Source: a virus
Lineage: Duplodnaviria; Heunggongvirae; Uroviricota; Caudoviricetes
DNA: 64,000 bases
IMG/VR virus record: IMGVR_UViG_3300046820_001896
Direction: 5' to 3' (one strand)
Part shown: positions 1-64,000 of the stretch, in pieces
Layout of the letters: every line of letters starts with the position of its first letter
How positions within the stretch are numbered: the stretch's first letter is position 1
Translations under genes and position numbers: made by a program
The notes under the pieces: generated by a model
What the model saw: the letters and a program-made list of their open reading frames with translations, nothing else
What the model was told of the DNA's origin: nothing
Database searches by the model: none

Positions 1-149
1 GCGAAAAGCAAGTGTGCCAGCACCAGCGAATGTATCGAGTATGATTCTAAATGGTAACGTAGCAAAGAGGCCTTGCACTTTCTTCATACGGAAGCTAACA
101 TTGGTTCGAATCCAATCGTTACCACCAGTTGTTGATATATAATTAGTAC

Positions 150-224
150 GCCGGTTTAGCTCAGTGGTAGAGCAACCGCCTTGTAAGCGGTAGGTCGTCA
201 GTTCAATCCCGACAACCGGCACCA
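150..224 (+). tRNA. tRNA-Thr (anticodon TGT)
   Basis: Cloverleaf built by hand. Acceptor gccggtt/aaccggc, anticodon stem accgc/gcggt with loop cttgtaa, T-loop ttcaatc, 3' CCA encoded. Confidence 0.85.
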
Positions 225-232
225 AAGTTTTT

Positions 233-306
233 GCTCTATTCGTATATTGGTATTATATCGGTTTTGTAGTCCGACGAAGGTGGTTCGATTCCATCATGGA
301 GCACCA
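233..306 (+). tRNA. tRNA-like gene, paralogous scaffold to tRNA-Arg at 1124, probable anticodon TGT (loop tttgtag), degenerate
   Basis: Acceptor gctctat/atggagc pairs with two G-U. T-arm ggtgg-ttcgatt-ccatc is identical to the Arg gene. D-stem has only 3 bp, anticodon stem 4 bp plus one mismatch, variable loop 4 nt. Confidence 0.45.
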
Positions 307-316
307 ATAAATTTAT

Positions 317-393
317 CGGAGTGTAGCGCAGTCTGGTAGCGCACCTGGTTTGGGACCAGGGGGTCCAAGGTTCGAATCCTTGTACTCCGACCA
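317..393 (+). tRNA. tRNA-Pro (anticodon TGG)
   Basis: Acceptor cggagtg/tactccg, anticodon stem cctgg/ccagg with loop tttggga, T-arm caagg-ttcgaat-ccttg, CCA encoded. Confidence 0.85.
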
Positions 394-406
394 TTTAGGA
401 GTTAGT

Positions 407-598
407 ATGAGTGATGGTGGAAAAGGATGTAAACCAAGACCGTTTAGTGTATCACAAGATGAATATGATAAACGATGGGATACAATTTTTCAACGTGATC
501 TTCCAAAAGAAGAAAACGTTGAAGAAGTAAAAGATGAAAAAGAAGTAAAAATTAAAGCAACTATCCCAGATTTAAAAATCAAAGGTAGTGTAGATTAA
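407..598 (+). CDS. hypothetical small acidic protein (64 aa)
   Basis: The listed ORF 350-598 starts inside tRNA-Pro. ATG at 407 follows an RBS taggag. The sequence is Lys/Glu-rich. Confidence 0.45.
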   Translation: MSDGGKGCKPRPFSVSQDEYDKRWDTIFQRDLPKEENVEEVKDEKEVKIKATIPDLKIKGSVD

Positions 599-603
599 TA
601 TAT

Positions 604-679
604 GCGGGATTAGCTCAGTTGGTAGAGCGATACCTTGCCAAGGTATAGGTCGAGAGTTCGAGCCTCTTATCCCGCTCCA
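604..679 (+). tRNA. tRNA-Gly (anticodon GCC)
   Basis: Acceptor gcgggat/atcccgc, anticodon stem atacc/ggtat with loop ttgccaa, T-loop ttcgagc, CCA encoded. Confidence 0.85.
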
Positions 680-685
680 AATAAT

Positions 686-768
686 GCCCCGATGGTGGAA
701 TGGTAGACACGCTGGTCTTAGAAGCCAGTGCCTAGTGCGTGAGAGTTCGAGTCTCTCTTGGGGCACCA
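686..768 (+). tRNA. tRNA-Leu (anticodon TAG), type II with long variable arm
   Basis: Acceptor gccccga/ttggggc, anticodon loop cttagaa, long variable arm tgcctagtgcgtgag, T-arm gagag-ttcgagt-ctctc, CCA encoded. Confidence 0.85.
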
Positions 769-784
769 CATAATATAGGATGAT

Positions 785-1042
785 ATGATAAAGCCATTAC
801 GTAAGAACGTTATAATCGAAGAGATCGCTACTGAAAATGTATCGAGTTCAGGAATTATTCTACAAGGTAAACGCACTGATGTTAAACATTCAAAAGTGTT
901 AGCTATTGGAGATAACGTTACAGAAGTAAAAGTTGATGATGTAGTAGTAGTTGATTGGCAGTATGCATCAAAATCATCATATAAAGATAAAACGTTTTTT
1001 GTAATCGCAGAGGAAAATGTGATTGCAGTTGTAGAAGAATAA
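785..1042 (+). CDS. GroES-like co-chaperonin (functional analogue of T4 gp31)
   Basis: The 85-aa protein follows the GroES pattern (IKPL..V.I.....S.GIIL......H.KV.AIG.....VKV.D.VV). RBS aggatga precedes the start. Confidence 0.7.
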   Translation: MIKPLRKNVIIEEIATENVSSSGIILQGKRTDVKHSKVLAIGDNVTEVKVDDVVVVDWQYASKSSYKDKTFFVIAEENVIAVVEE

Positions 1043-1043
1043 T

Positions 1044-1119
1044 CCCAATTAAGCTAATCTAGTGAAAGCGCTGGTCTGAAAAGCCAGATAGTCTGGAGCG
1101 TAACCAGAAGTTGGGACCA
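1044..1119 (+). tRNA. tRNA-like element (76 nt, anticodon loop ctgaaaa = GAA) with non-canonical T-loop AGCGTAA
   Basis: 7-bp acceptor cccaatt/agttggg plus CCA. Anticodon stem ctggt/gccag. T-stem tctgg/ccaga is perfect but the loop agcgtaa lacks TTC, and the D-arm is atypical. Confidence 0.4.
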
Positions 1120-1123
1120 ATGC

Positions 1124-1198
1124 GCGCGATTAGTATAATGGACAATATTCGAGGCTACGAACTTCGAGATGGTGGTTCGATTCCATCATTGCGCACCA
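1124..1198 (+). tRNA. tRNA-Arg (anticodon ACG)
   Basis: Acceptor gcgcgat/attgcgc, D-stem gtat/atat, anticodon stem cgagg/cttcg with loop ctacgaa, T-arm ggtgg-ttcgatt-ccatc, CCA encoded. Confidence 0.8.
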
Positions 1199-1206
1199 GA
1201 GACAGT

Positions 1207-1301
1207 GCTCCTGTAGTTTAACGGTAAAACTCCAAGCTTATACCTTGGCGATGTCTCTAGATGAGGGAATGATATCGGTTCGAATCCGGTCGGGAGTACC
1301 A
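1207..1301 (+). tRNA. type-II-like tRNA (95 nt) with anticodon TAT and a 25-nt variable region; identity uncertain (Ile-UAU-like or a mutated Leu scaffold)
   Basis: Acceptor gctcctg/cgggagt with two G-U pairs. D-arm gttt-aacggta-aaac. Perfect anticodon stem ccaag/cttgg with loop cttatac. T-arm atcgg-ttcgaat-ccggt. Discriminator is A and CCA is encoded. Confidence 0.55.
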
Positions 1302-1309
1302 AAGTACTA

Positions 1310-1340
1310 CATGTACAAATTGTGTTGAATGTGATATAAT
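1310..1340 (+). promoter_or_regulatory. sigma70-like early promoter, member of reiterated family (cATGTACA -35-like, 17-nt spacer, TGtGaTATAAT extended -10)
   Basis: catgtaca at 1310-1317 and tataat at 1335-1340. The same architecture recurs about 10 times in the window, each time 20-45 nt upstream of a plus-strand ATG. Confidence 0.6.
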
Positions 1341-1365
1341 AGATTATACATTGTAAAGGAATAAT

Positions 1366-1941
1366 ATGCAAATCAATCTTCGTAAAGCAAACGCTATTCA
1401 GTCTGAAATCCGCAAGGCAATCAGCAGCGTAAAGGTAGAAAATAACATCACAGTAAGTGAATTCACTAGTGATGTAGATGCAGCTTTGAGTAAAGGTGCA
1501 TTAGAGTTCAACCAAGCGGTTGAACGTAAAGAAGCGCTTAACGATGCGCTATTCCAAATTCGTGCTGCAGTTGGTCGTGCAAACGCATCTGCAGGTATTA
1601 GCGATCTTTTGGCTGAAGTTGAAAACTTCGATGCGAAGATCAACCTAAAAACAGTTGTTGCAACAAGCACACCACGTAAAGAGATCACAGAGATCAATGC
1701 ACGTATCGTGAAAGCTAAGTCTGCTACTGGCGATAGAATGTCACTGTATGGTGATCGTCTAAGCAACGTAGAAACTGGTGTTGCAACAGAAGAAGCTATT
1801 CGCGTAGCTAAAGAGGAAGTAAAACGCCTTAAGCGCGAAAAGCAAGCATTAAGCGATAAGCTTTTGCAGTTGAATGTCAATACTCTAATTGAGTTGACAG
1901 ATAAAACAAAGGTAACTTTGACTGCAGAAGGCATTATCTAA
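1366..1941 (+). CDS. hypothetical protein (191 aa, predicted alpha-helical)
   Basis: RBS aaagga 8 nt upstream, and the promoter at 1310-1340 precedes it. The overlapping minus ORF 1398-1934 is rejected. Confidence 0.6.
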   Translation: MQINLRKANAIQSEIRKAISSVKVENNITVSEFTSDVDAALSKGALEFNQAVERKEALNDALFQIRAAVGRANASAGISDLLAEVENFDAKINLKTVVATSTPRKEITEINARIVKAKSATGDRMSLYGDRLSNVETGVATEEAIRVAKEEVKRLKREKQALSDKLLQLNVNTLIELTDKTKVTLTAEGII

Positions 1942-1944
1942 AGT

Positions 1945-2205
1945 TTTGAAGATAGTGATGATAGGAGAGCCTTGCATTTTGACAAGCGCACAAAACTATC
2001 CATTACTGGATAGGTTTAAGCCCTGAAAGCTTAATCCGAACAATCGACCAACTTATACATAATTGCTCTCGAATAACATGACTCGAAAAGTCGCTGCTTA
2101 TTGCTCTCGAGAACCAATTGTTTGTGGTCTGCTTATTGCAAATTGCTTAATGCAGATTGCTGAGCGACTTGTCGCAGGTTTGAATTGATTCATTATCTTC
2201 ATCTT
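1945..2205. repeat. non-coding region with short direct repeats (ttgctctcgaRaac x2, cttattgc x3) and hairpin gcgac-ttg-tcgc
   Basis: No ORF with a start and RBS in 260 bp. Repeats seen by eye. It sits between a CDS and tRNA-Trp. Confidence 0.4.
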
Positions 2206-2210
2206 AATAT

Positions 2211-2284
2211 GTCTCGGTGGTGTAATGGCAGCACTGCGGTCTCCAAAACCGTTAGTGGGGGTTCGAGTCCCTCCCGGGATGCCA
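2211..2284 (+). tRNA. tRNA-Trp (anticodon CCA)
   Basis: Acceptor gtctcgg/ccgggat, anticodon stem gcggt/accgt with loop ctccaaa, T-arm ggggg-ttcgagt-ccctc, CCA encoded. Confidence 0.8.
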
Positions 2285-2341
2285 AACAATGGCGTGGGTA
2301 GCAAGGAAAGATAGATTAGATTCTACACCTGCGTCGCCAAT

Positions 2342-2415
2342 GCGGGATTAGTTTAGTGGTAAAACGACATCCTTCCAAGTTGTAGTTGCGAGTTCGATTC
2401 TCGCATCCCGCTCCA
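2342..2415 (+). tRNA. tRNA-Gly (anticodon TCC)
   Basis: Perfect acceptor gcgggat/atcccgc. Anticodon stem acatc/gttgt has one internal mismatch, loop cttccaa. T-arm gcgag-ttcgatt-ctcgc, CCA encoded. Confidence 0.7.
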
Positions 2416-2443
2416 ATAAAGAATTGCTGCTAATTTTTAAAGA

Positions 2444-2677
2444 ATGTTTTATATAATAACTAAAGATGGTTTCACATTGAATGCTAGTCCAACGTTGGAT
2501 GATGCAATGATTTTTGCTAAACATTATGGACGGTTTGTAACCATCAAAGGGAAAGATTTTGAAGCATGTGGTGTATTTGGCGTAGATTCTATTAAAGACG
2601 GAATATGTCCAGATGGCATTGCATATGATTGGAATAAAAAATCACGCATTGGTCGTGTAAAGAAAGAACGTAAATGA
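2444..2677 (+). CDS. hypothetical protein (77 aa)
   Basis: ORF lying between tRNA genes, with a basic C-terminus. Confidence 0.45.
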   Translation: MFYIITKDGFTLNASPTLDDAMIFAKHYGRFVTIKGKDFEACGVFGVDSIKDGICPDGIAYDWNKKSRIGRVKKERK

Positions 2678-2705
2678 AACGAAAACATAAACCTCGAAAA
2701 CCTAT

Positions 2706-2780
2706 GGGGGTATAACTTAACGGCTAAAGTACCTGGCTTTTAACCAGATAATCAGAGTTCGATTCTCTGTGCCCCTACCA
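2706..2780 (+). tRNA. tRNA-Lys (anticodon TTT)
   Basis: Acceptor gggggta/tgcccct, D-stem actt/aagt, anticodon loop cttttaa, T-arm cagag-ttcgatt-ctctg, CCA encoded. Confidence 0.8.
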
Positions 2781-2818
2781 TAAATCAAAGTATATTCACT
2801 GAGTGTATTTCGATCTAT

Positions 2819-2892
2819 GGTGTTAGTAGTGTAGTGGCTGCACGATTGTCTGTGAAACAATAAGAGAGGGTTCGATTCCCCCTTTCACCCCA
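2819..2892 (+). tRNA. tRNA-His (anticodon GTG), with extra 5' G pairing to C73
   Basis: Perfect anticodon stem attgt/acaat with loop ctgtgaa. T-arm gaggg-ttcgatt-ccccc. Acceptor has two internal T-T mismatches and the CCA is only partly encoded. Confidence 0.55.
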
Positions 2893-2900
2893 AAATTTAT

Positions 2901-2974
2901 GCCTCGGTAGTTTAAAAGTAGAACACCCTCCTTACAAGTGGAAGACGGCGGAGCGTTACCGCAACGAGGTACCA
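2901..2974 (+). tRNA. tRNA-like element or pseudo-tRNA with non-canonical T-loop AGCGTTA (same oddity as 1044-1119)
   Basis: Acceptor gcctcgg/acgaggt gives 6 of 7 bp, followed by A-CCA. T-stem ggcgg/ccgca. No good anticodon stem could be formed (candidate loop cttacaa). Confidence 0.3.
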
Positions 2975-3010
2975 AGATAAATAGTTAGAAGAGAAACAAA
3001 TGAGGTAGTT

Positions 3011-3568
3011 ATGAATGTGCTGGCATTAGACGTAGGTGGAATTCCACGTCAATGGTTAAACTTAGAACAAGCTATATTGTATCAAGCTAAAGGCCAAGTT
3101 GCTTGGTCTCTTGGTGATACAATCGCGAAGTTTCGTGGAGGTGTACAGAATGATGGAACAGAATCAATTCTTGAAACACCTTCTATCATCGCCATTAAAG
3201 GTGGTGAAGGTTTTAATCCAGCGAAGTTTGGTACAGTGGTTCTTAGCAATAAGACATTATTTGGTAGAGATCGTCATGTCTGCGCCTACTGCGGTAATCA
3301 TTTTACTTCTAATCATCTTTCCCGTGATCATATCGTTCCTATGTCACGTGGTGGTGAGAATAAGTGGATGAACGTAGTAACATCTTGCAAGAAATGTAAC
3401 TCACAAAAGAGTGACAAATCTTTGAAAGAAGCAGGTTTAGAGTTACTGTACATGCCTTACGAACCAAATCACTACGAACATATTATCCTTCAGAACCGCA
3501 ATATTCTTGCAGATCAAATGGATTATCTTCGGACAGGTGTACCAAAACATTCACGTGTTTTGTCTTAA
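3011..3568 (+). CDS. HNH homing endonuclease
   Basis: HNH motif CAYCG...SRDHIVPMSRGGENKWMNVVTSCKKCNSQK. RBS gaggtag precedes the start. Located in a tRNA cluster, as T4 segB is. Confidence 0.8.
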   Translation: MNVLALDVGGIPRQWLNLEQAILYQAKGQVAWSLGDTIAKFRGGVQNDGTESILETPSIIAIKGGEGFNPAKFGTVVLSNKTLFGRDRHVCAYCGNHFTSNHLSRDHIVPMSRGGENKWMNVVTSCKKCNSQKSDKSLKEAGLELLYMPYEPNHYEHIILQNRNILADQMDYLRTGVPKHSRVLS

Positions 3569-3577
3569 ATCAACGAA

Positions 3578-3602
3578 TGGAGGCTTATGCCTCCATTTTT
3601 TT
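3578..3602 (+). terminator. rho-independent terminator
   Basis: Hairpin tggaggc-ttat-gcctcca followed by TTTTTTT. Confidence 0.75.
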
Positions 3603-3616
3603 GGATATATAATATT

Positions 3617-4162
3617 ATGAAAAGCTATATTTCTGTATTTGATAATGTTCTTGAAGAAGACTTTTGTAAAAATCTTCGAGAGAAATTTGAACGAAGTAAA
3701 GATGTTTGGGTTAGACGTGACGATAAGTTTAAAACATTTAATGAGATCAACTTCGGTCAATATCCAATTTTTGCTGAAGAGCAAAATACTATTCTTTCTA
3801 AAGTTCAGCCATACGTACAAAAGTACTGTGAGCAATGGGATATTAAATTTTTCCCAGAACAAATTGGCTTCGAACAAGTGCGTATGAAAAAATACGAAGT
3901 CGGTGGAAAAGAAGAGTTTCGCCATCACGTTGACGTAGGCGATTATGCATCTGCTCGACGTTTTCTTGTCATGTTTTTTTATCTCAATAATGTTGCTGAA
4001 GGCGGTGAAACTGCTTTCATTGGTATTAATGACGATCAACGGGTTTCACCCAAAACAGGTCGCTTGCTAATGTTTCCACCAATGTGGACACATCCTCATG
4101 CAGGTTTGCCACCTATCACCAATCCAAAATATATCGTAGGTACATACCTGCATTATACCTAA
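3617..4162 (+). CDS. 2OG-Fe(II) oxygenase superfamily protein (prolyl-4-hydroxylase-like)
   Basis: HHVD ... GGETAF ... RLLMFP..H spacing matches the HxD...H iron-binding triad. The listed ORF start 3587 lies inside the terminator, so ATG 3617 is used. Confidence 0.6.
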   Translation: MKSYISVFDNVLEEDFCKNLREKFERSKDVWVRRDDKFKTFNEINFGQYPIFAEEQNTILSKVQPYVQKYCEQWDIKFFPEQIGFEQVRMKKYEVGGKEEFRHHVDVGDYASARRFLVMFFYLNNVAEGGETAFIGINDDQRVSPKTGRLLMFPPMWTHPHAGLPPITNPKYIVGTYLHYT

Positions 4163-4172
4163 AGTACTACAT

Positions 4173-4200
4173 GTACAGCAGGATATTTTTGTGGTATAAT
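4173..4200 (+). promoter_or_regulatory. sigma70-like early promoter of the catgtaca...tgtggtataat family
   Basis: tgtaca at 4173-4178, 16-nt spacer, tgtggtataat with tataat at 4195-4200. The flanking aaagtactacatgtaca is identical to that at 1301-1317. Confidence 0.6.
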
Positions 4201-4224
4201 ATAACCTATACTTAAGGAATAATA

Positions 4225-5157
4225 ATGCGTATTGCAGTAGCCAGTGATGTGCACCTAGAATTTGGTCCACTACTATTAAAAAATGAACAGAATGCAGATG
4301 TGCTTATCTTGAGTGGTGACATCTGCACAGCTAAAGGTCTTGACTATGCTGCAGGAAGCGGCATGTATGGTGATACGTATTCTACTTCTAAAAATCAACG
4401 ATTCATCGACTTCTTCAAAGCAATAACATTTCAATTTCCTCATGTGATCTATGTGTTAGGAAATCACGAGAGCTACAACTTTGATATCAAGTACACAGCT
4501 AAACACATCAAAGAACAGTTGCAACAATTCACAAACTTGTATGTTCTTGATGATGAATGTAAAAAAATTGATGATGTAACTTTCATCGGTGGTACCATGT
4601 GGACTGATATGAATAAAGAAGATCCACTAACATTATTTCATATCAAGAGCAGAATGAATGACTTCCGCGTTATCAAAAATGGTAATCGTGAAGTATTTCG
4701 CACTGTACCAATCTATGAATACAATGAAGATGGTAGCTTAAAGAAAGATGAGAATGGCTACAATATCCCAATTGGTCATAAGAAAAAGGCTGAAGTAGCA
4801 TCATTTAGCCCAGAAGATTCTGTTGAAATGCATAAAAGATTTAAACAGTATGTCGAAGTAGTTACAGATTTTTTAGGTGAGAATCCTAACAAATATGTTG
4901 TATGTACACATCATAGTCCTAGTTTTCAAAGTATGGCTCCATGGTATGCGAACGATCAACTAATGAATGGTGCATATCATAGTAATTTAGAAGAATTGAT
5001 GGAACGTCGTCCATGTATCAAATTGTGGACACATGGACATACACATGAACCATTCGACTATATGGTACACAACACAAGAGTTGTTTGTAATCCACGTGGT
5101 TATATTGGTCATGAACAACGCGCAAGAGATTTTGAATTAAAATACGTGGACGTTTAA
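4225..5157 (+). CDS. calcineurin-like metallophosphoesterase
   Basis: Motifs DVHLE, GDI, GNHE, HH, GHTH. Confidence 0.8.
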   Translation: MRIAVASDVHLEFGPLLLKNEQNADVLILSGDICTAKGLDYAAGSGMYGDTYSTSKNQRFIDFFKAITFQFPHVIYVLGNHESYNFDIKYTAKHIKEQLQQFTNLYVLDDECKKIDDVTFIGGTMWTDMNKEDPLTLFHIKSRMNDFRVIKNGNREVFRTVPIYEYNEDGSLKKDENGYNIPIGHKKKAEVASFSPEDSVEMHKRFKQYVEVVTDFLGENPNKYVVCTHHSPSFQSMAPWYANDQLMNGAYHSNLEELMERRPCIKLWTHGHTHEPFDYMVHNTRVVCNPRGYIGHEQRARDFELKYVDV

Positions 5158-5604
5158 ATGGTAAACAAATCTTGGGTATTAGATGTGCATGAAGGTGAAG
5201 ACGGTGATAAATACATAGTCTTCACCGAAGAAATGCTTGAGGCCTCTGGATTTAAATTAGGTGATGAACTTGATTGGATTAATAATCATGATGGGAGTTG
5301 GACTTTGACTAAGAAACAAGATAAAGTATGGGTAATGGTTGAGTGTGTATCTACATTTCGTATGCGATACATGGTTGAAGCACCAGCAGATCATCCAGAA
5401 TATGCGCTAGATGATGTAACTATGGAAACTGCAAAAGAGTTTTCACAAGAGTTTATCGGTGAACAAATTATGTCTCATCGAGTAGTTACCGAAAAGCAAG
5501 CTTTAGAAATCTGCGATATAGATAACAACTATTGTCAAGATTGGACTAAAGCTCAAAAAATCAAAGCATTCTTTACTAAAGAAGGCGAAAAGAAGGATTA
5601 TTAA
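5158..5604 (+). CDS. hypothetical protein
   Basis: ORF directly adjacent to the stop of the upstream gene. Confidence 0.5.
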   Translation: MVNKSWVLDVHEGEDGDKYIVFTEEMLEASGFKLGDELDWINNHDGSWTLTKKQDKVWVMVECVSTFRMRYMVEAPADHPEYALDDVTMETAKEFSQEFIGEQIMSHRVVTEKQALEICDIDNNYCQDWTKAQKIKAFFTKEGEKKDY

Positions 5605-5825
5605 TGGGTGATATTCTACACGGTGCAATGGGTAACGAAAATGAACGTCGTTATAAACAAGCAGTCGAAAGATTGAGCACAAAAGGATATGAAGAAATTT
5701 ATTTGTTATTAAAAGATATTCAAATGGATGTACAAACTTTGTATTATGATGAACGCCTTTCACTCACAAGAAATCAATGGGCTGCAATTTCTCGAATTCA
5801 TAATATAATGAAAGATTTGACATGA
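5604..5825 (+). CDS. hypothetical protein (73 aa)
   Basis: ORF with a start/stop overlap of the neighbouring gene. Confidence 0.45.
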   Translation: MGDILHGAMGNENERRYKQAVERLSTKGYEEIYLLLKDIQMDVQTLYYDERLSLTRNQWAAISRIHNIMKDLT

Positions 5826-6520
5826 AAGTAAATATTGGTCCATATGTAAATTGGGTTGGACCGTATCAAATCGCTGATAAAATTTTTTTCTGGGTTGAAA
5901 AATATCCAGAGGAAGAACTTGAAAATCGTTGGGATTATAAACTTCATGATAAGTTTGGCACATGGTTAGCTTCTACTTGGGTTGCAGATTTTTGCCAGTG
6001 GGTTCATAATTTCCAAAAACGAAAAGTAAAAGTAAAGATTGATTATTACGATCATTGGTCGTGTGATGCAACACTAGCACCAATCGTTTTACCATTACTT
6101 AAAAGCCTTAAAGAACACAAACATGGATCAGGTTATATTGAATTAGAAGATGTACCTGAAGCTATGCGTTTAACTAGCACAGAAGATTATGATGCTCAAT
6201 CAACATTTGAGTTTTATAATGATCCTGATTTAACGCGTCAAAATATTCAGTGTGATATTCATACTCGTTATGAATGGGTATTAGATGAAATGATTTGGGC
6301 ATTTGAACAGCTCAATGATGATAATTGGGAAGAACAATATTGGATCACACATCCAGAGATTGACTTTACTGAGTATCCAGAAGACGAAGGTAAAACTTCA
6401 AAACCGCTTCGTTGGAAAGTTAAAGGTGAATGTGATTGGGTAGGACGTCAGAAACATCAAGATCGTATCAATAATGGACTGCGTTTATTTGGTAAGTATT
6501 TTCAAACTTTATGGGATTAA
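5822..6520 (+). CDS. hypothetical protein (232 aa, Trp-rich)
   Basis: ORF with ATGA overlap of the upstream gene. Confidence 0.55.
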   Translation: MKVNIGPYVNWVGPYQIADKIFFWVEKYPEEELENRWDYKLHDKFGTWLASTWVADFCQWVHNFQKRKVKVKIDYYDHWSCDATLAPIVLPLLKSLKEHKHGSGYIELEDVPEAMRLTSTEDYDAQSTFEFYNDPDLTRQNIQCDIHTRYEWVLDEMIWAFEQLNDDNWEEQYWITHPEIDFTEYPEDEGKTSKPLRWKVKGECDWVGRQKHQDRINNGLRLFGKYFQTLWD

Positions 6521-6708
6521 TTATGTTAAAACTTTTATTCGTTGTTGCAATTGTTGTTATCATTATTGCATGTGGTCCAATCGCAACTATTCTATCGCTA
6601 AACACACTGTTTAATCTTGCAATTCCTATTACATTTGATACATGGATCTCTGCATTTTGGTTAGCAGCAGTGGTTGGTGGAACAATCAGTTATTCAAAGA
6701 GCAAATAA
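6511..6708 (+). CDS. small membrane protein with 2-3 predicted TM helices, holin candidate
   Basis: 65 aa and hydrophobic. It begins a run of small membrane ORFs upstream of the PAAR and endolysin genes. Confidence 0.35.
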   Translation: MGLIMLKLLFVVAIVVIIIACGPIATILSLNTLFNLAIPITFDTWISAFWLAAVVGGTISYSKSK

Positions 6709-7043
6709 TGGATCTACTAATTGGTATAGTAACAGGAGTTATATTAACTCTTATTGTGTTAAATATTCTTGCTAAAGCTGTTGATGAAATTAGAAATAAA
6801 CAACTCGACAAGAAACTAGAAGAAGGGTTACAAAAGCTTAGAGAAGTTGTAATTCCTAGTCGCATCGAAGTAGTCAATGGCATGTTGTTTTTGTACAACA
6901 AAGAAAATGGCGAATTCATAGCACAAGGTAAAAACTTCATTGAGTTAAACGATAATGCAAAAGCTCGTTATCCTGAGAAACTATTTAATGTACCTCAAAA
7001 CGAGATTGATGCAGTAACTAAAGGAATATCAATAAAGGTATGA
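6708..7043 (+). CDS. N-terminal TM plus coiled-coil protein (i-spanin-like)
   Basis: Internal start MDLLIGIVTG at 6708 overlaps the preceding stop (taATGg). One TM helix followed by a helical periplasmic region. Confidence 0.4.
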   Translation: MDLLIGIVTGVILTLIVLNILAKAVDEIRNKQLDKKLEEGLQKLREVVIPSRIEVVNGMLFLYNKENGEFIAQGKNFIELNDNAKARYPEKLFNVPQNEIDAVTKGISIKV

Positions 7044-7315
7044 TTAACGATAATAAATTTTATACGATAGTTGTAGCTATTACTATTTTACTTGGTGGAT
7101 GCATTGCATGGGGAATTATTTCAAGTAATAATCGTGCAGAAGCTGTTAAGTTGGCTTTAGAAAAAGGTCAAAATCCATTATATGTTAAGTGTTCAATGAA
7201 TACTACAACAACAGAAGAGTGCCAATCTATGATTATGGCTATGTCACTCTCAGGTCAATTTAAGGACGCCTCAGCTCCTATTTCAGTCTCACCAGCAAGT
7301 TACCCTAAAAAGTAA
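7040..7315 (+). CDS. putative lipoprotein (o-spanin candidate)
   Basis: Signal peptide with LLGGC lipobox. Start overlaps the upstream gene (ATGA). Confidence 0.35.
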   Translation: MINDNKFYTIVVAITILLGGCIAWGIISSNNRAEAVKLALEKGQNPLYVKCSMNTTTTEECQSMIMAMSLSGQFKDASAPISVSPASYPKK

Positions 7316-7346
7316 TATAAATACAGATATCTAAAAGGATATCTGT
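7316..7346 (+). promoter_or_regulatory. T4-type late promoter motif TATAAATA (7316-7323) followed by perfect 9-bp inverted repeat acagatatc/gatatctgt that covers the RBS
   Basis: TATAAATA, then hairpin 7323-7346 with a 6-nt loop containing aaagg, then ATG at 7347. Confidence 0.5.
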
Positions 7347-7673
7347 ATGCCAGGAATTGCTAGAGTTGGTGTTGACAAAGCCGGTGGAGTAGTCACCGGT
7401 AATTTAGCTCCCACAGTTTTCGTAAATGGTTCACCTATCGTAGTGATAGGTGCAACTATTGCAGGTCACGGACTTGCTCCTCACGCTTCTCCAACTATGG
7501 TTGAAGGAGCTGTTGACGTGTTTGCGAATGGTATAGGTATATGTAGAACTGGCGATTTGGCATCGTGCGGTCATGCTATTTCAGGTTCAGATAATGTATT
7601 AACAGGATTTTACCCAAATCCGGGACCTACACGATTTGGTATTTCGAAATTTGGTGTGGAGAAACAAGGATAA
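7347..7673 (+). CDS. PAAR-repeat spike-tip protein (gp5.4-like)
   Basis: Repeated ...GSP.V.I.G...A..GD.....C..GH...GS..V. motifs typical of PAAR domains. Confidence 0.75.
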   Translation: MPGIARVGVDKAGGVVTGNLAPTVFVNGSPIVVIGATIAGHGLAPHASPTMVEGAVDVFANGIGICRTGDLASCGHAISGSDNVLTGFYPNPGPTRFGISKFGVEKQG

Positions 7674-7674
7674 T

Positions 7675-8094
7675 ATGGCATTAAAATATGCAGATAACGT
7701 TGGATCACAATTATTTGATCCTATTGGAGAAACAGATACTTTTGTAGTAGTAGAATCTGTTACATCATTTCCAGCAAATATATCACCAACTGATTTTGCT
7801 GTAGCAACTATTGCTAACGATGATAATAGTTTAACAGAATCGATTAAAATTACTTTTATTGATCGTCCTACTAGAACATTGACAATAGAACGAGGATACG
7901 ATGATTCGACACCGCGCAATTGGCCAAAAGGATCTAAATTAGAAATTCGTATTTCATCTGGTTTTTTCAGAGCATTTGAAGAACAGGTAAATACATATAC
8001 CGACGATGCAATTTCTGCATTAGAAACTTCATCGAATACAACAACAGAAGCTAAATCTAAAGCAGCATTTGCAGTTGCTTTTGTATTAAGCTAA
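7675..8094 (+). CDS. hypothetical protein
   Basis: ATG 7675 has RBS aaggataat. The listed ORF start 7636 is an upstream extension. Confidence 0.5.
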   Translation: MALKYADNVGSQLFDPIGETDTFVVVESVTSFPANISPTDFAVATIANDDNSLTESIKITFIDRPTRTLTIERGYDDSTPRNWPKGSKLEIRISSGFFRAFEEQVNTYTDDAISALETSSNTTTEAKSKAAFAVAFVLS

Positions 8095-8103
8095 GGAGAT
8101 TAA

Positions 8104-8733
8104 ATGTCTTTTGATTTTGAATTTACGCAAGAAAAACTTGCACACGTTATTCCTAACGCAAAGTATGGAGTAGAAACATGGCACAAAGAATTGGTAGAAC
8201 TTTTACCAGTTTTTGAAATTACTACAGTTGGTCGTGTTGCTGCATTTGTTGCGCAAACTGCTCATGAATCTGGTGGTTATACAGCACTAAAAGAAAACTT
8301 AAACTATAGTGCTGAAGGTTTGCATAAACTATGGCCAAATCGTTTCCCAACGGTTGAGTCAGCTATGCCTTATAATCGTAATCCGCAAGCTATCGCTAAT
8401 AAAGTTTACTCATCACGTATGGGTAACGGAGATGAACATAGCGGTGAAGGTTGGTTGTATTGCGGTCGTGGTCTACTACAATTGACTGGTAAAGCAAACT
8501 ATTCTGCATTCGCACAATACGCAGGTATGTCAGTAGAAGATGCACCTGAATATATCGAATCTCCACGCGGTGCTGTACACTCAGCATGTTGGTTCTGGTA
8601 TTCAAATGACTTGAATACATACGCAGATGCTGGTGATTTCACTGGTATGACTAAGCGTATCAATGGTGGTACAATCGGTTTAGACGATCGTATCAAACAT
8701 TATAATCACGCTGTAGAGATTTTCTCAGCGTAA
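8104..8733 (+). CDS. glycoside hydrolase family 19 endolysin (resembles Acinetobacter-phage endolysins such as LysAB2)
   Basis: AAFVAQTAHESGG ... NLNYSA ... GRGLLQLTGKANY ... ACWFW ... RINGG motif series, as in GH19 phage lysins. Confidence 0.75.
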   Translation: MSFDFEFTQEKLAHVIPNAKYGVETWHKELVELLPVFEITTVGRVAAFVAQTAHESGGYTALKENLNYSAEGLHKLWPNRFPTVESAMPYNRNPQAIANKVYSSRMGNGDEHSGEGWLYCGRGLLQLTGKANYSAFAQYAGMSVEDAPEYIESPRGAVHSACWFWYSNDLNTYADAGDFTGMTKRINGGTIGLDDRIKHYNHAVEIFSA

Positions 8734-8768
8734 CATAATATACACACTTTAACATAAGGAATGTTACA

Positions 8769-9002
8769 ATGAAAAAATTAATGTTAGCATTAGCGATTAC
8801 GTTTGGTATGACTAGTGTTTATGCTGCTGATCCAAAACCAGCACCGAAATTAGATTGCACAAAACCAGCAAATAAGAGTAAAGGTCCATGTCTTAAAGCA
8901 CCTGAGTCAAAAACAAAGGTAGAGATTAAGAAACCTGAGAAAAAGAAAGCTGCACCTGCTGCAACACAAAAGAAAGCTGCAGAAAATAACGCTAAACAAT
9001 AA
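8769..9002 (+). CDS. small secreted Lys-rich protein (signal peptide, cleavage near VYA-AD)
   Basis: N-terminal signal peptide, followed by a terminator. Confidence 0.5.
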   Translation: MKKLMLALAITFGMTSVYAADPKPAPKLDCTKPANKSKGPCLKAPESKTKVEIKKPEKKKAAPAATQKKAAENNAKQ

Positions 9003-9058
9003 GCGTTGCAGAGAACAAGCTTTTTATAGATATCTCTATAAGGGCCGGGGGAAATAAT

Positions 9059-9085
9059 AAAGGGGACGAAAGTCCCCTTTTTTTA
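9059..9085. terminator. bidirectional rho-independent terminator
   Basis: aggggac-gaaa-gtcccct followed by TTTTTT on the plus strand. It separates convergent plus and minus gene blocks. Confidence 0.75.
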
Positions 9086-9098
9086 TGCTTACTACTAT

Positions 9099-9653
9099 TT
9101 AAATAGTAATCGGTACAACTAACCATATACCTTGTGTTAGTAATAGAAGACCTATTACACCAACACCGAGGCTTGCATAATACATTCGCATATTGACAGC
9201 GATGATAGATGCGGATAATAAAACAATGGCGAGTTGGAATAACATTCCAGAGAATGTCAACCATGGACCATGTTTACGTGCTTCTTCACGTTCAGCTTCG
9301 TATGCTCTTGCTTTAGCTAAAAGTTCTTTCTTACCTTCACCAGATACTGGATCAGATTCGTATCTTTCGATCTTTGCTTTTAGTTTATCGGCTCTCGCAT
9401 GATCGCCTCTGTCTTTAGCTGTTTCGTATTCTGCTTCAGCTAATGATTGTTTCAATGATTTAGCTTGAAAGAATCCATACGTATTAGACGCTTTTAACAA
9501 ATTAGTCATCGCTGATCCGCTAAAGCTATTAGCAAAATATGTGTTTAATGCTAAGAACAATGCCATAATGACAATCACTAAACCAGCTTTGTCTTTAATT
9601 TGTGCTTCACGTTCGCTACGTGTCAATGGTTTCTTTTCTACAACTTCAGTCAT
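9099..9653 (-). CDS. membrane protein, DUF4337-like (N-terminal cytoplasmic, TM, coiled coil, C-terminal TMs)
   Basis: Hydrophobic segments and an architecture recalled for the DUF4337 family. Confidence 0.5.
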   Translation of the reverse strand: MTEVVEKKPLTRSEREAQIKDKAGLVIVIMALFLALNTYFANSFSGSAMTNLLKASNTYGFFQAKSLKQSLAEAEYETAKDRGDHARADKLKAKIERYESDPVSGEGKKELLAKARAYEAEREEARKHGPWLTFSGMLFQLAIVLLSASIIAVNMRMYYASLGVGVIGLLLLTQGIWLVVPITI

Positions 9654-9663
9654 ATAATTTCCT

Positions 9664-10158
9664 TTATTTTCCTGCTAATGGGTTATCCAAAGCTTTCTGA
9701 ATCTTATTATCTATCTCTTTACGTACGTTACGGATTTCACGATCTACTTCTTTTTGAGCTTCTGTTGCTTCACGTGCAGATTGTTTAGCTGAACGTTCTA
9801 CTTGTTCAACAACTCCTTCTAAACGACGGATATCATTCTTAAGATCATTCTTGATATCACGTGTGTAGTCATTTGTCTTTGAGCTGTTTTCTTCGATGAC
9901 AGCTAACTTTTTATGCACTTCAGTCAAATCTGGTGTAACATACTCAGCAATCTTTTTCTTCATGCTTTGATAGTCTTTATATACTTCGAATACGCCGTAT
10001 AAACCACCAAGTGTTGATGATACGATTGTTGCTGCAATCATCAATTTAGCTGGAGTAAATTCATAACCACCAATACTAATTACAGTATTAGCACTCATGT
10101 ATTTTTCTTTAGCATCTGCTAAATCGTCTATCTTTTTGTTTAAGTTTTTATCTGACAT
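9664..10158 (-). CDS. membrane-anchored coiled-coil protein
   Basis: One TM helix (TIVSSTLGGLYGVF) and a charged heptad-rich C-terminus. Confidence 0.55.
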   Translation of the reverse strand: MSDKNLNKKIDDLADAKEKYMSANTVISIGGYEFTPAKLMIAATIVSSTLGGLYGVFEVYKDYQSMKKKIAEYVTPDLTEVHKKLAVIEENSSKTNDYTRDIKNDLKNDIRRLEGVVEQVERSAKQSAREATEAQKEVDREIRNVRKEIDNKIQKALDNPLAGK

Positions 10159-10167
10159 TTTCTTCCC

Positions 10168-10347
10168 TTATTTCCACACTATATGTGTGCTTTTCTTTGT
10201 TGAACTAGATTTAGCAACTGGTTTTACAGGTGCTTTTCGTTTTTGTGGTGATTGAGCCTTAGTACAATTCAATTCGTAAAGCGTATAAAGGGATAGTGCT
10301 AAGGATATCACTGAAATTACATAAGCTACAAATGGCATATAATCCAT
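10168..10347 (-). CDS. small membrane protein (about 60 aa)
   Basis: Internal start MDYMPFVAYVISVISLAL directly follows the stop of the 647-aa gene. Confidence 0.35.
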   Translation of the reverse strand: MDYMPFVAYVISVISLALSLYTLYELNCTKAQSPQKRKAPVKPVAKSSSTKKSTHIVWK

Positions 10348-10348
10348 G

Positions 10349-12292
10349 TCAATCCTTTCTGTTATATTGTGAATCAACCATATCATAGTGCACTTTATCT
10401 GAAGGACCAAATAGTCCCATACTTGCACGACGATTATCAATAGTCTTTTGATTGTTGTATACTGTAAATGGTTTGTAACCTGCCACATCTGGCATTTTTA
10501 CTTGATAAGCATCAAATCCTGGAGTAAAACCCATTGCTTGGATAACTACGTTTTGAATTTGCTTTTGCTGTTCCATATCAGCAGCTTTACCCATGTTTCC
10601 AGCTAAATTTTTACCATCCTCAACTGCTTTAGCTTTTGCTGCTGCTTCACGTCTTGCTTGAAGTTCTTGGCGTGCAGTTGGTTTTGGACTATCTGAAGTT
10701 TTACTATTATTTGTTGATGCAGTTGTTGTAGATCCACCAGAAGATGCTTGTGTATTTGATGGAGCATTTTCTTTAGGTTCTTCTTTTTTGGCTGGTGCAG
10801 GTGCTGTAGCGACTGACGTAACAGAAGTTGGTGAAGATGTGCTCGTAGAACTAACTGAAGGTGTTAAACTAACAGCAGTAGTCGCTGCTGCCGCAGGAGA
10901 CGCAGATGTAGATGTTGATGTAACAACGTTATTAACAACTGGATCTGATATCACCGCTACAGGAGTTGATGATGTATTTGTATTAGATGCTACAACTACA
11001 GTTTCGGCAACAGTAGTTGTTGTCGTAGTAGTAGGTGTGTTTTGTCTTTGTAATGCTTGTTGAGTAGCATACGCTTCACCATAATTTGGGCAACGAGTAG
11101 AATACAAACCGCTTATTGTACATTGTTGACTAAAATATGCTTCTTGATATCCTGGACAATCTGTAGCATATAACGCATTGATAGAACATTGCTGTGCTTT
11201 GTAAGCTTGTTGATAACCACTACACGTTGTAGAATATAATGGATTTAATGAACATTGTAATTCTAAATAAGCTGTCGCATAACCTGGACAGTTCACAGAA
11301 TATAGTGTATTCAATGAACATTGTTGCTCGAAGTATGCTTGTTGATAACCACTACATGTTGTAGAATATAATGGATTAATAGAGCATTGTTGTTGTAAAT
11401 AAGCAGCTTGATAACCTGGACATTGTTGACTATACAATGGATTTGTAGAGCATTGTTGTGTTAAGTGTGCAGCTGCATATCCTGGACAAGATGGATCAAA
11501 TAATGCACTTATTGTACATTGTTGAGCAGTGTAAGCAACTTGATATCCTGGACATGTTGGTGATGATAATGGATTGATGATACACATGTCAACTGGACCT
11601 GTACCATTAGGTGCTTGCCAACTAAAAATACTTGCACTTCCAGGCGTAATGTTTAAACCTCGGCCGTGATAGTATTGATAATACTCACCATTTGCCAAGT
11701 TACCAGACATACCTGAAGTAACTGCATTCCATTGTACCATGGCACCAGCAATTCGTGTATCAACTAAACCAGCAGAGTTGATTTTAATCTCAAAACTATT
11801 ACCGCCTTGTGATGAACAACATTGACTTAAATTATACCAACCATATGTCATACTATTACCTTCACGCAGGTAATATTGGTTTTGGCCATTCCAAGAATAT
11901 AAATCTGTGTGTATACCAAAAATAGAGTAATTGTAACGAGGATCTGTTGTTGTTCTTAAATCAACACCTGTACAACATAATCCATAAGCACCGCTTTGCA
12001 TTGGATCTTGGAACGTTACAACGCCATTAGTCATTGCCCATGAATTATTGAACACTCTACCAAAAAATGGAAAATCAAAACCTAATGGAACATTGCGCCA
12101 ATCGTCATCAGCTGCAGTAATATTAACTGCATTTGGATTTGTGCGAATATTTTGTAAAGGTAAAGCATTAGCGCCTGTTCCAACTGTTATCGACAATCCA
12201 GGAGGAGCACCAGGAATTTGGATCGTAACAAGTTCAGCACGTGCAACAACCGTGCTTACTAATAATAGTAAGGACACAAGTAAGCGCTTCAT
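10349..12292 (-). CDS. secreted modular protein: signal peptide, about 250-aa N-terminal domain, eight tandem repeats of roughly 19-20 aa (QQCSINPLYSxxCPGYQxAY), Thr/Ser-rich linker, C-terminal domain
   Basis: Signal peptide MKRLLVSLLLLVSTVVARA. Tandem two-Cys repeats are visible in both protein and DNA. Poly-Thr/Ser low-complexity region. Confidence 0.7.
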   Translation of the reverse strand: MKRLLVSLLLLVSTVVARAELVTIQIPGAPPGLSITVGTGANALPLQNIRTNPNAVNITAADDDWRNVPLGFDFPFFGRVFNNSWAMTNGVVTFQDPMQSGAYGLCCTGVDLRTTTDPRYNYSIFGIHTDLYSWNGQNQYYLREGNSMTYGWYNLSQCCSSQGGNSFEIKINSAGLVDTRIAGAMVQWNAVTSGMSGNLANGEYYQYYHGRGLNITPGSASIFSWQAPNGTGPVDMCIINPLSSPTCPGYQVAYTAQQCTISALFDPSCPGYAAAHLTQQCSTNPLYSQQCPGYQAAYLQQQCSINPLYSTTCSGYQQAYFEQQCSLNTLYSVNCPGYATAYLELQCSLNPLYSTTCSGYQQAYKAQQCSINALYATDCPGYQEAYFSQQCTISGLYSTRCPNYGEAYATQQALQRQNTPTTTTTTTVAETVVVASNTNTSSTPVAVISDPVVNNVVTSTSTSASPAAAATTAVSLTPSVSSTSTSSPTSVTSVATAPAPAKKEEPKENAPSNTQASSGGSTTTASTNNSKTSDSPKPTARQELQARREAAAKAKAVEDGKNLAGNMGKAADMEQQKQIQNVVIQAMGFTPGFDAYQVKMPDVAGYKPFTVYNNQKTIDNRRASMGLFGPSDKVHYDMVDSQYNRKD

Positions 12293-12294
12293 GC

Positions 12295-12768
12295 TTACTC
12301 TTTACTTTTTACTTTTTGTGGCTTGCGATCTGGATCTGCTTCCCAGATTTGTTTAGCCTGTTCACCGATTTTGCCATCTGCTGGACATGGTGTACCAGCA
12401 TTCATCATAGCTGTGAATACACGTTCATCTTGGCATAAAGTTGATACAGCTGCAACTTTCATACCCATATCGTATAATGAACGAGCTAATTTTAAGCGTT
12501 CGCAGTTCTTATCGGTAACACTACCGCCAAAAGAAATGCCCAACACTTGAGTTTGAGCAGCGCCTGAATATCCTACTGCACAGACGTCACTATTGATAAC
12601 TGTAATTGCTGGTGCAACTGCAGTTGGAGGAGGAGATTTTACTGTTGTTGTGCTATTTGAAGTAGAATCTGTTGTGGATCTACTTGTCGAGTCGGTAACA
12701 ATTGGTTGAGCAATTGTTAATGATGTAGTCATAACAAAAAGCACCGTTGCGGCGATCTTTTTGTACAT
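12295..12768 (-). CDS. secreted Ser/Thr-rich protein with C-terminal Cys-containing domain
   Basis: Start MYKKIAATVLFVMTTSLTIAQP is a signal peptide, with RBS aggaaa 5 nt upstream on the minus strand. Confidence 0.55.
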   Translation of the reverse strand: MYKKIAATVLFVMTTSLTIAQPIVTDSTSRSTTDSTSNSTTTVKSPPPTAVAPAITVINSDVCAVGYSGAAQTQVLGISFGGSVTDKNCERLKLARSLYDMGMKVAAVSTLCQDERVFTAMMNAGTPCPADGKIGEQAKQIWEADPDRKPQKVKSKE

Positions 12769-12853
12769 GGTTTTTCCTGTTTTAGTTATTATAATGAAAC
12801 CAGTGGCATTTTTTGCCACCATGACACTTATTGTTATTTATAAATAAAAGCAT

Positions 12854-13363
12854 ATGAAAACGCACATTTTAGGCAATGGTCCTTCCAATATATTATATGA
12901 ACCAAGCGATGGATACGTAATCGGTTGTAATGTACAAACCCATCCAGTTGATATATCAATTGCTGTTGATATAAAACCATTCCATTTGTACATGGCAAAT
13001 AGGATGATTTTTCAAGGTAAACCTATCATCACTTCTCAATATGCTATGGATGGAATTAAACATAAAGACATTGAGAAAGAACTAGACATCATTTATAAGT
13101 TACCTTTTTTAGAAAAATATATGAGTGCAGGTCATATCGCTGCAAAATGGGCAATTGATAATGGATACACAGAAATTCATCTATGGGGATTTGACTCAAT
13201 TTGGTCAGATAGCCAAGAAACAAAAACTGACATACTAATTCCTAGAGATAGACGGCAACACGACTTACCTATCCATTGGAGAGAAAAATGGCAACAATTT
13301 AAAACATACAACATAATCGTGCATAACACAATAGAAGGCACACAACTGAAAGACTTAATATGA
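12854..13363 (+). CDS. hypothetical protein (169 aa)
   Basis: ORF preceded by the palindromic tatttataaata motif. Confidence 0.5.
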   Translation: MKTHILGNGPSNILYEPSDGYVIGCNVQTHPVDISIAVDIKPFHLYMANRMIFQGKPIITSQYAMDGIKHKDIEKELDIIYKLPFLEKYMSAGHIAAKWAIDNGYTEIHLWGFDSIWSDSQETKTDILIPRDRRQHDLPIHWREKWQQFKTYNIIVHNTIEGTQLKDLI

Positions 13364-13638
13364 ACAAGAACCAAATACAAGAGATTGATTTCGATTTCGG
13401 GTTTACTGCTGTCGATGAGGAAGAACTTGAAGCGGTACAAACAGTCACTGCACAAGTAGAAGCAACAAGCGGGGAAGTAGAGACACTTAAAGAAAAGTTG
13501 AAGACGCTACGTGCATGTATCGAACCACTACTAAAGAATCTGGAAGCAAATCCTGAGAAAGCATACATCCACTGGCCAGATCGTACAAGCAAGGTTAAGG
13601 CATTTAGGAGTAAATTAGACTCGATACAAAAGTTCTAA
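13360..13638 (+). CDS. hypothetical acidic protein
   Basis: ORF with ATGA overlap of the upstream gene. Confidence 0.5.
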   Translation: MNKNQIQEIDFDFGFTAVDEEELEAVQTVTAQVEATSGEVETLKEKLKTLRACIEPLLKNLEANPEKAYIHWPDRTSKVKAFRSKLDSIQKF

Positions 13639-13680
13639 TTTCACCTGGTGAAATGCACCACATCCAAGTCCCTCCGTGCA

Positions 13681-13707
13681 AGCCAATGATTTCATTGGCT
13701 TTTTCTT
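13681..13707 (+). terminator. rho-independent terminator
   Basis: agccaatga-tttc-attggct followed by TTTTCTT. Confidence 0.6.
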
Positions 13708-13742
13708 GCTGAAAAAAAAGTGAAAATATTTCGCCCAGGCTA

Positions 13743-13771
13743 TGTACAAACTGCAGGAAACGCTGTATAAT
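13743..13771 (+). promoter_or_regulatory. sigma70-like promoter of the catgtaca...tgtataat family
   Basis: tgtaca at 13743-13748, 17-nt spacer, tgtataat ending 13771. Confidence 0.55.
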
Positions 13772-13802
13772 GGTTACATAAATTGAAAAAGCGAGGTAAA
13801 TT

Positions 13803-14150
13803 ATGAAATACACATTAGACGAAGGCATCTCAAAAGCTGTACAACTTATGCAAGATAGTTACATTAATTTGTACAAAGCTCGCGCTGATGACAATGCTGC
13901 ACGCAAAGTTTTTGCTGCAGAACAAGTAGAAAAGTTTATCAAAACTACACGTATTGAAAAAGGTCGTAACTATGTAAAAATTGCCGCTGATGGTAGCGTT
14001 AAATTTTTTGTCGTAGCAAAAGCAACAAAAGGTTTTAATGTCGGTGATATTTTGAAAGCTGCATCGTGGCGTGCACCAGCAACAAACTTTGCACGCGGTA
14101 ACGTTATCGATGGAGATTTTAGTCAAATTACATGGACAGGAGCATACTAA
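13803..14150 (+). CDS. hypothetical protein (115 aa)
   Basis: RBS gaggtaaatt precedes the ATG. Confidence 0.55.
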   Translation: MKYTLDEGISKAVQLMQDSYINLYKARADDNAARKVFAAEQVEKFIKTTRIEKGRNYVKIAADGSVKFFVVAKATKGFNVGDILKAASWRAPATNFARGNVIDGDFSQITWTGAY

Positions 14151-14302
14151 TGATTCGAGTAGTAATTGGTTTTCTGATAGTTTTTGGTGCAGTTGGTGGC
14201 ATGGACAGTGGTACTGATGCGCAATTACCTGCACAGATCGCTCTGGCGGTTACAGGATTGGCATTGATGTACTTTGGTACTAAAAAAATAAATGCGAATT
14301 AA
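14150..14302 (+). CDS. small membrane protein (about 50 aa, below the ORF-track cutoff)
   Basis: ATG overlaps the upstream stop (taATGa). Translated by hand as MIRVVIGFLIVFGAVGGMDSG... Confidence 0.35.
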   Translation: MIRVVIGFLIVFGAVGGMDSGTDAQLPAQIALAVTGLALMYFGTKKINAN

Positions 14303-14312
14303 TTCGCAAAAA
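14290..14312. terminator. perfect palindrome tgcgaattaattcgca flanked by A/T runs (bidirectional hairpin)
   Basis: 16-bp palindrome with aaaaa downstream and ttttt on the opposite strand. Confidence 0.4.
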
Positions 14313-14316
14313 GCAT

Positions 14317-14344
14317 GTACAAACAAGAAAAAGTGTGGTATAAT
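14317..14344 (+). promoter_or_regulatory. sigma70-like promoter of the catgtaca...gtgtggtataat family
   Basis: tgtaca at 14317-14322, 16-nt spacer, tataat at 14339-14344, ending 5 nt before ATG 14350. Confidence 0.55.
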
Positions 14345-14349
14345 TAATC

Positions 14350-14508
14350 ATGACAAAACGAAAGGTAACTCGCAAAGCAAATCCGATAGCGAAAGATTTG
14401 CGTACACCGAAGTACCGCATGCGTGTTGTCAAAAGCAAGAAAGCTTACACACGTAAGCAACGTAGTGAAATCATTAACATTGAAATGGAGTTAAATCATG
14501 GGTCGTAA
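14350..14508 (+). CDS. ArfA-like alternative ribosome-rescue factor homolog (52 aa, very basic), possibly translated from a leaderless mRNA
   Basis: Hand-translated MTKRKVTRKANPIAKDLRTPKYRMRVVKSKKAYTRKQRSEIINIEMELNHGS. The core resembles the E. coli ArfA segment [28 protein letters not shown], recalled from memory. The ORF is below the track cutoff. Confidence 0.4.
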   Translation: MTKRKVTRKANPIAKDLRTPKYRMRVVKSKKAYTRKQRSEIINIEMELNHGS

Positions 14509-14983
14509 AGCACGTGTTTATCAAGCAGAATTTGTTCAAAAGTTCGAAGACAAGTTCTATTCAGAATTCCCTCAAGTAAAGAGTGGTGGTACATTCCTTT
14601 GGAAAGATGCAGTTAAAGTCATGCGTCAACTTGGTTTGAATCCACGTAACGGTAACGAATATCCGTTTTACTTCTTTACTAACAAAGTTTCGAAAGGCGT
14701 TTACAAAATGCCAACGAAACCAGCATTGATCGCTGGTACACCTGCAGCAACTGCAGCAAGCATCGTTAAATCGAAGCAACCAAAGGTAGCGAAGACGCCT
14801 AAAGCGACAGTAGCTCGCGTGTCCGCACCGAAAGTCACCACAGCTGTGACACGTATTAAGAAGTCAGATAAGTCCGATTCAGATATCGGCACTGGTGGAT
14901 TCGACAACGATGTATCATTCGATGACGTAGCATCTCTGCGCGGCGAATTTGGTCTCGGCGAATTCCGTAACACACTAGACTAA
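14498..14983 (+). CDS. hypothetical protein (161 aa), Ala/Lys-rich centre
   Basis: RBS ggag precedes the ATG. Confidence 0.55.
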   Translation: MGRKARVYQAEFVQKFEDKFYSEFPQVKSGGTFLWKDAVKVMRQLGLNPRNGNEYPFYFFTNKVSKGVYKMPTKPALIAGTPAATAASIVKSKQPKVAKTPKATVARVSAPKVTTAVTRIKKSDKSDSDIGTGGFDNDVSFDDVASLRGEFGLGEFRNTLD

Positions 14984-15070
14984 GCTCCTTTCCTTTCGCT
15001 TAGACTGACCACCACATTCGGGAGAATCTGGCTATATAGGTCGCCGCATTAGAGTAAGCGGCTCCATTTA

Positions 15071-15259
15071 TTGAAAGGCTATATGATTAGACTTTGGTTG
15101 GCATTTTTCGTAATATTTTTTCTGTTTTATGTTGGTATTCCTACATTCCATAAACTCACTGGTCGTGAGAAGTGGGCTGTAACGAAGATCGCATTGTACA
15201 GTTTTGTGTGCTCTTTGCTTGCAATCGGCGCAATGATTTTGATCGTGATTTTATTTTAA
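15071..15259 (+). CDS. small membrane protein (62 aa)
   Basis: Two hydrophobic helices. Confidence 0.4.
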   Translation: MKGYMIRLWLAFFVIFFLFYVGIPTFHKLTGREKWAVTKIALYSFVCSLLAIGAMILIVILF

Positions 15260-15277
15260 GGATTTATATGAAGACAT

Positions 15278-16065
15278 CTATGAAACTCTTGGCTATCGCA
15301 ATGGCCGTCGCTGCACTCCCAGCATGTACACGTATTGAGACTGGCGAAGTCGGTGTACGAGTTGGTTTCGATAAACAAGTTCAACAAGGCGAACTCTTGC
15401 CTGGTTCGTTCAATCAAGTGTTGATTGGTGATGTGCTTACATTCCCAATCAAAGATGTGAACGTTAAGCTCGAAGATATGACACCTGTTGCAAAAGACAA
15501 TAGCACAATGAAAGACTTCGATGCTGTTGTAATCTATAACATCAATCAAGCACAAGTCGCTGAGCTCTATAGCCAAAAGAGTCAAGCATTCCACGCTCGT
15601 CATAACGGCGACATCTATCTGATGTACAACTATATCGTTCAAACTACTCGTAATGCTATTTACAAAGAAGCACGTAAATACGAAGCATTAGACATGGCTG
15701 ACAATCGTCAAGCAATGGAACAAGCAATCAAAGAACAGATCCAGAAATCACTCGCTGAAGAAAAGCTTGATGGTAGTTTGATGATCGGTCAAGTGTTGAT
15801 TCGTAACATCGTTCCTGCTGATTCAGTCGTTGAGAGTGCAAACGCATTGGTTCGTGCAAAGAACGAACTAAAGCAAAAAGAAGTTGAAGTGCGTACAGCT
15901 AAAATGGAAGCTGAACGTATGCAAGCATTGTCCAATCAAGGTGCAAGTTCTATCGCATACATGAATGCTCAAGCTGCATTGAACATCTCTGAAGGTATTA
16001 AGAACGGTAAAGTGCAAACCATCGTTGTACCTAGCAACATGACTGGCTTGATGATTGGAAAATGA
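15278..16065 (+). CDS. SPFH/band-7 domain lipoprotein
   Basis: Lipobox LPAC after a signal peptide, and an SPFH-like N-terminus ETGEVGVRVGF. The listed ORF start 15172 is an upstream extension. RBS aaggattt. Confidence 0.6.
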
Positions 16066-16310
16066 TGATTATTAATAAAGATACACTCCGCAAAGAACTT
16101 AAAGAAGGTGTGAAAACGATCACCTTCACTAAGACTGATGGCACTCAACGTGTATTGAAGTGCACTCTACAAGAATTTGTGTTGCCACAAGTAGATGCTA
16201 CTAAATTAGTAACTGCCAAAAAGCAGAACGATGAAGCACTTGCAGTGTGGGACATTGAGAACGCAGGGTGGAGATCATTTAGGTATGATTCAATCATCAG
16301 CGTCGTATAA
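16062..16310 (+). CDS. hypothetical protein (82 aa)
   Basis: ORF with ATGA overlap of the upstream gene. Confidence 0.4.
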   Translation: MMIINKDTLRKELKEGVKTITFTKTDGTQRVLKCTLQEFVLPQVDATKLVTAKKQNDEALAVWDIENAGWRSFRYDSIISVV

Positions 16311-17046
16311 AGCTTTTGTCATTCATAAAGAAGATCAAGAGATAAGCAGTAAACTTGCTCAGGCTTGTGTAAACACGGGTAAAAAATTTGGTATACATGT
16401 TGAGAAGGTCAATGGACTATATCAACAAACTGCACAAGAATTTTTAGCTCATCACAACCTAAGACCTTATTTAGAGAATGGCAAAGAGACTCTACTAACA
16501 AAACAATTCCCACGAAAGGGTGTTTTGGCGAGTCATTATATGATGTGGTTGAAGTGTGCAGAGTTGGACGAACCAATCATCATCTTAGAACATGATGCTT
16601 TCTTTGTTCGACCTCTGCCAGAGGTTCATGGAAAGTTTACAGACTTTCTATCGCTTGATCCTCACACGAATGATCCTACTCAAGACACAGCTGAGTCACG
16701 TGCCACTTTCATAATGAATCCTAAATTATATGGAGAAAAAGTTATGAAAGATGGACCACAGACGATCGAACGTTTCTATGGTTATGGTAATTATACAGAT
16801 GAAATTAACTTCGAGCAGTTGAGGAATAGGTTCATTCGTGGTTCTCATGGATATATCATTACACCTGATGCATGTAAAAAACTTTTTAAAGTGATTGAAG
16901 AAATTGGTTATGTTACTAGTGATGTACAACTCAATTCATTATTCATAGAGATGTACATACTACAACCAAACGTAGTGCGAGTTAATGATTTTTTCTGCAA
17001 TACTTTTAATCATCAACGATATTCACATTGTAGTACCACAGTATAA
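16288..17046 (+). CDS. glycosyltransferase family 25-like protein
   Basis: Motif SHYMMWLKCAELDEPIIILEHDAFF resembles the GT25 signature (..SH..W......ILEDD). The start was chosen at the internal ATG carrying RBS ggag. Confidence 0.4.
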   Translation: MQSSASYKAFVIHKEDQEISSKLAQACVNTGKKFGIHVEKVNGLYQQTAQEFLAHHNLRPYLENGKETLLTKQFPRKGVLASHYMMWLKCAELDEPIIILEHDAFFVRPLPEVHGKFTDFLSLDPHTNDPTQDTAESRATFIMNPKLYGEKVMKDGPQTIERFYGYGNYTDEINFEQLRNRFIRGSHGYIITPDACKKLFKVIEEIGYVTSDVQLNSLFIEMYILQPNVVRVNDFFCNTFNHQRYSHCSTTV

Positions 17047-17049
17047 GCA

Positions 17050-17078
17050 TGTACTGCAGGAAATTAATGTGGTATAAT
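17050..17078 (+). promoter_or_regulatory. sigma70-like promoter (catgtact...aatgtggtataat)
   Basis: tgtact at 17050-17055, 17-nt spacer, tataat at 17073-17078. CDS begins at 17098 with RBS gaggag. Confidence 0.55.
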
Positions 17079-17097
17079 AATACAATGAGGAGAAAAT

Positions 17098-18294
17098 ATG
17101 GCAACAGTAAAGATTAATGGTAAGGCTTTCAAGCCACCAAAAAAGCGTATCACAAACCCATTGATGGTTGATGAGAAGTACACTGGAGAGGAACCGATCT
17201 TTGCTGGTGTCGAATTCAAAGACGAGACTCATCGCAAAGTCTCGTTAATGAGAGCTTTTAATTATTACAACTACTTCAATAGCGGTAAACACTTTAAGAA
17301 AGACTTGATTAAATATGCTAAAGACGAACTTAAATTCAGTAAAGACAAGCTTGAATTGTTGGATAGCTCGCCTGATTGGACTGCTGAACTACAATCTGGA
17401 GCTCTTTTGCGTATGCGTAGTCGCGGTCTTGTTCTTCGCGATGCAGAGTTTAAATACATAAACAACGTTCTCGAAAAAATGATGCTTGCGACTACACGCA
17501 AGATCAAAGAAGATGCTGTTGAAGATGCAAAAGATGCAGCAAACGGTCATGTTAAACGTGAAGTCATATCAGTACAAGAACGTCTTCGAATGAAAGTGGA
17601 TGCAACTGTATTAGGCGATCTCGAAGACATGCTCGATCAATGGATTATGGGAGAATCACCATTCATTGATGTATACGAAGCAATGAAAGCAGCCATTTTA
17701 CCTGCAATGGCATCTAAACATATCATTGATTGGTCTCAAAGGCATCTTGTGGAGATTCAAGGTGCTATAAATAAGACAGATCCTCAGTTAGTTGAGGGTT
17801 ATTCTCATCTTACATTAAAACGTAAGAAAGAATTTGCATCATGGTTCGAGGGTATTATTGCAGATGCTCAGCGTTTTGGTACTAACACTAAGACTGTCCG
17901 CAAAGCCCGTACGAAAAAACCTGTATCTCTCGAGAAACAAGTCTCGAAGCTCAAATACTTGAAGGAGTCGCCCGAGCATAAATTAGTTTCGATCAATCCG
18001 TCTCTGATAATCGGTGCCACAGAGTTGTGGACTTACAATGTTAAGTACAAATCTCTAACGCGCTATATCGCTGAGTCAGGTCTTGGGTTTGAAATCAAGG
18101 GCACTTCCCTTATCAAGTTTAATACTTCCGAATCCCAAACACGTACACTACGTAAGCCTGAAGAAACGTTATCAGAGGTGCTGTCGTCTTCAAAAACGAA
18201 AGCAGCCAAACTTTTTGCTTCACTTACTACGAAGCCTAAAGAACCAAATGGACGGATCAACGAAGATACGATCATTTTAAAGGTAACTAAATGA
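17098..18294 (+). CDS. hypothetical protein (398 aa)
   Basis: Strong RBS gaggagaaaat. Confidence 0.6.
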   Translation: MATVKINGKAFKPPKKRITNPLMVDEKYTGEEPIFAGVEFKDETHRKVSLMRAFNYYNYFNSGKHFKKDLIKYAKDELKFSKDKLELLDSSPDWTAELQSGALLRMRSRGLVLRDAEFKYINNVLEKMMLATTRKIKEDAVEDAKDAANGHVKREVISVQERLRMKVDATVLGDLEDMLDQWIMGESPFIDVYEAMKAAILPAMASKHIIDWSQRHLVEIQGAINKTDPQLVEGYSHLTLKRKKEFASWFEGIIADAQRFGTNTKTVRKARTKKPVSLEKQVSKLKYLKESPEHKLVSINPSLIIGATELWTYNVKYKSLTRYIAESGLGFEIKGTSLIKFNTSESQTRTLRKPEETLSEVLSSSKTKAAKLFASLTTKPKEPNGRINEDTIILKVTK

Positions 18295-18821
18295 CAGAAA
18301 TATTAATCGCGATCACTACATGGATATCGGCGTTGGTAAACCCGATTCCATTAAATGAGCAAGATGTATATTGTCTAACACGTAACGCATACTACGAAGC
18401 GAAAGGGGATTCGCAGATGTCACAGATCGCTGTGACACACGTAGTTTTAAATCGCATGAAAGATCCAGGTTTTCCTAAGAGTGCCTGCGATGTAGTCTAT
18501 CAAAAGACTAAACACGAAGCAAAGACTACATGTCAGTTTTCGTGGACATGCGATCGCCGATTAATGGGTCAACTTGCACCGCAAGAATCCGATATTTGGC
18601 AAGATTCTTTAGAATCAGTTCGTCAAGCACTAAAGATGTATTATCATCGCAATGTTGACGTAACACAAGGATCTACATTTTATCATGCGCACTATGTCAA
18701 TCCACAATGGAGAGGCGTAGAACGAGTAACAACAATTGGTAGCCACATATATTATAAGGTAAATGAAAAATGTCAGAACAACCAGAAGGCATGTTCACAA
18801 AAAAGTCGTTCAGCGATTTAG
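18291..18821 (+). CDS. SleB-like cell-wall hydrolase family protein
   Basis: CLTRNAYYEAKGDSQMSQIAVTHVVLNRM ... SACDVVYQ ... QFSW matches the Hydrolase_2 (SleB) pattern. Confidence 0.6.
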   Translation: MTEILIAITTWISALVNPIPLNEQDVYCLTRNAYYEAKGDSQMSQIAVTHVVLNRMKDPGFPKSACDVVYQKTKHEAKTTCQFSWTCDRRLMGQLAPQESDIWQDSLESVRQALKMYYHRNVDVTQGSTFYHAHYVNPQWRGVERVTTIGSHIYYKVNEKCQNNQKACSQKSRSAI

Positions 18822-19006
18822 TTCAAGAACGAGTTAAGAAGGATCGATCAACATACCTCGATGCAATCATGGATATTTGCAAAGAGCGTATGTTAGATCC
18901 AGAAGACGTGGCAAAAATGTTGAGTAATCCTATTAAAGCCAAACTCGAGGCTGAAGGGATGAATCTTGGTTATTTAAAGAAAAAGAATGAGTTACAGTTC
19001 GATTGA
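18770..19006 (+). CDS. hypothetical small protein
   Basis: ORF overlapping the 3' end of the upstream gene. The true start is uncertain. Confidence 0.3.
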   Translation: MSEQPEGMFTKKSFSDLVQERVKKDRSTYLDAIMDICKERMLDPEDVAKMLSNPIKAKLEAEGMNLGYLKKKNELQFD

Positions 19007-19607
19007 TGGCTTCACAGCATACCAAAAGTATATTGCAATTAAGTTGCACTTTGAATCAAAGACGTATGACTATTTCAAATACAATGGTAAATCGAGCGTA
19101 ACTCCTAAATCATTCTTTGCTCGTAGAGATAAGTACTTCTTTGCGAAACTAGTGAGGACGTATGGCATCGACGAGTTACCATACTTTTTTGCTTGTAACT
19201 TTGCACATCATGGTACGAAGTGGGTTGGTGGATTAACTGACGATCAAGCTGATGAGACGTATAAGTCTTATAAAAGTTTGTTAGAAAGTTTCACATATCG
19301 CTTCAAAAATGATATAGATAAAATTATATCGGTGAACGACTTCAAAAGTTTGTTTGTGGTAGAGGATGGACAACATCCTAAACTCGTTAAGATGTTAATT
19401 CAAAACGAGATACCACTCGAGACCTTTGTTGTCCTTAATCGATACATAGACTTCATGCCGAAGTTCGACAAAGAGATAACAGATCCCATCATGTGGCCTG
19501 ATATCTCGCTGAAGATCAGAAAGTATGATAAGTTTATTTCGGTGAATAACAAAAAAGTCGCAGAGGCGTTAAAAGATTGTTTACAATCGAATGCCGTTGT
19601 GGTATAA
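18987..19607 (+). CDS. gp59-like helicase loader
   Basis: RRDKYFFAKL and ETFVVLNRYIDFM correspond to T4 gp59 RRDKYFFQKL and ETFILLDSFLNII. It sits immediately upstream of the gp32-like gene, as in T4. Confidence 0.7.
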   Translation: MSYSSIDGFTAYQKYIAIKLHFESKTYDYFKYNGKSSVTPKSFFARRDKYFFAKLVRTYGIDELPYFFACNFAHHGTKWVGGLTDDQADETYKSYKSLLESFTYRFKNDIDKIISVNDFKSLFVVEDGQHPKLVKMLIQNEIPLETFVVLNRYIDFMPKFDKEITDPIMWPDISLKIRKYDKFISVNNKKVAEALKDCLQSNAVVV

Positions 19608-19608
19608 T
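19581..19608 (+). promoter_or_regulatory. sigma70-like promoter (ttacaa ... ttgtggtataat)
   Basis: ttacaa at 19581-19586, 16-nt spacer, tgtggtataat with tataat at 19603-19608. Confidence 0.5.
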
Positions 19609-19653
19609 AGTTATTCCATACAATGTTAAACACTGCTATATAAGGAACATAAT

Positions 19654-20550
19654 ATGTCATTAGCAAATCTCAAAGCAAATCGCGTTTCAGCGATCAACAA
19701 ACTAGTTGCAGCAGCCGAAAAAGTCGGCGGTGGTCAGCAACAATCTTTCGAAGACAATCGCATGTGGAAACCTGAGGTCGACAAAGCTGGTAACGGTTTT
19801 GCGGTCATTCGTTTCTTGCCAGCACCCGAAGGTGATGATTATCCATGGACTCGTTATTGGGACCACGGTTTTCAAGGTCCTGGTGGTTGGTACATCGAAA
19901 AGTCTTTGACTTCCATCGGTGGTCAAGATCCAGTTTCTGAAATCAACTCTAAACTATGGAATAGTGGTTTAGAATCTGATAAGGATATCGCACGTAAACA
20001 GAAGCGTCGTCTTCACTACGTATCGAACATCCTCGTTGTTTCAGATCCAGCTCATCCCGAAAATGAAGGTAAAGTATTCCTCTTCCAATATGGTAAGAAG
20101 ATCTATGACAAGATGATGGATGTTATGCAACCACAATTCCAAGACGAAACACCGGTTAATCCTTTCGATCTATGGGAAGGTGCAAACTTTAAGTTGAAGA
20201 TTCGCAACGTTGAAGGTTATCGTAACTATGACAAATCAGAGTTCGATAAGCAAAGCGCTGTTGCAAATGGCGATGAAGAAGAACTTGAAGCAATCTATTC
20301 TAAGTGCTACTCACTCAAAGAGTTCACTGATCCTAAGACTTACAAAACTTATGATGAATTGAAAGCAAAGCTCGAGCGTGTATTGGGTGGTTCCGCACCA
20401 CGTACTACTGCTGAGTCCATCACTCTTGATGAATCAGCTACTGCACCATCAGTTGGTAAGACTAAGTTCGCACCAGTTGAAGCATCAGATGACGAAGCAG
20501 GTGACGACGAAACTTTGTCATACTTCTCACGTCTAGCTAAAGAAGCTTAA
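19654..20550 (+). CDS. gp32-like single-stranded DNA-binding protein
   Basis: GNGFAVIRFLP, HGF, WYIE, NILVV.DPA.PENEGKVF....GKKI.DK and PWEGANF all align with T4 gp32 motifs. Acidic C-terminal tail. Confidence 0.85.
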   Translation: MSLANLKANRVSAINKLVAAAEKVGGGQQQSFEDNRMWKPEVDKAGNGFAVIRFLPAPEGDDYPWTRYWDHGFQGPGGWYIEKSLTSIGGQDPVSEINSKLWNSGLESDKDIARKQKRRLHYVSNILVVSDPAHPENEGKVFLFQYGKKIYDKMMDVMQPQFQDETPVNPFDLWEGANFKLKIRNVEGYRNYDKSEFDKQSAVANGDEEELEAIYSKCYSLKEFTDPKTYKTYDELKAKLERVLGGSAPRTTAESITLDESATAPSVGKTKFAPVEASDDEAGDDETLSYFSRLAKEA

Positions 20551-20555
20551 TTGAG

Positions 20556-20586
20556 TTATGGGTGGGGGAAACTCCACCCATTTTAT
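20556..20586 (+). terminator. rho-independent terminator after the gp32-like gene
   Basis: gggtggg-ggaaact-ccaccc followed by attttat. Confidence 0.5.
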
Positions 20587-20589
20587 ACT

Positions 20590-21003
20590 ATGAATGAACA
20601 CGACGAATTTTTCCCCTTCGAAATCAACCACGATATGATTATGCGCGCCGATATGATGACGTGCACACATGACTGTGTCCGTATGATTCAGAAGAACGAA
20701 TACCTAACTGTAGGTGAATACTTACAGAGCATTACAACAAGTCAACTCGACGAGATGCTAGATGTTGCAGAGAATGAAGACAATCCAAAGATGGAGGAAT
20801 TCCTTCTTATTGCAGAGATGCTAGCACGAGCAGAAGGTTTAGAAGGATCAGAGGATTTTGATGTACTTCATAAACGACTAAATATTTTCCTTGCATTGAT
20901 TGCAATTGAGAGTCTCTATCGTAGAGGTATGATTAGAATCTATCGCGAGAATATGTCATTCGGCGATGATATGAATACGAAGAAAATAGCAGAGAAGTTG
21001 TAA
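20590..21003 (+). CDS. hypothetical protein
   Basis: The listed start 20551 lies inside the terminator hairpin. The next in-frame ATG at 20590 is used. Confidence 0.45.
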   Translation: MNEHDEFFPFEINHDMIMRADMMTCTHDCVRMIQKNEYLTVGEYLQSITTSQLDEMLDVAENEDNPKMEEFLLIAEMLARAEGLEGSEDFDVLHKRLNIFLALIAIESLYRRGMIRIYRENMSFGDDMNTKKIAEKL

Positions 21004-21318
21004 ATGGCTGGTGTTTACAAGCAAAAAGAATGTAAGCAGTGCGGAGAGGTTCACAGAAAACGTGGACCTTTTTGCTCTCAAGCTTGTTCTAATTCTTTTC
21101 GTGAAGTAGGCATAAAGACAAAGCTATTGCATTCTCATAATGCTAAAGAATGGAAGAAAACACCCGAAGGTGTAGCGAGTACAAAGAAGTTTGCGCGTGA
21201 TATTGAGACTCATAAGAAGAATGAGGAACGTAGAGCAAACGGTGAATATGTATTACAAGAAGATGATTGGTATGTGCTACCACCATCTGATTATGATGAC
21301 GATGGTATTGAACTATGA
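21004..21318 (+). CDS. zinc-ribbon protein
   Basis: CKQCGEVH...CSQAC provides four Cys. Confidence 0.5.
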   Translation: MAGVYKQKECKQCGEVHRKRGPFCSQACSNSFREVGIKTKLLHSHNAKEWKKTPEGVASTKKFARDIETHKKNEERRANGEYVLQEDDWYVLPPSDYDDDGIEL

Positions 21319-21509
21319 CAAACAGAGATAAACAAAAAGCAAGATGTGAGTTGATGGTTGAAGCATTAGTTGGTAAAGAAATGGCACCAAAATGGTGGGC
21401 ATCTCCAAATAAAGCATTTAAAGATCAAACACCATTCGTTGCTTTTGAATTAAATTCAGATGAAGTGCATGATTATTTGGCATGGCATTGTTACGGAGGA
21501 TTCGCATAA
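21315..21509 (+). CDS. hypothetical small protein
   Basis: ORF with ATGA overlap of the upstream gene. Confidence 0.4.
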   Translation: MTNRDKQKARCELMVEALVGKEMAPKWWASPNKAFKDQTPFVAFELNSDEVHDYLAWHCYGGFA

Positions 21510-21669
21510 TGGTACCATGGATTGATGTGATTAATTTTTTAGGATTTAACATCTCATACGTAAAAAGTGATCGTATGTGGAATTGGGGTTTCCACATAGG
21601 ATGGGCATATAAACGATTTAATATTTCGTTAAATATAAATCCCACAATTAAAGATGATTATGGGTTGTC

Positions 21670-21921
21670 ATGATGTATGTAATAGCAGGAACTTATGAAG
21701 AATATAATAATTTCATAAAAGGTAGAAATTACAACACTAGTGAATATAAGTATGTTACCAACGCAAATAGTTTGCGAGGTGTGACAGATCCCCATGGTTT
21801 TTTTGTGGGAACTTGGGAGAAAAGACTCGATCGTGATGATATTCTCTCTCAATTGTGGATGTGTACACGTACACGAAATCCTTTACTCGACGATATCATC
21901 GAAGAAGTCGATAAAGGTTAA
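21670..21921 (+). CDS. hypothetical small protein
   Basis: ORF only. Confidence 0.35.
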   Translation: MMYVIAGTYEEYNNFIKGRNYNTSEYKYVTNANSLRGVTDPHGFFVGTWEKRLDRDDILSQLWMCTRTRNPLLDDIIEEVDKG

Positions 21922-21936
21922 TTAAAGGAAATAAAA

Positions 21937-22518
21937 ATGAATGTATATATTTTGTTAGATCGTAGTGGCTCAATGCAAACCATGTGGGGAGAAGCATTAG
22001 GTTCAATCAATGGTTATGTTAAGAAGTTAAACAAAAAAGATAAAGTGCACTTAGCCGTATTTGATAGCGTATCGCATGATGTAGTACGTGATTGCACAGT
22101 TGAGAAGTGGAAAGATATCAACACTGAAGAAGTATCTCCAAGAGGTGGTACACCATTATATGACTCATGCGGCAAAGTCATGTCATTGGCTGAAGAAGCA
22201 GACGCACGTAAAACATTAATGGTTGTAATGACTGATGGATTTGAGAACGCATCACATGAGTATACACAAGCAGCGATCAAAGCTAAAGTAGAATCATGGA
22301 CTGATAAGAAATGGGAAGTAGTATTCCTTGGTGCAAACTTTGATGCAGTTGAATCCGTATCGAACTCTATCGGTGTAGTTGGTTCTAAGACATTGAACTA
22401 TGGTGTCGGTAATTTTGCTCGCGGTATGGATACATTGATGGCATCTACTATGGCATACGCTAGTGGTGCATCAATCAACTTTAGCGACGCAGATAAGCAA
22501 GCAGCAGCAGGAAAATAA
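21937..22518 (+). CDS. von Willebrand factor A (vWA) domain protein
   Basis: MIDAS motif LLDRSGSM ... GGTPL ... MTDG. RBS aaaggaaat. Confidence 0.7.
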   Translation: MNVYILLDRSGSMQTMWGEALGSINGYVKKLNKKDKVHLAVFDSVSHDVVRDCTVEKWKDINTEEVSPRGGTPLYDSCGKVMSLAEEADARKTLMVVMTDGFENASHEYTQAAIKAKVESWTDKKWEVVFLGANFDAVESVSNSIGVVGSKTLNYGVGNFARGMDTLMASTMAYASGASINFSDADKQAAAGK

Positions 22519-22538
22519 CTCGCAACGCAATTACATGC

Positions 22539-22563
22539 AGCCACCTTCGGGTGGCTTTTTTAT
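22539..22563 (+). terminator. rho-independent terminator
   Basis: agccacc-ttcg-ggtggct followed by TTTTTTT. Confidence 0.8.
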
Positions 22564-22566
22564 TGG

Positions 22567-22595
22567 TGTACAGCAGAGAATAAATGTGGTATAAT
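22567..22595 (+). promoter_or_regulatory. sigma70-like promoter (tgtaca ... aatgtggtataat)
   Basis: tgtaca at 22567-22572, 17-nt spacer, tataat at 22590-22595. Confidence 0.55.
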
Positions 22596-22626
22596 ATACC
22601 CATAACTGCAATTTTTAAGGATTACA

Positions 22627-22938
22627 ATGAGTGAATATACACCCGATCGATGGGTTTTGGTTGAATTGACTGTCACAGAGACAGGTGAGACACACACGAA
22701 AGTGTTTGCTGGTTGGTACGGCGGATACGGTGGTGCAGACTCATGGAAATTATCTTCGGGTGTTGTGAACACTGAAGATCGTGATGACTATTATGAATTC
22801 ACCAATCATAGTGGATCTGTCTATCGATGCTATAAGAATGCACAAGGAATGGGTGCATATATGAGTAGCGTTTACAGCGGTTTCCAACGTGATGCTGAGA
22901 AGACCGGTAAGTTTACCATGAATGTATTGAACATGTAA
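22627..22938 (+). CDS. hypothetical protein
   Basis: RBS taagga precedes the ATG. Confidence 0.5.
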   Translation: MSEYTPDRWVLVELTVTETGETHTKVFAGWYGGYGGADSWKLSSGVVNTEDRDDYYEFTNHSGSVYRCYKNAQGMGAYMSSVYSGFQRDAEKTGKFTMNVLNM

Positions 22939-22939
22939 T

Positions 22940-23221
22940 ATGTTGACACTATTTAAAACTGTTACAGAAGATGAAGCACGACCAGTGCCTCAAGAATCTC
23001 TTGATGAGATACTCATAGAACTATTAAATTATGGACAACCACGAATTGGTGTCTATGGTAGTGATATGAAATGGCATTGTAACGTTGAAATGAATACTAA
23101 CACAATCGGATCAGATTTTAAAGTACGTTCAGAATGGAATCATGCAACTCCGATTGAAGCAGCAAAAATATGCAGAGATCGTGTAGTGAAAGCAGTAGCA
23201 ATCTATAAGGAAATCAAATGA
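22940..23221 (+). CDS. hypothetical protein
   Basis: Tightly packed ORF. Confidence 0.45.
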   Translation: MLTLFKTVTEDEARPVPQESLDEILIELLNYGQPRIGVYGSDMKWHCNVEMNTNTIGSDFKVRSEWNHATPIEAAKICRDRVVKAVAIYKEIK

Positions 23222-23469
23222 TTTTAGATTATGAGAATCGTATCTATCTGAGCAAGCGCAACTTGCTGACCCTTCTATCCAAACTCGAGCGATTCGAGAA
23301 AGGTGAGGAGACTAAGTGTACGATCATTAAGAATGCCAATCCATTAGATCCATATTGTCAAACCATTGACGAGATCGCAGTCATTGCCATTCCCGATGAA
23401 CACTACTATACAAAGAGAAGTGCTGGACCTATGCACCCATCAGATGAAGCAAACATTAAAGGTAAGTGA
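23218..23469 (+). CDS. hypothetical protein
   Basis: ATGA overlap. Confidence 0.45.
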   Translation: MILDYENRIYLSKRNLLTLLSKLERFEKGEETKCTIIKNANPLDPYCQTIDEIAVIAIPDEHYYTKRSAGPMHPSDEANIKGK

Positions 23470-23813
23470 TGTTACAATACTCTGAAGAATACGATGCGTA
23501 TTATGACGACCAAACCAATGAATGGGTTGATAGTCGGTGTTGTGATCCCGCATGTGAATATTGTAGCAATAGACCAAAGAAACCTATGCATGAGACAAAC
23601 ACTGACAATCCTATTGATTTCCCACCTGTAAAGAATGATCTCGTATATCGGCTAAACAAACGAGCTGAGATTCGCCGTCAAATCACCACACGAAAATCAG
23701 TACAGGAAGGTGCACCTGATAGGATTGCAGACCTATTAGAGGAAGCAGCACAGAGGATCGCCATCCTCGAGAAGAACATTGCTATGATGAAGGAAGAAAA
23801 CAATGGAAAATGA
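23466..23813 (+). CDS. hypothetical protein with CDPACEYC motif
   Basis: ATGA overlap. Confidence 0.45.
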   Translation: MMLQYSEEYDAYYDDQTNEWVDSRCCDPACEYCSNRPKKPMHETNTDNPIDFPPVKNDLVYRLNKRAEIRRQITTRKSVQEGAPDRIADLLEEAAQRIAILEKNIAMMKEENNGK

Positions 23814-24138
23814 ATGTAAGCGCGAATTGAATTGGTGGGAACACTACCCACTACATCAACTATGGTGCAATGATCTGTGCCCACTAGTCCCACGATTCTC
23901 ATATCGACCTAAGGATGAATGGAATGCCGCAGATGTGAGTGTGCATTGGCTTATTTTCCACGTATGGACACTCAGTCATGTAAGCATTCAATTTGACCTT
24001 GAAATCTCCCCATCCTGTATCGGGTTCGGTGCCATCCTTCCGTATCTTCGTGTGTTTGTTGGTCCTCGTCATATGCATGGACCAATCGGCCAGTTTTTCT
24101 ATAAGTACCTCACACGTAAAGGAACCTCAAGATGGTAA
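23803..24138 (+). CDS. hypothetical protein (Trp/His-rich)
   Basis: ORF only. Confidence 0.4.
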   Translation: MENECKRELNWWEHYPLHQLWCNDLCPLVPRFSYRPKDEWNAADVSVHWLIFHVWTLSHVSIQFDLEISPSCIGFGAILPYLRVFVGPRHMHGPIGQFFYKYLTRKGTSRW

Positions 24139-24332
24139 AATCATTCCTTCATACAGAAGACATAGATCGCATCAAGGCACTGATGGAAGCCATTGATTAT
24201 GATGGTAACTTTGAGATCGAGATCGATGAATCCTCAGGCATAGGAAGGACAGTCATTGTACATGTACCATATTCAGTCAATTCATTGCGTGGTACATTTT
24301 CTTATATTATTTCAAATGTGGAGAACTGGTAA
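24132..24332 (+). CDS. hypothetical small protein
   Basis: ORF only. Confidence 0.4.
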   Translation: MVKSFLHTEDIDRIKALMEAIDYDGNFEIEIDESSGIGRTVIVHVPYSVNSLRGTFSYIISNVENW

Positions 24333-24841
24333 TGAGTAACTATGAAAAACATGCATTGATGGAATTCCGTGCTGCAGGATGGATAGATGAGAATGGTAAT
24401 TATATCGATGAGATGCAAGAGATGATTTGTCGTCATGTACTTGCATTACTTGATGTATTCGATGGTGAGGGACATAGTGGATCCTCTGCACCGTATGCTA
24501 TCAATTTATTCTCCAAACTTGCTAAGTTTGATCCTGTTGTGCCATTGACTGGTGAAGATTGGGAATGGACTGAGGTAAGCGAACGAATGGGTAGCAAGTG
24601 TTGGCAAAACAAACGATGCGGTAAGGTGTTCAAGGATGAGGATGGACGAGCATACGATATCGATGGGAAAGTTTTTTGGGAATGGAGTGGTACGAAGGAA
24701 GATCCATATAAGTCGCACTACACATGCCGAGAATCTCGTGTGTATGTCACCTTCCCATATACTCCATCGACTGAGTATGTGTATCGATACTCTGATGCCA
24801 CTCCACCTGCCCCACCACAAACAGAGCAAGGGTTACTATGA
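24332..24841 (+). CDS. hypothetical protein
   Basis: ORF; GC content visibly higher than the window average. Confidence 0.45.
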   Translation: MSNYEKHALMEFRAAGWIDENGNYIDEMQEMICRHVLALLDVFDGEGHSGSSAPYAINLFSKLAKFDPVVPLTGEDWEWTEVSERMGSKCWQNKRCGKVFKDEDGRAYDIDGKVFWEWSGTKEDPYKSHYTCRESRVYVTFPYTPSTEYVYRYSDATPPAPPQTEQGLL

Positions 24842-25294
24842 GCATAAGTTATGTAACCATTATGGTTGTAATATGGATGAACTCCGCGGGCCCTCAGATC
24901 ACAGTCACAGAGGTCAGTTCAGCATCTAATTGTTATGAGGCAAAAATGCAGATCGAGGCCTATGGCAAAAAGTTTAGGAAAGACTGGGATGTCAACGTAT
25001 TATGCATCAAGAAGTAAAGAAGTGGTGTAATCGGTGTCAGAGGTACCACGATGCCAAACCGGTCGATCCACAAAAAATCATAGAACAACATGCCATGGAT
25101 CTTGCCAAACACATAGATCGTATGGTCATAGAGGAACTAAAGAATGAAAAATGACGCAATATTCTATGGATCAATTGTAGCTATGTTTGCATTCATGACA
25201 GGTAGTCCATTCATTGCACTAACGATCTTCCTCCTCTCCCTCTTGGCATCATAATAATAGTCTATCGTTTTGCATGTAATACTATCTTCCTACA

Positions 25295-25322
25295 TGTACA
25301 AACTCACCCATTGTGATAGAAT
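25295..25322 (+). promoter_or_regulatory. sigma70-like promoter (catgtaca ... ttgtgatagaat)
   Basis: tgtaca at 25295-25300, 16-nt spacer, tagaat at 25317-25322. CDS begins at 25356. Confidence 0.45.
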
Positions 25323-25355
25323 AGGTTCTAACAGATTAAGAAAAGGACTAAGAAA

Positions 25356-25541
25356 ATGTACGGATACCTGCAAAGCTCATATGAACAAGACTTGGAAGTA
25401 GTCAAAGCCAAACTCGCCGAGGAAGGCATTCTCCACTACACAACATATAAGGCTAATCACTGTGTTGGTGTAAATTATGGTCGAGTCAGTGCATATTATA
25501 TTGTTCGTAATGGTAAGGTTGTAGATGTCCAAATCGATTGA
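25356..25541 (+). CDS. hypothetical small protein
   Basis: RBS aaaagga. Confidence 0.4.
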   Translation: MYGYLQSSYEQDLEVVKAKLAEEGILHYTTYKANHCVGVNYGRVSAYYIVRNGKVVDVQID

Positions 25542-25607
25542 AAATTTCCTCGCTAAACTCGCCTCTGATAAAGAGATCATGAACGTATTGAAAAGAATGG
25601 CTAATAA

Positions 25608-25850
25608 ATGAATACTAAGACTCGCACCCTCTACTCCCTCGAACTCGACATTTGCTCAGAATACCCAACCTCTGAACTCGATCAGGACATGTCAAACTAT
25701 GGATTAGTAGCTGAACTCATCGATCCAAATGGACCAGGAGGAGGCAATCCAGTCTACAAATTCTCATCATATAATAAGGACGACCTTCTCGCCTTCGCCG
25801 AGGTATGTGGATATGATGATGCAGAGGAATACCTCGAGGAAACAGTATGA
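25608..25850 (+). CDS. hypothetical acidic protein
   Basis: ORF only. Confidence 0.4.
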   Translation: MNTKTRTLYSLELDICSEYPTSELDQDMSNYGLVAELIDPNGPGGGNPVYKFSSYNKDDLLAFAEVCGYDDAEEYLEETV

Positions 25851-26010
25851 ACAAAATAGAATACGATAACACCACCTCTCTTACCCATTTCATGGACCTA
25901 TTCACTATCAATAGATTAGAGAGAACGATCTACTTTGAGGAGAACTGCACTCCCCAAAACACCGAACTCATTAATTCATGTAAAGTAGTAGTAGAACATC
26001 TAAAAGCTGT

Positions 26011-26238
26011 ATGGGGGATCAAGTAATGGATGCAGCACTAAAAGTAGTCTTCGCAGCATTGATCATCACGTTCATTGGCTTCTTCGTGTATGTCATCCCA
26101 TTAGACATGGATAGGACAAAAAGAGCAGAACAATTAGCCACAGAGATGGGATGTACGTATATCGGTAATGCAAGGGATTTAAACTCGGTCAAGTTCTTCC
26201 AGTGCGGTGAGAATATAGTACTAAGGAGAGTGAAATGA
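26011..26238 (+). CDS. small membrane protein
   Basis: One TM helix. Confidence 0.35.
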   Translation: MGDQVMDAALKVVFAALIITFIGFFVYVIPLDMDRTKRAEQLATEMGCTYIGNARDLNSVKFFQCGENIVLRRVK

Positions 26239-26352
26239 CAGACTTCGAACAAGATTGCCTCCATCATTATGGGAAGATCCTCATAGGCAAGTACAAACAT
26301 TATTGCTGTGAATGGGATTTCTTACCCATAGACGAAACATGTCAAGAATTCT

Positions 26353-26556
26353 TTGCATGCACATGCTTTGATGATAAGGAATCTAATGTCAGATAGAAAG
26401 AACAGAGACATAGGCAACAAAAGAGAACATCAAAAGAATAAGCCACAATGTGATTGTTGGTTATGTCGAGAAGGTAAGACAAAAAAGCGTGTCATAAGGG
26501 ATAAGGACATAAGAAAGGAACTCGGTTATGCAAGAATCGGACTCAATAACATATAA
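26353..26556 (+). CDS. small basic protein with CDCWLC motif
   Basis: ORF only. Confidence 0.3.
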   Translation: MHAHALMIRNLMSDRKNRDIGNKREHQKNKPQCDCWLCREGKTKKRVIRDKDIRKELGYARIGLNNI

Positions 26557-26719
26557 GTGTATAGAATGTGGTAATGATGCCACATGGATTAGATCAACAC
26601 AATTTGCAGGGGATCATCCATTTTGTGAGGAACATGCAAAGCAAGAGGAAGGATTTGGTATAAACGACTCATATGAGTATTGGTACCAGATAGAAACAAA
26701 GGTTCTAGGTAGCAACTGA
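26528..26719 (+). CDS. small zinc-ribbon protein (CIECG ... CEEH)
   Basis: ORF with Cys pairs. Confidence 0.35.
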   Translation: MQESDSITYKCIECGNDATWIRSTQFAGDHPFCEEHAKQEEGFGINDSYEYWYQIETKVLGSN

Positions 26720-26854
26720 AGCTCGCTCCCATGCCATCCTGTGAAATAAAGGGATTAAATGAGTAGTCCCCAGAGCCAAGAAGACCCGTGTAAGCCAATG
26801 ATCTGTATAGACAAATAATACTGTACTGAAACGGTAGACTACTCAAATAAACAT

Positions 26855-26882
26855 GTACAAGGGGCTGTGGGTGTGGTATTAT
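26855..26882 (+). promoter_or_regulatory. sigma70-like promoter (catgtaca ... gtgtggtattat)
   Basis: tgtaca at 26855-26860, 16-nt spacer, tattat at 26877-26882. CDS begins at 26916. Confidence 0.5.
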
Positions 26883-26915
26883 CTATCCATAGATTGAATA
26901 ACATAAGGATAGTAA

Positions 26916-27839
26916 ATGACTCAAGTTTCTGTAATGATCGCCTTTGACAAGGCTGCTGGCAAGTTCAAGTGTTCTATTAATGGTCAGAAGTTTACCACGA
27001 CCAAACAGTCTTACATCGAATACATGTTCAAGCAAATCACTGGTCAAAAGCGTACATTCAAAGACATCGAGGCAATGCAAAAAGCCACTGTTGAGAAGTT
27101 TGGCATCAACGAACGATTTGGTTTCGTGGAGAAGATCGTAGGCATGGTCGCCACTGGCATCCAGCCATCTACAGTGATCACCGGTCAAGGTGGTTTGGGC
27201 AAGACATACACTGTCATGAAGACTCTCAAGGCTTCTGGTCTCCAAGACTACAATGAATTAATCCAACGTTTGCCTTCTGGCTCTACGATCCAAATGTCTA
27301 AGGTGTATGTCACTGTCAAAGGTTACTCTACTCCTAAGGGTTTGTACCGTACTCTGTTCGAGAATCAGAATGCAACCATTGTGTTCGATGACTGTGATTC
27401 TATCCTCAAAGACCCTGTTGCCCTTAACTTGCTCAAAGGTGCTTTGGACTCCTATGGCAAGCGCATCATCTCTTGGAATGCAGAGTCCTTTGGCAAGGAC
27501 GACGAGTTGCCACGTAGCTTCGAGTTCAAAGGTCGTGTAGTGTTCATCTCTAACATGGACCAAGACAAGATTGACCAGGCAATCCGTAGTCGTTCTATGA
27601 TGATTGACTTGTCCATGACAGACGATCAGAAAATCGACCGTATGGCTCACATTGCAGACAGCGAAGAATTCATGCCAGAATACGACGCTAAAGTCAAGTC
27701 CGATTCACTTGCTCTGATCCGCGAAGTTAAAGACGATGCTAAAGAAATCAGTCTCCGTACTTTGATCAGTGTTTGTAAGATCCGCGCAGCTAACCCTGTG
27801 GACTACAAAGACCTCGCAACTTACATCTTGACTAACTAA
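26916..27839 (+). CDS. AAA+ / P-loop ATPase (RFC clamp-loader-like core with about 90-aa N-terminal extension)
   Basis: Walker A GQGGLGKT, Walker B IVFDDCD, sensor-1 VVFISN, and SRS at the RFC-box SRC position. Confidence 0.65.
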   Translation: MTQVSVMIAFDKAAGKFKCSINGQKFTTTKQSYIEYMFKQITGQKRTFKDIEAMQKATVEKFGINERFGFVEKIVGMVATGIQPSTVITGQGGLGKTYTVMKTLKASGLQDYNELIQRLPSGSTIQMSKVYVTVKGYSTPKGLYRTLFENQNATIVFDDCDSILKDPVALNLLKGALDSYGKRIISWNAESFGKDDELPRSFEFKGRVVFISNMDQDKIDQAIRSRSMMIDLSMTDDQKIDRMAHIADSEEFMPEYDAKVKSDSLALIREVKDDAKEISLRTLISVCKIRAANPVDYKDLATYILTN

Positions 27840-28000
27840 TTGGGAGTTTTTATGTTGACAGACAAAGAGATATGCGACCTCAGGGATGAGATCCAGATCA
27901 TGATTATTCAGAAGGTCCAGGAGAGACTCGATCCGAACTTGTCTATTGATGAATGTGTCGAGCAGACAGACGAGATCATGGACTTTATTAAGGAGATGAT

Positions 28001-28195
28001 GTGAAGCTGTTCAGGGAGACGACTAAGGATTGGCAGCAGCCTACCCCCAATCATGCCTATGTACTGTCAGATGACAAACAGTGGATGTATGGGTATGTCA
28101 AGGCTGGTACACGGGACCTGATCACCCTCTCCAAGAGGATTAGGTTTGATGCCAGGTACAGGACATTTGTAGCATTAAAGAAAGGACAAATATGA
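28001..28195 (+). CDS. hypothetical small protein
   Basis: ORF that belongs to a chain of 45-65-aa ORFs (27852-28520) coupled through ATGA overlaps. Confidence 0.35.
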   Translation: MKLFRETTKDWQQPTPNHAYVLSDDKQWMYGYVKAGTRDLITLSKRIRFDARYRTFVALKKGQI

Positions 28196-28325
28196 AACTA
28201 TTCAATGCAGTGACAGACATGATCCAGGCACGGATGTACATGTGTCTATTAGGAGTAATCATTGTTGTGGTAGGGATGCTCTCCCCACAATTAGCGCTTA
28301 AGTGTGTACAGACAGGAGTCAACAG

Positions 28326-28520
28326 ATGAAGAAATACACAGCATCCACCAGATGGACACAACCGTATCATTACATCACCGGATGGAGAAAACGTCAGACC
28401 ATCAATAGAGTATTAGATGATCTACATACACAGCAACTAGACTTCATTGATGCAGCAGTAGATCAGTCAGATTTGTCAGATGCAAAGACAATCATTGCTC
28501 ATATCATGCAGAAACAATAG
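28326..28520 (+). CDS. hypothetical small protein
   Basis: Internal ATG 28326 overlaps the preceding stop. Last gene before the terminator. Confidence 0.35.
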   Translation: MKKYTASTRWTQPYHYITGWRKRQTINRVLDDLHTQQLDFIDAAVDQSDLSDAKTIIAHIMQKQ

Positions 28521-28531
28521 TATACAGGCAG

Positions 28532-28565
28532 GGGTACCTATAGGAAACTAAGGTACCCTTTTATT
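28532..28565 (+). terminator. rho-independent terminator
   Basis: gggtacc-(13 nt)-ggtaccc followed by TTTTATT. Confidence 0.55.
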
Positions 28566-28569
28566 AAGG

Positions 28570-28980
28570 TTCCATATTAATAGGAGACCATCTATAAGTT
28601 ACATACTCGGTTAAACCGTTGTCGTCCGTCACAAAGACAAAAAATAAAAAATTCCCCCCATGGGCAGAATATCCCCAGGATGTCAGTCCCTTCCAAGGAT
28701 GAACAGTAACCAATTATCTTTTTCCAGATAATTACAGATAATTCGCCATAGAAAAATTCCCCCCAGGGTTTATCCCTTCTCCTGGGGGTAATACTGTATC
28801 CAAGAGATTAATACTATACAACCTTCACATTGTTCCCCCCTTAGGTTGTTTGTTTCTCATGATACAGAATGTATCCCATTGTATACAGAATACTGCAGTT
28901 TGTATACTATAAGAAACAATATTGTATCATTAATGAGTCCCTAAGCTACTTAATGACTACTATATGATCCATTACAATAC
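28570..28980. repeat. long non-coding region with three ttcccccc motifs, duplicated agataatt and atacagaat units
   Basis: No credible ORF. Repeats seen by eye at 28652, 28757 and 28833. Confidence 0.5.
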
Positions 28981-28982
28981 CA

Positions 28983-29011
28983 TGTACAACAATATATTTC
29001 TATGGTATAAT
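28983..29011 (+). promoter_or_regulatory. sigma70-like promoter (catgtaca ... tatggtataat)
   Basis: tgtaca at 28983-28988, 17-nt spacer, tataat at 29006-29011. Confidence 0.5.
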
Positions 29012-29055
29012 ATAACCATCAGTAAAAAACCGGCGGGAACCCCTTAGCAGGATAT

Positions 29056-29103
29056 ATGTCTGATTTATTAGAGCGTCGTGGGGGTCCTCTGCCTAATTAT
29101 TAA
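29056..29103 (+). CDS. possible 15-codon upstream ORF (MSDLLERRGGPLPNY) duplicating a segment of the downstream gene
   Basis: Hand translation. About 35 nt are near-identical to 29188-29225 inside the next CDS. Confidence 0.25.
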   Translation: MSDLLERRGGPLPNY

Positions 29104-29112
29104 GGAGTGCGC

Positions 29113-29343
29113 GTGGGATATATTACAGTAAACGTAGATGTGGATGTAGATCTATATGACATCGATACAGAAGACTTAAGGGAAGAGTTAGAGCGTCGTG
29201 GGGGCTCTCTGTCTGATAATGATTGGGAGGACGGCGATAATAAGAACTTGCTCAATATCATCTATGAATCTCGAAGATTAGGGAAAGACTATCAAAAAGA
29301 ACTAGATACCTTAATCTTTAGGGTATTAGGGAGAATCATATAA
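29113..29343 (+). CDS. hypothetical acidic protein
   Basis: GTG 29113 lies 6 nt after RBS aaggag. The listed GTG 29107 abuts the RBS. Confidence 0.45.
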   Translation: MGYITVNVDVDVDLYDIDTEDLREELERRGGSLSDNDWEDGDNKNLLNIIYESRRLGKDYQKELDTLIFRVLGRII

Positions 29344-29372
29344 TAAAAAAGGGACCTTTCGGTCCCTTTCTA
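29344..29372. terminator. bidirectional terminator, strong for the minus-strand block (T7 run on minus)
   Basis: gggacc-tttc-ggtccc. On the minus strand it is followed by TTTTTTT. Confidence 0.75.
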
Positions 29373-29433
29373 ATATCCAGGAATATTTTTCCCGTCTGTC
29401 TTTGGTAAGTTATCTAAAAACTTCCTAATCTTC

Positions 29434-31176
29434 TTAACGTGCGCCACGAGCCATTGCATCTTCTGGATCCCATTTAGTTGTACGTGCTGTGAGTGGAACA
29501 ATCTGAGGTTGGCTATACTTACCTCCCTCTGGACGTGCTCTATCAAAGCTTGGGCGGCGACCTTCTGCCATGGCTTGAACGTTTGCCTCAGCTCTTGATA
29601 CCTCAGCAACAGTAGTACCTTGAACGTTCTTACTTTGAACATTACTTAGTTCGGCGGCCGCAGGTGGTTGAGGAGCAGCTATCGGTGCTTTACCTACTGT
29701 AGCACCATTCACCGTCATTTGTCCACCCGCTTGTGCAAAGGCAGTCATTCTAACCCATGGGAATTCATTGATTGCCTTCATACTATCAGGACTAATCGCA
29801 GCAAACTTAGCCATCGCATCAGCAATTCTACTTAGACCTTCAGCAGTTTTTAATAAACCATCACCAGCTCTTGATAACTTTAAAATCTGATCAACAGGAG
29901 AATCTTGACCAATAGTTAATAGGTTAGAGATTAATGTGCCTAAACCTGCTGCTGCTTGACCTACGGCGAATGCAGCCATAGCAGCACCTAATGCACCAAG
30001 TGCACCAGCTGTAGTTAATAATCCTGTTCCATCTACCTTAGCAAGTCTTTCTAGACCAGCTGTAAATGTGTCCATTGTTCCTGCGACTACTTCAAATGCC
30101 TTCGCAGCAATATACAATGCACCAGCAACAGCGATCATGGCCGCAGCACCAAGTAATGCAACAGGTGCAGTTGCGCCTAATAATAACACTGCTGCTACTA
30201 ATCCGCCTAATACTACAACACCTTTAGCTATACCTTCCCAATCAAGAGCAGCAAACTTACCCATTGATTCGCTTAAGATAAACATCGCACCTGCAACAGC
30301 TAAGATTGTTAATGCGCCTGTGGCTCCGTTCATTAGTTTAGTAGCGATAGCCAATGCACCTAATACTACAATACCTTTAGCTACTTCTGACCAATCTAAT
30401 TTACTAAACTGTCTAAATGATTCTGCTAAGATAAGCATAGCACCACCGATTGCTAAGAGTGGTTTCCAACTATCTTTACCGTTTCCTTTACCAATTACAG
30501 CACCAGCAACAGTTAATGCACCAAGGGTTAATAATCCCTTAGACATATCTGACCATGAAAGTTTACTAAAATCACCAAATGCTTTTGCTAAGACCCAAAT
30601 TGCAGCAGCCATAGCAAGTAAACCTTTACCTGCATTGAACATGCCTTCGCCAAGATCTTTCATCATGGAGCCGAAGTTACCCTTCTTAGCATCCTTCTCT
30701 TTATCACCCTTCATAGCTTTTGCTTGAGGAGATTCTTTAGGATTTTGAAGCGCAGCAAGGATAGCTTCGTTATGCTTTGTCTGTTCAGCAGTTAATTCTT
30801 TTTGTTTTAGTCTATCTGCTTCAGCCGCTTCATGCATGGCTTTCATACTTTCTGCAGAGTCAACCATTTCATTGTTGATTTTCTGCAAAGCATAGTTAGA
30901 ACTAGTCGCTAAGTCTAATATTGCGTCTTGATGTTCGCGAATAAATCCAGCTAAAACAACAAGATTATCGTTAAAAGCTTTAGTATTATAAGCAGTAGCC
31001 CAAGTTTCAGATGCTATGGAAGCTATATTTGTTTTTATATCTTCAGCAATACTTTTTAAAGAAGCATTACGCTCATCATCTTTTGGCTGTGCCTCGATCA
31101 TGAGCGCATTGGTTTTTTGCACCTCTTGAATAAGAGCTGCAATATTTTCTTTAGACGTTACGTACTTGGTTGCCAT
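29434..31176 (-). CDS. tail tape-measure / tail-length determinator (T4 gp29-like) with four internal hydrophobic repeats
   Basis: 580 aa, with a helical Ala/Gln-rich N-terminus. Four repeats of roughly 40 aa follow the pattern F..L.W....KG...LGAL..A. Its position next to tube-initiator-like genes resembles the T4 gene 29 context. Confidence 0.55.
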   Translation of the reverse strand: MATKYVTSKENIAALIQEVQKTNALMIEAQPKDDERNASLKSIAEDIKTNIASIASETWATAYNTKAFNDNLVVLAGFIREHQDAILDLATSSNYALQKINNEMVDSAESMKAMHEAAEADRLKQKELTAEQTKHNEAILAALQNPKESPQAKAMKGDKEKDAKKGNFGSMMKDLGEGMFNAGKGLLAMAAAIWVLAKAFGDFSKLSWSDMSKGLLTLGALTVAGAVIGKGNGKDSWKPLLAIGGAMLILAESFRQFSKLDWSEVAKGIVVLGALAIATKLMNGATGALTILAVAGAMFILSESMGKFAALDWEGIAKGVVVLGGLVAAVLLLGATAPVALLGAAAMIAVAGALYIAAKAFEVVAGTMDTFTAGLERLAKVDGTGLLTTAGALGALGAAMAAFAVGQAAAGLGTLISNLLTIGQDSPVDQILKLSRAGDGLLKTAEGLSRIADAMAKFAAISPDSMKAINEFPWVRMTAFAQAGGQMTVNGATVGKAPIAAPQPPAAAELSNVQSKNVQGTTVAEVSRAEANVQAMAEGRRPSFDRARPEGGKYSQPQIVPLTARTTKWDPEDAMARGAR

Positions 31177-31177
31177 A

Positions 31178-31627
31178 TTAACTTACCTTTGGTGGTACTG
31201 CAATAACTGGTGGTGGTTTTGCCACCGCTGGTGCAGCCACTGATGGTACAGCTACAGATGGTACAGACACTGATGGTGCTGGAACTGCAGGTGTTACTGA
31301 TGGAGTTACTGGAGTTGGAACTGCTGCACCACCATTATTAGCACCACCTAATTTTTCTTGTGTACGACCATAAGCTGCGATACCAAGGATTGCACCCATA
31401 GCCATATGGAAAAGTCCTGCGCCTTGTAAAGTAATAGGCGACCATTGTGTTTCAACTTTTCCACCACCAATAACTTGAACTAAAGACCAAAGAATAGGGA
31501 ATAAAACAAAGTCGGCTGTACAAACAACCATGTACATCCATCCCATCATTGGACGCCATTTGCTGTTCATCCAATCTTCTTTTTTCTTTTCGCTTTCGCT
31601 CATTTGTGGTTTGACTTCTTCTGTCAT
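31178..31627 (-). CDS. membrane protein with Pro/Val/Ala-rich C-terminal tail
   Basis: Three hydrophobic helices followed by a PSVSVPSVAVPSVAAPAV low-complexity tail. Confidence 0.5.
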   Translation of the reverse strand: MTEEVKPQMSESEKKKEDWMNSKWRPMMGWMYMVVCTADFVLFPILWSLVQVIGGGKVETQWSPITLQGAGLFHMAMGAILGIAAYGRTQEKLGGANNGGAAVPTPVTPSVTPAVPAPSVSVPSVAVPSVAAPAVAKPPPVIAVPPKVS

Positions 31628-31830
31628 ATTAGTTTCCTACATCTTTCCGTATTTGGAATTTACTTGTTTTATTCTATCATTTTCTTCTTTAACATATTCA
31701 ACTAACATAGCAACGTAAACTTCTCTCTCCCATGGCAACATCTCGTTCAATTCAGTCAAACTATACTTGTGATGTTGCATCATAATGAAATTACCTCGAT
31801 AATGGTTAGCGAGGTCGTCATGTGAGAGAG

Positions 31831-32541
31831 CTATGCGAAAAAATGCTGCAAACCTTCGACAGTGATGTCGTTGTCTGAGCCACATTTCTCACATTTAAAA
31901 CTAACCTGATGGGATAGTTTTGGAATCGATACGAAGAATTCTTGGATCTTAGCAAACTGCTGAGAGTTTAATGAATCAATAAATTCTTCAATATCTTTTT
32001 TCTGCATATCTTTTGCTTGATAAACGTTCTCTGTATCAAAGATTGATTCTACACAAGCAGTAATAATATTAAATGTTGTCTTAATATCACTTGAATCAGA
32101 GGACATAGTCTTAGACACATCTTCTGAGTTTGGATATTTAAGTGTAATACCAACTGTATCTGTCAACATAATCTTTGGATCAACTTTCTCACCAAATTTA
32201 ATCTCAACATCATTCAAGTTGATAGTAACATTATTAGTAGTTTTACATTCTCCGCACTCATAACCAACCGTAGATGTTTCACCTACAGATTTAGCACGAA
32301 GCTTTAAGAATAATAATTCTAATTCAGATGTTGGTAATGCTTTGATGTTTAGTTCACCAAATGTACATGTACCAATAACTTCTTGAATTGTCTTAAGGAT
32401 ATGTTTTTGATCCTTAGACTCTAACGCCATCATTAATAGTTTTTCTTCCTTAACTAAGTAAGGACGATATGAAACCGTTTTCTTTGAAATCGGCAATTCA
32501 ACTTCATATTTCGGTGTGTTTAAAATAATAGGTAAAGACAT
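31831..32541 (-). CDS. putative baseplate hub component with two CxxC pairs (CGECK ... CEKCG)
   Basis: Start MSLPIIL carries RBS ggag on the minus strand. Assignment rests on position within the hub block. Confidence 0.45.
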   Translation of the reverse strand: MSLPIILNTPKYEVELPISKKTVSYRPYLVKEEKLLMMALESKDQKHILKTIQEVIGTCTFGELNIKALPTSELELLFLKLRAKSVGETSTVGYECGECKTTNNVTINLNDVEIKFGEKVDPKIMLTDTVGITLKYPNSEDVSKTMSSDSSDIKTTFNIITACVESIFDTENVYQAKDMQKKDIEEFIDSLNSQQFAKIQEFFVSIPKLSHQVSFKCEKCGSDNDITVEGLQHFFA

Positions 32542-32559
32542 AATATACTCCAATAAAAA

Positions 32560-33210
32560 TTAAAAACCAAATGTTTTTCCAACTGATCCAAGAAGCACTT
32601 TGCCTTTGGATAGAATAGATTCTACAAAACCCTCTTCATACCAATCATCGTACGCTAGGGTAATTTGCATACGTTGTGTTTGATTCTCACCGCTATTAGT
32701 TACTTCATAACCTGCAATAGTAGTAGGAAATGCATTGCGTAATGTACATGTGTAAACAGGAACATCGCGTTGATCCAATTGCTGGATAATAACATCCGTA
32801 GCATATTGAGACTTATATTTAATTGTCATCGAACGACGGTCAACGATCTGATTAAACCACTTTTCGAAATACTTTTTCATAAAGTGGTCATTTGTAATAT
32901 GGAATGAGAATGTAACATCATCATTCATATATGTGTATGGCATCTTTACAGCCAATAAGTTATTCTGTAAATCATTAGTTGCAATTTGGCGACCTGGCAT
33001 TGTCACTGAATCACACAAAATTGATACATCTCGTGGATCATTGATACCCAATAAACCACCACCAGTGTTTGCGCCTTGGTCAAATACTTTTGCAATTAGA
33101 TCTTGTGGATCAAAACTAATTAATGGCAATGCCATGTAGACTGCAAAACGGTTTTGCGGAGCTAGTCCACCGCGTTTGCTAATTACTGATTTAAACTTGT
33201 CGATTTGCAT
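32560..33210 (-). CDS. tail-tube-fold protein (baseplate tube initiator/cap, gp48/gp54-like)
   Basis: C-terminus QITLAYDDWYEE resembles the tube-protein ending TLALDYWE of T4 gp19. Confidence 0.5.
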   Translation of the reverse strand: MQIDKFKSVISKRGGLAPQNRFAVYMALPLISFDPQDLIAKVFDQGANTGGGLLGINDPRDVSILCDSVTMPGRQIATNDLQNNLLAVKMPYTYMNDDVTFSFHITNDHFMKKYFEKWFNQIVDRRSMTIKYKSQYATDVIIQQLDQRDVPVYTCTLRNAFPTTIAGYEVTNSGENQTQRMQITLAYDDWYEEGFVESILSKGKVLLGSVGKTFGF

Positions 33211-33812
33211 TATGCTCTGTATCCTGTAACCATTTGTTTAGATTCTCTCCAAACTTTGGTCTTATTTGCACCAACGAACTTTTCAGTTGGTAAAAAGATG
33301 GCAATTTCCCATTCAGATGAAGGAATTAACATAATCCTAGAATCGACTTGGGAGAACAAGTATTTTTTAAAGCACGGTCTAAACCATCTAAACTTTGCTG
33401 CAGAATTTAAGATATTATAATTAATTTTAAACTTTGTAGTCTCGTCATAATTGTCATTATTATTGGTTAACATTAAATTATCCAATAAACGAGCTCGTGG
33501 TGCTGGAGCAATATAATGTAAATTCATGCCATAGAATCCGCCTTCTGCAGGCGCTACGGCAACGATCAAAGGAAAACGGTCAAAATATGGTAATGTATCT
33601 TTATTCAATGCATCATAAATGAAATGATACATGAAACCTGGTCTGAATTTTGTTTTTCTGATGAAGTGTGGATCTTTTAGGAATTGCAACGAATTGATGT
33701 TGCCCTTAAGACTTTTTACCTTCTCGCCAAACCATTTTTTAGATGCATTAGAACGTTCAGGCACTGTCATGCCTTTGCGCATCTTGTCGAATAAACTTGT
33801 TGTTGTAGCCAT
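33210..33812 (-). CDS. putative baseplate/tube-associated protein
   Basis: ORF positioned inside the hub block. Confidence 0.4.
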   Translation of the reverse strand: MATTTSLFDKMRKGMTVPERSNASKKWFGEKVKSLKGNINSLQFLKDPHFIRKTKFRPGFMYHFIYDALNKDTLPYFDRFPLIVAVAPAEGGFYGMNLHYIAPAPRARLLDNLMLTNNNDNYDETTKFKINYNILNSAAKFRWFRPCFKKYLFSQVDSRIMLIPSSEWEIAIFLPTEKFVGANKTKVWRESKQMVTGYRA

Positions 33813-33820
33813 ACTTCTAT

Positions 33821-34264
33821 TTATGTAAGTAATCTGATGCCCATGGATTTAATTGTGTCTTCAGTCCAAATAACAAATTGCCAATTACGGTCATTTGCGT
33901 AGTCTGTAGCAGCTTTCCATTTGCATTGATTTTTAACGAATGTTCTAGCTTCCTCTAAATACTTTTTGGTTTGTCTAGAAGGTTTCTTTGGAGGTAGTGT
34001 TTGAGACTTTGGTTTAATCTCTACTAGGAATGTGCCTTGGGCAGTAGTGTACTTGACATCAACAAAGTATCGATGCCATTTTTTATCTAGTGGGAGATAA
34101 TAAGGCACAACTATCTCCTCAGAACTCCATTTAAGGACCTGATCATTTGAGTCGCACCATCGAAATACTTGCATCTCCCAATGGGATCTGTAGACGACAT
34201 TCTTAAAATCGCCATCATATTTCGCAGGGTTCTTCACCCTATAAAAACCTTTGTAAGTTGCCAT
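33821..34264 (-). CDS. gp4-like head completion protein with PD-(D/E)xK-like motif
   Basis: FVDV ... EIKPK motif. It is divergent from the baseplate wedge operon, as T4 gene 4 is from gene 53. Confidence 0.45.
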   Translation of the reverse strand: MATYKGFYRVKNPAKYDGDFKNVVYRSHWEMQVFRWCDSNDQVLKWSSEEIVVPYYLPLDKKWHRYFVDVKYTTAQGTFLVEIKPKSQTLPPKKPSRQTKKYLEEARTFVKNQCKWKAATDYANDRNWQFVIWTEDTIKSMGIRLLT

Positions 34265-34271
34265 ATAAATA
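34264..34271 (+). promoter_or_regulatory. T4-type late promoter motif TATAAATA
   Basis: Exact TATAAATA lying 34 nt upstream of ATG 34305 in a divergent intergenic region. Confidence 0.5.
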
Positions 34272-34304
34272 CTAGAAAGAGAAATTTCACCTTATAGGGT
34301 ATCT

Positions 34305-35204
34305 ATGGCAATTCTTACAGATCTAGTTGGCAGTGTAAAGTCAACAATTACTAAAATTTTAGGTGTCGACCTATTCACAAATCCATTTGGAGCTCAGGTA
34401 AGTTACCGATATCCTCTTGGAGACGTGGCAAAATATGAGAACGTTATTAAGTTTTCAGCTTTAGCTCGTGTGAAGAAAAGCAGTGTAGTAGATGTGCGAG
34501 TTCCTAAGCTAGCTGAAAAGCCATTAGGAAGTGTTACACTATACATGCCAGCTGGTGTTTCAGTTAATGATAACTTATCATACGATAATGCTGATACAGG
34601 TCTTGGCGGTATGGCACTTAATGCAGCAGGTTCATCAGCAAACCCTGGTGAATTTATTGATAAAGTAAAAGAAAACGCTAAACCACTTGCTCAAACAGCA
34701 GTTATTGCTGGTCTAAGCAGATTATCCCAAGAAAAAGGTTTAGGCGGTGCAGCTCAACAAGCACAAATTAATGCTGGTGTTGTTGCTAACCCTCACACTC
34801 AAATGTTGTTTAAGACTCCTGCGCTTAGACAGTTTACATATAGTTTTAAGATGATCCCTCGTTCACAAGCAGAAGCTCGTGAAATTATTAAGATTGTACA
34901 ATTTTTCCGTATTGCTGCATATCCAGAACTTGGTGGCGGTGGTGGTGATACTAGTGGAGAAGGTACTCTTGAAATGGCAACGTTCAAGTTCCCAGATATT
35001 TTCGAAATCACTTATTTAAATAGAGGTGTTGAAAACGAAAATATGATTGCTGTTATGAATTCATATCTTACTTCTGTTACTGTAACATATAACACAAATA
35101 GTCCAACATTCCATAAAGATGGTATGCCAGCTGAAGTTGATTTACAGCTTACATTCCAAGAATCTAAAGCACTCAACAGAGCGCTTATCAAAAAAGGTTA
35201 CTAA
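34305..35204 (+). CDS. baseplate structural protein (first gene of late baseplate operon)
   Basis: RBS tagggtatct precedes the ATG. Assignment rests on position at the head of the baseplate operon. Confidence 0.5.
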   Translation: MAILTDLVGSVKSTITKILGVDLFTNPFGAQVSYRYPLGDVAKYENVIKFSALARVKKSSVVDVRVPKLAEKPLGSVTLYMPAGVSVNDNLSYDNADTGLGGMALNAAGSSANPGEFIDKVKENAKPLAQTAVIAGLSRLSQEKGLGGAAQQAQINAGVVANPHTQMLFKTPALRQFTYSFKMIPRSQAEAREIIKIVQFFRIAAYPELGGGGGDTSGEGTLEMATFKFPDIFEITYLNRGVENENMIAVMNSYLTSVTVTYNTNSPTFHKDGMPAEVDLQLTFQESKALNRALIKKGY

Positions 35205-35205
35205 A

Positions 35206-35922
35206 ATGTCAGTGTATTTCCAAGGTTTTCCTACAATTCAATATGACGTCGATGATGATAGACACTTCATCGAAGTCACTGATATTTTTAGAACTGTTAG
35301 ACCAAAGCAATCATTAAAAGATGATCTGTTATTGTATAGCAAATATACAATTAAAGACGGAGAACGTCCAGATCATGTTTCGCAAAAGCTTTATGGTTCT
35401 ATTGATTATTATTGGACATTCTTTATGGTTAACGAGAAGTTAGTTAACTACCACACAGATTGGCCATTATCACGTCAAGAATTAGAAGATCATATTGCAT
35501 TGAAATATGATGGATATGCACTAACAGTTGATAGCGACATATCTACTTTATTCACTAAAAATGAAACAATCCAAGGTTTAGTATCTGGTGCAACTGCAAC
35601 AATAACTCAAAAAGATTGCAATACAGATACTATTCGAATACTTAATGTAGTTGGTCAATTTAGAGCTAATGAATTAATTAGAGGATTGACAAGCAACGAT
35701 ACAGTTCAAATTACGGGTCAAATTCCATTCTATGATGCAACTCATCATTATGAAGGACCGAATTCTACAATTACAGATAAAGCTCATGGAATTCCAATAA
35801 CAAATTCAGAATACGAATTCAACTTGAATGAAGAAAAAACTGAAATTAAAGTTATTCGACCACAATACATAATGCGTGTATCTGAGCAATTCTTCCAACA
35901 AATTAATCCGACAGCAGAATAA
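35206..35922 (+). CDS. hypothetical structural protein
   Basis: ATG follows 1 nt after the upstream stop. The listed ORF 35119 is an upstream extension. Confidence 0.45.
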   Translation: MSVYFQGFPTIQYDVDDDRHFIEVTDIFRTVRPKQSLKDDLLLYSKYTIKDGERPDHVSQKLYGSIDYYWTFFMVNEKLVNYHTDWPLSRQELEDHIALKYDGYALTVDSDISTLFTKNETIQGLVSGATATITQKDCNTDTIRILNVVGQFRANELIRGLTSNDTVQITGQIPFYDATHHYEGPNSTITDKAHGIPITNSEYEFNLNEEKTEIKVIRPQYIMRVSEQFFQQINPTAE

Positions 35923-37181
35923 TGGCAGCATTAGGTAAATTAGACTATTCGATAGATGAAGCAACACTGACTTCGTCTACTGGTGAAGTATTCAAATTTA
36001 AAGATTTGATTAGTGGTATAGACATATATGAATCATTATTATCTCCATATATTAAAGTGGATTTAACAATTGGTGATGCCGCAAACTTATTTGAAACTGC
36101 TCCAATTATTGGACAAGAAAAAGTTGAATTGACTATCACTGAAGGTCCACATAAAATTACTAGAACATTTTATGTTGCTGGTATGTCAAACTTTATCAAA
36201 GGCAATAATCAAGCCACAATGTATGTGTTGAAATTGATTACGCCTGAACAAATGATGAATAGTTTGTTATTGGTTTCGCAATCATTTAGCGGTACTATCG
36301 ATCAATCTATCGAACAAATTGTAAAAGATTATTTAAAAAGTAAAATTGCCAATAAAGAACAATCTGCTGGTAATTACAGCGTTGTCATTCCAAATTGGAA
36401 TCCATTTCAAGCTATCGATTGGTTAGCTCGTAGAGCAATGACTGCAAAGAAAATGCCATTTGCTTTTTATGAAACATGGAAAGATGGTTTTCAGTTTGAA
36501 TCATATGAATCTATGTTCAAAAAGAAAGTGTACAATAAATTTGTTCATAAAGGTGGTACAACTGCAGAGAGTGATGCTGAAAACCAAGCTGCATCATATA
36601 ACGTTGCATTTGAATATGATTTAGCAGACTATGCTAATACGCATAAAAATACATTACGTGGAACGTTTGGTTCTGGTATGTGGGTAATTGATATTGCAAC
36701 TAAGACATATAAGTTTGTTCAATATAATTATGAAAAAGATTTTGATAAAAAAGATCATTTAGATAAAAAAGCTTTCGTTAACCCAGATTTTAAAGTAAAT
36801 GGTAAAAAAATATCTGAATACGATTCTATTCATCATGTAGTTAATAAAAATACAAAAGCATTTGGTGAAAAAGCTACTAATAATTATAACAATGAAGCAG
36901 AATACACAAAACTTGAAGGCGATCCATTCATTTATCAACTAACATTAAACAAAATGAACTTAGCTGTTCGTGGAAGATGTGATTTAAGCCCAGGTAAGAT
37001 TATTGATTTTGCTGTAGATAGAGCTAAACCTTCTGTATATGGTAATACTAAAGATGAGAACGAATATATTTCTGGCAAGTATCTTGTATTAAATACTCAC
37101 CACAAATTAGCATCTGGTAAATTTGTAACTATTTTTGATGCTGTTCGTGATTCTCTTGGTAAGAAAGTGAAAAAAGCATAA
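35922..37181 (+). CDS. baseplate hub protein (gp27-like)
   Basis: Immediately upstream of, and translationally coupled to, the gp5-like spike gene. Confidence 0.45.
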   Translation: MAALGKLDYSIDEATLTSSTGEVFKFKDLISGIDIYESLLSPYIKVDLTIGDAANLFETAPIIGQEKVELTITEGPHKITRTFYVAGMSNFIKGNNQATMYVLKLITPEQMMNSLLLVSQSFSGTIDQSIEQIVKDYLKSKIANKEQSAGNYSVVIPNWNPFQAIDWLARRAMTAKKMPFAFYETWKDGFQFESYESMFKKKVYNKFVHKGGTTAESDAENQAASYNVAFEYDLADYANTHKNTLRGTFGSGMWVIDIATKTYKFVQYNYEKDFDKKDHLDKKAFVNPDFKVNGKKISEYDSIHHVVNKNTKAFGEKATNNYNNEAEYTKLEGDPFIYQLTLNKMNLAVRGRCDLSPGKIIDFAVDRAKPSVYGNTKDENEYISGKYLVLNTHHKLASGKFVTIFDAVRDSLGKKVKKA

Positions 37182-38422
37182 TGAAAAACTATATGAATTG
37201 GTGGACTGGTGTTGTAGAAGATCGCGCAGATCCACAAGAATTGGGTCGTGTGCGTGTTCGTATTTTTGGACATCATACCGATGATATTGATAAAATTAAA
37301 TTAGGTGATTTGCCATGGGCTCATGTGATGATGCCTACTACATCTGCATCTATTTCAGGTTTAGGTTGGTCACCGACAGGTTTAGTTGAAGGTTCATGGG
37401 TTGTTGGTTTCTTCGCTGACGGAGAAAATTGCCAAGATCCTATTGTGTTAGGTTCTATTCATGGATATCCAACTCAACCAGGTGAAGAGAAAAAAGCTTT
37501 TAAGGATTACACAGGTGCATATCCTCGTTGGTTAAATGACACCGATGTATCATATACTGCGCGTGGAAAATGGAAAGAACACCAATCGTATTTTGCAAGA
37601 TATGGTGAAATGGTTAAAGGCATTGAGCAATCAACAAAGCCCACATTAAAAACTGTTGATGCTGATGCAACTGATGAAGCACGTCAAACTTGGGATGAAC
37701 CAGAACCAAGACGTGGAGTTCCAGGAGCATATCCGTTTATTCATACTTACGAATCTGAATCTGGAATTGTCAGAGAAATAGATGATACTAATGCTGCTTC
37801 GCGTATTACTGAATATCATCCAGCTGGCACATTTTATGAAATTTTACCAGATGGCGATAAAGTAACTAAAGTTTCAGGTGATAATTATGAAATTATTATT
37901 GCATCTGATAATATTTTAGTTCGTGGCACTAGAACAACTACTATTGAAGGTGATTGTCGTCATCTTGTAAAAGGTGATTACATCGTCGAAGTAATGGGCG
38001 ATTATAATTTAAAAGTGCATGGTAATAGAAATACTAAAGTTACTTTAAATGATAATATGGAAGTAGTAGGTAATTATAACTTAAACGTTGCTGAAGATTT
38101 TTTAACACGTGTTGGTAAAAACCAAACATTATTAATTGACGTTGATAAAACTGAAAGTATTGGTGGAAAATCTACATTAACTGTAACTGGTACAGTTGAT
38201 TTGGTGCTTTTAGATACGTATAGTATGTTCTCTAATGGAGCACAACAAATATCAACAAATTCTACACAACAATTTTTATCAAAAGATGGATTAAATATTG
38301 GATCTGAAGCTGCAACAGTTGTTAAGTGTAATTCAAATATGACTTATGAAGTTTCTGGAACATTCAATATTAATGCTGGTCCAACATTCCAAGTTTTAGC
38401 AGATAAGATAGAGTTGAACTAA
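37181..38422 (+). CDS. baseplate central spike (T4 gp5-like OB-fold N-terminus plus beta-helix, no lysozyme domain)
   Basis: WWTGVVEDRADPQELGRVRVRIFG ... DLPWAHVMMPTTSASISGLG ... GLVEGSWVVGFF matches T4 gp5 NWFVGVVED...GRVRVRVHG...DLPWMSV..P.TSAAMSGIG. The C-terminus carries VxGxxxxxV repeats. Confidence 0.85.
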   Translation: MKNYMNWWTGVVEDRADPQELGRVRVRIFGHHTDDIDKIKLGDLPWAHVMMPTTSASISGLGWSPTGLVEGSWVVGFFADGENCQDPIVLGSIHGYPTQPGEEKKAFKDYTGAYPRWLNDTDVSYTARGKWKEHQSYFARYGEMVKGIEQSTKPTLKTVDADATDEARQTWDEPEPRRGVPGAYPFIHTYESESGIVREIDDTNAASRITEYHPAGTFYEILPDGDKVTKVSGDNYEIIIASDNILVRGTRTTTIEGDCRHLVKGDYIVEVMGDYNLKVHGNRNTKVTLNDNMEVVGNYNLNVAEDFLTRVGKNQTLLIDVDKTESIGGKSTLTVTGTVDLVLLDTYSMFSNGAQQISTNSTQQFLSKDGLNIGSEAATVVKCNSNMTYEVSGTFNINAGPTFQVLADKIELN

Positions 38423-38423
38423 T

Positions 38424-39713
38424 ATGACAAATAAAGTTTGTGGTGTAAATGCCGCTTTAGATGAAGCAAAAGCAGGAATTAATTCTTTAAAAGATAAAAT
38501 TTCTGGTGGATTAGACTCGATTGGAGATTTAGGTGGTTTAGCAACTACTATTAAAAATAAACTTGCTGAGGTAAATGTACCTCAACTTCCAACAATAAAT
38601 CTTCAAGCAGAATTAGCTAATTTACCTAAATTAACTCCTGAAGAATATGCAGCCAAAGTAGCTGAATTAAAAAAAGCTTTTGGAGATGCAGTTCCAAATT
38701 TAGATAATATTATTTCTAAAATTCCTAAACCAGCAGGCGTGGATGGAGTTGGCCAAAAAGATATTTTTGCAGATTTAAAAGCTTTAGCTGGTGATGTTGG
38801 TGCTGCTGTTAGAAAGGCACAAGAAGAACTCGCAAACTTAAGCATTGATTCTGTTGTTGCTGATGTATGTAAAGAAGTACCAAACGTAGAAGTAGTTACT
38901 ACTACTGAAACTGTTAAAATTGCTGATCCAAAAACTGGTAAAGAAACTAAAGTTGAAGTTCCTGTAACATCTCCACCAGTTGAAAAAGCAAAACCACCTA
39001 CAACACCAAAAGAAAATCCTAAAAAAGAAATACCACCTTCAGAACCTCCTGCAAAAGGTTTTACTTTTAATTTTACAAGAGAAAAATTAATTGCTGCAGG
39101 TGGAAAAGAAGCAGGACCATGGTATGATGCTATGGTAGAAATGTTGCCAAAATATAACATCACAACTCCTGAAAGAGTTGCCGCATTTATTGGTAACGTA
39201 AGAGCTGAATCTACATGGACTAAGTTGTCTGAAAATTTAAATTATGGAGCTAAGTACTTATTTGAAAGATTAAATCCTGGACGTATTCGTTTTCCAACTT
39301 ATGAGGATGCTGTTAAAGTAGAAAGAAAACCAGAACCTATTGCTAACATAATTTATATGGTTGGTCGTAAATTGCTAGATCCACAACCAGGTGATGGTTG
39401 GAAATTTAGAGGGCGTGGATTGATTGGTTTAACCTTTAAAGATGAATATTTAAGAGCTTCTAAAGCAATCTATAATGATGATAGATTGGTACAAAATCCA
39501 GATTTAGTTGCAACTGATAGAACTACAGCAATCTTAACTGCATGTTATTTCTTTAAACGCAATAATATGAATCCATGGGCAGATAAACAAGATTGGGGAA
39601 ATTGTAGAAGTATCGTTAATGCTGGTTCTCCTGGTAAAGATCCTAAAATTATTCACGGATATGAGTCTGGAGTAAAATTTCAACAAGATGCATATAACGT
39701 TCTGAAAGGTTAA
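38424..39713 (+). CDS. baseplate-associated peptidoglycan hydrolase: helical N-terminus, Pro/Lys linker, C-terminal GH19-like lysozyme domain
   Basis: AAFIGNVRAESTW ... NLNYGA ... GRGLIGLT ... ACYFF pattern parallels the endolysin at 8104. Confidence 0.65.
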   Translation: MTNKVCGVNAALDEAKAGINSLKDKISGGLDSIGDLGGLATTIKNKLAEVNVPQLPTINLQAELANLPKLTPEEYAAKVAELKKAFGDAVPNLDNIISKIPKPAGVDGVGQKDIFADLKALAGDVGAAVRKAQEELANLSIDSVVADVCKEVPNVEVVTTTETVKIADPKTGKETKVEVPVTSPPVEKAKPPTTPKENPKKEIPPSEPPAKGFTFNFTREKLIAAGGKEAGPWYDAMVEMLPKYNITTPERVAAFIGNVRAESTWTKLSENLNYGAKYLFERLNPGRIRFPTYEDAVKVERKPEPIANIIYMVGRKLLDPQPGDGWKFRGRGLIGLTFKDEYLRASKAIYNDDRLVQNPDLVATDRTTAILTACYFFKRNNMNPWADKQDWGNCRSIVNAGSPGKDPKIIHGYESGVKFQQDAYNVLKG

Positions 39714-39724
39714 TAAATAGGATC

Positions 39725-40162
39725 ATGCGTACACAACATCCATCAGATTTATTAACACCAAAAGCTTCTATCGTAGCAAAAAGTTATGTTCACACTGATT
39801 TAGATTTGACTTTTACACCAAATCCAGTCACTGGCGATATTAATGCTATTAAAGATATTGAAGCTATTAAGCGTTCTGTTAAAAACTTAATCTTAACTAA
39901 CTTCCAAGAGCGTCCATTTCAACCTGAAATAGGTTCTGGAGTGCGTGGATTGCTATTTGAATTAGCAGATCCAATTACGATGCATGATATTAAGCAAGCA
40001 ATTGCTCGTACTATTAAAAACTTTGAACCAAGAGTTAACTTGATTGATGTATCGGTAAACGATGATTTTGATAATAATTCATATAATGTCGACATAACAT
40101 TTCAAATTATTGCTAATGAATTAATTGGCAATGCAACAATCATACTAGAGAGATTACGATAA
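39725..40162 (+). CDS. gp25-like baseplate wedge protein (GPW/gp25 family)
   Basis: ERPFQPEIGSGVRGLLFE motif. Confidence 0.75.
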   Translation: MRTQHPSDLLTPKASIVAKSYVHTDLDLTFTPNPVTGDINAIKDIEAIKRSVKNLILTNFQERPFQPEIGSGVRGLLFELADPITMHDIKQAIARTIKNFEPRVNLIDVSVNDDFDNNSYNVDITFQIIANELIGNATIILERLR

Positions 40163-42090
40163 TGGCATCTAACCTAAGAGTTACTGAGTTAGATTTTTTC
40201 CAAATTAGAGAAAACTTCAAAACTTATCTAAAAGCTCAACAAGATAAAGGTAAATTCACCGACTATGACTTCGACGGGTCAGGTATGTCTGTGCTTTTAG
40301 ATATTTTAGCATATAATACTCACTACAATGCGGTGAATGCTAATATGGCACTTAATGAAGTGTTCTTAGATACTGCAGAACGTCGCAATAACGTTGTTTC
40401 TCTAGCTAAAATGATTAGTTATGTACCTCGTTCTGTTACAGCACCATTTTCATCAGTTGATATTGTAGTAAATTCTCCAACTGGTGCACCGGTATCATTA
40501 ACGTTAGATCGTGGTACAGTTTTTAATACTACTATTGATGATCAACAATATACGTTTGTTAATTTAGAAGGCATCACAATTACACCACAAGACGAAGTTA
40601 TTACCACAATTAGTGGTCAACAAACTTTGACTACTACGAACTATAACGTTTATCGTTTCCCAGAAGTAAAATTATACGAAGGCACTTTAACTAATATTGA
40701 ATATACTGTTGATTCATTTGATGAAGGATTCTATTTCCAAATTCCAGATGAAAAAGCTGATATCACAACTTTAGTAGTTAAAGTAAAAGCAAATTCTGCT
40801 TCAACAAGACAAGAAGTGTTTACACTGGCAACAGATTTTACTACTATTCGTGAAGACACAGCAGCATATTTCTTACAAGAAGGTCTTGATGGAAAATTTG
40901 AAGTATATTTTGGCGATGGTGTTACTGGTAAAGCATTAGAAGGCGGTAACGTAGTAACTTTAGAATGGTTAAGCACTAATGGTATTGCTGCAAATGGTGC
41001 TTCGGTATTCGTTTTAGCTGATACGATTTCAGGCAATTCAGATGTTGATGTTGCAACAATTAATAAAGCAACTGGCGGTGCTGAAAGAGAAGATCTAGCA
41101 TCTATCAAATTTAATGCTCCTTTATCATATTTGGCACAAAATAGAGTTGTTACAGCTGAAGACTATAAGTCAATGGTTGCTAATAACTATGGTGATGTTG
41201 AAACAGTAACTGTTTGGGGTGGTGAAGAGAATGATCCACCACAATATGGTAAAGCATATATCTGTATCAAACCTAAAACAGCGGCTGCGTTAAATGATGT
41301 TGAGAAAAAATTCATTATTGATAATATTTTAAGAACAAAAAATGTGGTTTCTATCACTCCAGTATTAGTAGATCCGCAATATACGTATTTGTTTTTCAAT
41401 GTTAATTTTAAATATAATCCAAACTTAACAGATTCGACTTCTGGACAATTAAAAACGATCGTAAATGACGTAATTGTCAATTATAATAACACAGATTTGA
41501 AAAAATTCGATGGAGTTTTCCGTCATTCTAAGATGACTCGTTTAATTGACTCGTCCGACGCTGGTATTTTAAGTTCTTCTGTGCGAGTATTCATGCAAAA
41601 GCGCTTACAACCTACTTTGGACGTGAAAAAACGCTATGAAATGCAATTTTCAGCTCCAATTGTGGGCGCAAGAAGCAATCCAAATGAACCTATCTTAAAA
41701 TCTAGCGGTTTTACACACAATGGAGTAACACAATACATCGAAGATCGTGTTTTATTAGCGGGAGAAGTAAATTCTCATGCTGATGAGAATGCAACGCATG
41801 TTTTACAAATGTATCGTATAGTAAACAACCAAAAAGTCATTTCAAACTCAGATGTTGGTTATATTAACGCTGATACAGGTTTAGTTGTATTAACTGGATT
41901 ACAGATTTCAGCTGTGCCAAACACATTTGTTAATTTTACAGCTATCCCAGCTTCTGATGATATTGCTCCTAAGCGTGAACAATTATTAGAAATTGATATT
42001 GCTCTTTGTACTGTAACTCCTACAATTGATACTATCGCAGTTGGTAGTTCAAATGCTGGTATCGGTTATACAACTACTAAGCGTAACTAA
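40162..42090 (+). CDS. gp6-like baseplate wedge protein (Baseplate_J family)
   Basis: 642 aa. N-terminal LRVTELDFFQIRENFKTYL ... SVLLDILAYNTHY resembles the J-like fold. Confidence 0.7.
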   Translation: MASNLRVTELDFFQIRENFKTYLKAQQDKGKFTDYDFDGSGMSVLLDILAYNTHYNAVNANMALNEVFLDTAERRNNVVSLAKMISYVPRSVTAPFSSVDIVVNSPTGAPVSLTLDRGTVFNTTIDDQQYTFVNLEGITITPQDEVITTISGQQTLTTTNYNVYRFPEVKLYEGTLTNIEYTVDSFDEGFYFQIPDEKADITTLVVKVKANSASTRQEVFTLATDFTTIREDTAAYFLQEGLDGKFEVYFGDGVTGKALEGGNVVTLEWLSTNGIAANGASVFVLADTISGNSDVDVATINKATGGAEREDLASIKFNAPLSYLAQNRVVTAEDYKSMVANNYGDVETVTVWGGEENDPPQYGKAYICIKPKTAAALNDVEKKFIIDNILRTKNVVSITPVLVDPQYTYLFFNVNFKYNPNLTDSTSGQLKTIVNDVIVNYNNTDLKKFDGVFRHSKMTRLIDSSDAGILSSSVRVFMQKRLQPTLDVKKRYEMQFSAPIVGARSNPNEPILKSSGFTHNGVTQYIEDRVLLAGEVNSHADENATHVLQMYRIVNNQKVISNSDVGYINADTGLVVLTGLQISAVPNTFVNFTAIPASDDIAPKREQLLEIDIALCTVTPTIDTIAVGSSNAGIGYTTTKRN

Positions 42091-42104
42091 TAAAGGTAAG
42101 AAGT

Positions 42105-43028
42105 ATGGCTGACGTCACTAAAAGAATAAGTCCATCGAATCCAAAGTTTTATTCTTTGGATTCAATTTTACCTGAGCACTTAAAAGAAAATACAAAATTT
42201 ACACAATTTTTACAAGAGTATTTTAATTGGATGCAACTTGATGAGACTTCACCGGTCTCAGTCATCAATACACTTGATAAATTTCGTGATGCAGATTTAA
42301 TTAATGAAAATTTTCTAAAGTATTTAGAGCGTGAACTTGCAATTTCTATTCCTGGTAATTTACCAAATACTGACAAGCGAAAACTTTATAAACAAGTAAA
42401 CGACATCTATCGAGCTAAAGGTTCAATTCCTTCGTTCGAAGCATTGTTCAATTTGTTATACGGCGATGATATTGAACTATATTATCCTCGTATTGACCTG
42501 ATGAAGTTATCTGATGGTAATTGGAGCGAAGATGAAAATCGTTATTTGAATAAAGGTAGCTTTTTATCTGATTATAACTACATTCAAGACAGTTATTACT
42601 ATCAAGATTATTCATATGTTATTAAAACAAGAAAACCATATGAACAATGGCAAGCTGCAGTTAGAAAAATGCTACATCCTTCTGGATTTGCATTATTTGG
42701 TAGAGTAACTATTGTAAGTCAAGCCACTGTTAAAAGATTGAAGTCACCAAAACTTCAACCTGGAAGTAGATTTACAAGTTATGACAGAGTAATTCCAATC
42801 AGATTAGCTGTTGTAAAAGCAACTACTACTGTTGTTGAGATAGATTCATTCTTAGAAACGACATACTTTTCAGTTGGTGCAAAATTTGGGCCATCTTTCA
42901 GTTTATTAGACAAAATTAAGTTTATCATCGATCAACCAATCAATGCTTATATGCAATTTACATTGAAGGATGCTAGAGATGGTAATGGATTCAACGTATT
43001 ACCAGGTTCTGTAATAACGGTATCCTGA
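42105..43028 (+). CDS. baseplate wedge protein (P2 gpI-like)
   Basis: It follows the J-like gene, and KGSIPSFEALFNLLYG resembles the tail protein I motif. Confidence 0.4.
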   Translation: MADVTKRISPSNPKFYSLDSILPEHLKENTKFTQFLQEYFNWMQLDETSPVSVINTLDKFRDADLINENFLKYLERELAISIPGNLPNTDKRKLYKQVNDIYRAKGSIPSFEALFNLLYGDDIELYYPRIDLMKLSDGNWSEDENRYLNKGSFLSDYNYIQDSYYYQDYSYVIKTRKPYEQWQAAVRKMLHPSGFALFGRVTIVSQATVKRLKSPKLQPGSRFTSYDRVIPIRLAVVKATTTVVEIDSFLETTYFSVGAKFGPSFSLLDKIKFIIDQPINAYMQFTLKDARDGNGFNVLPGSVITVS

Positions 43029-43031
43029 GCA

Positions 43032-43039
43032 TATAAATA
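43032..43039 (+). promoter_or_regulatory. T4-type late promoter motif TATAAATA
   Basis: Exact motif lying 27 nt upstream of ATG 43066. Confidence 0.45.
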
Positions 43040-43065
43040 GTTAAAGTACATAATAAGGACATAAA

Positions 43066-44394
43066 ATGTCAGCAATCATCACTACAAAATTTCGTTATCA
43101 AACTGCCGTAAATCTCATCAACGCGATGGGTGGCAATGGTTCTCAAGCCGACGACAAATATTACTTATTCATTGGTCGCACAGAAGAATGGCAAGATGAC
43201 GATAATCCTCCATTACCTGAAGACAGCGTAAGTCAAGAAAATGACGCACGCTTTAATATGCTTTCGCTAAAGCTTATTACTGCACCTAAGATTAGTCACG
43301 TTATTCCACGTTACAACTGGACTTCTGGTCAAACATACACAGAATTTGATGATCAAGATGAAGCTTTAACTACTAAACGTTTCTATGTTTACACTGAAGA
43401 TGATTTAAGCGTTTATAAGTGTATTAAAGCTGGTGCTGGTGCATCAGTTGTCAAACCTAGTGGAACAGATTTAACTATTGGTAATGTATTGTCTGATGGA
43501 TATCAATGGAAATATATGTTCACGTTGACTGGTTCAGCGATTGGAACATTTACTACTTCTCAGTTTATCCCTGTTAAAACTCTTGCTACAGACGATCTAA
43601 CTTATCAATGGGATGTACAACAAGCAGCTATTCCTGGTGCTATTTGGAGAATCAAAGTTACTAATGGCGGTACAGGTTATCAATCAAAGCCAACTGTAAC
43701 AATTGAAGGTAACGGTACAGGTTGTGTTGTACAAGCTGATGACATCACGCTAACTGGTGGTGTTATTACACAAATTTTAGTAAAAGCTGCGAATGTTGGT
43801 CAAGATTATTCACAAGCAAAAGTTGTATTCACAGGCGGTGGTCCAACTTCAACAGCTTCAGCACGTGCAATCATTACACCTAATGGTGGTCATGGTTCAG
43901 ATCCTATCCAAGAACTTGGCGGATATTATGCTATGATTACATCTACTTTAGCTGGTGATGAAGGTACAGGAGACTTTATTATTGATAATGGTTTCCGTCA
44001 AATTGGCATCTTGCGCAATCCTATAGATACTGCTACAGATGAAATTGGCGAAGCTACTACTTACTTAGCATGTACAAAGTTAGAATACTCTAATTTAGTT
44101 GGTGGTACATTTGCAGTAGGTGATACTGTGATTGGTGCAACATCTGGAGCAGAAGCAATTATTGATTCAGTTGGTACTGGATTTATTTTAGTACACCAGA
44201 ATATTGGTACAGGATTTACTGCATTTACTGCAACAGAATCTATTGAAGTTGGTTCAGTAAGCGCAACGTTAGACACAATTACAGAACCAGAAATCGATTT
44301 AAATAGCGGTGAAGTATTGTATATTGAAAACATTTCTCCTGTTACTCGTAACGAAAACCAAACAGAAGATATTAAATTAGTTTTAGAGCTATAA
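43066..44394 (+). CDS. tail/baseplate structural protein
   Basis: RBS taaggacataaa. The central portion is beta-rich and Gly/Thr-rich. Confidence 0.5.
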   Translation: MSAIITTKFRYQTAVNLINAMGGNGSQADDKYYLFIGRTEEWQDDDNPPLPEDSVSQENDARFNMLSLKLITAPKISHVIPRYNWTSGQTYTEFDDQDEALTTKRFYVYTEDDLSVYKCIKAGAGASVVKPSGTDLTIGNVLSDGYQWKYMFTLTGSAIGTFTTSQFIPVKTLATDDLTYQWDVQQAAIPGAIWRIKVTNGGTGYQSKPTVTIEGNGTGCVVQADDITLTGGVITQILVKAANVGQDYSQAKVVFTGGGPTSTASARAIITPNGGHGSDPIQELGGYYAMITSTLAGDEGTGDFIIDNGFRQIGILRNPIDTATDEIGEATTYLACTKLEYSNLVGGTFAVGDTVIGATSGAEAIIDSVGTGFILVHQNIGTGFTAFTATESIEVGSVSATLDTITEPEIDLNSGEVLYIENISPVTRNENQTEDIKLVLEL

Positions 44395-44409
44395 CACAAA
44401 GGCAAAAAC

Positions 44410-47400
44410 ATGTCACTGAAGATTTTTTCACAAGCTCCTTACAACGATGACTACGATGAAACGAAGAAATATCTTCGTATGTTGTTTCGTCCAGGAGTTT
44501 CATTACAGGTACGAGAGTTAAATCAGCTACAAACTTATCTGCAAACTCAAATTCAGCGTTTAGGTTTACATTTATTTAAAGAAGGCTCAATGGTCATTCC
44601 AGGTCAAACTGCGATTGACACAAAAATTGTATATTTAAAAATTCAACCTGAAACAAACGGCGTTGAAATTAGTACTATTCTTGCAGATTTGGTTGGTAAG
44701 ACTATTACCGGTGCTAGCGGTGTACAAGCTCAGGTTCTTACATACGCTGCAGAAGAAGATACAGATCCTATTACATTATTCGTGCGTTATGTTGCATCTT
44801 CTGATGATGAAGAAACAAAAACATTTTCTGCCGAAGAATTATTAACTACTACTATCGATAGTGAAGAATACACATTACAAATTCTTCCATCGACTGATAC
44901 TCCAGTTGGTTTTGGTTCTATTGCATCTATCGAAGCTGGTGTTTATTTTATTAAGAGTCAATTTGTACAAGTTGATTCTGCTACAATCATTCTTTCTAAA
45001 TATAGCAATACACCGACATATCGAGTTGGTTTATTGGCAACAGAAAACATTGTAACATCTAATTCTGATGCTTCACTAAATGACAACGCCAATGGTTCTC
45101 CAAATGAGAATGCTCCTGGTGCTCATCGTTACCAATTATTATTAACATTTGCAAAATTAGCAGTTGATTCAGAATTAGACGAAAACTTTATTGAATTACT
45201 TCGTATTGAAAATGGTGAACTAAAGAGTAAAGTAGAAACATCTACATATTCTGAACTTGCTAAAACATTAGCACGTCGTACATTTGACGAATCTGGTAAC
45301 TATACAGTTCGTCCATTCAAATTAGCAATTCGCGAACATCGTAATAACGATCGCGGGCAATGGCAAGCATTTACTGAATATCGTTTAGGTGACATTGTAA
45401 AGAGCGGTGATAATTATTTCACAGCTATGGAAACTGCTACGTCTGGTAGTATCGAACCAGCTACTACTTTCTCTGAAACAAATCCATATCAAATCTATTC
45501 AGATAATAACATGGATTGGAACTATACTCCACGACCATCGTTTAATCGTGGTTACAAAACACCAGAAAACGGTGGTTCAGAATCTTCATTTGCAGTTGCT
45601 ATTGAACCTGGTAAAGGTTATGTACAAGGTTATGAAATCGAGAAGATTGCTACTGAATTCTTAGAAGTTCCTAAGTCAAGAGAATTTGCACGCATTGATA
45701 GTGATTCAATCGATATCAAGTACGGAAACTATGTTTATGTTTCTAACGTACGTGGTGTACCTGATTGCACAACATATCCAACAATCACTTTATACGATCA
45801 ATTAACTCCATCAACAAATTCTCAAGCTTCTGGTGCAGGTAATGCGATTGGTACCGCTCGTCTTCGTGCATTCGAATATGATTCAGGTACTCCTGGTGCA
45901 TCTGCAGTTTATAAAGCATATTTGTTCGACCTTCAAATGGAAGCTGGTTATACATTTGAACGTGATGTTAAACAATTCTTTTATGATTCAGGAACAACAT
46001 TAAGCAACTTCGTTGCAGATGTTTCACAAATTTATACTACATTAAGCGGTACAGTTAGCGGATCATCTACAACTGTTACAGGCGTTGGTACAAAGTTTAC
46101 AACTGAATTAAAAGTTGGAGATTATATTCGTGTTGAAGATTCTGCTGGAGCATTAGAAGTTCGCAGAGTTACTTCAATCACAAATAACACAACACTTGCT
46201 ATTGCTTCTGCTTTTAGCGGTACAGTTACTGGTAAAACATTTCAACGTGTGATGACACAAGTGCAAGATCCAAGTTTCACTGGATTGATTTTCCCTCTTG
46301 CACAATCATTTATTCGCAAAGTTCGTGGTGGTGAAAATGATGCTACATTTGCAACATCATACACAACTACACAAAAATTCACAGGTTCTACTTCATCAGG
46401 TCAATCAACACTGACAATTTCAGTTGGTGCTGCATCTGGTGCAACAACTCTTGGTACAGAATTTAATCCTTCAGCAAATAAAAATGAATTCGTTGTAATT
46501 AATAGATCAACTGGACGTCCAGTTAATCCAACTGCAATTAATTTATTAAATAATGGCGCGGATGCACAAATTACTGGTTTAAGTCAATCTTCTTCATATA
46601 CTGTATTTGCTCCAGTTCGTAAAGCTGGCACAATTGCACAAGAAAAGAAGAAAACACTTGTAAGCAATGCAGTAAAAGACTTCACTTCTATTGGTGCAGT
46701 TCAACCATTAACATTGTCTCTTGGTAAAGCTGACGGCTATCGCATTGTTGCTATTCGCATGAAGAATAGCGGATTCACTGCATCATCTAATCCAACTGAA
46801 ACTACTGATATTACTGATTGGTACACATTTGATAATGGTCAACGTGAAACACACTATGATGTAGCTACAATCACACGTAAACCTGGATATCCAGTTCCAA
46901 AGGGTGCTGTTCGTGTAATTTTTGATTATTTCGATCACACAGCTGGTACTGCCGGTGACTACTTTACAGTAGACTCATATTCAGATATTCCATTTGAAAA
47001 TATTCCATACTTCACGCCTGCTGGTGGCATGATTGCTCTTGCTGATGTTATGGATTTCCGTCCACGTATTAATGATGTTGGTACAGGTTATAGTAGCACA
47101 GGTGCTTCTCCATCAGAGTTGCCAAAACTTGGATTTGAAACAATTGCAAGTTACTCACACTATCTTGCACGTCGCGATAAATTAGCATTAGATATCGAAG
47201 GCAGATTCTTTACAATTTCTGGTGTAGCAAGTACTGCTCCGCAAGAACCAAAAGATCCAGCTCTTGGAATGATGTTAGCTAAGTTAAATGTTTCTCCATA
47301 CACAGCTTTCCCAAGCGATGGTTCTGTTACAATTGAAACTATCGATACTAAACGTTACACAATGCGTGATATCGGTAAGTTAGATAAGCGTATCGAAAAC

Positions 47401-50400
47401 TTAGAATACTACACAGCGCTTTCATTGTTAGAAAACGAAACAAAATCTCTTGCAATTAAAGACGATGTTGGCTTAGAACGTTTCAAAAATGGTTTCATTG
47501 TCGATAATTTCAAAGGTCAAGACTTAGGTGACGTAGCTTCTATTGACTATCGTTGCTCTATCGATATGACTGCACAAGAATTACGTCCATTTTACACAAT
47601 GGATAACGTAAACCTTGTTGAAGAAAACCAGATTAATGCTGATAGAACTTCTGACGGTTACCAATTGACAGGCGATATCATCACATTGCCATATACACAC
47701 TTTAAGTTTATCACTCAACCATTTGCGTCACGCACTGAGAACGTTAACCCATTTGCGGTGTTTACATTCTTAGGTCAAATGTCATTGAATCCACCATCTG
47801 ATGATTGGTTTGAAACAGATCGTCGTCCAGATATTATTACAAACGTAGAAGGTAACTTCTCTGCTGTACAAACACAACTTGAAAAACAAGGTGTTCTTGG
47901 CACAGTGTGGAATGCATGGCAAACAACATGGACAGGTCAAACACGTAATATTGATCGCTTAGTTGTTTCACGTGGCTTCGATAGTACAAACTATGGTCTT
48001 GGCGCTGGTCGTTGGATGGATCGTCGTACATTTACTGCTGCTGAACTTCGTGCTATTGGTGGTGATGCTCCATCATTTGGTAATGGTGCTGCTGGTGCTC
48101 GTGTATTGACATTCCAAACACAAGCTACAACAATTGGACAATCACGTTCAGGTATCACAACATCTGTTGTTCCTAAGGTAGACTATGAAGTTGTTGGAGA
48201 TAAAGTTCTTCAAACTTCTGTTATTCCTTACATTCGTGCACGTGAATTATTATTTGTTTGCCGTGGTTTAAAACCTAACACTAAATTAAATCCATTCTTT
48301 GATGATGCATCTATTCAAGCATATGTAACTCCTGCTACTCGTCTTCCAATTACTCAAAATGGTTCATTAGAATTCGATACAGAAACTAATGCTGGTGCGG
48401 CAGCAAATGACATTGGTCGTCAAGTTGGTGGTAAACCAGAAGTATCATTCAACAAGGGTGATGTTGTGTATGTTAAAACGCGTGGTGGTACAACATACAA
48501 CTCACAAGTAACATCGCCAGCTCGTGGTGTTGCAGTGTTGAAAGAAAAAACTACTGACACTGGTGCAGAAGCTGTTTATGTTCTAAACGTAACTGGTACT
48601 TTCCAAGGTGGAGACGTTATCAAAGGTTCTCTATCAGGTGCTGAATATATTATTCAAGGATCTGGTTCAATTGCTACTGCAACTCAAGGTTCAAACTTAG
48701 TAACTAACTTTAACGGTAACTTAGCTGGTGTATTCTCAATTCCAAATACAGATAGCATGCGCTTCCGTACAGGTGTTCGTGAATTTAAGTTAAGCGATAG
48801 CGTAACTGGTGGTAACGATTTTACAACACAAGGTCGTGGCACATATCGTGCTCAAGGTACATTAGAAACTAAACAGCGTTCTGTTAATGCTGTGCGTAAC
48901 TCTGAAATTGTTACACGTCCTGCATCAGAAACACGTACACAAGAGATCTTCTCTCCTGAACGTATCGTACGTGATACTGGTTGGTATGACCCTCTTGCCC
49001 AAACTATTATGATTGGTTCTAAGGGCGGTGCATTCTTAACTAAAGTTGATATCTTCTTCTCTACTAAAGATGCAAACATTCCAGTTAACTTACAAATTCG
49101 TGAATCTGTAAACGGTTACCCAGGTCCAGGTATTCTACCTTTCTCTAAGGTTACATTAAACCCAGATCAAATCATAACATCTAATGATGCATCTTTAGCA
49201 ACTACATTTACATTTGAATCTCCAGTTTATGTTCAAGACGAGACTGAATACTGTATCGTTCTTCTATCTGATTCAAACAACTATCGTGTTTGGATTTCAC
49301 AACTTGGTGAAAAAAATATTGGTACAGATCGTTTCATCTCTGAACAACCATACGCAGGTGTATTGTTTAAATCACAAAACGCTTCTACATGGACTGCTAA
49401 CCAAGAACAAGATTTGAAGTTCACAGTATATCGTGCTGAGTTTAATACAAACACAGAAGGCGTGGCTACATTCACTAATGATATCCTTCCTCCTGCTGTA
49501 TTAGATGGAAATCCATTTAAGACAACACTAGATTCGTCTAAGGTTCGTGTATCACATCGTAATCACGGCATGCCAGCAGGTTCAACAGTAATCATTTCTA
49601 ACGTTGCAGATGGAGACTATAACGGTATCGTTACAACATCTACTTCTGGTCTAAACGGTGAATTCATTATTAGCAACCCAGAACCAGATTCATATGTTAT
49701 CGATACTGGTACTGATGCTGATGCAACTGGTTTTGTTGGTGGTACAGATGTGGTTGTTTCTGAGAACGTTCCAATGGATGCTGCTCAGTTAATTACTCAA
49801 TCACAAACATTCTCTGACACAACATTATCATATGAAATGTTGACAACAGATTTATCATATAATCTTGCGACTGAAGCAACTAGCGTAATTCCAAATGAAA
49901 CAGTATACTTTGGCACATCTCAACAAGTTGCTTCTGCTATTAACGAAGAAACTGCTACTCCATTAAATGGTTCAAAGTCATTGAAAGTTATTGCAAGATT
50001 GAATACAGATAATTCTGCATTATCTCCAATCATTGATACTTCACGCTTATCAGTTGCAACAATCAAAAACCGTGTTGATAATTTCACATACGCTACTAAG
50101 AACGTTGCAGGTTTAGATGATATCATCGTAGCAGATGCAATTTCTGGTTTCACTTTCGATTCTGGAAGCCCTGGTACAATCTTTGTTCCAAGTACAGCAA
50201 GATCTGCGGTGCGTTCTATCACAGTTGGAAAATATGTTTCTGTAAGTGGTACAACAAGCAATAACACAACAATTCCTGTGTTAGTCACAGCAGTTGCAGC
50301 AAATGGTTCATCAATCACGACTAATTATGCTGGATTTACAACAGAATCTCCAGCAAATACTACTATCACATTGAAAGATAATTTCATCGATGAAAGTGTA

Positions 50401-50766
50401 CCAATTGGTGGTTCTGCGACATCTAAGTACTTAACTCGTTTAATTAACTTAGAACAACCTTCAACGTTCTTGAAAGTTATGTTCGCAGCAAACATTCCTG
50501 CGGTCACTGATTCAGACATTGAAGTTTGGTACAAGTTAATCCCAACTGGTACAAACGGTGATATCTCTCAACATTCATTTGTGCGTGCTACAACTCCTCT
50601 TAAGAACGTTAAGAGAACATCTAACCCAGACGAGTTCGTAGATGTACAATACGATTTGACAGATCTTCCAGCATTTGATGGTGTTGTTGTTAAGTTAGTA
50701 TTTAAGTCTGGCAATAGTGCTCAACCTCCACGCGTTAAAGAGTTGAGAGTAATTGCTTGTGCATAA
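44410..50766 (+). CDS. giant structural protein (2118 aa), probable baseplate/tail-fibre component
   Basis: Uninterrupted 6.36-kb ORF. Its N-terminus YLRMLFRPGVSLQVRELNQLQ resembles a conserved domain of phage structural proteins (recalled from memory). Ser/Thr/Gly-rich beta composition. Confidence 0.7.
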   Translation: MSLKIFSQAPYNDDYDETKKYLRMLFRPGVSLQVRELNQLQTYLQTQIQRLGLHLFKEGSMVIPGQTAIDTKIVYLKIQPETNGVEISTILADLVGKTITGASGVQAQVLTYAAEEDTDPITLFVRYVASSDDEETKTFSAEELLTTTIDSEEYTLQILPSTDTPVGFGSIASIEAGVYFIKSQFVQVDSATIILSKYSNTPTYRVGLLATENIVTSNSDASLNDNANGSPNENAPGAHRYQLLLTFAKLAVDSELDENFIELLRIENGELKSKVETSTYSELAKTLARRTFDESGNYTVRPFKLAIREHRNNDRGQWQAFTEYRLGDIVKSGDNYFTAMETATSGSIEPATTFSETNPYQIYSDNNMDWNYTPRPSFNRGYKTPENGGSESSFAVAIEPGKGYVQGYEIEKIATEFLEVPKSREFARIDSDSIDIKYGNYVYVSNVRGVPDCTTYPTITLYDQLTPSTNSQASGAGNAIGTARLRAFEYDSGTPGASAVYKAYLFDLQMEAGYTFERDVKQFFYDSGTTLSNFVADVSQIYTTLSGTVSGSSTTVTGVGTKFTTELKVGDYIRVEDSAGALEVRRVTSITNNTTLAIASAFSGTVTGKTFQRVMTQVQDPSFTGLIFPLAQSFIRKVRGGENDATFATSYTTTQKFTGSTSSGQSTLTISVGAASGATTLGTEFNPSANKNEFVVINRSTGRPVNPTAINLLNNGADAQITGLSQSSSYTVFAPVRKAGTIAQEKKKTLVSNAVKDFTSIGAVQPLTLSLGKADGYRIVAIRMKNSGFTASSNPTETTDITDWYTFDNGQRETHYDVATITRKPGYPVPKGAVRVIFDYFDHTAGTAGDYFTVDSYSDIPFENIPYFTPAGGMIALADVMDFRPRINDVGTGYSSTGASPSELPKLGFETIASYSHYLARRDKLALDIEGRFFTISGVASTAPQEPKDPALGMMLAKLNVSPYTAFPSDGSVTIETIDTKRYTMRDIGKLDKRIENLEYYTALSLLENETKSLAIKDDVGLERFKNGFIVDNFKGQDLGDVASIDYRCSIDMTAQELRPFYTMDNVNLVEENQINADRTSDGYQLTGDIITLPYTHFKFITQPFASRTENVNPFAVFTFLGQMSLNPPSDDWFETDRRPDIITNVEGNFSAVQTQLEKQGVLGTVWNAWQTTWTGQTRNIDRLVVSRGFDSTNYGLGAGRWMDRRTFTAAELRAIGGDAPSFGNGAAGARVLTFQTQATTIGQSRSGITTSVVPKVDYEVVGDKVLQTSVIPYIRARELLFVCRGLKPNTKLNPFFDDASIQAYVTPATRLPITQNGSLEFDTETNAGAAANDIGRQVGGKPEVSFNKGDVVYVKTRGGTTYNSQVTSPARGVAVLKEKTTDTGAEAVYVLNVTGTFQGGDVIKGSLSGAEYIIQGSGSIATATQGSNLVTNFNGNLAGVFSIPNTDSMRFRTGVREFKLSDSVTGGNDFTTQGRGTYRAQGTLETKQRSVNAVRNSEIVTRPASETRTQEIFSPERIVRDTGWYDPLAQTIMIGSKGGAFLTKVDIFFSTKDANIPVNLQIRESVNGYPGPGILPFSKVTLNPDQIITSNDASLATTFTFESPVYVQDETEYCIVLLSDSNNYRVWISQLGEKNIGTDRFISEQPYAGVLFKSQNASTWTANQEQDLKFTVYRAEFNTNTEGVATFTNDILPPAVLDGNPFKTTLDSSKVRVSHRNHGMPAGSTVIISNVADGDYNGIVTTSTSGLNGEFIISNPEPDSYVIDTGTDADATGFVGGTDVVVSENVPMDAAQLITQSQTFSDTTLSYEMLTTDLSYNLATEATSVIPNETVYFGTSQQVASAINEETATPLNGSKSLKVIARLNTDNSALSPIIDTSRLSVATIKNRVDNFTYATKNVAGLDDIIVADAISGFTFDSGSPGTIFVPSTARSAVRSITVGKYVSVSGTTSNNTTIPVLVTAVAANGSSITTNYAGFTTESPANTTITLKDNFIDESVPIGGSATSKYLTRLINLEQPSTFLKVMFAANIPAVTDSDIEVWYKLIPTGTNGDISQHSFVRATTPLKNVKRTSNPDEFVDVQYDLTDLPAFDGVVVKLVFKSGNSAQPPRVKELRVIACA

Positions 50767-50992
50767 AGCTGTTAAAGTTGAAAATGAAGTAGGTCTCTAC
50801 CGAGACCTATCTTCTGGTGCTATTGTAAATACAGACGATAGCGGTAGAAATGCATATTTAAAACAGCGCAAAGCATTGCTTAAAGCTAGAGAAGAAACTG
50901 AACAAAACACTAGGGACATTCAAGAGCTTAAAGGGGAAGTTCAAGACATTAAGCAGATGCTAAGTCAGATTTTAGCACATGTCCAAAAATAA
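50753..50992 (+). CDS. small coiled-coil protein
   Basis: Overlaps the end of the giant gene by 14 nt. Confidence 0.35.
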   Translation: MLVHKAVKVENEVGLYRDLSSGAIVNTDDSGRNAYLKQRKALLKAREETEQNTRDIQELKGEVQDIKQMLSQILAHVQK

Positions 50993-51003
50993 GAGAGAAG
51001 TAA

Positions 51004-52095
51004 ATGTCTGTCATAAACGTAAGTTTAGAAGATACATTCGAACAATGGAGAATTAAGACTAATCAGCTTGGTTCTACCATTGGTGATGCAGCTTCTCTTC
51101 AAACAACTTCAACAAATTTAGTTGCAGCAATCAATGAAGTTCGCAGTAATGCGGTCGTTGATGGTATCGTCACGACTTATGGCAATATATTTCAAATTAA
51201 TATTGATGAAGGCGATTCAGCTGAATTAATATTAGATTTGGACGGTAACTTAACATTAGCTGGTGATTTAATTGCTGACGTTACAGGTAACCTAAATGGT
51301 AATGCTAATACAGCAACGAAACTTCGTAATGGTCGTATTATCTCTATTACTGGTGATGCGACATGGGATGTAGTATTTGATGGATCTGCTAATGCAACCG
51401 GTCAATTGCAAATCAATCCAACAGGTGTTGTACCAGGAACATTTACTAAAGTTACTGTTGATGGAGATGGTAGAATATATGAAGGTTTTGATTTAGAAGA
51501 TACTGATGTTATTGCTGCTCTTGGATATACACCAGTAAGTGAAGATGCAGGTTATGATAATCCAAGTTGGCTGACTTCTATTAATGGTAATAAAATTAAT
51601 AGTGCAAGCAATATTACAATTGCTAACTTAACTGTTGGAAGTAGAGTATATCTTGGAAACGGTTCTGCAACTGCTCCAAGTATCGGGTTTTCTTCTGATG
51701 CTGCTCAAGATACTGGAATTTATTGGGGTGGAGATGGTTACACTTTCTTCACCAACAATGGTGTAAAAAGCGGTGAGATTCAACCTGGCGGAAACTTAGT
51801 GATGGTTGGTAACGTTGGTGGTTATTCAGATATTCGTCTTAAAAGGGATATTGAAACTATCAAAGGCGCTCTTGATATTGTTAATCAGTTAAGAGGCATC
51901 TATTATACGTCTATAGATACTAATGAACGTAGCGTTGGTGTTGTAGCTCAAGAAGTACAAAACAAAATTCCAGAATTAATTAGAGTTGGTGAAAATGGAA
52001 TGCTTTCAGTTTCATATGGAAACATGGGAGGTCTTCTTTTACAAGCTATCAATGAATTGACAGAGAGAGTAAAAGCTATCGAAGCTAAATTATGA
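51004..52095 (+). CDS. tail fibre protein with C-terminal intramolecular chaperone (peptidase S74-like) domain
   Basis: C-terminus YSDIRLKRDIETIKGALDIVNQLRGIYY ... GVVAQEV ... LLLQAINELTERVKAIEAKL matches the auto-cleaving chaperone domain of tail fibres. Confidence 0.7.
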   Translation: MSVINVSLEDTFEQWRIKTNQLGSTIGDAASLQTTSTNLVAAINEVRSNAVVDGIVTTYGNIFQINIDEGDSAELILDLDGNLTLAGDLIADVTGNLNGNANTATKLRNGRIISITGDATWDVVFDGSANATGQLQINPTGVVPGTFTKVTVDGDGRIYEGFDLEDTDVIAALGYTPVSEDAGYDNPSWLTSINGNKINSASNITIANLTVGSRVYLGNGSATAPSIGFSSDAAQDTGIYWGGDGYTFFTNNGVKSGEIQPGGNLVMVGNVGGYSDIRLKRDIETIKGALDIVNQLRGIYYTSIDTNERSVGVVAQEVQNKIPELIRVGENGMLSVSYGNMGGLLLQAINELTERVKAIEAKL

Positions 52096-52502
52096 CTTTA
52101 CAAACAACAGGATTAATCACTCTTAGAGATATAGCAAATGAGGCTGGGCAACCAACCTCATTTTCGCCTTCCCTATCGTGGGTTAAATCAATCGTAAAAC
52201 CCGCAAATAGACTTCCAACTAATGAGATTGACGATGTCTATGGATTTGCATATTTCCAAAAAAATTCTGAAGGCAACTGTGCTAACGGAAATTGTACAGC
52301 AAATTGTAATTGTGGAAATATTCAATGTACTAACTGCGCTATTACTGGAACAGTAAATTGTACAAACTGCGATACACAAGCTTGGTTACAACCAAATTGT
52401 AATTGTGCTTGCACATATAATTGTAACCAAACACAAATTAGCTATAACTGTGCGTGTGCTTGTGCATGCGCTTGTGCTTGTGCTGATGGTGGCGGTGGAT
52501 AA
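52092..52502 (+). CDS. Cys/Asn-rich precursor-like protein (about 75-aa leader plus about 60-aa core with 22 Cys, ending CACACACACACADGGGG)
   Basis: ATGA overlap with the tail-fibre stop. The core is built from NC.NC / C.NC repeats. It lies directly upstream of the radical-SAM/SPASM gene. Confidence 0.6.
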   Translation: MTLQTTGLITLRDIANEAGQPTSFSPSLSWVKSIVKPANRLPTNEIDDVYGFAYFQKNSEGNCANGNCTANCNCGNIQCTNCAITGTVNCTNCDTQAWLQPNCNCACTYNCNQTQISYNCACACACACACADGGGG

Positions 52503-52523
52503 ATAGTTATTTGAGGCGATATT

Positions 52524-53957
52524 ATGATATTTGAAATTTTAGCAGAACGCAGTGAAAAAGATAGAAAAACATTTTTTTACGATAATATAAAAAATGTCTT
52601 ATCTTCAGAGGATGGTTTCATATTTAGTGTGGAAAATAAAAAAACACACAATCATATTGCTATACCATTTTCTAAAAAATCCCCATTGAAAAAATCAAAG
52701 AATATTACAAAACTAAAGATCCAAATGGGTCTTTCGTGTAACTATTCTTGCGACTATTGTTCTCAAAAGTTTGTTGGTCGTCCACCAGAAACCAATAAAA
52801 AAGACATTGATGACTTTATGAAAAAGTTAGAGGTGTTAGAATTCACAGAAGAACAAGGTTTATCAGTAGAATTTTGGGGAGGAGAGCCATTCGTTTATTG
52901 GAAAACTATGAAGCCTCTCGCAGAAGCTATTATGGAAAAGTTTTCTCATTGGAAAAATAGACCTAAGTTTTCAGTGATCACAAACGGTTCTATCTTAACA
53001 AGAGACATTTGTGCTTGGTTATATTACATGGGGTTTTATGTTTCAATTAGTCATGACGGTCCAGGGCAAAGTGTCAGAGGTCCTGATCCATTCGAAGACG
53101 AAGAAGCAAAAAAGATCGTATTAGAATTTTACAAAATAATGAAGCCACAAGGTAGAATTAGTTTTAATTCTATGCTTAATTCTAAAAATAAAAATCGGAA
53201 AGCAATTCACGAATGGTTTATCAATTTTACTGGAGATCCCGAAGTTCCTTTAGGAGAAGGTGCTTTAGTTGATGCATATGATTTAGATGGTATGAATAAT
53301 TCACTATCTACTAAAGAAGAACATTTTGAATTTAGAAGAAATTCTTTTAATGATATTAGATCGAATAATGGTTATATTGGATTTGGAACTATATTACAAA
53401 AAATAGATGGTTTTACTAATTCAGTGATGAATCAACTACCAGCTTCTGGATTAGGACAAAAGTGTGGAATGGATGATCAACATGTTTTAGCGATTGATAT
53501 GAAAGGCAATGTATTAACTTGTCAAAATGTATCTGCTGTTGAAACTGCAATGAATGGTGAATCTCATTTAGGCGGAAACTTAGATGACTACGATAATGTA
53601 GAGTTAAAATCTTCTACTCATTGGGCAAATAGAGAAGAGTGTTCAAAGTGCCCAGTTTTGCATCTATGCAAAGGTTCTTGTATGTTTTTAGATGGTCAGT
53701 TTTGGAAAACAACATGCGATAATGCTTATTCTGATAACATTTCACTTTTTGCTTTAGCATTCGAAAAGATGACATCAGGGTATATTCCATTGTACATAAA
53801 TAGTAATGAATTATCCCCAGAAAGAAAAGATATTTGGGGAACAATATTAAGCCATAAAGAAGAACCTACTAAAAAAATTATTCCTATTATTGCTGTAAGC
53901 GAAAAAACAGTATTAAATGATGTAGAAGTCTATACACAAGCAAAGGTAACACAATGA
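52524..53957 (+). CDS. radical SAM enzyme with C-terminal SPASM domain
   Basis: CNYSCDYC (Cx3Cx2C), GGEP and ITNGS motifs. SPASM Cys series CGMDD ... LTC ... CSKCPVLHLCKGSC ... C. Confidence 0.85.
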   Translation: MIFEILAERSEKDRKTFFYDNIKNVLSSEDGFIFSVENKKTHNHIAIPFSKKSPLKKSKNITKLKIQMGLSCNYSCDYCSQKFVGRPPETNKKDIDDFMKKLEVLEFTEEQGLSVEFWGGEPFVYWKTMKPLAEAIMEKFSHWKNRPKFSVITNGSILTRDICAWLYYMGFYVSISHDGPGQSVRGPDPFEDEEAKKIVLEFYKIMKPQGRISFNSMLNSKNKNRKAIHEWFINFTGDPEVPLGEGALVDAYDLDGMNNSLSTKEEHFEFRRNSFNDIRSNNGYIGFGTILQKIDGFTNSVMNQLPASGLGQKCGMDDQHVLAIDMKGNVLTCQNVSAVETAMNGESHLGGNLDDYDNVELKSSTHWANREECSKCPVLHLCKGSCMFLDGQFWKTTCDNAYSDNISLFALAFEKMTSGYIPLYINSNELSPERKDIWGTILSHKEEPTKKIIPIIAVSEKTVLNDVEVYTQAKVTQ

Positions 53958-54274
53958 TATTAATTGATGTAGAAAGTCAAAATTTGCCTGAATTAATTCG
54001 TTTATATAAGACTATTCCTTATGTTGTCCAAATAAGATGCAATAAAATATTAAGACAGCATTATAAAGATTTTGTAGGAGAAGATGGTTTGTATGTTGCA
54101 TGTTTAGTGCAGGTGAAGTCAGGCGAAGACAAATATTTAAAGTTTGAAGATATCTTATCTAAAGAGGTGTGGGATGATCCCATGCAATATCAATATTGTC
54201 TGCAGAATATGAAATTAAAAATAGATGATTACATAGAAAATGATGTTCTTCCAAAAACACCATATAGCGAGTAA
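53954..54274 (+). CDS. small protein, paralog A of tandem pair
   Basis: About 30% identity to the next ORF, including a shared C-terminal IDDYI.ND motif. ATGA overlap. Confidence 0.5.
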   Translation: MILIDVESQNLPELIRLYKTIPYVVQIRCNKILRQHYKDFVGEDGLYVACLVQVKSGEDKYLKFEDILSKEVWDDPMQYQYCLQNMKLKIDDYIENDVLPKTPYSE

Positions 54275-54276
54275 TT

Positions 54277-54573
54277 ATGGAAACACCTAATTTATTAACT
54301 TTAGTAAATCGTCTTAGACAAACTGAACATGTTACGCAAGTTAGATATCACCAAGTTTTAAAACAACGTTTTAGAGATTTAGTTGGAGTAGATGGTATTT
54401 CAATTGTATGTTTACTTACTAATAAAGCTAATCCTGAAAATTTTGTGAAAATTGTAACTATTTTAGAAGCTTCAGTAATTGAGAATTTAGAACGACATGA
54501 TGCTATCATAGAAGATATTAAAACAAGAATCGATGATTATATCATCAGAGATATAAGGCCACCAAAATTCTAA
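54277..54573 (+). CDS. small protein, paralog B of tandem pair
   Basis: Paralogous to the ORF at 53954-54274. Confidence 0.5.
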   Translation: METPNLLTLVNRLRQTEHVTQVRYHQVLKQRFRDLVGVDGISIVCLLTNKANPENFVKIVTILEASVIENLERHDAIIEDIKTRIDDYIIRDIRPPKF

Positions 54574-55307
54574 TGTTAACAGATCAAGAAATTAATGACT
54601 ATTACGATAGTCTTGTGCCAGTTATGCCAAGACCAGAAGATCGTGTCGTAGATATGTCATTTAAAAATACTAATACCAACATTCTAATATCTGCCGGTAG
54701 ATTATTAGCTGTTGCCAATTATTCTGCAAGCGTAAAAGCATTAGCAGAATTTAATAAATCTAATATTTTTACATTTCAATTAGTAGGAATGGAAGAACGT
54801 CCAAATTTATATTTTCAAAAAAATAAATGTTGGAGAATTCGTGTTACTGAAGATGGTAAAGCTTGGCAAGATTCGCCTAATATTGAATCAATCGAACAAT
54901 TATATGATTTTATTTTAATCTCTCAAAAAGCTGCAGTCTTAGATGTTATTCATCGTCGTTTAGATATGAATAGACGTAGAGAAATTAAAGCTGCACAAGG
55001 TCAAAATCACATCTATTTTGCAAAATATTTAGAAGCAAAAGAAATCCTTGAAAAAGGAATTACTGAAGATCCTATTTGTAAATATCCATTTGTTACTGGA
55101 TATGCTGATTTAGTCGGAATGGATATTGTAGAAGCATCTAAGCGCATTAAATTTAAGTATGAAACTCGTGCATCATTTTTAGCAGAAAATGAAACGCTTA
55201 GATTAAAATATACTGCATTCGTTAAACAGCAAACTACTCTGGAAGATTTAGGTGCTGTGTTAGAACAATTTAAAGCTGAAAGCACAAAGTACGGCGATTC
55301 ACTATGA
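54573..55307 (+). CDS. hypothetical protein (244 aa)
   Basis: taATG overlap. Confidence 0.5.
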   Translation: MLTDQEINDYYDSLVPVMPRPEDRVVDMSFKNTNTNILISAGRLLAVANYSASVKALAEFNKSNIFTFQLVGMEERPNLYFQKNKCWRIRVTEDGKAWQDSPNIESIEQLYDFILISQKAAVLDVIHRRLDMNRRREIKAAQGQNHIYFAKYLEAKEILEKGITEDPICKYPFVTGYADLVGMDIVEASKRIKFKYETRASFLAENETLRLKYTAFVKQQTTLEDLGAVLEQFKAESTKYGDSL

Positions 55308-56425
55308 GCACTATATTTTATAATAGTTATGATATCTTCGTAAATGAAGCATATCATGAAAAACGCAATCAAATTCCAGGTGGTCATGCATTTGGTGGTT
55401 ATTTTCAATTATTTTCTAGCAATATTACATCTATTGACAGAACGAATACATTTAGTATACCACTAAAGACTACTGTATTACCTCATCTTCAAATGCCAAA
55501 AATGAGAACATTCACTAAATCATTTAGTGATATTTGTGATGATAGAGCCATTGAATTGATGAATAAAGCTAAGACAGATAATCGTAAGATTGCGGTTATG
55601 TACAGCGGAGGAATTGATTCTACTGTTATTCTGTGTGCTTTATTAAAGAACTGCACAGAACAAGATTTAAAAAACCATGTAATTGTGCTTTTGACAGATC
55701 ATAGTATTTTAGAAAATCCTAATTTTTATAATGACTATATTATCAAAAAGTTTGAATGTGTTTCAAGTTATAGATTTCCATATTTCCTAGGGAATGATGA
55801 TTACATCGTAATTTCTGGTGAAAATGCAGATCAATTGTTTGGTTCACAAGTAGTTGCTAAATTTATTGCATATCGTTCGTTTGATTATTTGTTTACTCCA
55901 TTAGATCAAGCTGCTGGGGATATCATTGATTGGATGACTATGAAATTGCAAGATGAATATAAAAAATATGCGCCTTATTATTGGCAAATGTTTAGACATC
56001 TTTGCAATGCTGCTCCGATTCCTATTGATAACGTATATAAATTTTTCTGGTGGATTAACTTTACAAACAAATGGCAATCAGTATATGTTCGTATTTTACC
56101 ATACGCTAAAAATAGAAGTAATATTAAATTAGAAGATAATTACACTACGTTTTTCTGCCCGCAAGATTTCCAATTGTGGTCATTAAATAATCCAGATAAT
56201 CTAGTAAAAGAATCTTTAGATAATGTAAAATATATCGCAAAAGATTATATTTTAGATTTTAATGGAGATCAATCTTACTATAAAAAACCTAAGATTGGTA
56301 GCTTAACTAATATTGTGAAGCAAAAAGAAATTGTTATGTTATTAAATGATGATATGACATTTACAAATGACTACCCAGATAGTCAACACTGGAATGAAAC
56401 AAACACTTTTTCGGAGATGATGTAA
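55304..56425 (+). CDS. PP-loop ATP pyrophosphatase superfamily protein (QueC / Asn-synthetase-like adenylating enzyme)
   Basis: SGGIDS PP-loop inside IAVMYSGGIDSTVILCALL, near residue 100. Confidence 0.6.
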   Translation: MSTIFYNSYDIFVNEAYHEKRNQIPGGHAFGGYFQLFSSNITSIDRTNTFSIPLKTTVLPHLQMPKMRTFTKSFSDICDDRAIELMNKAKTDNRKIAVMYSGGIDSTVILCALLKNCTEQDLKNHVIVLLTDHSILENPNFYNDYIIKKFECVSSYRFPYFLGNDDYIVISGENADQLFGSQVVAKFIAYRSFDYLFTPLDQAAGDIIDWMTMKLQDEYKKYAPYYWQMFRHLCNAAPIPIDNVYKFFWWINFTNKWQSVYVRILPYAKNRSNIKLEDNYTTFFCPQDFQLWSLNNPDNLVKESLDNVKYIAKDYILDFNGDQSYYKKPKIGSLTNIVKQKEIVMLLNDDMTFTNDYPDSQHWNETNTFSEMM

Positions 56426-57069
56426 TGATTATTGAAAACAAGATTGATGTGCTAGATACGATGTATCCTTGTTATGCTGAAAAAGTAGTAAATGCATTAT
56501 ATCACTCTAAAGCATATTGTACATTATATGGATATATTATGTCAGGAGAAGTTACATTTCCTAATGGAAGTGTAGCTGTAGAAGGGCAATATTTTTGTTA
56601 TTGGACTGGTGAAGGTGATTCTATTAGAACTACTGGTGAAGTTTACATATTCACACGCTTTGGATTCAAAGGACAAAACACCATTGGTGGTCCAATTGAA
56701 GAAAGCGGTCGTTTAGTTTATATAGATTCTTGTTCTGATAGTTTATTGGTGTATCCTCCTAGAATGGGAGATCCATCTTTAAACTTATTACAATTTCCTT
56801 CTGCTGTCAAACAATCGTATCATATCCATCCGAGCATTAGACTTGGAGTAGTTGTAAAAGGTAAAGGATATGCTTGTATCAAAAAAGCATATGAAGAAGA
56901 ACAAATTGAATTAAAGCCAGGTGTTATGTTCTGTATAGAAGAAAGAGAACAACATCGTTTTATGACAACATACGATGAAATGACAGTTATAGCATTCCAT
57001 CCAGACGGTGATTGGGGTCCAACTGATCATAATCACACAATGTTAAACAGAACATATATTACGAAATAA
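56425..57069 (+). CDS. cupin-like protein
   Basis: Loose HIHPS ... G ... EEREQHRF pattern. Weak evidence. Confidence 0.35.
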   Translation: MIIENKIDVLDTMYPCYAEKVVNALYHSKAYCTLYGYIMSGEVTFPNGSVAVEGQYFCYWTGEGDSIRTTGEVYIFTRFGFKGQNTIGGPIEESGRLVYIDSCSDSLLVYPPRMGDPSLNLLQFPSAVKQSYHIHPSIRLGVVVKGKGYACIKKAYEEEQIELKPGVMFCIEEREQHRFMTTYDEMTVIAFHPDGDWGPTDHNHTMLNRTYITK

Positions 57070-57081
57070 TCGGAGAAAAAT

Positions 57082-57441
57082 ATGGCAGCGCCAAATATCG
57101 TTAACGTTTCAAACATTACTGGAAAAACAGCTGTAATGTTTGTTACTACATCTGCGCAAGATCTTATCACAAATCCTGCATCTAGCAATAAAGTTTTAAA
57201 ACTAAATAGTTTGACTATTGCTAACGTTAACGGAACTGCAGCTGCATCTGTGACTGTTAGTATTTTTAGAAGTTCATCAGAGTATAAACTTGCACATACT
57301 GTTTTCGTTCCAGCAAATGCTACTTTAGTTGTAGTATCAAAGGATAGTGGAATTTATTTAGAAGAAGGCGATAGTTTACGCATTGTCGGATCAGCAAATA
57401 ATTATTTGCATGCAGTATGTGGATATGAGAGCATTAGTTAA
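57082..57441 (+). CDS. beta-rich structural protein
   Basis: Strong RBS cggagaaaaat. Confidence 0.45.
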   Translation: MAAPNIVNVSNITGKTAVMFVTTSAQDLITNPASSNKVLKLNSLTIANVNGTAAASVTVSIFRSSSEYKLAHTVFVPANATLVVVSKDSGIYLEEGDSLRIVGSANNYLHAVCGYESIS

Positions 57442-58073
57442 TGTCTTTACGCAACAAAGGTAAAGCTGGTTATATTGGATACGACCGTGTTAGTAGTCCT
57501 GATGTTGGAAGCGGTATATGGAACTTAAACCAACATCACACAGCTGTATCTGATTATAGTTGGGCTGGTCAGTCTGTATACACAAACTATGATGGAAATT
57601 TAAATGGTTTTACTGTTAGCGGAGCTACTACTAGCAGTAATGCCATATATGTTCCAGGAAATAGTTATGCATATAGAGATATGATATCTCCGTTCACTAG
57701 TTTATTATTTAAAACAATGACTTTTGAAGTTTATATTAGCGGCGGAGTATGTGGTGTATTAATTGGAAGTTCTACTGCCGGTAGAGGACCTTTATTAAAA
57801 CTAGATGCACGTGGCGGCAGTAATTATAGCGGTATGATGTTCCAAACTTCTTGGACTGTTAGAGGTGATCCTCCAGTTACCGGTGTGCAATTACCAGCGA
57901 ATTCATGGGTACCTGTGCGACTAGAAGTTAATAATGCGATGCGTATTGACTGGTCTGCAAATAATAGGTATGATCGTCAACCTATTCTTTTATCTGGTCC
58001 ATTTATTACATTCCTTGGATTAGGCGGCGGCGGTTATTTTAGAAATATTAGAGTTTATAATGGTGTATCATAA
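57441..58073 (+). CDS. tail fibre-like protein with N-terminal GIWNLNQ motif
   Basis: It shares the GIW(N/H)L(N/K)Q N-terminal motif with the next gene. Confidence 0.45.
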   Translation: MSLRNKGKAGYIGYDRVSSPDVGSGIWNLNQHHTAVSDYSWAGQSVYTNYDGNLNGFTVSGATTSSNAIYVPGNSYAYRDMISPFTSLLFKTMTFEVYISGGVCGVLIGSSTAGRGPLLKLDARGGSNYSGMMFQTSWTVRGDPPVTGVQLPANSWVPVRLEVNNAMRIDWSANNRYDRQPILLSGPFITFLGLGGGGYFRNIRVYNGVS

Positions 58074-59266
58074 TGTATAACGGCGGAATATTTGGTAAAA
58101 AAAATTATCCAAACGTTTTTAATGCTAATGGTATATGGCATTTAAAACAAGTTGGGGATTTTATACATCGTGGTGAATGGTATTTTGCAAGAAGCGCAAC
58201 TGTTAATGCTACTTCATTTTTAGAAGGTGATACTATCACTGTTACAATTAATGCTCCAAGCTTACCAGACGGTACAAAACTATATTGGACTATTAATACT
58301 GTTTCAGGAACTATTCGTACAGATGATTTCGATAATCGTATTTTGAATGGTCCGCTTTCTATTATTAATGGAAAAGATACGACTAGTAGAAAATTAGAAA
58401 CAAGTAAACAAGGAGATGGTAATAGATCATTTACTATTGCTATTAGAACTGAATCTGTAGAAGGTCCAATTATTGCAACTACTCCTGTTTTAACACTAGA
58501 CGACGTAGCTCGTGGCGGTAATGCCATTTTTGATAGAGGTGGATATCGATATCATAAATTTACTTCTTCTGGTAATTTCCTTTGTAATCGTTCTCTCGGT
58601 TTAACTGTATTTGCAGTTGGCGGAGGCGGTGGCGGTGGCGGTAATGGTGGAGGTGGCGGCGGTGGCGGAGGTATCGTATATACAAATATCTCTGTTGGAG
58701 CTGGAACTTATTTTATTGGAATAGGTGGAGGAGGAAGCGCAGCTCCTAATGGTAGTGTACACGGAGGAAACGGTGGAGCTACCACATTTCAAGGATTTAT
58801 AACTGCTAATGGCGGTGGCGGTGGTGGCTCTCGAGACACAGATCGTAACGGTTATTATGGTGGTTCAGGTGGTGGTGGATCTAGTAATGGTGGAGGAGGT
58901 GGCGGTACTCCTGGCCAAGGTAATAATGGTGGTAATGGTATTATTGCTGGTTCTGGTGAAGTCCAATCTACTGGCGGTGGTGGCGGTGGATATGGCGGTG
59001 GTGGACAAAACGGTGCTGCTAAAGATGCTGGTAATGGTGGACCAGGAGGTGCATTTGATCCAACTGCCGACGGTACTGCAGAATATTATTCTGGCGGCGG
59101 AGGTGGAGGTAGAACTGTTTTCGGTACTACTGGTTCAAATGGTCAAGGGCAAGGTGTCAATAGAGGTGGAGGAGGTAAAGGCGGTTCTGGAGGATCGACT
59201 TCATTTGCTGCTCAAGCTGGAGACACAGGCTATTGTGTAATTCGTTATTTGATTCCGAGTAATTAA
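58073..59266 (+). CDS. glycine-rich tail fibre-like protein (long GGxGG tracts), N-terminal GIWHLKQ motif
   Basis: 397 aa. More than 40% Gly in the C-terminal half, encoded by ggtggcggtgg repeats. Confidence 0.55.
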   Translation: MYNGGIFGKKNYPNVFNANGIWHLKQVGDFIHRGEWYFARSATVNATSFLEGDTITVTINAPSLPDGTKLYWTINTVSGTIRTDDFDNRILNGPLSIINGKDTTSRKLETSKQGDGNRSFTIAIRTESVEGPIIATTPVLTLDDVARGGNAIFDRGGYRYHKFTSSGNFLCNRSLGLTVFAVGGGGGGGGNGGGGGGGGGIVYTNISVGAGTYFIGIGGGGSAAPNGSVHGGNGGATTFQGFITANGGGGGGSRDTDRNGYYGGSGGGGSSNGGGGGGTPGQGNNGGNGIIAGSGEVQSTGGGGGGYGGGGQNGAAKDAGNGGPGGAFDPTADGTAEYYSGGGGGGRTVFGTTGSNGQGQGVNRGGGGKGGSGGSTSFAAQAGDTGYCVIRYLIPSN

Positions 59267-59267
59267 T

Positions 59268-59636
59268 ATGGCAACATACGCTCAAATAGATGAAAATGAT
59301 TTTGTAGTAAATGTTATAGTTGCTGAAGAAGAATTTATTGCTTCTTTACCTAATACTGCTGAATTTATACAAACATCCAGAAATACGTATGGAGGAGTAC
59401 ATGTATTAGGCAAAACTCCGCTTAGAAAAAATTATGCAGCTATTGGTTATTTTTACGATAGAAATAGAGATGCATTTATTCCGCCAAAGCTTTTTGATTC
59501 ATTCGTATTTAATGAAGATACATGTCAATGGGATCCTCCTATTCCATGTCCAAATAAAGATGGATACATGTATAAATGGAATGAAAATACAATCTCATGG
59601 ATAGAGCAATTAATTCCTCCAGATGATTCGGCGTAA
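59268..59636 (+). CDS. hypothetical protein (possible fibre assembly factor)
   Basis: ORF 1 nt after the upstream stop. Confidence 0.4.
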   Translation: MATYAQIDENDFVVNVIVAEEEFIASLPNTAEFIQTSRNTYGGVHVLGKTPLRKNYAAIGYFYDRNRDAFIPPKLFDSFVFNEDTCQWDPPIPCPNKDGYMYKWNENTISWIEQLIPPDDSA

Positions 59637-59647
59637 GCAGTAAATCA

Positions 59648-59655
59648 TATAAATA
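59648..59655 (+). promoter_or_regulatory. T4-type late promoter motif TATAAATA
   Basis: Exact motif lying 34 nt upstream of ATG 59689. Confidence 0.45.
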
Positions 59656-59688
59656 AAGCCAGAATAACAATATTTTGGATTTGCATTA

Positions 59689-60027
59689 ATGTCTCAGTTA
59701 GTTAACCTAGTTATCGACCAAGGATCAGACTTCGTAGCCACGTTGGATATCGAAGATTCCATTGGTACTGCATTGGATTTAGCTCCATACACAGTGCGTG
59801 GTCAAATTAGAAAGACATACACTTCGCTTACAGCAACAGTAATTGGTTGCACAAAAACAGATAACAGAGGCGAAGTAAAATTAACGCTGACAAATGAACA
59901 AACGTCAGCTATGCGTGACGGTCGTTATGTGTATGATATTGAGATTGTCCATTCAATTTTAGGCACAGTAATTCGTGTTGTTGAAGGACAAGTAACAGTA
60001 ACTCCTAGAGCAACTCGACCAGCGTAA
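59689..60027 (+). CDS. hypothetical protein
   Basis: ORF only. Confidence 0.45.
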   Translation: MSQLVNLVIDQGSDFVATLDIEDSIGTALDLAPYTVRGQIRKTYTSLTATVIGCTKTDNRGEVKLTLTNEQTSAMRDGRYVYDIEIVHSILGTVIRVVEGQVTVTPRATRPA

Positions 60028-60036
60028 GAGGCATAA

Positions 60037-60261
60037 ATGACAACATTAAGATCAAGAATTAAACTTGACACACCAGTCACAGTACGTACTTTTGCTCTTG
60101 GTATCACATCGTTAAATTTACTAGATTTAAATGACGTAGATTCCACTGAATTAGAAGATGGTGCGATGATGATATATGATGCTGATACTGCAAAATTCAA
60201 ACTAACAGCTACGATCGATCATCCTCGATCAAAAGTAAAAATCATCGGAGGAAAGTACTAA
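60037..60261 (+). CDS. hypothetical small protein
   Basis: RBS agaggcataa. Confidence 0.4.
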   Translation: MTTLRSRIKLDTPVTVRTFALGITSLNLLDLNDVDSTELEDGAMMIYDADTAKFKLTATIDHPRSKVKIIGGKY

Positions 60262-60264
60262 ACC

Positions 60265-61656
60265 ATGGCAACGATTATTAAAATCAAAAACTCGGGCACA
60301 AGCGGCTCACCAAGTACGCTTGCAACAGGAGAGTTAGCCTATTCATATCTATCACAAGATTCTATTGAAGGTCTTGTTGTTGCCAATGGCGGTGATCGCT
60401 TATATATTGGTACTGGTGACGAAGTTGCTGGTGAAGCAACAAACATCGTACATATTGGCGGTAAGTATTATATGGATATGTTGGATCACCAAAACGGTGT
60501 TCTAACAGTTAATTCTGCAGTAATTACAGATTCTAACAATAAAGTAAATCAATTTAACGTTGATAACTTACGTTTAGATGCTAATACACTTTCTATCACA
60601 GAAACAAACGGTGATTTACGTTTAGCAGCTAATGGTACTGGTAAAATCCGTTTTGACTCTGACTTAGTATTAGACACATCTGCTGTTGATACTATCAGTT
60701 CTTCACGTGAAGATGGTAATATTTTTATTGCCCCAGGTTCTACTGGTTATGTTCAGTTCTCTTCACAAAACGCTATTCGTTTACCAGTAGGTAATACATC
60801 AACACGCGACTCATCACCTTTACAAGGTATGGTACGTTATAACACTACGGATGGTTGGTTTGAAGGTTATGACGGTACAGACTGGATTTCGTTAAATCGT
60901 TTAATTGATTCAGCATCTTCTGGTAATGATACAAAGATTACTGTTGAAAATGCAACAGGTGTAAACAATGATCAAATCCGTATGTGGACTGACGGTGTTG
61001 AACGTCAACGTGTTGAAGCAACTGGTGAAACAAAGTTCTCTGATGATTTAACAGCAGTATCTCCAGTTGGTACACAAATCAAGAACAATAGAATTTCTAC
61101 ATTCGGTTCTGACATTCTTTACCTTGATCCATCAACAGGTGTATCAAATACTGGTTCTGTTGTTATTGAAGGTAACTTAACTATCAAGGGTGTTACAACA
61201 ACAGTTTCAGCTGCATCAGCACAGTCAAATAATCCTACAATGATTTTAGGTTATCAATCTGATGCTGAAGGTGCAGAAACTGCAATGACTGCGCCTGATG
61301 GTCTTGATAAAGGTATTGAATTTAGATGGCACAATGGTACTGCAGCTAAATCAGGTTTCTTTGGTTATGATTCATCTGCAAAGCGCTTCACATTCATTGA
61401 AGATGCTACTAACTCAGACGATGCATTCTCTGGTACACCATCAGATGTACGTTTCGGTAATGCATTACTAACAGAACTATCATTCTCTGTATTCACAGCT
61501 AACTCAGTACCTTGGGTTGATGTGAACGGTGACACATCATTTATTACTGGCGATGATGCTAGCGTATATAATGGTGGTGACACAACTGGTCAAGTTTTAC
61601 AAATGAATTCATCTGGTCTTCCAGTATTCAGCCATATTGATTGTGGCACATATTAA
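60265..61656 (+). CDS. tail fibre protein
   Basis: 463 aa. Beta-rich and Thr/Ser/Gly/Asn-rich, with an N-terminal IKNSGTSG...GELAY. Confidence 0.5.
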   Translation: MATIIKIKNSGTSGSPSTLATGELAYSYLSQDSIEGLVVANGGDRLYIGTGDEVAGEATNIVHIGGKYYMDMLDHQNGVLTVNSAVITDSNNKVNQFNVDNLRLDANTLSITETNGDLRLAANGTGKIRFDSDLVLDTSAVDTISSSREDGNIFIAPGSTGYVQFSSQNAIRLPVGNTSTRDSSPLQGMVRYNTTDGWFEGYDGTDWISLNRLIDSASSGNDTKITVENATGVNNDQIRMWTDGVERQRVEATGETKFSDDLTAVSPVGTQIKNNRISTFGSDILYLDPSTGVSNTGSVVIEGNLTIKGVTTTVSAASAQSNNPTMILGYQSDAEGAETAMTAPDGLDKGIEFRWHNGTAAKSGFFGYDSSAKRFTFIEDATNSDDAFSGTPSDVRFGNALLTELSFSVFTANSVPWVDVNGDTSFITGDDASVYNGGDTTGQVLQMNSSGLPVFSHIDCGTY

Positions 61657-61675
61657 TTAATTATAAGGATATATT

Positions 61676-61879
61676 ATGTCAGCTATTGAAGCGAGTCAAG
61701 ATTTTGTTAATAAGTTTGTAGAGAGACAACAACGAGCTATTGCGGATCTAATGAATAAAGTAATTTTATTAGAAACGCAATTAGCAGTTGCACAAGATAG
61801 AGTTAAAGCTTTAGAAGCTGTAGCTCAAAAAGAAGATAAAAAAGAAGACTTTAAGTCGTCAGAAATTAAAGAAGACTAA
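61676..61879 (+). CDS. small coiled-coil protein
   Basis: RBS aaggatatatt. Confidence 0.4.
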   Translation: MSAIEASQDFVNKFVERQQRAIADLMNKVILLETQLAVAQDRVKALEAVAQKEDKKEDFKSSEIKED

Positions 61880-62349
61880 TGGCAACTAATGGTACAACAG
61901 TAACGCTAAAGAAGAATACTACACATGATGTAGAACCTACTTCTTTATATCAAGCTGAATTAGCAATTAATACAGCTGATGCAAAAATCTTCGCGCAACG
62001 TGATGATGGTGTTATTTTGTCCCAATCTATTGGTACAGTTCAAGCTAATTATTATGTAGCTAGTACTACTACATCAAATCAAGTTATTGATTCATTTGAT
62101 GCAACGATTTATCGTTCTGCAAAATATGTAGTACAGTGTACACATGCAACGCTAGGTTATCAAACAATTGAAATTTTAGTAATGCACGATGGTACAAATG
62201 TTTATATTACTCGTTATGGTTTAATGTTTACTGCTAATGAATTAGCAGAATTTAGTGTAGCTAAAGATGATGATCAAATACAACTCTTAGCAACACCAAC
62301 AAATACCAATACAACGTTTAAATTCACAAGAACCGTTGTTCAGGCATAA
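61879..62349 (+). CDS. hypothetical structural protein
   Basis: taATG overlap. Confidence 0.45.
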   Translation: MATNGTTVTLKKNTTHDVEPTSLYQAELAINTADAKIFAQRDDGVILSQSIGTVQANYYVASTTTSNQVIDSFDATIYRSAKYVVQCTHATLGYQTIEILVMHDGTNVYITRYGLMFTANELAEFSVAKDDDQIQLLATPTNTNTTFKFTRTVVQA

Positions 62350-62364
62350 GTATAAATACAAGAT

Positions 62365-62646
62365 ATGGCAACAATTAATAAAGCATTCATCGTAAAAGAT
62401 AACTTAGTTATTGATCAAGCACCTGGTCGACAATTTGTCATTCCAGTTGGGCTTGACGCCGATAGACCAGGTGTTAATGGTTTACCTGAACCAATTCCTG
62501 GAACTATTCGTCTTAATGAAAATAGAGGCGTTGTAGAAATTTTTAATAGTTCTGAAGAATGGCAATCTGTTGCTTCTGCTGGTGATGCTGTCAACGCTCA
62601 AGGTGCTGAAGAAATTGCTTTAGTACAATCAATTATTTTTGGATAA
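62365..62646 (+). CDS. hypothetical protein
   Basis: TATAAATA sits only 6 nt upstream, so that promoter assignment is doubtful. Confidence 0.4.
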   Translation: MATINKAFIVKDNLVIDQAPGRQFVIPVGLDADRPGVNGLPEPIPGTIRLNENRGVVEIFNSSEEWQSVASAGDAVNAQGAEEIALVQSIIFG

Positions 62647-62649
62647 GAT

Positions 62650-62991
62650 ATGGCATCAGTAAGTAATATCACAAATAAAGTACTTAAGAATTTAGGTAAA
62701 GATGAACAAACATTGATTTCAACATCATCTGTTCAAAAAGGCGCATGCGTTGGTTTAAGTCTTGCTAATTTAACACAACAAGTTGTTAAAGCATCGGTAT
62801 TTGTTACCGATGCGACTGATGTTAAAGGTTACTATATTAAAGATTTAGAGATTGCTCCTAATAGTAGTGCACGAATTATTAACGGTGGTGAAAAGTTATT
62901 GCTAGCACCATCTAATTCTGTAAGCGTTGTATGTGATACGTGGGATGCATTAGATGTTGTATTCTCTCTTGTTGTTATTACATACTCATAA
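62650..62991 (+). CDS. hypothetical protein
   Basis: ORF only. Confidence 0.4.
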   Translation: MASVSNITNKVLKNLGKDEQTLISTSSVQKGACVGLSLANLTQQVVKASVFVTDATDVKGYYIKDLEIAPNSSARIINGGEKLLLAPSNSVSVVCDTWDALDVVFSLVVITYS

Positions 62992-63000
62992 GGTTAATAT

Positions 63001-63798
63001 ATGACAACACCATACGTTTTAGGTCAATCAGTAGGAGATTTTGAAAATTCTCCTGGCGTATATCTTTTTGCTTTGCGCCGCACAGAAGAAGGTGATTTAT
63101 ATCTTCTTAAAGTAAATTTAAATGATCCAAATGATTCAGCACAATTATTTGGTGACGATATGCCTGCAGAATTTGCAGACTATACATTTCCTGGCGACGA
63201 CTATTTCGATGGTCGTGACGAAGCCAGATTATTAGAATATAGTACAGATGATGTAAAATATGAGCAATGGAAATGGGAAGATTCAATTAGATCTTACTAC
63301 ATTGACACGGAAGGTAATTTTGTATTAGTTACTGGTGAAAATATTGAATTGCCAGCAATCGAAGATATACAAATTCCAACTGGTCATGAACAAACGTTTG
63401 ATATTGTTGGAGAAAACTTCAATATTAATTTATACGATAAACTAATTTCAATGGGTTGGAATGGTTTATCTGAAGTAACTGTGAATATTACTGGTAATAT
63501 CGGTTCTACGAATCCAGTAAAACCTGCATTATTGATCACTAAACAATTTAAGAATGGTTTGACGATCATAAATACAGGTAATATCATAGGATGTAACGGC
63601 AATTTACAACACGATCCTGTAGATAATAGATATAATGGCGTTGCTATTGTAGTTGAAACTACAGTTGATTCATTTACAAACAGCGGACTTGTCAAGGCTG
63701 GCTCATTTAATAGAGCTTACGCTAATGTTTTCAGAGGATTTAATAATATTGATTCTTGGCAAAACAACGGTGGATCTTGGATAGGTTACGACGATTAA
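63001..63798 (+). CDS. hypothetical structural protein
   Basis: ORF only. Confidence 0.45.
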   Translation: MTTPYVLGQSVGDFENSPGVYLFALRRTEEGDLYLLKVNLNDPNDSAQLFGDDMPAEFADYTFPGDDYFDGRDEARLLEYSTDDVKYEQWKWEDSIRSYYIDTEGNFVLVTGENIELPAIEDIQIPTGHEQTFDIVGENFNINLYDKLISMGWNGLSEVTVNITGNIGSTNPVKPALLITKQFKNGLTIINTGNIIGCNGNLQHDPVDNRYNGVAIVVETTVDSFTNSGLVKAGSFNRAYANVFRGFNNIDSWQNNGGSWIGYDD

Positions 63799-63839
63799 TT
63801 TTAGAGCACTCAAACTGCAATATCAAAGGGAATAACAAA

Positions 63840-64000
63840 TGGCAGAGTTTAAACTAGGTAGACTTAAATTCGTATGGAAAGGTCAGTGGACTGCTTCTGC
63901 TACGTATGTAAAAGATGACATCGTTCGTCACGGTGGTAAATCTTATGTGTGCGTACAAGGACACGTTGCTGGTGGTACTCTATACTCAGATTCTGCCAAA
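63840..64000 (+). CDS. hypothetical protein, 5' part (runs off window)
   Basis: ATG has RBS agggaataacaa. The ORF is open to the window end. Confidence 0.4.

What the first reader, a model, noticed from the sequence alone, without database searches (positions are those of the whole stretch)
7316..7673. PAAR spike-tip gene located 30 kb from the gp5-like spike, with an RBS-sequestering hairpin
In T4 the PAAR protein gene (5.4) directly follows gene 5. Here the PAAR gene sits in the lysis/early-late transition region. A perfect 9-bp inverted repeat (acagatatc...gatatctgt) is placed between a late-promoter motif and the start codon and pairs over the RBS. This implies separate, possibly translationally gated, expression of the spike tip.
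Basis: seen in the sequence. Interest (0 to 1): 0.5.

Follow-up and report, generated by a model that had tools for sequence, protein, structure and literature searches.

The report
Late-only translation gate on PAAR gene
A T4-like phage keeps its spike-tip (PAAR) gene 30 kb from the spike gene, just downstream of predicted early genes, and most likely restricts its translation to late infection with the promoter-inside-a-hairpin design known from the T4 lysozyme gene: a well-conserved new example of a known mechanism.

Summary
ORF 7347-7673 is a PAAR spike-tip protein (Pfam above its cut-off; E 3e-18 to the solved phiKZ tip protein). The only gp5-like spike gene in the window is 29.5 kb away. 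The inverted repeat is longer than reported: a 12-bp stem (7321-7332 / 7337-7348, -13.6 kcal/mol), the longest perfect hairpin in the window.

One detail changes the interpretation. The hairpin does not lie between the promoter and the start codon. Its 5' arm begins inside TATAAATA (7316-7323) and its 3' arm ends inside the AUG. With T4 geometry, late transcripts would start near 7329 and lack the 5' arm. Only read-through transcripts from the co-directional upstream cluster would fold; that cluster has an early-type promoter at 4172 and no predicted terminator. The cost of opening the translation start is 15.8 kcal/mol in the long transcript and 4.2 in the late one. T4 gene e gives 15.8 and 4.7/2.0.

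Promoter plus hairpin is conserved in 15 distinct metagenomic relatives, with compensatory changes at four stem positions. Relatives whose PAAR gene follows gp5 lack it.

Verdict: a T4 gene e / I-TevI-type temporal translation gate on a relocated PAAR gene. It is a new member of a known kind, of modest interest. Transcript ends and virion content are untested.

The parts
4172..4200 (+). Early-type (sigma-70-like, extended -10) promoter TGTACA-N17-TGgTATAAT in the 62-nt gap before gene 4225. Predicted source of read-through transcripts.
   Evidence: one of seven + strand copies of aTGTACA-N17-TGnTATAAT in the window (1312, 4172, 13743, 14316, 19580, 22567, 28983). Conserved before the phosphoesterase gene in L001, L006 and L008. 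Function is inferred from sequence only.
4225..7315 (+). Tightly packed co-directional gene cluster: a metallo-phosphoesterase, several unknowns and three small membrane proteins. No gene has a late-promoter motif within 40 nt upstream of its start, and no + strand terminator is predicted. Putative early/middle unit that runs into the PAAR gene.
   Evidence: ORFs. phrog_1649 metallo-phosphoesterase. No + strand terminator-like site between 4019 and 8570. No ATAAATA within 40 nt upstream of these starts. Synteny conserved in L001, L002, L003, L005, L006 and L008.
7316..7323 (+). T4-type late promoter box TATAAATA. Its last three bases are the first three bases of the hairpin's 5' arm.
   Evidence: Positional enrichment P 1.3e-8. 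Invariant in all 15 distinct relatives.
7329..7329 (+). Predicted late transcription start: the A six nt after the box, inside the 5' arm. Inferred, not mapped.
   Evidence: T4 late promoters are an 8-bp TATA box at the -10 position, about one helical turn upstream of the start (PMC2988020). The sixth base after the box is A in 14 of 15 relatives.
7321..7332 (+). 5' arm of the hairpin (AUACAGAUAUCU).
7333..7336 (+). Loop AAAA, which is the A-rich part of the Shine-Dalgarno region AAAGGA (7334-7339).
7337..7348 (+). 3' arm (GGAUAUCUGUAU). It contains the GGA of the Shine-Dalgarno sequence and the AU of the AUG start codon.
   Evidence: Opening energy of -13..+4 is 15.8 kcal/mol in the long transcript, rank 1 of 90 genes.
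7347..7673 (+). PAAR spike-tip protein gene, 108 aa: PAAR domain in residues 1-87 plus a 21-aa C-terminal extension.
   Evidence: 85 homologues, of which those at 69% identity or more are 108-110 aa and most more distant ones are 86-90 aa.
7675..8094 (+). 139-aa protein resembling the N-terminal domain of tail-fibre proteins, starting 1 nt after the PAAR stop. Probable late structural gene of the same unit.
   Evidence: phrog_8469 'tail fiber protein', E 8.6e-9. In L093 and L097 the gene in this position is 250-344 aa with Gp10_C or Gp53-like_C domains. In L093 that protein also matches phrog_8469 over its first ~110 residues. The same N-terminus (44% identity over residues 1-99) is found after the PAAR gene in the related locus L006.
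8104..8733 (+). GH19 (chitinase class I-type) endolysin with no N-terminal membrane segment.
   Evidence: Pfam PF00182. phrog_181 endolysin, E 4e-78.
8769..9002 (+). Small 77-aa protein with an N-terminal signal-peptide-like segment. Last gene of the unit, function unknown.
   Evidence: Translation. No PHROG match.
9059..9080 (.). Bidirectional intrinsic-terminator-like hairpin (AAAGGGGACGAAAGTCCCCTTT plus a T-run) that closes the late unit against the convergent - strand genes.
37181..38422 (+). gp5-like central spike: OB fold plus C-terminal beta-helix, no lysozyme domain and no HxH motif near the C-terminus. Presumed partner of the PAAR protein.
   Evidence: The HxH criterion comes from PMC12407873.
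38424..39713 (+). 429-aa protein (N-terminal region with no family match, Pro/Lys-rich linker, GH19 domain) occupying the slot between gp5 and gp25, where relatives carry the PAAR gene.
   Evidence: Relatives L034, L036, L039 and L040 have gp5-PAAR-gp25-gp6. Melnitz has a PAAR-like gene directly after its gp5 lysozyme gene.

Best explanation
ORF 7347-7673 encodes the PAAR cone that caps the gp5 beta-helix spike. In this lineage the gene has left the baseplate cluster. It now heads a small late unit (PAAR, a tail-fibre-like protein, a GH19 endolysin, a small secreted protein, then a terminator at 9059-9080). This unit lies directly downstream of, and co-directional with, a cluster driven by a sigma-70-type early promoter.

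Transcripts that start upstream and read through contain both arms of a 12-bp hairpin. The hairpin buries the GGA of the Shine-Dalgarno sequence and the AU of the AUG, so 30S subunits cannot load and PAAR is not made early.

The late promoter box TATAAATA overlaps the 5' arm. Late RNA polymerase would therefore start about 6 nt after the box, near A7329. The late mRNA would have an 18-nt leader that lacks most of the 5' arm, leaving the ribosome-binding site open, so PAAR is translated only late, together with the other tail parts.

Shown here: protein identity, hairpin stability, promoter-motif enrichment, geometry, conservation and covariation, and the contrast with relatives. Inferred: the late start site, the existence of read-through transcripts, and the actual translational block.
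For: 1. Identity: Pfam PAAR above its gathering cut-off, and PDB 6P1Z_D phiKZ spike tip at E 3e-18.

2. Hairpin: 12 bp, -13.6 kcal/mol, z -8.25. It is the longest perfect hairpin in the window. Its translation-start opening energy ranks 1 of 90 genes (15.8 kcal/mol against mean 5.6, sd 3.0).

3. TATAAATA behaves as a real promoter motif in this phage. Seven of 8 copies lie within 50 nt upstream of same-strand starts, including gp48 and gp8 (P 1.3e-8).

4. Geometry matches T4 gene e, computed side by side. In T4 e the TATAAATA boxes lie in the 5' strand of the SD/AUG hairpin. Opening energy is 15.8 (long) against 4.7 and 2.0 (late) for T4 e, and 15.8 against 4.2 for the window. The T4 mechanism is experimentally documented for e and I-TevI and listed for soc and 49 (PMC3014915).

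5. Read-through is plausible. There is an early-type promoter at 4172-4200, one of a family of seven + strand copies in the window. It is conserved in relatives. No + strand terminator is predicted between 4019 and 8570.

6. Conservation: 15 distinct sequences keep the box plus hairpin ending at the AUG, although the stems differ (cagatatc, ctgatatc, gagatatc, gtaatatc, gtagtat, gtactatt). Their PAAR proteins are 67-87% identical to the window's. 89% of cells are paired, against 16-55% when the partner is slid. Four pairs show double changes in 16 cells. No shuffle of 500 reached the observed paired fraction, double-change cell count or covariation score, although 115 of 500 reached the count of four such pairs. 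Mean opening energy in the relatives is 11.4 (long) against 5.5 (late).

7. Specificity: the other six late-promoter sites in the window have no such hairpin. They sit at divergent junctions or inside the structural-gene block. Relatives whose PAAR gene directly follows gp5 have an ordinary SD and no hairpin: L034, L039/L040 and Melnitz.
Against: No transcript 5' ends, RNA structure probing or translation data exist for this phage, and the late sigma factor (gp55 homologue) is not in the window.

The start-site position is transferred from T4. A start 2-3 nt earlier would leave a 6-bp residual stem.

In two relatives (L087, L088) the computed opening energy of the late transcript is no lower than that of the long one.

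The temporal class of the upstream cluster rests only on promoter motifs.

Covariation cannot separate an RNA hairpin from a DNA palindrome. G.U and A.C cells are equally rare, 3 against 3 outside the loop-closing pair.

The two genes downstream of PAAR are not gated (opening energies 4.6 and 8.1). It is therefore unclear why PAAR alone must be silenced early.

A syntenic sister clade (L006, L069, L093, L097, L099) lacks the hairpin.
Confidence: 0.72

Rival explanations
1. Attenuator of the late mRNA. The late transcript includes the hairpin, which permanently or conditionally damps translation so that only a little PAAR is made, since one copy per virion is needed.
For: The hairpin is stable and covers the SD and AUG. 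PAAR is a single-copy virion protein in T4 (PMC12407873). The late start site is not mapped here. If transcription started at 7327, a 6-bp residual stem would remain.
Against: The 5' arm begins inside the TATA box. T4-type late promoters place the box at the -10 position, about one helical turn upstream of the start (PMC2988020), so the full stem cannot be transcribed from this promoter. With a start at 7329-7330 the translation-start opening energy falls to 4.2 kcal/mol, which is ordinary for this genome. The same overlap of box and 5' arm is kept in all 15 relatives.
Confidence: 0.1
2. DNA-level palindrome: the inverted repeat is an operator for a dimeric DNA-binding protein that regulates the late promoter, or another DNA site. 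The RNA fold would be incidental.
For: Compensatory changes preserve DNA symmetry as well as RNA pairing. Wobble pairs do not discriminate between the two. The repeat overlaps the promoter box.
Against: The distance between the arms varies from 4 to 11 nt among relatives, which is unusual for a dimeric operator. The stem sequence itself is not conserved; only complementarity is. The 3' arm is always locked to the SD and AUG, ending between -1 and +2 of the start codon. T4-type late promoters are described as a simple TATA box with no other conserved element (PMC2988020).
Confidence: 0.06
3. RNA-end element: either a - strand terminator for antisense read-through, or a 3'-end protective or processing hairpin for the upstream early mRNA.
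For: The scan lists the same stem on the - strand followed by TTATATTACT as terminator-like. The hairpin lies exactly at the end of the upstream gene cluster.
Against: There are only 3 G-C pairs. No - strand gene is nearby, and a strong bidirectional terminator already sits at 9059-9080. On the + strand no U-run follows the stem (AUGCCAGGAAUU). A terminator would not need to end precisely at the start codon in every relative. There is no Rfam match.
Confidence: 0.05
4. Chance palindrome in AT-rich intergenic DNA.
For: The region is AT-rich, and the core AGATATCT is self-complementary.
Against: The expected number of perfect hairpins of 11 bp or more is 0.19 per window. z is -8.25. The hairpin is conserved with compensatory changes in 15 diverged sequences.
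Confidence: 0.01

Closest known systems
T4 gene e (lysozyme) translation-start hairpin with embedded late promoters (reviewed in PMC3014915)
   Same: A late gene lies downstream of co-directional earlier genes. A stable hairpin buries the SD and AUG. The TATAAATA box lies in the strand that encodes the 5' arm, so late transcripts lack that arm. Computed opening energies are nearly identical: 15.8 (long) against 4.7 and 2.0 (late) for T4 e, and 15.8 against 4.2 here. An endolysin belongs to the same late unit here.
   Different: The gated gene is a PAAR spike tip, not the lysin. There is one promoter box rather than two. The phage is an uncultured relative only about 40% identical in gp6 to Melnitz and the Pelagibacter/cyano T4-like phages. 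The review found no such structure before gene e outside the close T-even relatives. Nothing has been tested experimentally here.
T4 I-TevI, soc and gene 49, and Aeh1 mobE: RBS-sequestering hairpins (PMC3014915)
   Same: The same logic of silencing early or middle read-through transcripts and translating from a late promoter proximal to the hairpin's 5' portion.
   Different: Those genes are homing endonucleases, a capsid decoration protein and a recombination endonuclease. None is a baseplate or spike gene.
T4 gene 5.4 / phiKZ gp163.1: PAAR spike-tip proteins (PMC12407873; PDB 6P1Z)
   Same: A small protein of about 90-110 aa with a single PAAR domain and conserved His/Cys motifs. It is 44% identical to the phiKZ tip protein over 87 residues. 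It is predicted to cap a gp5-type beta-helix that ends without an HxH motif.
   Different: T4 5.4 lies 1.1 kb after gene 5, immediately before gene 6, and is reported to be expressed from late promoters. Here the gene is 29.5 kb from gp5, has its own late promoter and gate, and carries a 21-aa C-terminal extension. The slot after gp5 is filled by a GH19 protein.

Membership tests
PAAR-repeat spike-tip proteins (Pfam PF05488) | Sequence match to the PAAR_motif profile above the curated cut-off | tested here: met
   28.9 bits against a cut-off of 27, E 1.3e-6. phrog_281, E 2.3e-16.
PAAR-repeat spike-tip proteins (Pfam PF05488) | Full-length homology to a structurally solved phage spike-tip PAAR, with the conserved His/Cys motifs | tested here: met
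   6P1Z_D (PHIKZ163.1), E 3.1e-18, residues 1-87 aligned to 1-87. AGHG..PH and ASCGH are identical in the alignment. Their assignment as metal ligands rests on general knowledge and was not tested.
PAAR-repeat spike-tip proteins (Pfam PF05488) | A partner trimeric beta-helix spike with a free blunt tip is encoded in the same genome | tested here: met
   gp5-like 37181-38422 with Gp5_OB, Gp5_trimer_C and Gp5_C. No HxH motif near the C-terminus.
PAAR-repeat spike-tip proteins (Pfam PF05488) | Physical presence on the spike in the virion | not testable with these tools
   Needs virion mass spectrometry or cryo-EM.
T4 gene e-type temporal translation gate (late promoter embedded in an RBS-sequestering hairpin) | A T4-type late promoter box immediately upstream of the gene, in a phage that uses such promoters | tested here: met
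   TATAAATA at 7316-7323. Seven of 8 copies in the window are correctly placed upstream of genes, P 1.3e-8. The box is invariant in relatives. No gp55 homologue was found among the window proteins scanned, and smaller ORFs were not scanned.
T4 gene e-type temporal translation gate (late promoter embedded in an RBS-sequestering hairpin) | A stable intramolecular helix that includes the Shine-Dalgarno sequence and/or the start codon | tested here: met
   12-bp stem covering the GGA of the SD and the AU of the AUG, -13.6 kcal/mol. Opening energy 15.8 kcal/mol, rank 1 of 90. This is prediction only.
T4 gene e-type temporal translation gate (late promoter embedded in an RBS-sequestering hairpin) | The late transcript starts inside or after the 5' arm, so it cannot form the helix | tested here: inconclusive
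   The geometry fits: the box overlaps the 5' arm, and box+6 is A7329. The start site was not mapped and the spacing is borrowed from T4.
T4 gene e-type temporal translation gate (late promoter embedded in an RBS-sequestering hairpin) | Earlier transcripts from upstream promoters extend through the gene | tested here: inconclusive
   An early-type promoter at 4172-4200 is conserved in relatives, and no terminator is predicted before 7316. There are no transcript data.
T4 gene e-type temporal translation gate (late promoter embedded in an RBS-sequestering hairpin) | The helix lowers translation from long transcripts | not testable with these tools
   Needs reporter fusions or toeprinting.
T4 gene e-type temporal translation gate (late promoter embedded in an RBS-sequestering hairpin) | The structure is maintained by selection in relatives | tested here: met
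   In 15 distinct sequences, 89% of cells are paired against 16-55% when slid. Four pairs carry compensatory changes. No shuffle of 500 reached the observed paired fraction, double-change cell count or covariation score. The alignment was fitted to the model, which favours the structure.

The most novel reading that the evidence does not exclude
In this group of T4-like phages the late promoter box may serve as a translational switch in two interchangeable ways.

In the window's clade it is embedded in an RBS-sequestering hairpin.

In the syntenic sister clade (L006, L069, L093, L097, L099) the PAAR gene has no SD and no conserved hairpin. Instead it has an invariant GATAAATA-gatac-ATG, which puts the T4-type start site exactly on the A of the AUG. 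That would give a leaderless late mRNA, while the same AUG inside an early read-through transcript would lack any ribosome-binding signal.

The same box-N5-7-ATG arrangement precedes gp25, gp2 and two other genes in the window. The gp2 case is conserved in phage Melnitz but absent from T4. If this is true, leaderless late mRNAs would be a regular feature of this branch of T4-like phages.
Probability: 0.2. Interest if true: 0.55.

Novelty: new member of a known kind. Interest (0 to 1): 0.3.

Why it matters
The 'late promoter inside an RBS hairpin' design was worked out for T4 lysozyme and I-TevI. The review read here could trace it only among close T-even relatives. This case shows it maintained by selection, with compensatory changes, in distant uncultured T4-like phages recovered only from metagenomes, and on a different class of gene.

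It gives a sequence-only rule for assigning a late temporal class to genes stranded in early regions of metagenomic phage genomes.

It also documents that the spike-tip gene can leave the baseplate cluster. In doing so it acquires its own promoter and gate, while a GH19 lysin gene takes its place next to gp5. This is relevant to how spike complexes are remodelled.

Tried and rejected
- Megablast of 6500-8800 against the phage collection found nothing. The phage has no close cultured relative.
- An Rfam scan of 6800-8200 at E up to 1 gave no family.
- A scan of viral contigs with gp5 as a single query returned only one near-identical locus. The gp5 neighbourhood of more distant clade members could therefore not be compared.
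- The look-up of P0040 found no record.
- Literature searches for mapped late start sites in cyano or marine T4-like phages, and for leaderless late mRNAs, gave nothing usable.
- I tried to use G.U against A.C cells to decide between an RNA hairpin and a DNA palindrome, or between strands. The counts are equal and uninformative.
- The idea that the repeat is two direct copies of a palindromic operator (AGATATCT is self-complementary) was rejected. In relatives the arms (GTAATATC / GATATTAC) are not self-complementary, and only the inverted symmetry is kept.
- The TATAAATA before the PAAR gene of L018/L060 was set aside. That locus is not syntenic with the window: its PAAR gene directly follows a 190-aa ORF inside a tightly packed run of + strand ORFs, and the motif lies inside that upstream ORF.
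- PHROG scans of the larger window ORFs found gp59, gp32, gp2, gp4, gp26, gp29-like and gp54-like proteins but no gp55 or gp33. The late transcription machinery could not be confirmed within the window.

Full report
**What is there**

The window comes from a T4-like phage. It has a tRNA cluster of 12 genes at 53-2891. It encodes gp59 and gp32 homologues, and gp4, gp2, gp26 and a tape-measure-like protein. A baseplate block encodes gp48, gp53, gp5, gp25, gp6, a gp7-like protein and gp8. There is no nucleotide-level match in the phage collection. Its gp6 is only about 42% identical to Methylophilales phage Melnitz and about 40% to Pelagibacter phages HTVC008M and Mosig.

ORF 7347-7673 (108 aa) is a genuine PAAR protein:
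- Pfam PAAR_motif at 28.9 bits against a cut-off of 27.
- phrog_281 at E 2e-16.
- E 3e-18 over residues 1-87 to the solved phiKZ 'PAAR-repeat central spike tip protein' 6P1Z_D, with the AGHG..PH and ASCGH motifs identical in the alignment.

The only gp5-like gene is at 37181-38422 (OB fold plus beta-helix, no lysozyme domain). That is 29.5 kb away. Its C-terminus has no HxH motif, which by the criterion quoted in PMC12407873 is compatible with a separate tip protein. The slot between gp5 and gp25 holds a 429-aa GH19 protein instead.

**The hairpin**

RNAfold gives a 12-bp stem, 7321-7332 with 7337-7348, and loop AAAA. The 28-nt element alone folds at -13.6 kcal/mol, z -8.25. It is the only perfect hairpin of 11 bp or more in the 64 kb, against 0.19 expected.

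The stem contains the GGA of the Shine-Dalgarno region AAAGGA and the first two bases of the AUG. The energy needed to open positions -13 to +4 in a long transcript is 15.8 kcal/mol. This is the highest of 90 genes in the window (mean 5.6, sd 3.0).

**The promoter**

TATAAATA occurs 8 times, which is no more than chance. Placement, however, is far from random. Seven of the 8 copies lie within 50 nt upstream of a same-strand start codon, including gp48 and gp8. Other A/T-only 8-mers do so 5.6% of the time (P 1.3e-8). The motif therefore behaves as the T4-type late promoter in this phage.

**The decisive geometric point**

The hairpin is not between the promoter and the start codon. Its 5' arm begins at 7321, inside the box at 7316-7323. 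T4 late promoters are an 8-bp TATA box at the -10 position, about one helical turn upstream of the start (PMC2988020). This places +1 about six bases after the box, at A7329.

A transcript starting there keeps at most four bases of the 5' arm. Its translation-start opening energy is 4.2 kcal/mol, and its fold is no better than shuffled sequence.

The full hairpin can therefore exist only in transcripts that start further upstream. Such transcripts are plausible:
- Genes 4225-7315 are tightly packed on the same strand.
- They are preceded by a sigma-70-type extended -10 promoter at 4172-4200. It is one of seven + strand copies of aTGTACA-N17-TGnTATAAT in the window, and it is conserved before the same gene in relatives.
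- No + strand terminator-like site is predicted between 4019 and 8570.

**Comparison with the known mechanism**

This is the arrangement described for T4 gene e. Early transcripts extend into e and form a structure that sequesters the ribosome-binding site and lowers lysozyme synthesis 100-fold. Transcripts from the late promoters lack the 5' part of the structure and are translated well. The same holds for I-TevI and is listed for soc and gene 49 (PMC3014915).

I fetched the T4 e leader and computed it the same way. Its TATAAATA boxes lie in the 5' strand of an SD/AUG hairpin. The opening energies are 15.8 (long) against 4.7 and 2.0 (late), almost the same numbers as here.

**Conservation**

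Searches of viral and metagenome contigs, plus look-ups of homologous proteins, gave many loci. A syntenic clade keeps the order phosphoesterase ... small membrane proteins - PAAR - fibre-like gene - GH19 endolysin.

Fifteen distinct sequences keep an invariant TATAAATA followed by a hairpin that ends at the AUG. Their PAAR proteins are 67-87% identical to the window's. The stem sequences differ (cagatatc, ctgatatc, gagatatc, gtaatatc, gtagtat, gtactatt), and the loops vary from 4 to 11 nt.

On a covariance-model alignment:
- 89% of cells form pairs, against 16-55% when the partner is slid.
- Four pairs carry compensatory double changes, in 16 cells.
- No shuffle of 500 reached the observed paired fraction, double-change cell count or covariation score, although 115 of 500 reached the count of four such pairs.

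Caveat: this alignment was fitted to the structure, and the sequences are related, so the shuffle counts overstate significance.

The sixth base after the box is A in 14 of the 15 sequences. Mean opening energy is 11.4 (long) against 5.5 (late). Two sequences (L087, L088) show no difference.

**Context dependence**

- The other late-promoter sites in the window have no comparable structure. They lie at divergent junctions (12835/12839, 34264) or inside the structural-gene block (43032, 59648, 62351), where no earlier co-directional transcript needs silencing.
- T4-like relatives that keep the order gp5-PAAR-gp25-gp6 (L034, L036, L039, L040) have no such hairpin before the PAAR gene. L034, L039 and L040 also lack a promoter box there; L036 has a GATAAATA 5 nt before its ATG.
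- Melnitz, the nearest cultured relative, has a 98-aa PAAR-like gene 8 nt after its gp5 lysozyme gene, with a plain GGAG SD.
- In T4, gene 5.4 is 1.1 kb after gene 5 (behind 5.1, segC and 5.3) and immediately before gene 6. It is reported as expressed from late promoters (PMC12407873).

The promoter-plus-hairpin thus appears where the gene has been moved behind earlier genes.

**The rest of the unit**

The gene after PAAR (7675-8094) matches the N-terminal part of tail-fibre proteins (phrog_8469). In sister-clade loci it is replaced by longer proteins with Gp10_C or Gp53-like_C domains. Next come a GH19 endolysin (8104-8733), a small signal-peptide protein, and a bidirectional terminator at 9059-9080. 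The translation starts of the fibre-like gene and the endolysin are not sequestered (4.6 and 8.1 kcal/mol). The gate is specific to PAAR, and why PAAR in particular must be silenced early is not explained.

**Rivals**

- A permanent attenuator of the late mRNA requires a start site upstream of the box's own 3' end, which T4-type geometry excludes.
- A DNA operator cannot be excluded by covariation or by wobble pairs. It fits poorly with the variable arm spacing, with conservation of complementarity only, and with the strict locking of the 3' arm to the SD and AUG.
- A - strand terminator was flagged by the scan. It is weak (3 G-C pairs), has no - strand gene to serve, and lies behind a strong terminator.
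- Chance is excluded by conservation.

**Verdict**

The feature is best filed as a new, well-conserved example of the T4 gene e / I-TevI-type temporal translation gate, attached to a relocated PAAR spike-tip gene. It is not a new kind of mechanism. Transcript ends, translation and virion composition remain untested.

Noticed in passing
L006:3983-4003, L069, L093:1483-1503, L097, L099 (sister clade of the window's PAAR locus): In this syntenic sub-clade (PAAR 56-60% identical) there is no e-type hairpin and no SD. All five distinct sequences share an invariant GATAAATAGATACATG. The upstream gene's TAG stop lies inside it, and the sixth base after the ATAAATA box is the A of the PAAR ATG. With T4 spacing, the late mRNA would be leaderless.
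   Followed up: partly
window 39709-39727 (gp25), 33810-33828 (- strand, gp2), 62351-62367, 12839-12856: Four genes have an ATAAATA box only 5-7 nt before their ATG, and every such pattern in the window falls on the first start codon of a called gene. The gp2 version (CATAAATAgaagtATG) is matched by TATAAATAgaggtATG before the corresponding gene, next to the head-completion gene, in phage Melnitz. T4 gene 2 has an ordinary SD instead. These may be leaderless or near-leaderless late mRNAs.
   Followed up: partly
window 1312-1340, 4172-4200, 13743-13771, 14316-14344, 19580-19608, 22567-22595, 28983-29011 (+): A family of near-identical sigma-70-like extended -10 promoters, aTGTACA-N17-TG(g/a)TATAAT. 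At least five of the seven lie in gaps just upstream of + strand genes; the 13743 and 14316 copies overlap called ORFs. The copies at 1312 and 4172 also share AAGTACTACA upstream. These are likely the phage's early promoters.
   Followed up: partly
window 37181-39713: The gp5 homologue lacks the lysozyme domain that T4 gp5 carries. The next gene encodes a 429-aa protein whose first ~210 residues have no family match, followed by a Pro/Lys-rich linker and a GH19 domain. It is 38% identical to the endolysin at 8104-8733. It looks like a tail-associated lysin supplied in trans, sitting where relatives have the PAAR gene.
   Followed up: partly
window 3575-3598: A 10-bp G+C-rich hairpin followed by a T-run (terminator-like on both strands) has the SD GGAGG in its 5' arm and the ATG of gene 3587 in its loop. 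It gives the second-highest translation-start opening energy in the window, 14.7 kcal/mol.
   Followed up: no
window 53-2891: A cluster of 12 tRNA genes (Met, Thr x2, Pro, Gly x2, Leu, Arg, Ile, Trp, Lys, His) lies at the left end of the window. Several 'ORFs' called there are spurious.
   Followed up: no
window 7608-7670 (PAAR residues 88-108): The PAAR protein carries a 21-aa C-terminal extension (FYPNPGPTRFGISKFGVEKQG) beyond the domain. It is shared by the 108-110-aa homologues at 69% identity or more and by a 109-aa group at 56-60%, but is absent from the 86-90-aa homologues, some of which also keep the hairpin.
   Followed up: no
window 31178-31627 (- strand): A 149-aa protein between the gp26-like hub gene and the tape-measure-like gene matches a holin family (phrog_3427, E 6.8e-9). 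It is far from the endolysin at 8104.
   Followed up: no
window 7347-7673 compared with other phages: The PAAR protein is closer to PAAR proteins of unrelated Pseudomonas and Xanthomonas phages (Dolphis 61%, phiXF1 53%, phiKZ 44%) than to the PAAR-like protein of the nearest cultured T4-like relative, Melnitz (33%). This hints at replacement by a foreign copy rather than simple relocation.
   Followed up: no

What the first reader, a model, noticed from the sequence alone, without database searches (positions are those of the whole stretch)
9099..12822. Minus-strand island encoding secreted and membrane proteins, including a 647-aa protein with eight tandem two-cysteine repeats
Five genes run opposite to the surrounding plus-strand block, bounded by a bidirectional terminator (9059-9085) and a palindromic promoter region (12833-12850). 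The large protein has a signal peptide and a roughly 250-aa domain. That is followed by eight tandem repeats of about 19-20 aa (QQCSINPLYSxxCPGYQxAY), a poly-Thr/Ser linker and a C-terminal domain. A second, 158-aa secreted Ser/Thr-rich protein lies upstream, and three membrane proteins (one DUF4337-like) lie downstream. An exported, disulfide-rich modular protein looks like a cell-surface or periplasm-acting factor rather than a virion component. It could mediate superinfection exclusion, envelope or receptor modification, or act on neighbouring cells.
Basis: seen in the sequence. Interest (0 to 1): 0.75.

Follow-up and report, generated by a model that had tools for sequence, protein, structure and literature searches.

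The report
Conserved secreted envelope module of pelagiphage-like phages
The minus-strand "island" is real, but it is not a strain-specific insert: it is an undescribed module of exported and membrane proteins, conserved in thousands of uncultured aquatic phages and in cultured SAR11 and Roseobacter phages, that is probably made late in infection and probably acts on the cell envelope, perhaps at lysis.

Summary
Five minus-strand genes (9099-12768) lie between a hairpin terminator (9059-9080) and a palindrome (12835-12846) that carries the T4 late-promoter octamer TATAAATA on both strands. The 647-aa protein has a signal peptide, a beta-sandwich head, eight repeats, a disordered Thr/Ser linker and a C-terminal domain. 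The repeats are exactly 22 aa, not 19-20, and each has two Cys.

The core is a three-gene module:
- A: a secreted 157-aa protein with a 4-Cys domain.
- B: the 647-aa protein.
- C: an inner-membrane coiled-coil protein ending in NPL.

The module recurs in the same order in all 30 IMG/VR loci. A and C each have at least 8,000 metagenome clusters. Diverged versions occur in Pelagibacter phages HTVC023P, 115P, 033P, 202P, Baldr and Mosig, and in roseophages CRP-207 and CRP-810. None is annotated or discussed in the papers searched.

A, B and C have no Pfam, PDB or fold match. No copy was found in an isolate bacterial genome.

Late-promoter motifs, late-region placement and frequent proximity to four different endolysin types favour a periplasm-spanning complex that acts at lysis (spanin-like, but without a lipoprotein). 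Confidence is about 0.4. Superinfection exclusion remains a live rival. Function is untested.

The parts
12835..12846 (.). Palindrome TATTTATAAATA carrying the T4-type late-promoter octamer TATAAATA on both strands. The minus-strand copy (12842->12835) faces the module.
   Evidence: Seven of the 8 TATAAATA copies in the window are intergenic and no more than 33 nt upstream of a same-strand start, against a 6% background. In L074 the same motif precedes gp23-, gp22- and gp19-like genes and the A gene. Promoter function is inferred, not shown.
12801..12821 (-). Stem-loop in the 5' leader between the promoter motif and the start codon of A (TGGTGGCAAAAAATGCCACTG).
   Evidence: Flagged. A near-identical hairpin is present in the close relative L002. 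Role unknown.
12295..12768 (-). Protein A, 157 aa. It has a signal peptide (cleavage about TIA|QP), a strongly conserved Ser/Thr-rich segment ending PPPTAVAP, and a roughly 95-aa 4-Cys domain (C..NCERLKL..GMKVAAV..LCQDERVF..GTPCP).
   Evidence: At least 7,989 homologue clusters. phrog_20531, unknown function, E 6e-16. The domain is 55-65% identical to proteins of Pelagibacter phages. Its HMM hits A-like genes in 10 isolate loci with E from 4e-50 to 3e-15. The AF2 model is unusable (pLDDT 45).
12236..12292 (-). Protein B, signal peptide (residues 1-19, MKRLLVSLLLLVSTVVARA|E).
   Evidence: The N-terminal hydrophobic segment with an AxA-type site is conserved in position but not in sequence across 44 homologues.
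11585..12235 (-). Protein B, N-terminal beta-sandwich 'head' (residues 20-236) with two invariant vicinal Cys pairs.
11057..11584 (-). Protein B, eight tandem 22-aa repeats (residues 237-412), consensus C-S-x-N-P-L-Y-S-x-x-C-P-G-Y-x-x-A-Y-x-x-Q-Q. Predicted as a helix-plus-loop solenoid.
   Evidence: AF2 pLDDT about 88-90 with one helix per unit. Copy number is 2-15, with a mode of 6-9, in 170 apparently complete homologues.
10673..11056 (-). Protein B, disordered Thr/Ser/Ala/Pro-rich linker (residues 413-540).
   Evidence: Composition. pLDDT below 40. Marine relatives have a Glu-rich linker here instead.
10349..10672 (-). Protein B, conserved C-terminal domain (residues 541-647, ..QNVVIQAMGFTPGFDAY..Y.P..Y..Q..DN....H..MVDSQY) plus stop codon. 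This is the part shared with the middle proteins of pelagiphage isolates.
   Evidence: BLASTP to HTVC115P gp53 gives E 2e-7. The profile hits 115P gp53 at 4e-8 and 023P gp46 at 4.5e-4. After one iteration it hits Baldr 003 at 8e-8 and 033P gp45 at 4e-5. AF2 confidence is low.
10168..10347 (-). 59-aa single-TM protein with a basic C-terminal tail, starting 1 nt after the stop codon of B.
   Evidence: Homologues sit in the same position in L002, L006 and L021. Small ORFs of 47-66 aa occupy this position in L074-L076.
9664..10158 (-). Protein C, 164 aa. It has an N-terminal cytoplasmic segment with a GGY-x-F motif, a TM segment at 39-57, about 105 aa of coiled coil predicted to be periplasmic, and an invariant C-terminal NPL motif (..ALDNPLAGK).
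   Evidence: At least 8,000 homologue clusters. All 120 listed members end in NPL[AS]x. It is 40% identical to HTVC115P gp49. The HMM also hits CRP-207 gp73 and CRP-810 gp51. Only coiled-coil-type weak Pfam and NCBIfam hits.
9099..9653 (-). DUF4337 membrane protein, 184 aa (TM, coiled coil, then two TM segments). It is an optional companion of the module.
   Evidence: Pfam PF14235, E 1.4e-30, 107 bits against a cut-off of 27. TM profile. It lies downstream of C or upstream of A in 9 of 30 loci.
9059..9080 (.). GC-rich hairpin shared by the convergent plus-strand (endolysin) and minus-strand (module) transcription units.
   Evidence: The T-run is strong on the + strand and weak on the - strand.
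8104..8733 (+). Neighbour: GH19-type endolysin, convergent with the module.
   Evidence: Pfam Glyco_hydro_19, E 1e-6. phrog_181 endolysin, E 4e-78.
8769..9002 (+). Neighbour: 77-aa secreted protein. The mature part is a Lys/Pro-rich cationic peptide with two Cys and no lipobox.
   Evidence: No family hit. Conserved in L002.

Best explanation
The region encodes a phage-specific envelope module made late in infection.

**Proposed arrangement**
- Protein C sits in the inner membrane and projects a roughly 100-residue coiled coil into the periplasm. The coil ends in an invariant NPL peptide.
- Protein B is exported by Sec. It is built like a tethered stalk: a conserved C-terminal docking domain, a roughly 130-residue flexible linker, a rigid rod of disulfide-stapled 22-aa helix-loop repeats whose number (and so length) varies between phages, and an exchangeable beta-sandwich head.
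- Protein A is a small exported protein. It has a disordered polar N-terminal part and a highly conserved 4-Cys domain.
- I propose that A, the C-terminal domain of B and the tip of C assemble into a complex that spans the periplasm from the inner membrane towards the wall and outer membrane.
- I propose that it acts at the last stage of infection, helping to breach or detach the outer layers once the endolysin has cut the wall. That is the job spanins do in other phages, here without an outer-membrane lipoprotein.

**Shown by these analyses**
- Gene order and conservation.
- Domain architecture, export signals and TM topology as sequence features.
- The promoter motif, and proximity to endolysins in some genomes.

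**Inferred**
- Complex formation.
- Late transcription.
- The lysis role.
For: 1. **Invariant module.** The order A-B-(small TM)-C is the same in all 30 IMG/VR loci and in L001 and L074-L076, despite unrelated flanks.
2. **Same tripartite layout in isolates.** It occurs in cultured myo-, podo- and sipho-type phages of SAR11 and Roseobacter. The conserved parts are the A domain, the C-terminal domain of B, and the TM, coiled coil and NPL end of C. The head of B is swapped. That pattern suggests the conserved parts contact each other or a conserved host structure.
3. **C has i-spanin architecture.** It has an N-terminal TM segment and a periplasmic coiled coil, with the conserved contact motif at the distal C-terminus.
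4. **Late timing.**
   - TATAAATA faces the module in the window and in L002.
   - TATAAATAAT precedes A in L074, just as it precedes the gp23-, gp22- and gp19-like genes there.
   - TATAAATA lies within 160 nt upstream of A in 10 of 26 loci, against about 1% expected.
   - Early genes in related loci instead carry TTGACA-N17-TATAAT.
   - In the podo- and sipho-type isolates the module lies in late or structural regions, or just before the terminase gene.
5. **True peptidoglycan hydrolases of four different families lie within four genes of the module.**
   - GH19 in the window, L001, L007 and L008.
   - Peptidase_M15_3 in HTVC023P, immediately after C.
   - Amidase_2 in HTVC033P.
   - Phage_lysozyme in MW202481.
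   - In other T4-like loci C is followed by the small membrane or secreted proteins c12-c9-c13. In L001 and L007 these same proteins adjoin GH19.
6. **No canonical o-spanin candidate.** No small lipobox ORF was found near the module in the window, or anywhere in the complete HTVC202P genome.
7. **Phage-only distribution.** All 30 genome-collection hits are MAG contigs from scattered taxa.
Against: - There is no experimental or expression data. Promoter function is inferred from a motif.
- Spanin systems need an outer-membrane anchor. Neither A nor B has a lipobox, a beta-barrel or any recognised outer-membrane or peptidoglycan-binding domain.
- A 450-900-aa protein with an exchangeable head is not needed in any known spanin. 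It looks more like a specificity or recognition device.
- In most T4-like loci (L003-L006, L009-L030, L075, L076), and in HTVC202P, Baldr, Mosig, CRP-207 and CRP-810, no endolysin is adjacent. In HTVC202P the M15 endolysin is 20 kb away.
- Other small TM proteins near the window's endolysin (6511-7315) could themselves supply holin- or spanin-like functions.
- The module is absent from many pelagiphages, including the HTVC010P/019P types, HTVC008M and Melnitz. It is therefore not universally required.
- Coiled-coil bitopic proteins are common and not diagnostic.
Confidence: 0.4

Rival explanations
1. Superinfection exclusion or receptor masking. The exported complex would occupy or modify a periplasmic or outer-membrane structure used by incoming phages (a receptor, a porin or the DNA-entry route). 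Alternatively it would mask receptors on debris so that progeny are not lost. The exchangeable head of B would provide the specificity.
For: - The components are exported, disulfide-rich and tethered in the periplasm.
- The head domain of B is swapped between lineages while the rest is kept, as expected for a recognition module.
- The module occurs in many unrelated phages that compete for the same very abundant hosts.
- There are precedents for periplasmic gatekeepers. T4 Sp/Imm and P1 Sim are cited from my own knowledge. The bacterial HXS effector with repeats is described in PMC13128918.
Against: - Known exclusion proteins are made early or from prophages. Here late-promoter motifs and late-region placement dominate.
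- Within a head type, B is highly conserved (60-78% identity). A is 55-65% identical between freshwater myophages and marine podophages. That is unlike typical arms-race proteins.
- There are no hits to defence or exclusion models.
Confidence: 0.25
2. Lysis-timing sensor. B would act as a periplasmic antenna and C as the membrane partner that modulates a holin. This would be analogous in logic to the T4 RI/T lysis-inhibition system.
For: - The module is late, periplasmic and membrane-coupled.
- It lies next to small holin-like TM proteins (tm59, DUF4337, c9, c13, MEM352) and sometimes next to the endolysin.
- These are T4-like phages, where lysis control operates in the periplasm (established T4 biology, from my own knowledge).
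Against: - There is no similarity to RI, RIII or T.
- The same module occurs in podo- and sipho-type phages, where lysis inhibition is not known.
- The rigid repeat rod of variable length has no obvious role in sensing.
Confidence: 0.1
3. Surface or aggregation factor. This would be analogous to the curli (type VIII secretion) modules of other pelagiphages. B would be a repeat protein displayed or polymerised outside the cell to aggregate hosts ('sibling capture') or to shield the infected cell.
For: - Pelagiphages are known to carry an unrelated envelope module with secreted Q/N-rich repeat proteins, transferred between myo- and podoviruses (PMC9599517, PMC7029224, PMC9004378).
- Among the isolates checked the two modules look complementary. 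HTVC008M and Melnitz have CsgG but no A. Mosig has A-B-C but no CsgG.
- Freshwater pelagimyophages are reported to lack curli genes.
Against: - No CsgG or CsgF, nor any outer-membrane export component, was found in the window or in the loci held.
- The repeats are predicted helical and Cys-stapled, not curlin-like, and give no Curlin_rpt hit.
- B appears tethered to an inner-membrane partner.
Confidence: 0.07
4. Virion or assembly component that was mistaken for an exported protein.
For: Late promoter motifs are shared with structural genes. In the podovirus isolates the module lies near structural genes.
Against: - A and B have canonical Sec signals, and B has 20 conserved Cys.
- C and its neighbours are membrane proteins.
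- There are no PHROG structural hits and no BFVD match to structural proteins.
Confidence: 0.03

Closest known systems
Two-component spanins (lambda Rz/Rz1, T4 PseT.3/PseT.2, T7 gp18.5/18.7)
   Same: - Phage-encoded and late.
- Spans the envelope.
- C has the i-spanin layout: an N-terminal TM segment, a periplasmic coiled coil, and a conserved contact site at the distal C-terminus.
- Often close to the endolysin.
   Different: - There is no outer-membrane lipoprotein partner, and no embedded or overlapping ORF.
- There is no sequence similarity.
- Two extra exported proteins are present, one of them large and modular.
- C has no Cys in most members.
- It is not always in a lysis cassette.
T4 Spackle/Imm, P1 Sim and similar periplasmic superinfection-exclusion proteins
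   Same: Phage-encoded proteins that are exported to, or anchored in, the envelope of the infected cell. Spackle is a small disulfide-containing periplasmic protein.
   Different: - Those are small single proteins, made early or from prophages.
- There is no homology.
- Here there is a three-part module with late-promoter motifs.
Pelagiphage curli / type VIII secretion module (CsgG, CsgF, CsgA/B-like; PMC9599517, PMC7029224)
   Same: - A multigene envelope module absent from the host.
- Shared across myo- and podovirus pelagiphages.
- Includes a secreted tandem-repeat protein.
- Function in infection unresolved (lysis timing, aggregation and exclusion have all been proposed).
   Different: - There are no shared genes.
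- There is no outer-membrane pore.
- The repeats are 22-aa Cys-stapled helical units rather than curlin beta-repeats.
HXS defence effector HxsA (PMC13128918)
   Same: A periplasmic protein with short tandem repeats that acts on phage infection from within the periplasm.
   Different: - It is a bacterial system, matured by radical-SAM enzymes, with His-x-Ser repeats and a peptidoglycan-binding domain.
- There is no homology.
- The only link seen here is the adjacency of radical-SAM genes to the module in one locus (L074).
Pfam DUF4337 (PF14235)
   Same: The last gene of the block (9099-9653) is a full-length member.
   Different: The family itself is uncharacterised. This gene is an optional companion of the module, not part of its invariant core.

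Membership tests
Two-component spanin | i-spanin: a type II inner-membrane protein with an N-terminal TM segment and a largely coiled-coil periplasmic domain | tested here: met
   Protein C has a TM segment at 39-57 followed by about 105 aa that give only coiled-coil-type weak hits. This is an architectural match only.
Two-component spanin | o-spanin: a small outer-membrane lipoprotein (lipobox plus Cys) encoded within, overlapping or next to the i-spanin gene | tested here: not met
   A regex scan of all frames found no lipobox ORF in 8.7-12.9 kb. The candidate at 7040-7315 has the Cys inside a TM helix. No candidate was found in the complete HTVC202P genome. A, B and the 77-aa protein have type I signal peptidase sites.
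Two-component spanin | Sequence membership in a known spanin family (Pfam or PHROG) | tested here: not met
   No Pfam, PHROG or NCBIfam spanin hit for any of the five proteins.
Two-component spanin | Located in the lysis cassette with the holin and endolysin | tested here: inconclusive
   The module is adjacent or within four genes in the window, L001, L007/8, HTVC023P, HTVC033P and MW202481. It is not adjacent in HTVC202P, Mosig or most T4-like loci.
Two-component spanin | Required for outer-membrane disruption at lysis | not testable with these tools
   This needs genetics and microscopy of infected cells.
Early superinfection-exclusion proteins (T4 Imm/Sp type) | Expressed early, from early or host-type promoters | tested here: not met
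   A T4 late-type TATAAATA motif, not a TTGACA-N17-TATAAT promoter, faces the module in the window, L002, L074 and the L004-type loci. This is motif-based inference only.
Early superinfection-exclusion proteins (T4 Imm/Sp type) | Sequence or fold similarity to Imm, Sp, Sim, Cor or Llp | tested here: not met
   No hit in Pfam, PHROGs, PADLOC, PDB sequences or fold searches.
Curli / type VIII secretion module | CsgG outer-membrane pore and CsgF encoded with the repeat protein | tested here: not met
   tblastn with E. coli CsgG and with HTVC008M CsgF, CsgG and CsgB found nothing in the window or in any locus held. Only 64 kb of the phage genome was visible.
Curli / type VIII secretion module | Curlin-type repeats in the secreted subunit | tested here: not met
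   No Curlin_rpt hit. The repeats are predicted helical with two Cys each.
Pfam DUF4337 | Score above the Pfam gathering threshold over the full-length model | tested here: met
   107 bits against a cut-off of 27, covering model positions 5-160 of 161.
NIDO-like extracellular beta-sandwich (lead from memory for the head of B) | Match to Pfam NIDO, or a structural match | tested here: not met

The most novel reading that the evidence does not exclude
A-B-C is a new, lipoprotein-independent class of envelope-spanning lysis machinery. The inner-membrane coiled-coil protein C would couple, through the 4-Cys protein A, to a length-adjustable stalk protein B. The exchangeable lectin-like head of B would grip the wall or outer membrane. 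This would be how many of the most abundant phages on Earth (pelagiphages and their freshwater relatives) and some roseophages complete lysis of their small, wide-periplasm hosts.
Probability: 0.25. Interest if true: 0.8.

Novelty: new variant of a known kind. Interest (0 to 1): 0.6.

Why it matters
- **Abundance.** The three proteins form one of the most frequent uncharacterised gene sets in aquatic viral metagenomes. A and C each have at least 8,000 clusters at 90% identity, and B has more than 2,800.
- **Hosts.** The module is carried by cultured phages of SAR11 and Roseobacter, hosts that dominate surface waters.
- **Open question.** How these phages breach the envelope, or what they do to it, is unknown. 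The only envelope module discussed so far (curli/T8SS) is a different one.
- **Testability.** Defining the module, its conserved contact parts (the A domain, the C-terminal domain of B, the NPL tip of C) and its variable head gives concrete targets. These can be tested in existing culture systems.
- **Annotation.** It also corrects misleading labels: 'lysozyme' for CRP-207 gp73 and CRP-810 gp51, which have no Pfam hit, and 'OmpA family' and 'TonB' for neighbouring proteins.
- **Wider interest.** If the lysis role is right, it would add a third solution for outer-membrane disruption, alongside spanins and disruptin-type peptides.

Tried and rejected
1. **Link to the pelagiphage curli operon.** No CsgG, CsgF or CsgB homologue was found in the window or loci, and the repeats are not curlin-like.
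3. **Structure of A.** The AF2 model had pLDDT 45, so no fold search was run on it.
4. **Sequence or profile hits to solved structures** for A and B: none.
5. **NCBIfam, PADLOC and PHROG annotation.** Nothing informative. C gives only coiled-coil noise such as ZorA, SMC and ATP synthase b.
6. **Annotation labels in relatives.**
   - 'OmpA family' for CRP-810 gp53 and 'TonB' for the MW202481 protein are not supported by Pfam.
   - 'Lysozyme' for CRP-207 gp73 and CRP-810 gp51 is not supported by Pfam either. They are C homologues, so I removed them from the endolysin-proximity tally.
7. **Carbohydrate-binding head.** Only a sub-threshold CBM_4_9 hit (E 0.02) in HTVC202P gp25. It is kept as a lead.
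8. **Unannotated lipoprotein-like 86-aa ORF upstream of the A-like gene in CRP-810.** It looked A-like by eye but does not match the A profile.
9. **'CTAAATA' upstream of A in other lineages as a late promoter.** Not relied on, because the same string also arises by chance at the C stop codon.
10. **Host assignment from genome bins.** The hits are MAG contigs of incompatible taxa, so they are uninformative.
11. **Compositional island.** Rejected, because GC is the same as in the flanks.

Full report
**1. Setting**

The window comes from a T4-like myovirus.
- It has a tRNA array: 12 by ARAGORN and 14 by Rfam.
- It encodes gp6-, gp5- and gp25-like baseplate proteins, a tape-measure-like protein and tail-fibre proteins.
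- The best cultured relatives are Methylophilales phage Melnitz and Pelagibacter phages HTVC008M and Mosig, at about 40% amino-acid identity on gp6.
- No isolate genome matches the finding at DNA level.

**2. The observation**

Five co-directional minus-strand genes lie in an otherwise plus-strand block.

| Gene | Coordinates | Product |
|---|---|---|
| A | 12295-12768 | 157 aa, secreted |
| B | 10349-12292 | 647 aa, secreted |
| small TM | 10168-10347 | 59 aa |
| C | 9664-10158 | 164 aa |
| DUF4337 | 9099-9653 | 184 aa (Pfam E 1.4e-30) |

- *Start of A:* The start is the MYKK codon at 12768. It has an AGGA ribosome-binding site, and homologues are 157 aa long.
- *Downstream boundary:* The hairpin at 9059-9080 has 9 bp and a strong T-run for the convergent plus-strand unit. 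That unit ends with a GH19 endolysin and a 77-aa secreted peptide. The T-run on the minus strand is weak.
- *Upstream boundary:* This is the palindrome TATTTATAAATA at 12835-12846.
- *Composition:* GC does not differ from the flanks, so this is an inverted transcription unit, not a compositional island.

**3. Protein B**

| Residues | Feature |
|---|---|
| 1-19 | canonical Sec signal (..VVARA\|E) |
| 20-236 | all-beta domain with two invariant vicinal Cys pairs |
| 237-412 | eight repeats of exactly 22 aa, C-x9-C-[PS]-[GN]-Y-x2-A-Y-x2-Q-Q |
| 413-540 | Thr/Ser/Ala/Pro-rich linker |
| 541-647 | conserved C-terminal domain |

- At DNA level the repeats have period 66 with 70% matches, so they are old and diverged.
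- AlphaFold2 with a 44-sequence alignment gives:
  - a beta-sandwich head (pLDDT 70-88);
  - a very regular helix-plus-loop solenoid for the repeats (pLDDT about 88-90);
  - a disordered linker;
  - a poorly defined C-terminal domain.
- B has no Pfam, PHROG, NCBIfam or PADLOC hit and no PDB sequence hit.
- The model has no significant structural neighbour among solved structures.
- In BFVD the model matches only uncharacterised proteins of uncultured phages and of Synechococcus phage S-SRM01.

**4. The family is very large and modular**

- B has more than 2,849 homologues at 90% clustering and 602 representatives at 50% clustering. None has a Pfam domain.
- In 170 apparently complete members the repeat number ranges from 2 to 15, with a mode of 6-9.
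- Some members replace or precede the window-type head with a second beta-rich head marked by a 'YYGP' motif. Linkers may be acidic instead of Thr/Ser-rich. The C-terminal domain is kept throughout.

**5. The real unit is a three-gene module**

- In all 30 IMG/VR loci, and in four further contigs, the order is A, B, (small TM), C on one strand. Flanking genes are mostly unrelated to those in the window.
- DUF4337 is present in 9 loci, either after C or before A.
- A roughly 350-aa multi-TM coiled-coil protein (called MEM352 here) precedes A in many T4-like loci.
- A and C each return at least 8,000 homologue clusters, which is the ceiling of the search.
- A scan of one genome per bacterial and archaeal species for two A peptide patterns found 30 relatives. 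All are on MAG contigs from incompatible taxa, which suggests mis-binned phage DNA.

**6. Cultured phages carry diverged versions, unannotated**

The A domain (residues 60-153) is 53-65% identical to 'hypothetical proteins' of six Pelagibacter phages. It is more distantly related to proteins of roseophages CRP-207 and CRP-810 and of Ralstonia phage RSP15.

| Phage | A-like | B-like | C-like |
|---|---|---|---|
| HTVC115P | gp54 | gp53 | gp49 |
| HTVC023P | gp45 | gp46 | gp48 |
| HTVC202P | gp24 | gp25 | gp26 |
| HTVC033P | gp46 | gp45 | gp44 |
| Baldr | 001 | 003 | 004 |
| Mosig | 202 | 201 | 200 |
| CRP-207 | gp75 | gp74 | gp73 |
| CRP-810 | gp53 | gp52 | gp51 |

- *Layout:* Next to each A-like gene lies a middle protein, then a TM coiled-coil protein. 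The middle protein is 430-610 aa in the pelagiphages and 187-261 aa in the two roseophages. Five of the six pelagiphage middle proteins start with a hydrophobic, signal-like segment. HTVC115P gp53 and the two roseophage proteins do not, as annotated.
- *C-like calls:* HTVC115P gp49, CRP-207 gp73 and CRP-810 gp51 match the C profile (E 1.3e-36, 2.8e-6 and 3.9e-3). For 023P, 202P and Mosig the call rests on the TM segment, coiled coil and NPL end. For HTVC033P gp44 and Baldr 004 it rests on position and size only.
- *B C-terminal domain:* The middle proteins of 115P, 023P, Baldr and 033P match the profile of B's C-terminal domain (4e-8 and 4.5e-4; after one iteration 8e-8 and 4e-5). For 202P, Mosig and the two roseophages the B-like call rests on position only.
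- *NPL motif:* All 120 listed C homologues end in NPL[AS]x. So do the four isolate C proteins checked there and, from the sequences, CRP-207 gp73 and CRP-810 gp51.
- *Mislabels:* The 'lysozyme' labels on CRP-207 gp73 and CRP-810 gp51 have no Pfam support. These proteins are C homologues.
- *Conserved parts:* These are the 4-Cys domain of A, the C-terminal domain of B, and C. Their co-conservation against a changing head and linker suggests they contact each other or a conserved host component. This is inference.

**7. Timing**

- The octamer TATAAATA, the T4 late-promoter core (established T4 biology), occurs 8 times in the window.
- Seven copies are intergenic and no more than 33 nt upstream of a same-strand start. 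Only about 6% of strand-positions lie within 78 nt upstream of a start.
- These copies precede a PAAR-like gene heading the operon that contains the endolysin, a baseplate-wedge gene, and both faces of the palindrome next to A.
- In L074, TATAAATAAT precedes the gp23-, gp22- and gp19-like genes and also A. Early genes in L075 and L076 carry TTGACA-N17-TATAAT instead.
- TATAAATA lies on A's strand within 160 nt upstream in 10 of 26 loci, against roughly 1% expected by chance.
- In the podo- and sipho-type isolates the module sits in late or structural regions, or immediately before the terminase gene.
- I infer late expression. It has not been measured.

**8. Link to lysis**

*For:*
- Confirmed peptidoglycan hydrolases of four families lie within four genes of the module:
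  - GH19 in the window, L001, L007 and L008;
  - Peptidase_M15_3 directly after C in HTVC023P;
  - Amidase_2 in HTVC033P;
  - Phage_lysozyme in MW202481.
- In another T4-like lineage C is followed by three small membrane or secreted proteins (c12, c9, c13). In L001 and L007 the same three adjoin GH19.
- C has the architecture of an i-spanin.
- No lipoprotein o-spanin candidate exists near the module, or anywhere in the complete HTVC202P genome.

*Against:*
- Most T4-like loci place the module among nucleotide-metabolism genes with no hydrolase nearby.
- The HTVC202P endolysin is 20 kb away.
- A and B have no recognisable outer-membrane or wall anchor.
- A large protein with an exchangeable head is not a feature of any known spanin.

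**9. Comparison with known systems**

- *Spanins:* The module fails the defining spanin test of a lipoprotein partner and shows no homology, so it is not a spanin. It may still work like one.
- *Exclusion proteins:* It does not resemble T4 Sp/Imm-type exclusion proteins in sequence, size or inferred timing.
- *Curli module:* It is distinct from the pelagiphage curli/T8SS module described in PMC7029224, PMC9004378 and PMC9599517. It shares the pattern of an envelope module passed between phage families. Among the few isolates checked the two modules appear complementary.
- *Literature:* I found no paper describing these proteins.

**10. Verdict**

- The reading 'exported, not virion' is supported by sequence features.
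- The reading 'island' is not supported.
- The best-supported mechanism is a late, periplasm-spanning A-B-C complex acting at or around lysis, with confidence about 0.4.
- The main rival is superinfection exclusion or receptor masking, at about 0.25.
- All functional statements are inferences from architecture, motifs and gene neighbourhood.

Noticed in passing
window 8769-9002 (+): A 77-aa secreted protein lies directly after the GH19 endolysin. Its mature 58-aa part is strongly cationic, Lys/Pro-rich, has two Cys and no lipobox. It could be a non-lipoprotein o-spanin-like or 'disruptin'-like outer-membrane-active peptide. It is conserved in L002.
   Followed up: partly
window 6511-7315 (+): Three small membrane proteins lie upstream of the endolysin operon. 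The first is a 65-aa two-TM protein of a family seen in 11 related loci. The second is a 111-aa protein with a TM segment and a helical part, starting at 6708. The third is a 91-aa protein whose 'LLGGC' lies inside a TM helix rather than in a lipobox. All three are holin-, antiholin- or spanin-type candidates.
   Followed up: partly
window 7347-8094 and 38424-39713 (+): A PAAR-like protein (7347-7673) and a short protein resembling a tail-fibre N-terminus (7636-8094) share a TATAAATA-headed operon with the 209-aa GH19 endolysin. A second GH19-domain protein (429 aa) sits next to the gp5-like hub and is presumably the tail-associated lysin.
   Followed up: no
window 12801-12821 (-): A conserved stem-loop lies in the leader between the late-promoter motif and the A start codon. 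It is also present in L002. Possible attenuator or mRNA-stability element.
   Followed up: no
L004, L009, L012, L015-L017, L019, L022, L024, L026 and L030, about 60-110 nt upstream of the A gene: A conserved leader element containing the inverted repeat TGTCAACCTGACA, followed by GGTATTCTTTATTATCCCC, lies upstream of A. In most of these loci a TATAAATA lies further upstream. It looks like an operator or an RNA element.
   Followed up: no
L074 380-7348: Three radical-SAM genes, a HamA_HO-like gene and an epimerase lie immediately upstream of the A-B-C module in one T4-like contig. The window has a radical-SAM gene at 52524-53957, far from the module. Whether the Cys repeats of B are radical-SAM substrates was not examined.
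   Followed up: no
L032 (HTVC115P) 2511-5024: A gene annotated as an RtxC/HlyC-type toxin-activating lysine acyltransferase (gp46), and a 685-aa protein with no Pfam hit (gp47), lie just downstream of the module in HTVC115P. This could be an acylated membrane-active protein.
   Followed up: no
L042 3292-3873 (CRP-207 gp73); L035 5165-5587 (CRP-810 gp51); L035 3779-4534 (gp53); L034 5227-6333: Deposited annotations ('putative lysozyme', 'lysozyme', 'OmpA family protein', 'transport protein tonB') are not supported by Pfam. The first two are homologues of protein C. gp53 is an A homologue.
   Followed up: yes
L035 3561-3821 (+): An unannotated 86-aa ORF with a good lipoprotein signal (..STLLSAC) lies immediately upstream of the A-like gene of roseophage CRP-810. 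It does not match the A profile.
   Followed up: partly
L007 6275-7333 and equivalents in 21 loci: A roughly 350-aa protein (several N-terminal TM segments, a long coiled coil, another TM segment, an acidic tail; weak DUF4407-like hit) directly precedes A in many T4-like loci. In others it sits between UvsX- and DNA-polymerase-like genes. It was not found in this window.
   Followed up: partly
window 1044-1116, 1207-1301, 2901-2971: Rfam calls two tRNA-like genes that ARAGORN missed (1044-1116 and 2901-2971). The tRNA-Ile(tat) at 1207-1301 is unusually long at 95 nt.
   Followed up: no
L036 3374-4321 (Ralstonia phage RSP15 ORF122): An A-type 4-Cys domain is preceded by about 180 aa of extreme Gly/Asn/Gln/Ser low-complexity sequence. 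This shows that the polar disordered N-terminal part of A is a general feature, and that the domain reaches phages of Betaproteobacteria.
   Followed up: partly

What the first reader, a model, noticed from the sequence alone, without database searches (positions are those of the whole stretch)
14350..14508. Phage-encoded ArfA-like ribosome-rescue factor, possibly on a leaderless transcript
The unlisted 52-codon ORF encodes a very basic peptide. Its core, PIAKDLRTPKYRMRVVKSKKAYTRK, parallels the E. coli ArfA segment that threads the empty mRNA channel (recalled as [28 protein letters not shown]). The family promoter -10 (14339-14344) ends 5 nt before the ATG. The transcript would therefore start at or next to the AUG, giving leaderless translation. 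A phage copy could manage stalled ribosomes during host mRNA degradation or support the phage tRNA set.
Basis: partly seen in the sequence, partly recalled or inferred. Interest (0 to 1): 0.65.

Follow-up and report, generated by a model that had tools for sequence, protein, structure and literature searches.

The report
Short ArfA-like phage peptide, leaderless gene
A 52-codon early gene of an uncultured T4-like phage encodes a real, conserved, very basic peptide that is a stripped-down relative of the bacterial ribosome-rescue factor ArfA, and it appears to be made from an mRNA that starts at its AUG; the rescue function itself is untested.

Summary
The 52-codon ORF (14350-14508), the peptide, the TGgTATAAT box ending 5 nt before the ATG, and the recalled E. 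coli ArfA sequence are all correct.

The ORF is a gene. Relatives differ mainly at synonymous sites, and the family has about 1,084 clusters at 50% identity and at least 574 viral loci.

The direct Pfam scores are below threshold: DUF7230 15.8 bits, ArfA 11.8 bits. Homology to ArfA is still solid through intermediates:
- The window family matches short KGKGS-bearing ArfA proteins (hhalign 98.1%, E 1e-13).
- Those short proteins match E. coli ArfA (98.2%; PDB chains E 1.7e-15).
- One phage protein passes both Pfam thresholds.
- P0216 carries both motifs.

Members with the same AKDLRTPKY core sit among housekeeping genes in SAR86 and SAR11 genomes.

The peptide is a stripped-down variant. It lacks the GKG insert, the N-terminal minidomain, the RF2-contacting residues A18/L19/L24, and the arfA-type mRNA hairpin.

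The promoter-ATG abutment is kept across the diverged clade and recurs in two other viral lineages, which favours leaderless expression.

Rescue activity and the transcription start remain untested. I call it a new variant of a known kind, of moderate interest.

The parts
14293..14308 (.). Short palindromic hairpin (TGCGAATTAATTCGCA) between the upstream 50-aa membrane-peptide ORF and the promoter. It has terminator-like T-runs only on the minus strand. Clade relatives carry GGGGCCCC at the same place.
14316..14321 (+). -35-like hexamer TGTACA of the window's early-promoter family ((A)TGTACA or GTTTACA), 17 nt upstream of the -10.
   Evidence: The same element sits 17-18 nt upstream of the other TGGTATAAT boxes at 4192, 17070, 19600, 22587 and 29003.
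14336..14344 (+). Extended -10, TGgTATAAT. The hexamer is 14339-14344.
14345..14349 (+). 5-nt spacer (taatc) between the -10 and the ATG. A start at A14350 would give a leaderless mRNA.
   Evidence: Length is conserved while sequence varies (taatc, atatc, atctc, agatc, ggatc) in relatives; L051 has 6 nt.
14350..14508 (+). 52-codon ORF encoding a short ArfA-superfamily peptide of the DUF7230 branch.
14380..14457 (+). Conserved core, N11-K36 (NPIAKDLRTPKYRMRVVKSKKAYTRK), which aligns to E. coli ArfA N14-K42 with a 3-residue gap at G35-K36-G37.
14487..14490 (+). GGAG Shine-Dalgarno of the downstream gene, lying inside the peptide's last codons. It constrains the variable C-terminus (...E-L-N-H/Y-G-S).
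14498..14983 (+). Downstream 161-aa gene. It overlaps the peptide ORF by 11 nt, is syntenic in all clade relatives, and has no known family.

Best explanation
The ORF is a genuine early gene of an uncultured T4-like myovirus. It encodes a minimal member of the ArfA superfamily, in the branch Pfam calls DUF7230.

Inferred mechanism, by homology.
- The basic stretch K28-R38 occupies the mRNA channel of a ribosome stalled at the 3' end of a truncated mRNA.
- The near-invariant segment A14-R25 (AKDLRTPKYRMR) sits in the A site, where ArfA residues 17-28 sit.
- A class-I release factor is thereby licensed to hydrolyse the peptidyl-tRNA. This frees ribosomes stalled on messages cut during infection, without tmRNA tagging.

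The release-factor contacts must differ from those of E. coli ArfA, because the N-terminal minidomain and A18/L19/L24 are absent.

Expression. A sigma70-type early promoter ends 5 nt before the AUG, so the mRNA is most likely leaderless. The peptide has its own stop codon and no arfA-type hairpin, so it would be made constitutively. The next gene is translationally coupled to it.

Shown: the gene is real, it is homologous to ArfA, the family also has cellular members, and the promoter layout is conserved. Inferred: ribosome binding, release-factor recruitment, and the transcription start.
For: Coding.
- Synonymous changes dominate in codons 1-31.
- The family is large and has 8 invariant residues.

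Homology chain.
- Window family A1 against short KGKGS-type ArfA (A5, no classical members): hhalign 98.1%, E 1e-13.
- A5 against enterobacterial ArfA: 98.2%, E 4.3e-14.
- The A5 profile finds only ArfA chains in the PDB, E 1.7e-15.
- Direct A1 against classical ArfA: P 0.0012, 35 columns, 40% identity, same register.

Bridging sequences.
- P0216 (MRNPVAKDLRTPKYRKRVERKRKGKGSYTRKGK; PF03889, named ArfA by JGI) is 69% identical to the window peptide, E 1e-11.
- The phage J2-1 protein passes both Pfam cut-offs: ArfA 41.3 bits, DUF7230 28.6 bits.
- SAR11 chromosomes encode MKKKNLIAKDLRTPKYRSRIVKPKKGKGSFKRKKR.

Cellular members lie among housekeeping genes: tatC and acs in SAR86; nth and pfkB, or an SDR and a nitroreductase, in SAR11.

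Retained ArfA positions: N14, I16, L20, P23, F25 (as Y), R26, R28, V29, K31, K33, K34, Y39, R41, K42.

Size fits. Forty-seven residues of ArfA suffice for function (PMC5378476), and ArfT is 40 aa (PMC6299226).

Leaderless layout.
- This is the only one of the window's TGGTATAAT promoters without a 20-55 nt leader carrying a Shine-Dalgarno.
- The 5-6 nt spacing is kept in 12 IMG/VR clade loci spanning five clusters at 70% identity.
- The same layout, with consensus promoters, occurs in two unrelated lineages: L079/L097 and L090.
- Counts are 21 of 80 loci against 5 of 832 other ORFs. Collapsed to lineages, P is about 0.001.
Against: - The peptide alone misses both Pfam cut-offs, and the A1 profile alone does not reach ArfA in the PDB.
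- The KGKGS motif is lost.
- ArfA's A18, L19 and L24 are K, D and K here. In ArfA, L19 and L24 form the hydrophobic patch that binds RF2 Trp319, and A18T kills release.
- ArfA residues 1-10 (of its 13-residue N-terminal segment) have no aligned counterpart; the peptide's first 10 residues are a basic stretch.
- Only three basic residues follow T34, then an acidic and hydrophobic tail. Truncating ArfA after M40 abolishes its activity.
- No DUF7230 member has been tested; a literature search for the name finds nothing.
- The canonical +1, 7 nt after the -10, would be the U of the AUG. A start at G14352 would lose the start codon.
Confidence: 0.55

Rival explanations
1. The peptide binds the ribosome like ArfA but only plugs it. 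It occupies the empty mRNA channel and decoding centre without activating a release factor. It could then block tmRNA-SmpB or host rescue, or park vacant ribosomes, as a host-takeover or hibernation-type factor.
For: The residues and the N-terminal minidomain that couple ArfA binding to RF2 opening are missing. The basic composition is retained. It is an early gene in T4-like phages, for example next to rIIA in Ac42.
Against: The most conserved part of the family, AKDLRTPKYRMR, corresponds to ArfA's A-site and RF-contact segment rather than to the tail. That argues for a specific partner. Chromosomal copies among housekeeping genes in the streamlined SAR11 and SAR86 genomes fit a beneficial rescue factor better than an inhibitor. 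The 40-aa ArfT activates release factors without an ArfA-like minidomain.
Confidence: 0.2
2. It is a generic basic nucleic-acid-binding peptide, for example one that coats DNA or RNA or travels as an internal virion protein. On this view the ArfA relationship is historical only.
For: About 35% of residues are Lys or Arg. There is no functional data. The family tolerates loss of KGKGS.
Against: Eight invariant, non-repetitive residues including D16, P20 and Y22 are not what charge-driven binding predicts. Homology to a ribosome-specific factor is strong. The gene sits among early genes, not structural ones.
Confidence: 0.12
3. It mimics the N-terminus of ribosomal protein uS14 (type Z: ..IAKQKRTPKF.VR..YTR), either competing for or replacing a uS14-rRNA contact in the 30S head.
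For: The best PDB hit of the family profile is the uS14 type Z N-terminus. Residues IAK..RTPKY match.
Against: E is 0.71 over 16 residues, which is not significant. The ArfA link is supported at E 1e-13 to 1e-15 over the whole core.
Confidence: 0.03
4. It is not a gene. The promoter at 14316-14344 serves the 161-aa gene at 14498, and the 52-codon frame is an incidental ORF in its leader.
For: The ORF is small and has no Shine-Dalgarno, and its 3' end carries the downstream gene's ribosome-binding site.
Against: Changes are overwhelmingly synonymous. Homologous peptides occur in hundreds of unrelated phage and bacterial contexts with other neighbours. The mRNA shows no significant structure, z -1.1, and matches no Rfam family.
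Confidence: 0.02

Closest known systems
ArfA (alternative ribosome-rescue factor A, Pfam PF03889; E. coli YhdL, PDB 5H5U/5MDV/5U4I)
   Same: Homologous over the whole functional core in one register. Shares N14, I16, L20, P23, the aromatic at 25, R26, R28, V29, K31, K33, K34, Y39, R41 and K42. It is a small basic peptide of about the size of the minimal active ArfA (47 aa).
   Different: Below the PF03889 cut-off. G35-K36-G37 are deleted. A18, L19 and L24 are K, D and K. ArfA residues 1-10 (of its 13-residue N-terminal segment) have no aligned counterpart; the peptide has a basic stretch there instead. It has its own stop codon and no RNase III/terminator hairpin, so there is no tmRNA-linked regulation. 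Here it is phage-encoded and apparently leaderless.
DUF7230 (Pfam PF23876) / phrog_20887, for example Acinetobacter phage Ac42 gp Ac42p003
   Same: Same core motif, RNPIAKDLRTPKYRMRVV.SK..Y.RK. 59 of the 74 aligned family sequences (the window peptide plus 73 homologs) hit this model. Ac42p003 scores 51.6 bits. The window peptide hits phrog_20887 at E 9.4e-7.
   Different: The window peptide itself scores only 15.8 bits against a cut-off of 27. It has a longer basic N-terminus and a clade-specific C-terminus. Ac42 and phiM12 homologs have ordinary Shine-Dalgarno leaders. The family carries no functional annotation.
Short KGKGS-bearing ArfA of phages and marine bacteria (Citromicrobium phage RXM gp10, pelagiphage HTVC027P gp30, Caulobacter phage Cr30, SAR11 chromosomal copies)
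   Same: Same short format of 35-60 aa, the same N-terminal RNP(I/V)A(K/R).L motif, and in SAR11 and P0216 the identical AKDLRTPKY core. Already annotated as phage ArfA in genome papers (PMC8953757, PMC12753301).
   Different: They keep KGKGS and pass PF03889. None has been tested either.
ArfT (Francisella tularensis, 40 aa)
   Same: A very short, basic, release-factor-dependent rescue factor. It has a degenerate KGKGS-like tail and no arfA-type mRNA regulation (PMC6299226). This shows that a minimal peptide can do the job.
   Different: ArfT is reported only in Francisella and is thought to have evolved independently.
Leaderless phage and bacterial mRNAs (for example lambda cI from P_RM; from general knowledge)
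   Same: The -10 box lies a few bases from the start codon, there is no Shine-Dalgarno, and the AUG would be at the 5' end.
   Different: The transcription start is not mapped here. Recurrence of this layout for one gene family across several phage lineages has, as far as I could find, not been described.

Membership tests
ArfA (PF03889) | Match to the curated family profile at or above the gathering score | tested here: not met
   11.8 bits against a cut-off of 25.5, E 0.17, residues 18-39 to profile 19-43. Only 3 of 74 family members reach E<1.
ArfA (PF03889) | Common ancestry with experimentally characterised ArfA (profile-profile, same register) | tested here: met
   A1 against A5: 98.1%, E 1e-13. 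A5 against classical ArfA: 98.2%, E 4.3e-14. A5 against PDB ArfA: E 1.7e-15. Direct A1 against A2: P 0.0012. J2-1 passes both Pfam models.
ArfA (PF03889) | Conserved KGKGS motif in the channel-binding tail | tested here: not met
   K31 is followed directly by A32-Y33, a 3-residue gap at G35-K36-G37. Only 1 of 146 top family representatives has G[KR]G[ST]. The literature says no single residue of the motif is essential.
ArfA (PF03889) | Positively charged C-terminal segment able to fill the mRNA channel | tested here: inconclusive
   K28, K30, K31, R35, K36 and R38 are present. After R38 the tail is acidic and hydrophobic and is constrained by the overlapping ribosome-binding site. ArfA truncated after M40 is inactive. 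Binding itself cannot be tested here.
ArfA (PF03889) | Hydrophobic patch L19/L24/F25 and A18 that contact RF2 (Trp319, V198, F217) and H69 | tested here: not met
   The aligned residues are D16, K21, Y22 and K15. Only the aromatic is kept.
ArfA (PF03889) | N-terminal minidomain (aa 1-20) whose folding opens RF2 | tested here: not met
   The 10 residues before N11 are a basic stretch (MTKRKVTRKA). Many family members have only 2-6 residues there.
ArfA (PF03889) | Synthesis from a truncated non-stop mRNA (hairpin, RNase III or terminator), linking it to tmRNA activity | tested here: not met
   The ORF ends at TAA 14506-14508. Whole-ORF folds give z -1.08 and -1.09. The 6-bp hairpin at 14443-14458 is not conserved in relatives.
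ArfA (PF03889) | RF2-dependent release on non-stop ribosomes; synthetic lethality with ssrA | not testable with these tools
   Needs biochemistry or genetics.
DUF7230 (PF23876) | Match to the curated profile at or above the gathering score | tested here: not met
   15.8 bits against a cut-off of 27 for the window peptide. However, 59 of the 74 aligned family sequences hit the model, with a best E of 4.6e-7.
DUF7230 (PF23876) | Core motif and size (about 40-55 aa, ..NP.AKDLRTPKYR.RVV.SK..Y.RK) | tested here: met
   All 8 invariant columns are present. phrog_20887 at E 9.4e-7. The family profile recovers 1,084 clusters with a median length of 51 aa.
Leaderless mRNA | Promoter -10 positioned so that transcription starts at the A of the AUG; no Shine-Dalgarno | tested here: met
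   TGgTATAAT ends 5 nt before the ATG. C at -1 and A at +1 are possible. No Shine-Dalgarno within 20 nt.
Leaderless mRNA | The arrangement is conserved rather than accidental | tested here: met
   The 5-6 nt spacing is kept in all 12 IMG/VR clade loci despite spacer substitutions, and recurs in L079/L097 and L090. Counts are 21 of 80 against 5 of 832; lineage-collapsed P is about 0.001.
Leaderless mRNA | Mapped 5' end at the AUG and 70S-dependent initiation | not testable with these tools
   Needs 5'-RACE, dRNA-seq or toeprinting.

The most novel reading that the evidence does not exclude
DUF7230 peptides are a mechanistically distinct and very widespread class of minimal ribosome-rescue factors. 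On this reading they are the alternative rescue system of SAR11, SAR86 and other marine bacteria, and hundreds of phage lineages have borrowed them. They would engage the release factor through the charged AKDLRTPKY surface rather than ArfA's hydrophobic patch and minidomain, possibly accepting RF1 as well as RF2, as ArfT does. In phages they would be hard-wired for constitutive synthesis that needs no Shine-Dalgarno, by being placed on leaderless mRNAs.
Probability: 0.3. Interest if true: 0.75.

Novelty: new variant of a known kind. Interest (0 to 1): 0.55.

Why it matters
Linking DUF7230 to ArfA gives a testable function to a family of more than a thousand small-protein clusters. The family includes chromosomal genes of two of the ocean's most abundant bacterial groups and genes of hundreds of phages.

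The variant lacks the elements that explain RF2 activation by E. coli ArfA. If it rescues ribosomes, it would show what the minimal requirements for factor-assisted, stop-codon-independent termination are.

For phage biology, it suggests that recycling ribosomes stalled on cleaved mRNAs is a common early-infection need. The repeated leaderless layout offers a natural system for studying why a translation factor would be expressed without a Shine-Dalgarno.

Tried and rejected
- Near-identical DNA search of 13000-16000 against GenBank phages: no match. The phage is uncultured; its nearest relatives by gp6 are Melnitz and HTVC008M at 40-42%.
- NCBIfam: no hit for the peptide or its neighbour.
- Single-sequence and family-profile searches of the PDB did not reach ArfA. 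The only hit was the uS14 type Z N-terminus at E 0.71. I considered this as a mimicry lead and rejected it in favour of the far stronger ArfA chain.
- Direct hhalign against enterobacterial ArfA alone gave only 19% probability. A first intermediate alignment (A4) contained Providencia ArfA and so was partly circular. I rebuilt it without classical members as A5.
- arfA-like regulatory RNA: no significant fold and no Rfam family.
- Downstream 161-aa gene: no Pfam, PHROG or NCBIfam family and no tblastn match in phages.
- tblastn with the SAR11 peptide against phages was largely defeated by the low-complexity filter.
- The 'MYN...' N-termini of many DUF7230 members spell ATG-TAT-AAT. I considered counting them as further leaderless cases. 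I left them as ambiguous, because some have no second ATG.
- Structure prediction was not attempted. ArfA is unfolded off the ribosome and the tool cannot model ribosome complexes.

Full report
**Observation.** ORF 14350..14508 (+) encodes the 52-aa peptide MTKRKVTRKANPIAKDLRTPKYRMRVVKSKKAYTRKQRSEIINIEMELNHGS. TATAAT lies at 14339-14344 and is preceded by TG at 14336-14337. Five bases (taatc) separate it from the ATG. The consensus scan reports TGTACA-17-TATAAT, 10 of 12, with the TG extension. No Shine-Dalgarno-like motif lies within 20 nt of the ATG. The neighbouring genes at 13803, 14150 and 14498 carry GAGG, AGGAG and GGAG at normal spacing. The recalled E. coli ArfA sequence is exact: it is identical to PDB 5H5U chain 3.

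**Is it a gene?** Yes.
- Four syntenic clade relatives from metagenomes (L009-L016) differ from the window in codons 1-31 at 8:1, 9:1, 9:3 and 13:4 synonymous:non-synonymous codons.
- A word-indexed search of 5.8 billion proteins found 73 homologs. Their alignment (A1) has invariant A14, D16, L17, R18, P20, K21, Y22 and R25, with consensus RNPIAKDLRTPKYRMRVVxSKxxYxRK.
- An exhaustive profile search of 1.84 billion representatives found 1,084 clusters at E<=1e-3 and 133 at E<=1e-10. Median length is 51 aa.
- IMG/VR holds at least 574 loci.
- GenBank phages with homologs include the Acinetobacter T4-like phages (Ac42p003, two genes from rIIA), Sinorhizobium phiM12 and Roseobacter CRP phages.
- The region has no significant RNA fold (z about -1.1) and no Rfam family.

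**What family?** On its own the peptide is below every curated cut-off: DUF7230 15.8 bits (cut-off 27), ArfA 11.8 bits (cut-off 25.5, E 0.17), nothing in NCBIfam, and phrog_20887 at E 9.4e-7. Of the 74 aligned family sequences (the window peptide plus 73 homologs), 59 hit DUF7230 and only 3 reach ArfA at E<1. The family profile does not reach ArfA in the PDB. Its best hit there is the uS14 type Z N-terminus at E 0.71.

**Homology through intermediates.** A tblastn search with E. coli ArfA found phage ArfA-like ORFs. Extracting them shows a continuum.
- pf16 has a classical core (72.5 bits to ArfA).
- Pseudoalteromonas phage J2-1 ATN93434 passes both Pfam cut-offs: ArfA 41.3 bits and DUF7230 28.6 bits.
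- Cr30, Citromicrobium RXM gp10 and an unannotated ORF in Roseobacter phage CRP-212 pass ArfA, yet begin with the DUF7230-type RNP(I/V/L)A motif.

A profile search seeded with those three returned 57 short proteins, nearly all PF03889-positive. They include P0216, MRNPVAKDLRTPKYRKRVERKRKGKGSYTRKGK, which carries the window's core and ArfA's KGKGSY together. P0216 is 69% identical to the window peptide, E 1e-11. I then built alignment A5, which contains no classical ArfA. The results:
- A1 against A5: 98.1% probability, E 1e-13.
- A5 against enterobacterial ArfA: 98.2%, E 4.3e-14.
- A5 against the PDB: only ArfA chains, E 1.7e-15.

I conclude that DUF7230 is a branch of the ArfA superfamily and the window peptide belongs to it.

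**Cellular members.** A scan of one genome per species found the AKDLRTPKY core in 27 loci, mostly marine bacteria.
- In SAR86 (contigs up to 322 kb) the gene overlaps the end of tatC and precedes acetyl-CoA synthetase.
- In Pelagibacterales it lies beside endonuclease III and a PfkB kinase, or beside an SDR and a nitroreductase.
- SAR11 copies keep KGKGS (MKKKNLIAKDLRTPKYRSRIVKPKKGKGSFKRKKR). SAR86 copies lack GKG, like the window (..RLKIEKNKKKYTRK).

This is the setting expected of a cellular translation factor that phages have acquired.

**How far does it resemble working ArfA?** I mapped the peptide onto E. coli ArfA with the alignment.
- Kept: N14, I16, L20, P23, F25 (as Y22), R26, R28, V29, K31, K33, K34, Y39, R41, K42.
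- Lost: G35-K36-G37 are deleted. A18 becomes K15, L19 becomes D16 and L24 becomes K21. ArfA residues 1-10 (of its 13-residue N-terminal segment) have no aligned counterpart; the peptide's first 10 residues are a basic stretch.

According to the structural literature:
- Residues 15-31 contact RF2, and F25 sits in the V198/F217 pocket.
- L19, L24 and F25 bind Trp319 of the switch loop, and A18T abolishes release.
- Residues 31-48 fill the mRNA tunnel. Forty-seven residues suffice for function, but truncation after M40 inactivates.
- No single KGKGS residue is essential (PMC5378476, PMC6299226).

The window peptide therefore keeps the A-site strand and part of the basic tail, but not the elements that explain RF2 activation. 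The 40-aa ArfT of Francisella shows that a minimal peptide can still recruit RF1 or RF2. The strongest conservation in DUF7230 falls on the segment that corresponds to ArfA's factor-contacting region, not on the tail. That argues for a specific partner rather than simple charge-driven binding.

**Expression.** The window carries a promoter family: (A)TGTACA or GTTTACA, then 17-18 nt, then TGGTATAAT. It occurs at 4192, 14336, 17070, 19600, 22587 and 29003, with a related site at 13765. Every other member is followed by a 20-55 nt leader with a Shine-Dalgarno. Only 14336 abuts an ATG.
- In clade relatives the spacer sequence varies (taatc, atatc, atctc, agatc, ggatc) but its length stays at 5 nt. 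L051 is the one exception, with 6 nt. This holds in all 12 IMG/VR clade loci, which span five clusters at 70% peptide identity.
- The same layout appears with this gene in unrelated viral lineages. L079 and L097 have TTTACT-17-TATAAT-6-ATG, and L090 has TTGACA-17-TATAAT-6-ATG.
- Exact TATAAT lies 4-7 nt before the start in 21 of 80 loci, against 5 of 832 other ORFs in the same loci (Fisher P 2e-19). With the window clade counted once, P is about 0.001.
- Ac42, phiM12 and the bacterial copies have ordinary or coupled starts.

Leaderless expression is therefore well supported but not proven. The canonical +1 would fall on the U of the AUG, and a start at G14352 is also possible.

The ORF has its own stop codon and overlaps the next gene by 11 nt. 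That gene's GGAG (14487-14490) lies inside the peptide's last codons, which explains the variable C-terminus. The 161-aa neighbour is syntenic in the clade and has no detectable relatives elsewhere.

**Genome context.** The window belongs to an uncultured T4-like myovirus. It has baseplate wedge and hub genes. Its gp6 is 42% identical to Methylophilales phage Melnitz and 40% to pelagiphage HTVC008M. It also carries a cluster of 12-14 tRNA genes. The host is unknown.

**Known or new?** Phage ArfA genes are already annotated and briefly discussed for Citromicrobium phage RXM and pelagiphage HTVC027P (PMC8953757, PMC12753301). A phage-encoded ArfA as such is therefore not new. I found no paper that mentions DUF7230, and none that links ArfA, phages and leaderless mRNAs. 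What may be new:
- assigning DUF7230 to the ArfA superfamily;
- its chromosomal presence in SAR11 and SAR86;
- its minimal architecture, which lacks ArfA's activation elements;
- the recurrent leaderless layout.

**Verdict.** Best explanation: a constitutively expressed, minimal ArfA-type rescue factor whose release-factor contacts differ from those of E. coli ArfA (confidence about 0.55). Main rival: a channel-binding peptide that does not trigger release (about 0.2).

Noticed in passing
L001 1489..1614 (Roseobacter phage CRP-212, MZ892988.1) and L002 1489..1614 (CRP-13, MW514247.1): Both phages have an unannotated 41-aa ArfA-type ORF. The CRP-212 ORF scores 33.3 bits to PF03889 and lies in another reading frame inside the acidic C-terminal tail of annotated gp38. 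The CRP-13 ORF lacks GKG, has a GTG start, and overlaps the annotated N-terminus of gp52. These are either overprinted genes or mis-annotated neighbours.
   Followed up: partly
window 14350-14356 with 14425-14432; same positions in L009, L011, L014, L015: The 5' AUGAC(A/U)A can pair with codons 26-28, U(U/A)GUCA(U). The A-to-U change at base 6 co-occurs with a U-to-A change in the partner, and both changes are synonymous. This is a single compensatory event. It could occlude the 5'-terminal AUG of a leaderless mRNA. The whole-ORF fold is not significant.
   Followed up: partly
L078/L121 position 1116 (116 aa); L098/L108 about 620 (98 aa); L080 position 1971: Other genes in related viral contigs also have TATAAT 4-7 nt before their ATG. 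Leaderless genes may be a broader habit of these phages.
   Followed up: no
many DUF7230 members (for example P0039, L082, L102): N-termini reading M-Y-N are encoded by ATG-TAT-AAT. In the L070 group a second ATG follows the TATAAT by 6 nt, after a TTGCCT-17 spacing. The annotated start may therefore be wrong there, and the TATAAT may be a promoter element.
   Followed up: partly
window 53-2971: A cluster of 12 tRNA genes by ARAGORN. It includes two tRNA-Thr(UGU) and a 95-nt tRNA-Ile(UAU) at 1207-1301, which may carry an intron or a long insert. Rfam calls two more tRNA-like sequences, at 1044-1116 and 2901-2971.
   Followed up: no
window 4150-4200: Back-to-back divergent promoters of the same family: GTATAAT on the minus strand at 4158 and TGGTATAAT on the plus strand at 4192. 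They share a palindromic GTACATGTAGTAC region.
   Followed up: no
window 14150-14302: A 50-aa hydrophobic, membrane-like peptide gene with a strong AGGAG lies directly upstream. It is replaced by different 51-70-aa ORFs in clade relatives.
   Followed up: no
window 15172-16310 and L009-L016: The conserved downstream block encodes a Band_7/SPFH protein and a WYL_2-domain protein in all clade relatives. Their function in the phage is unknown.
   Followed up: no
L018, L019, L025, L028 (SAR86) position 3001: The SAR86 chromosomal peptide gene starts 17 nt inside the end of tatC and has no Shine-Dalgarno. This suggests translational coupling to tatC.
   Followed up: partly
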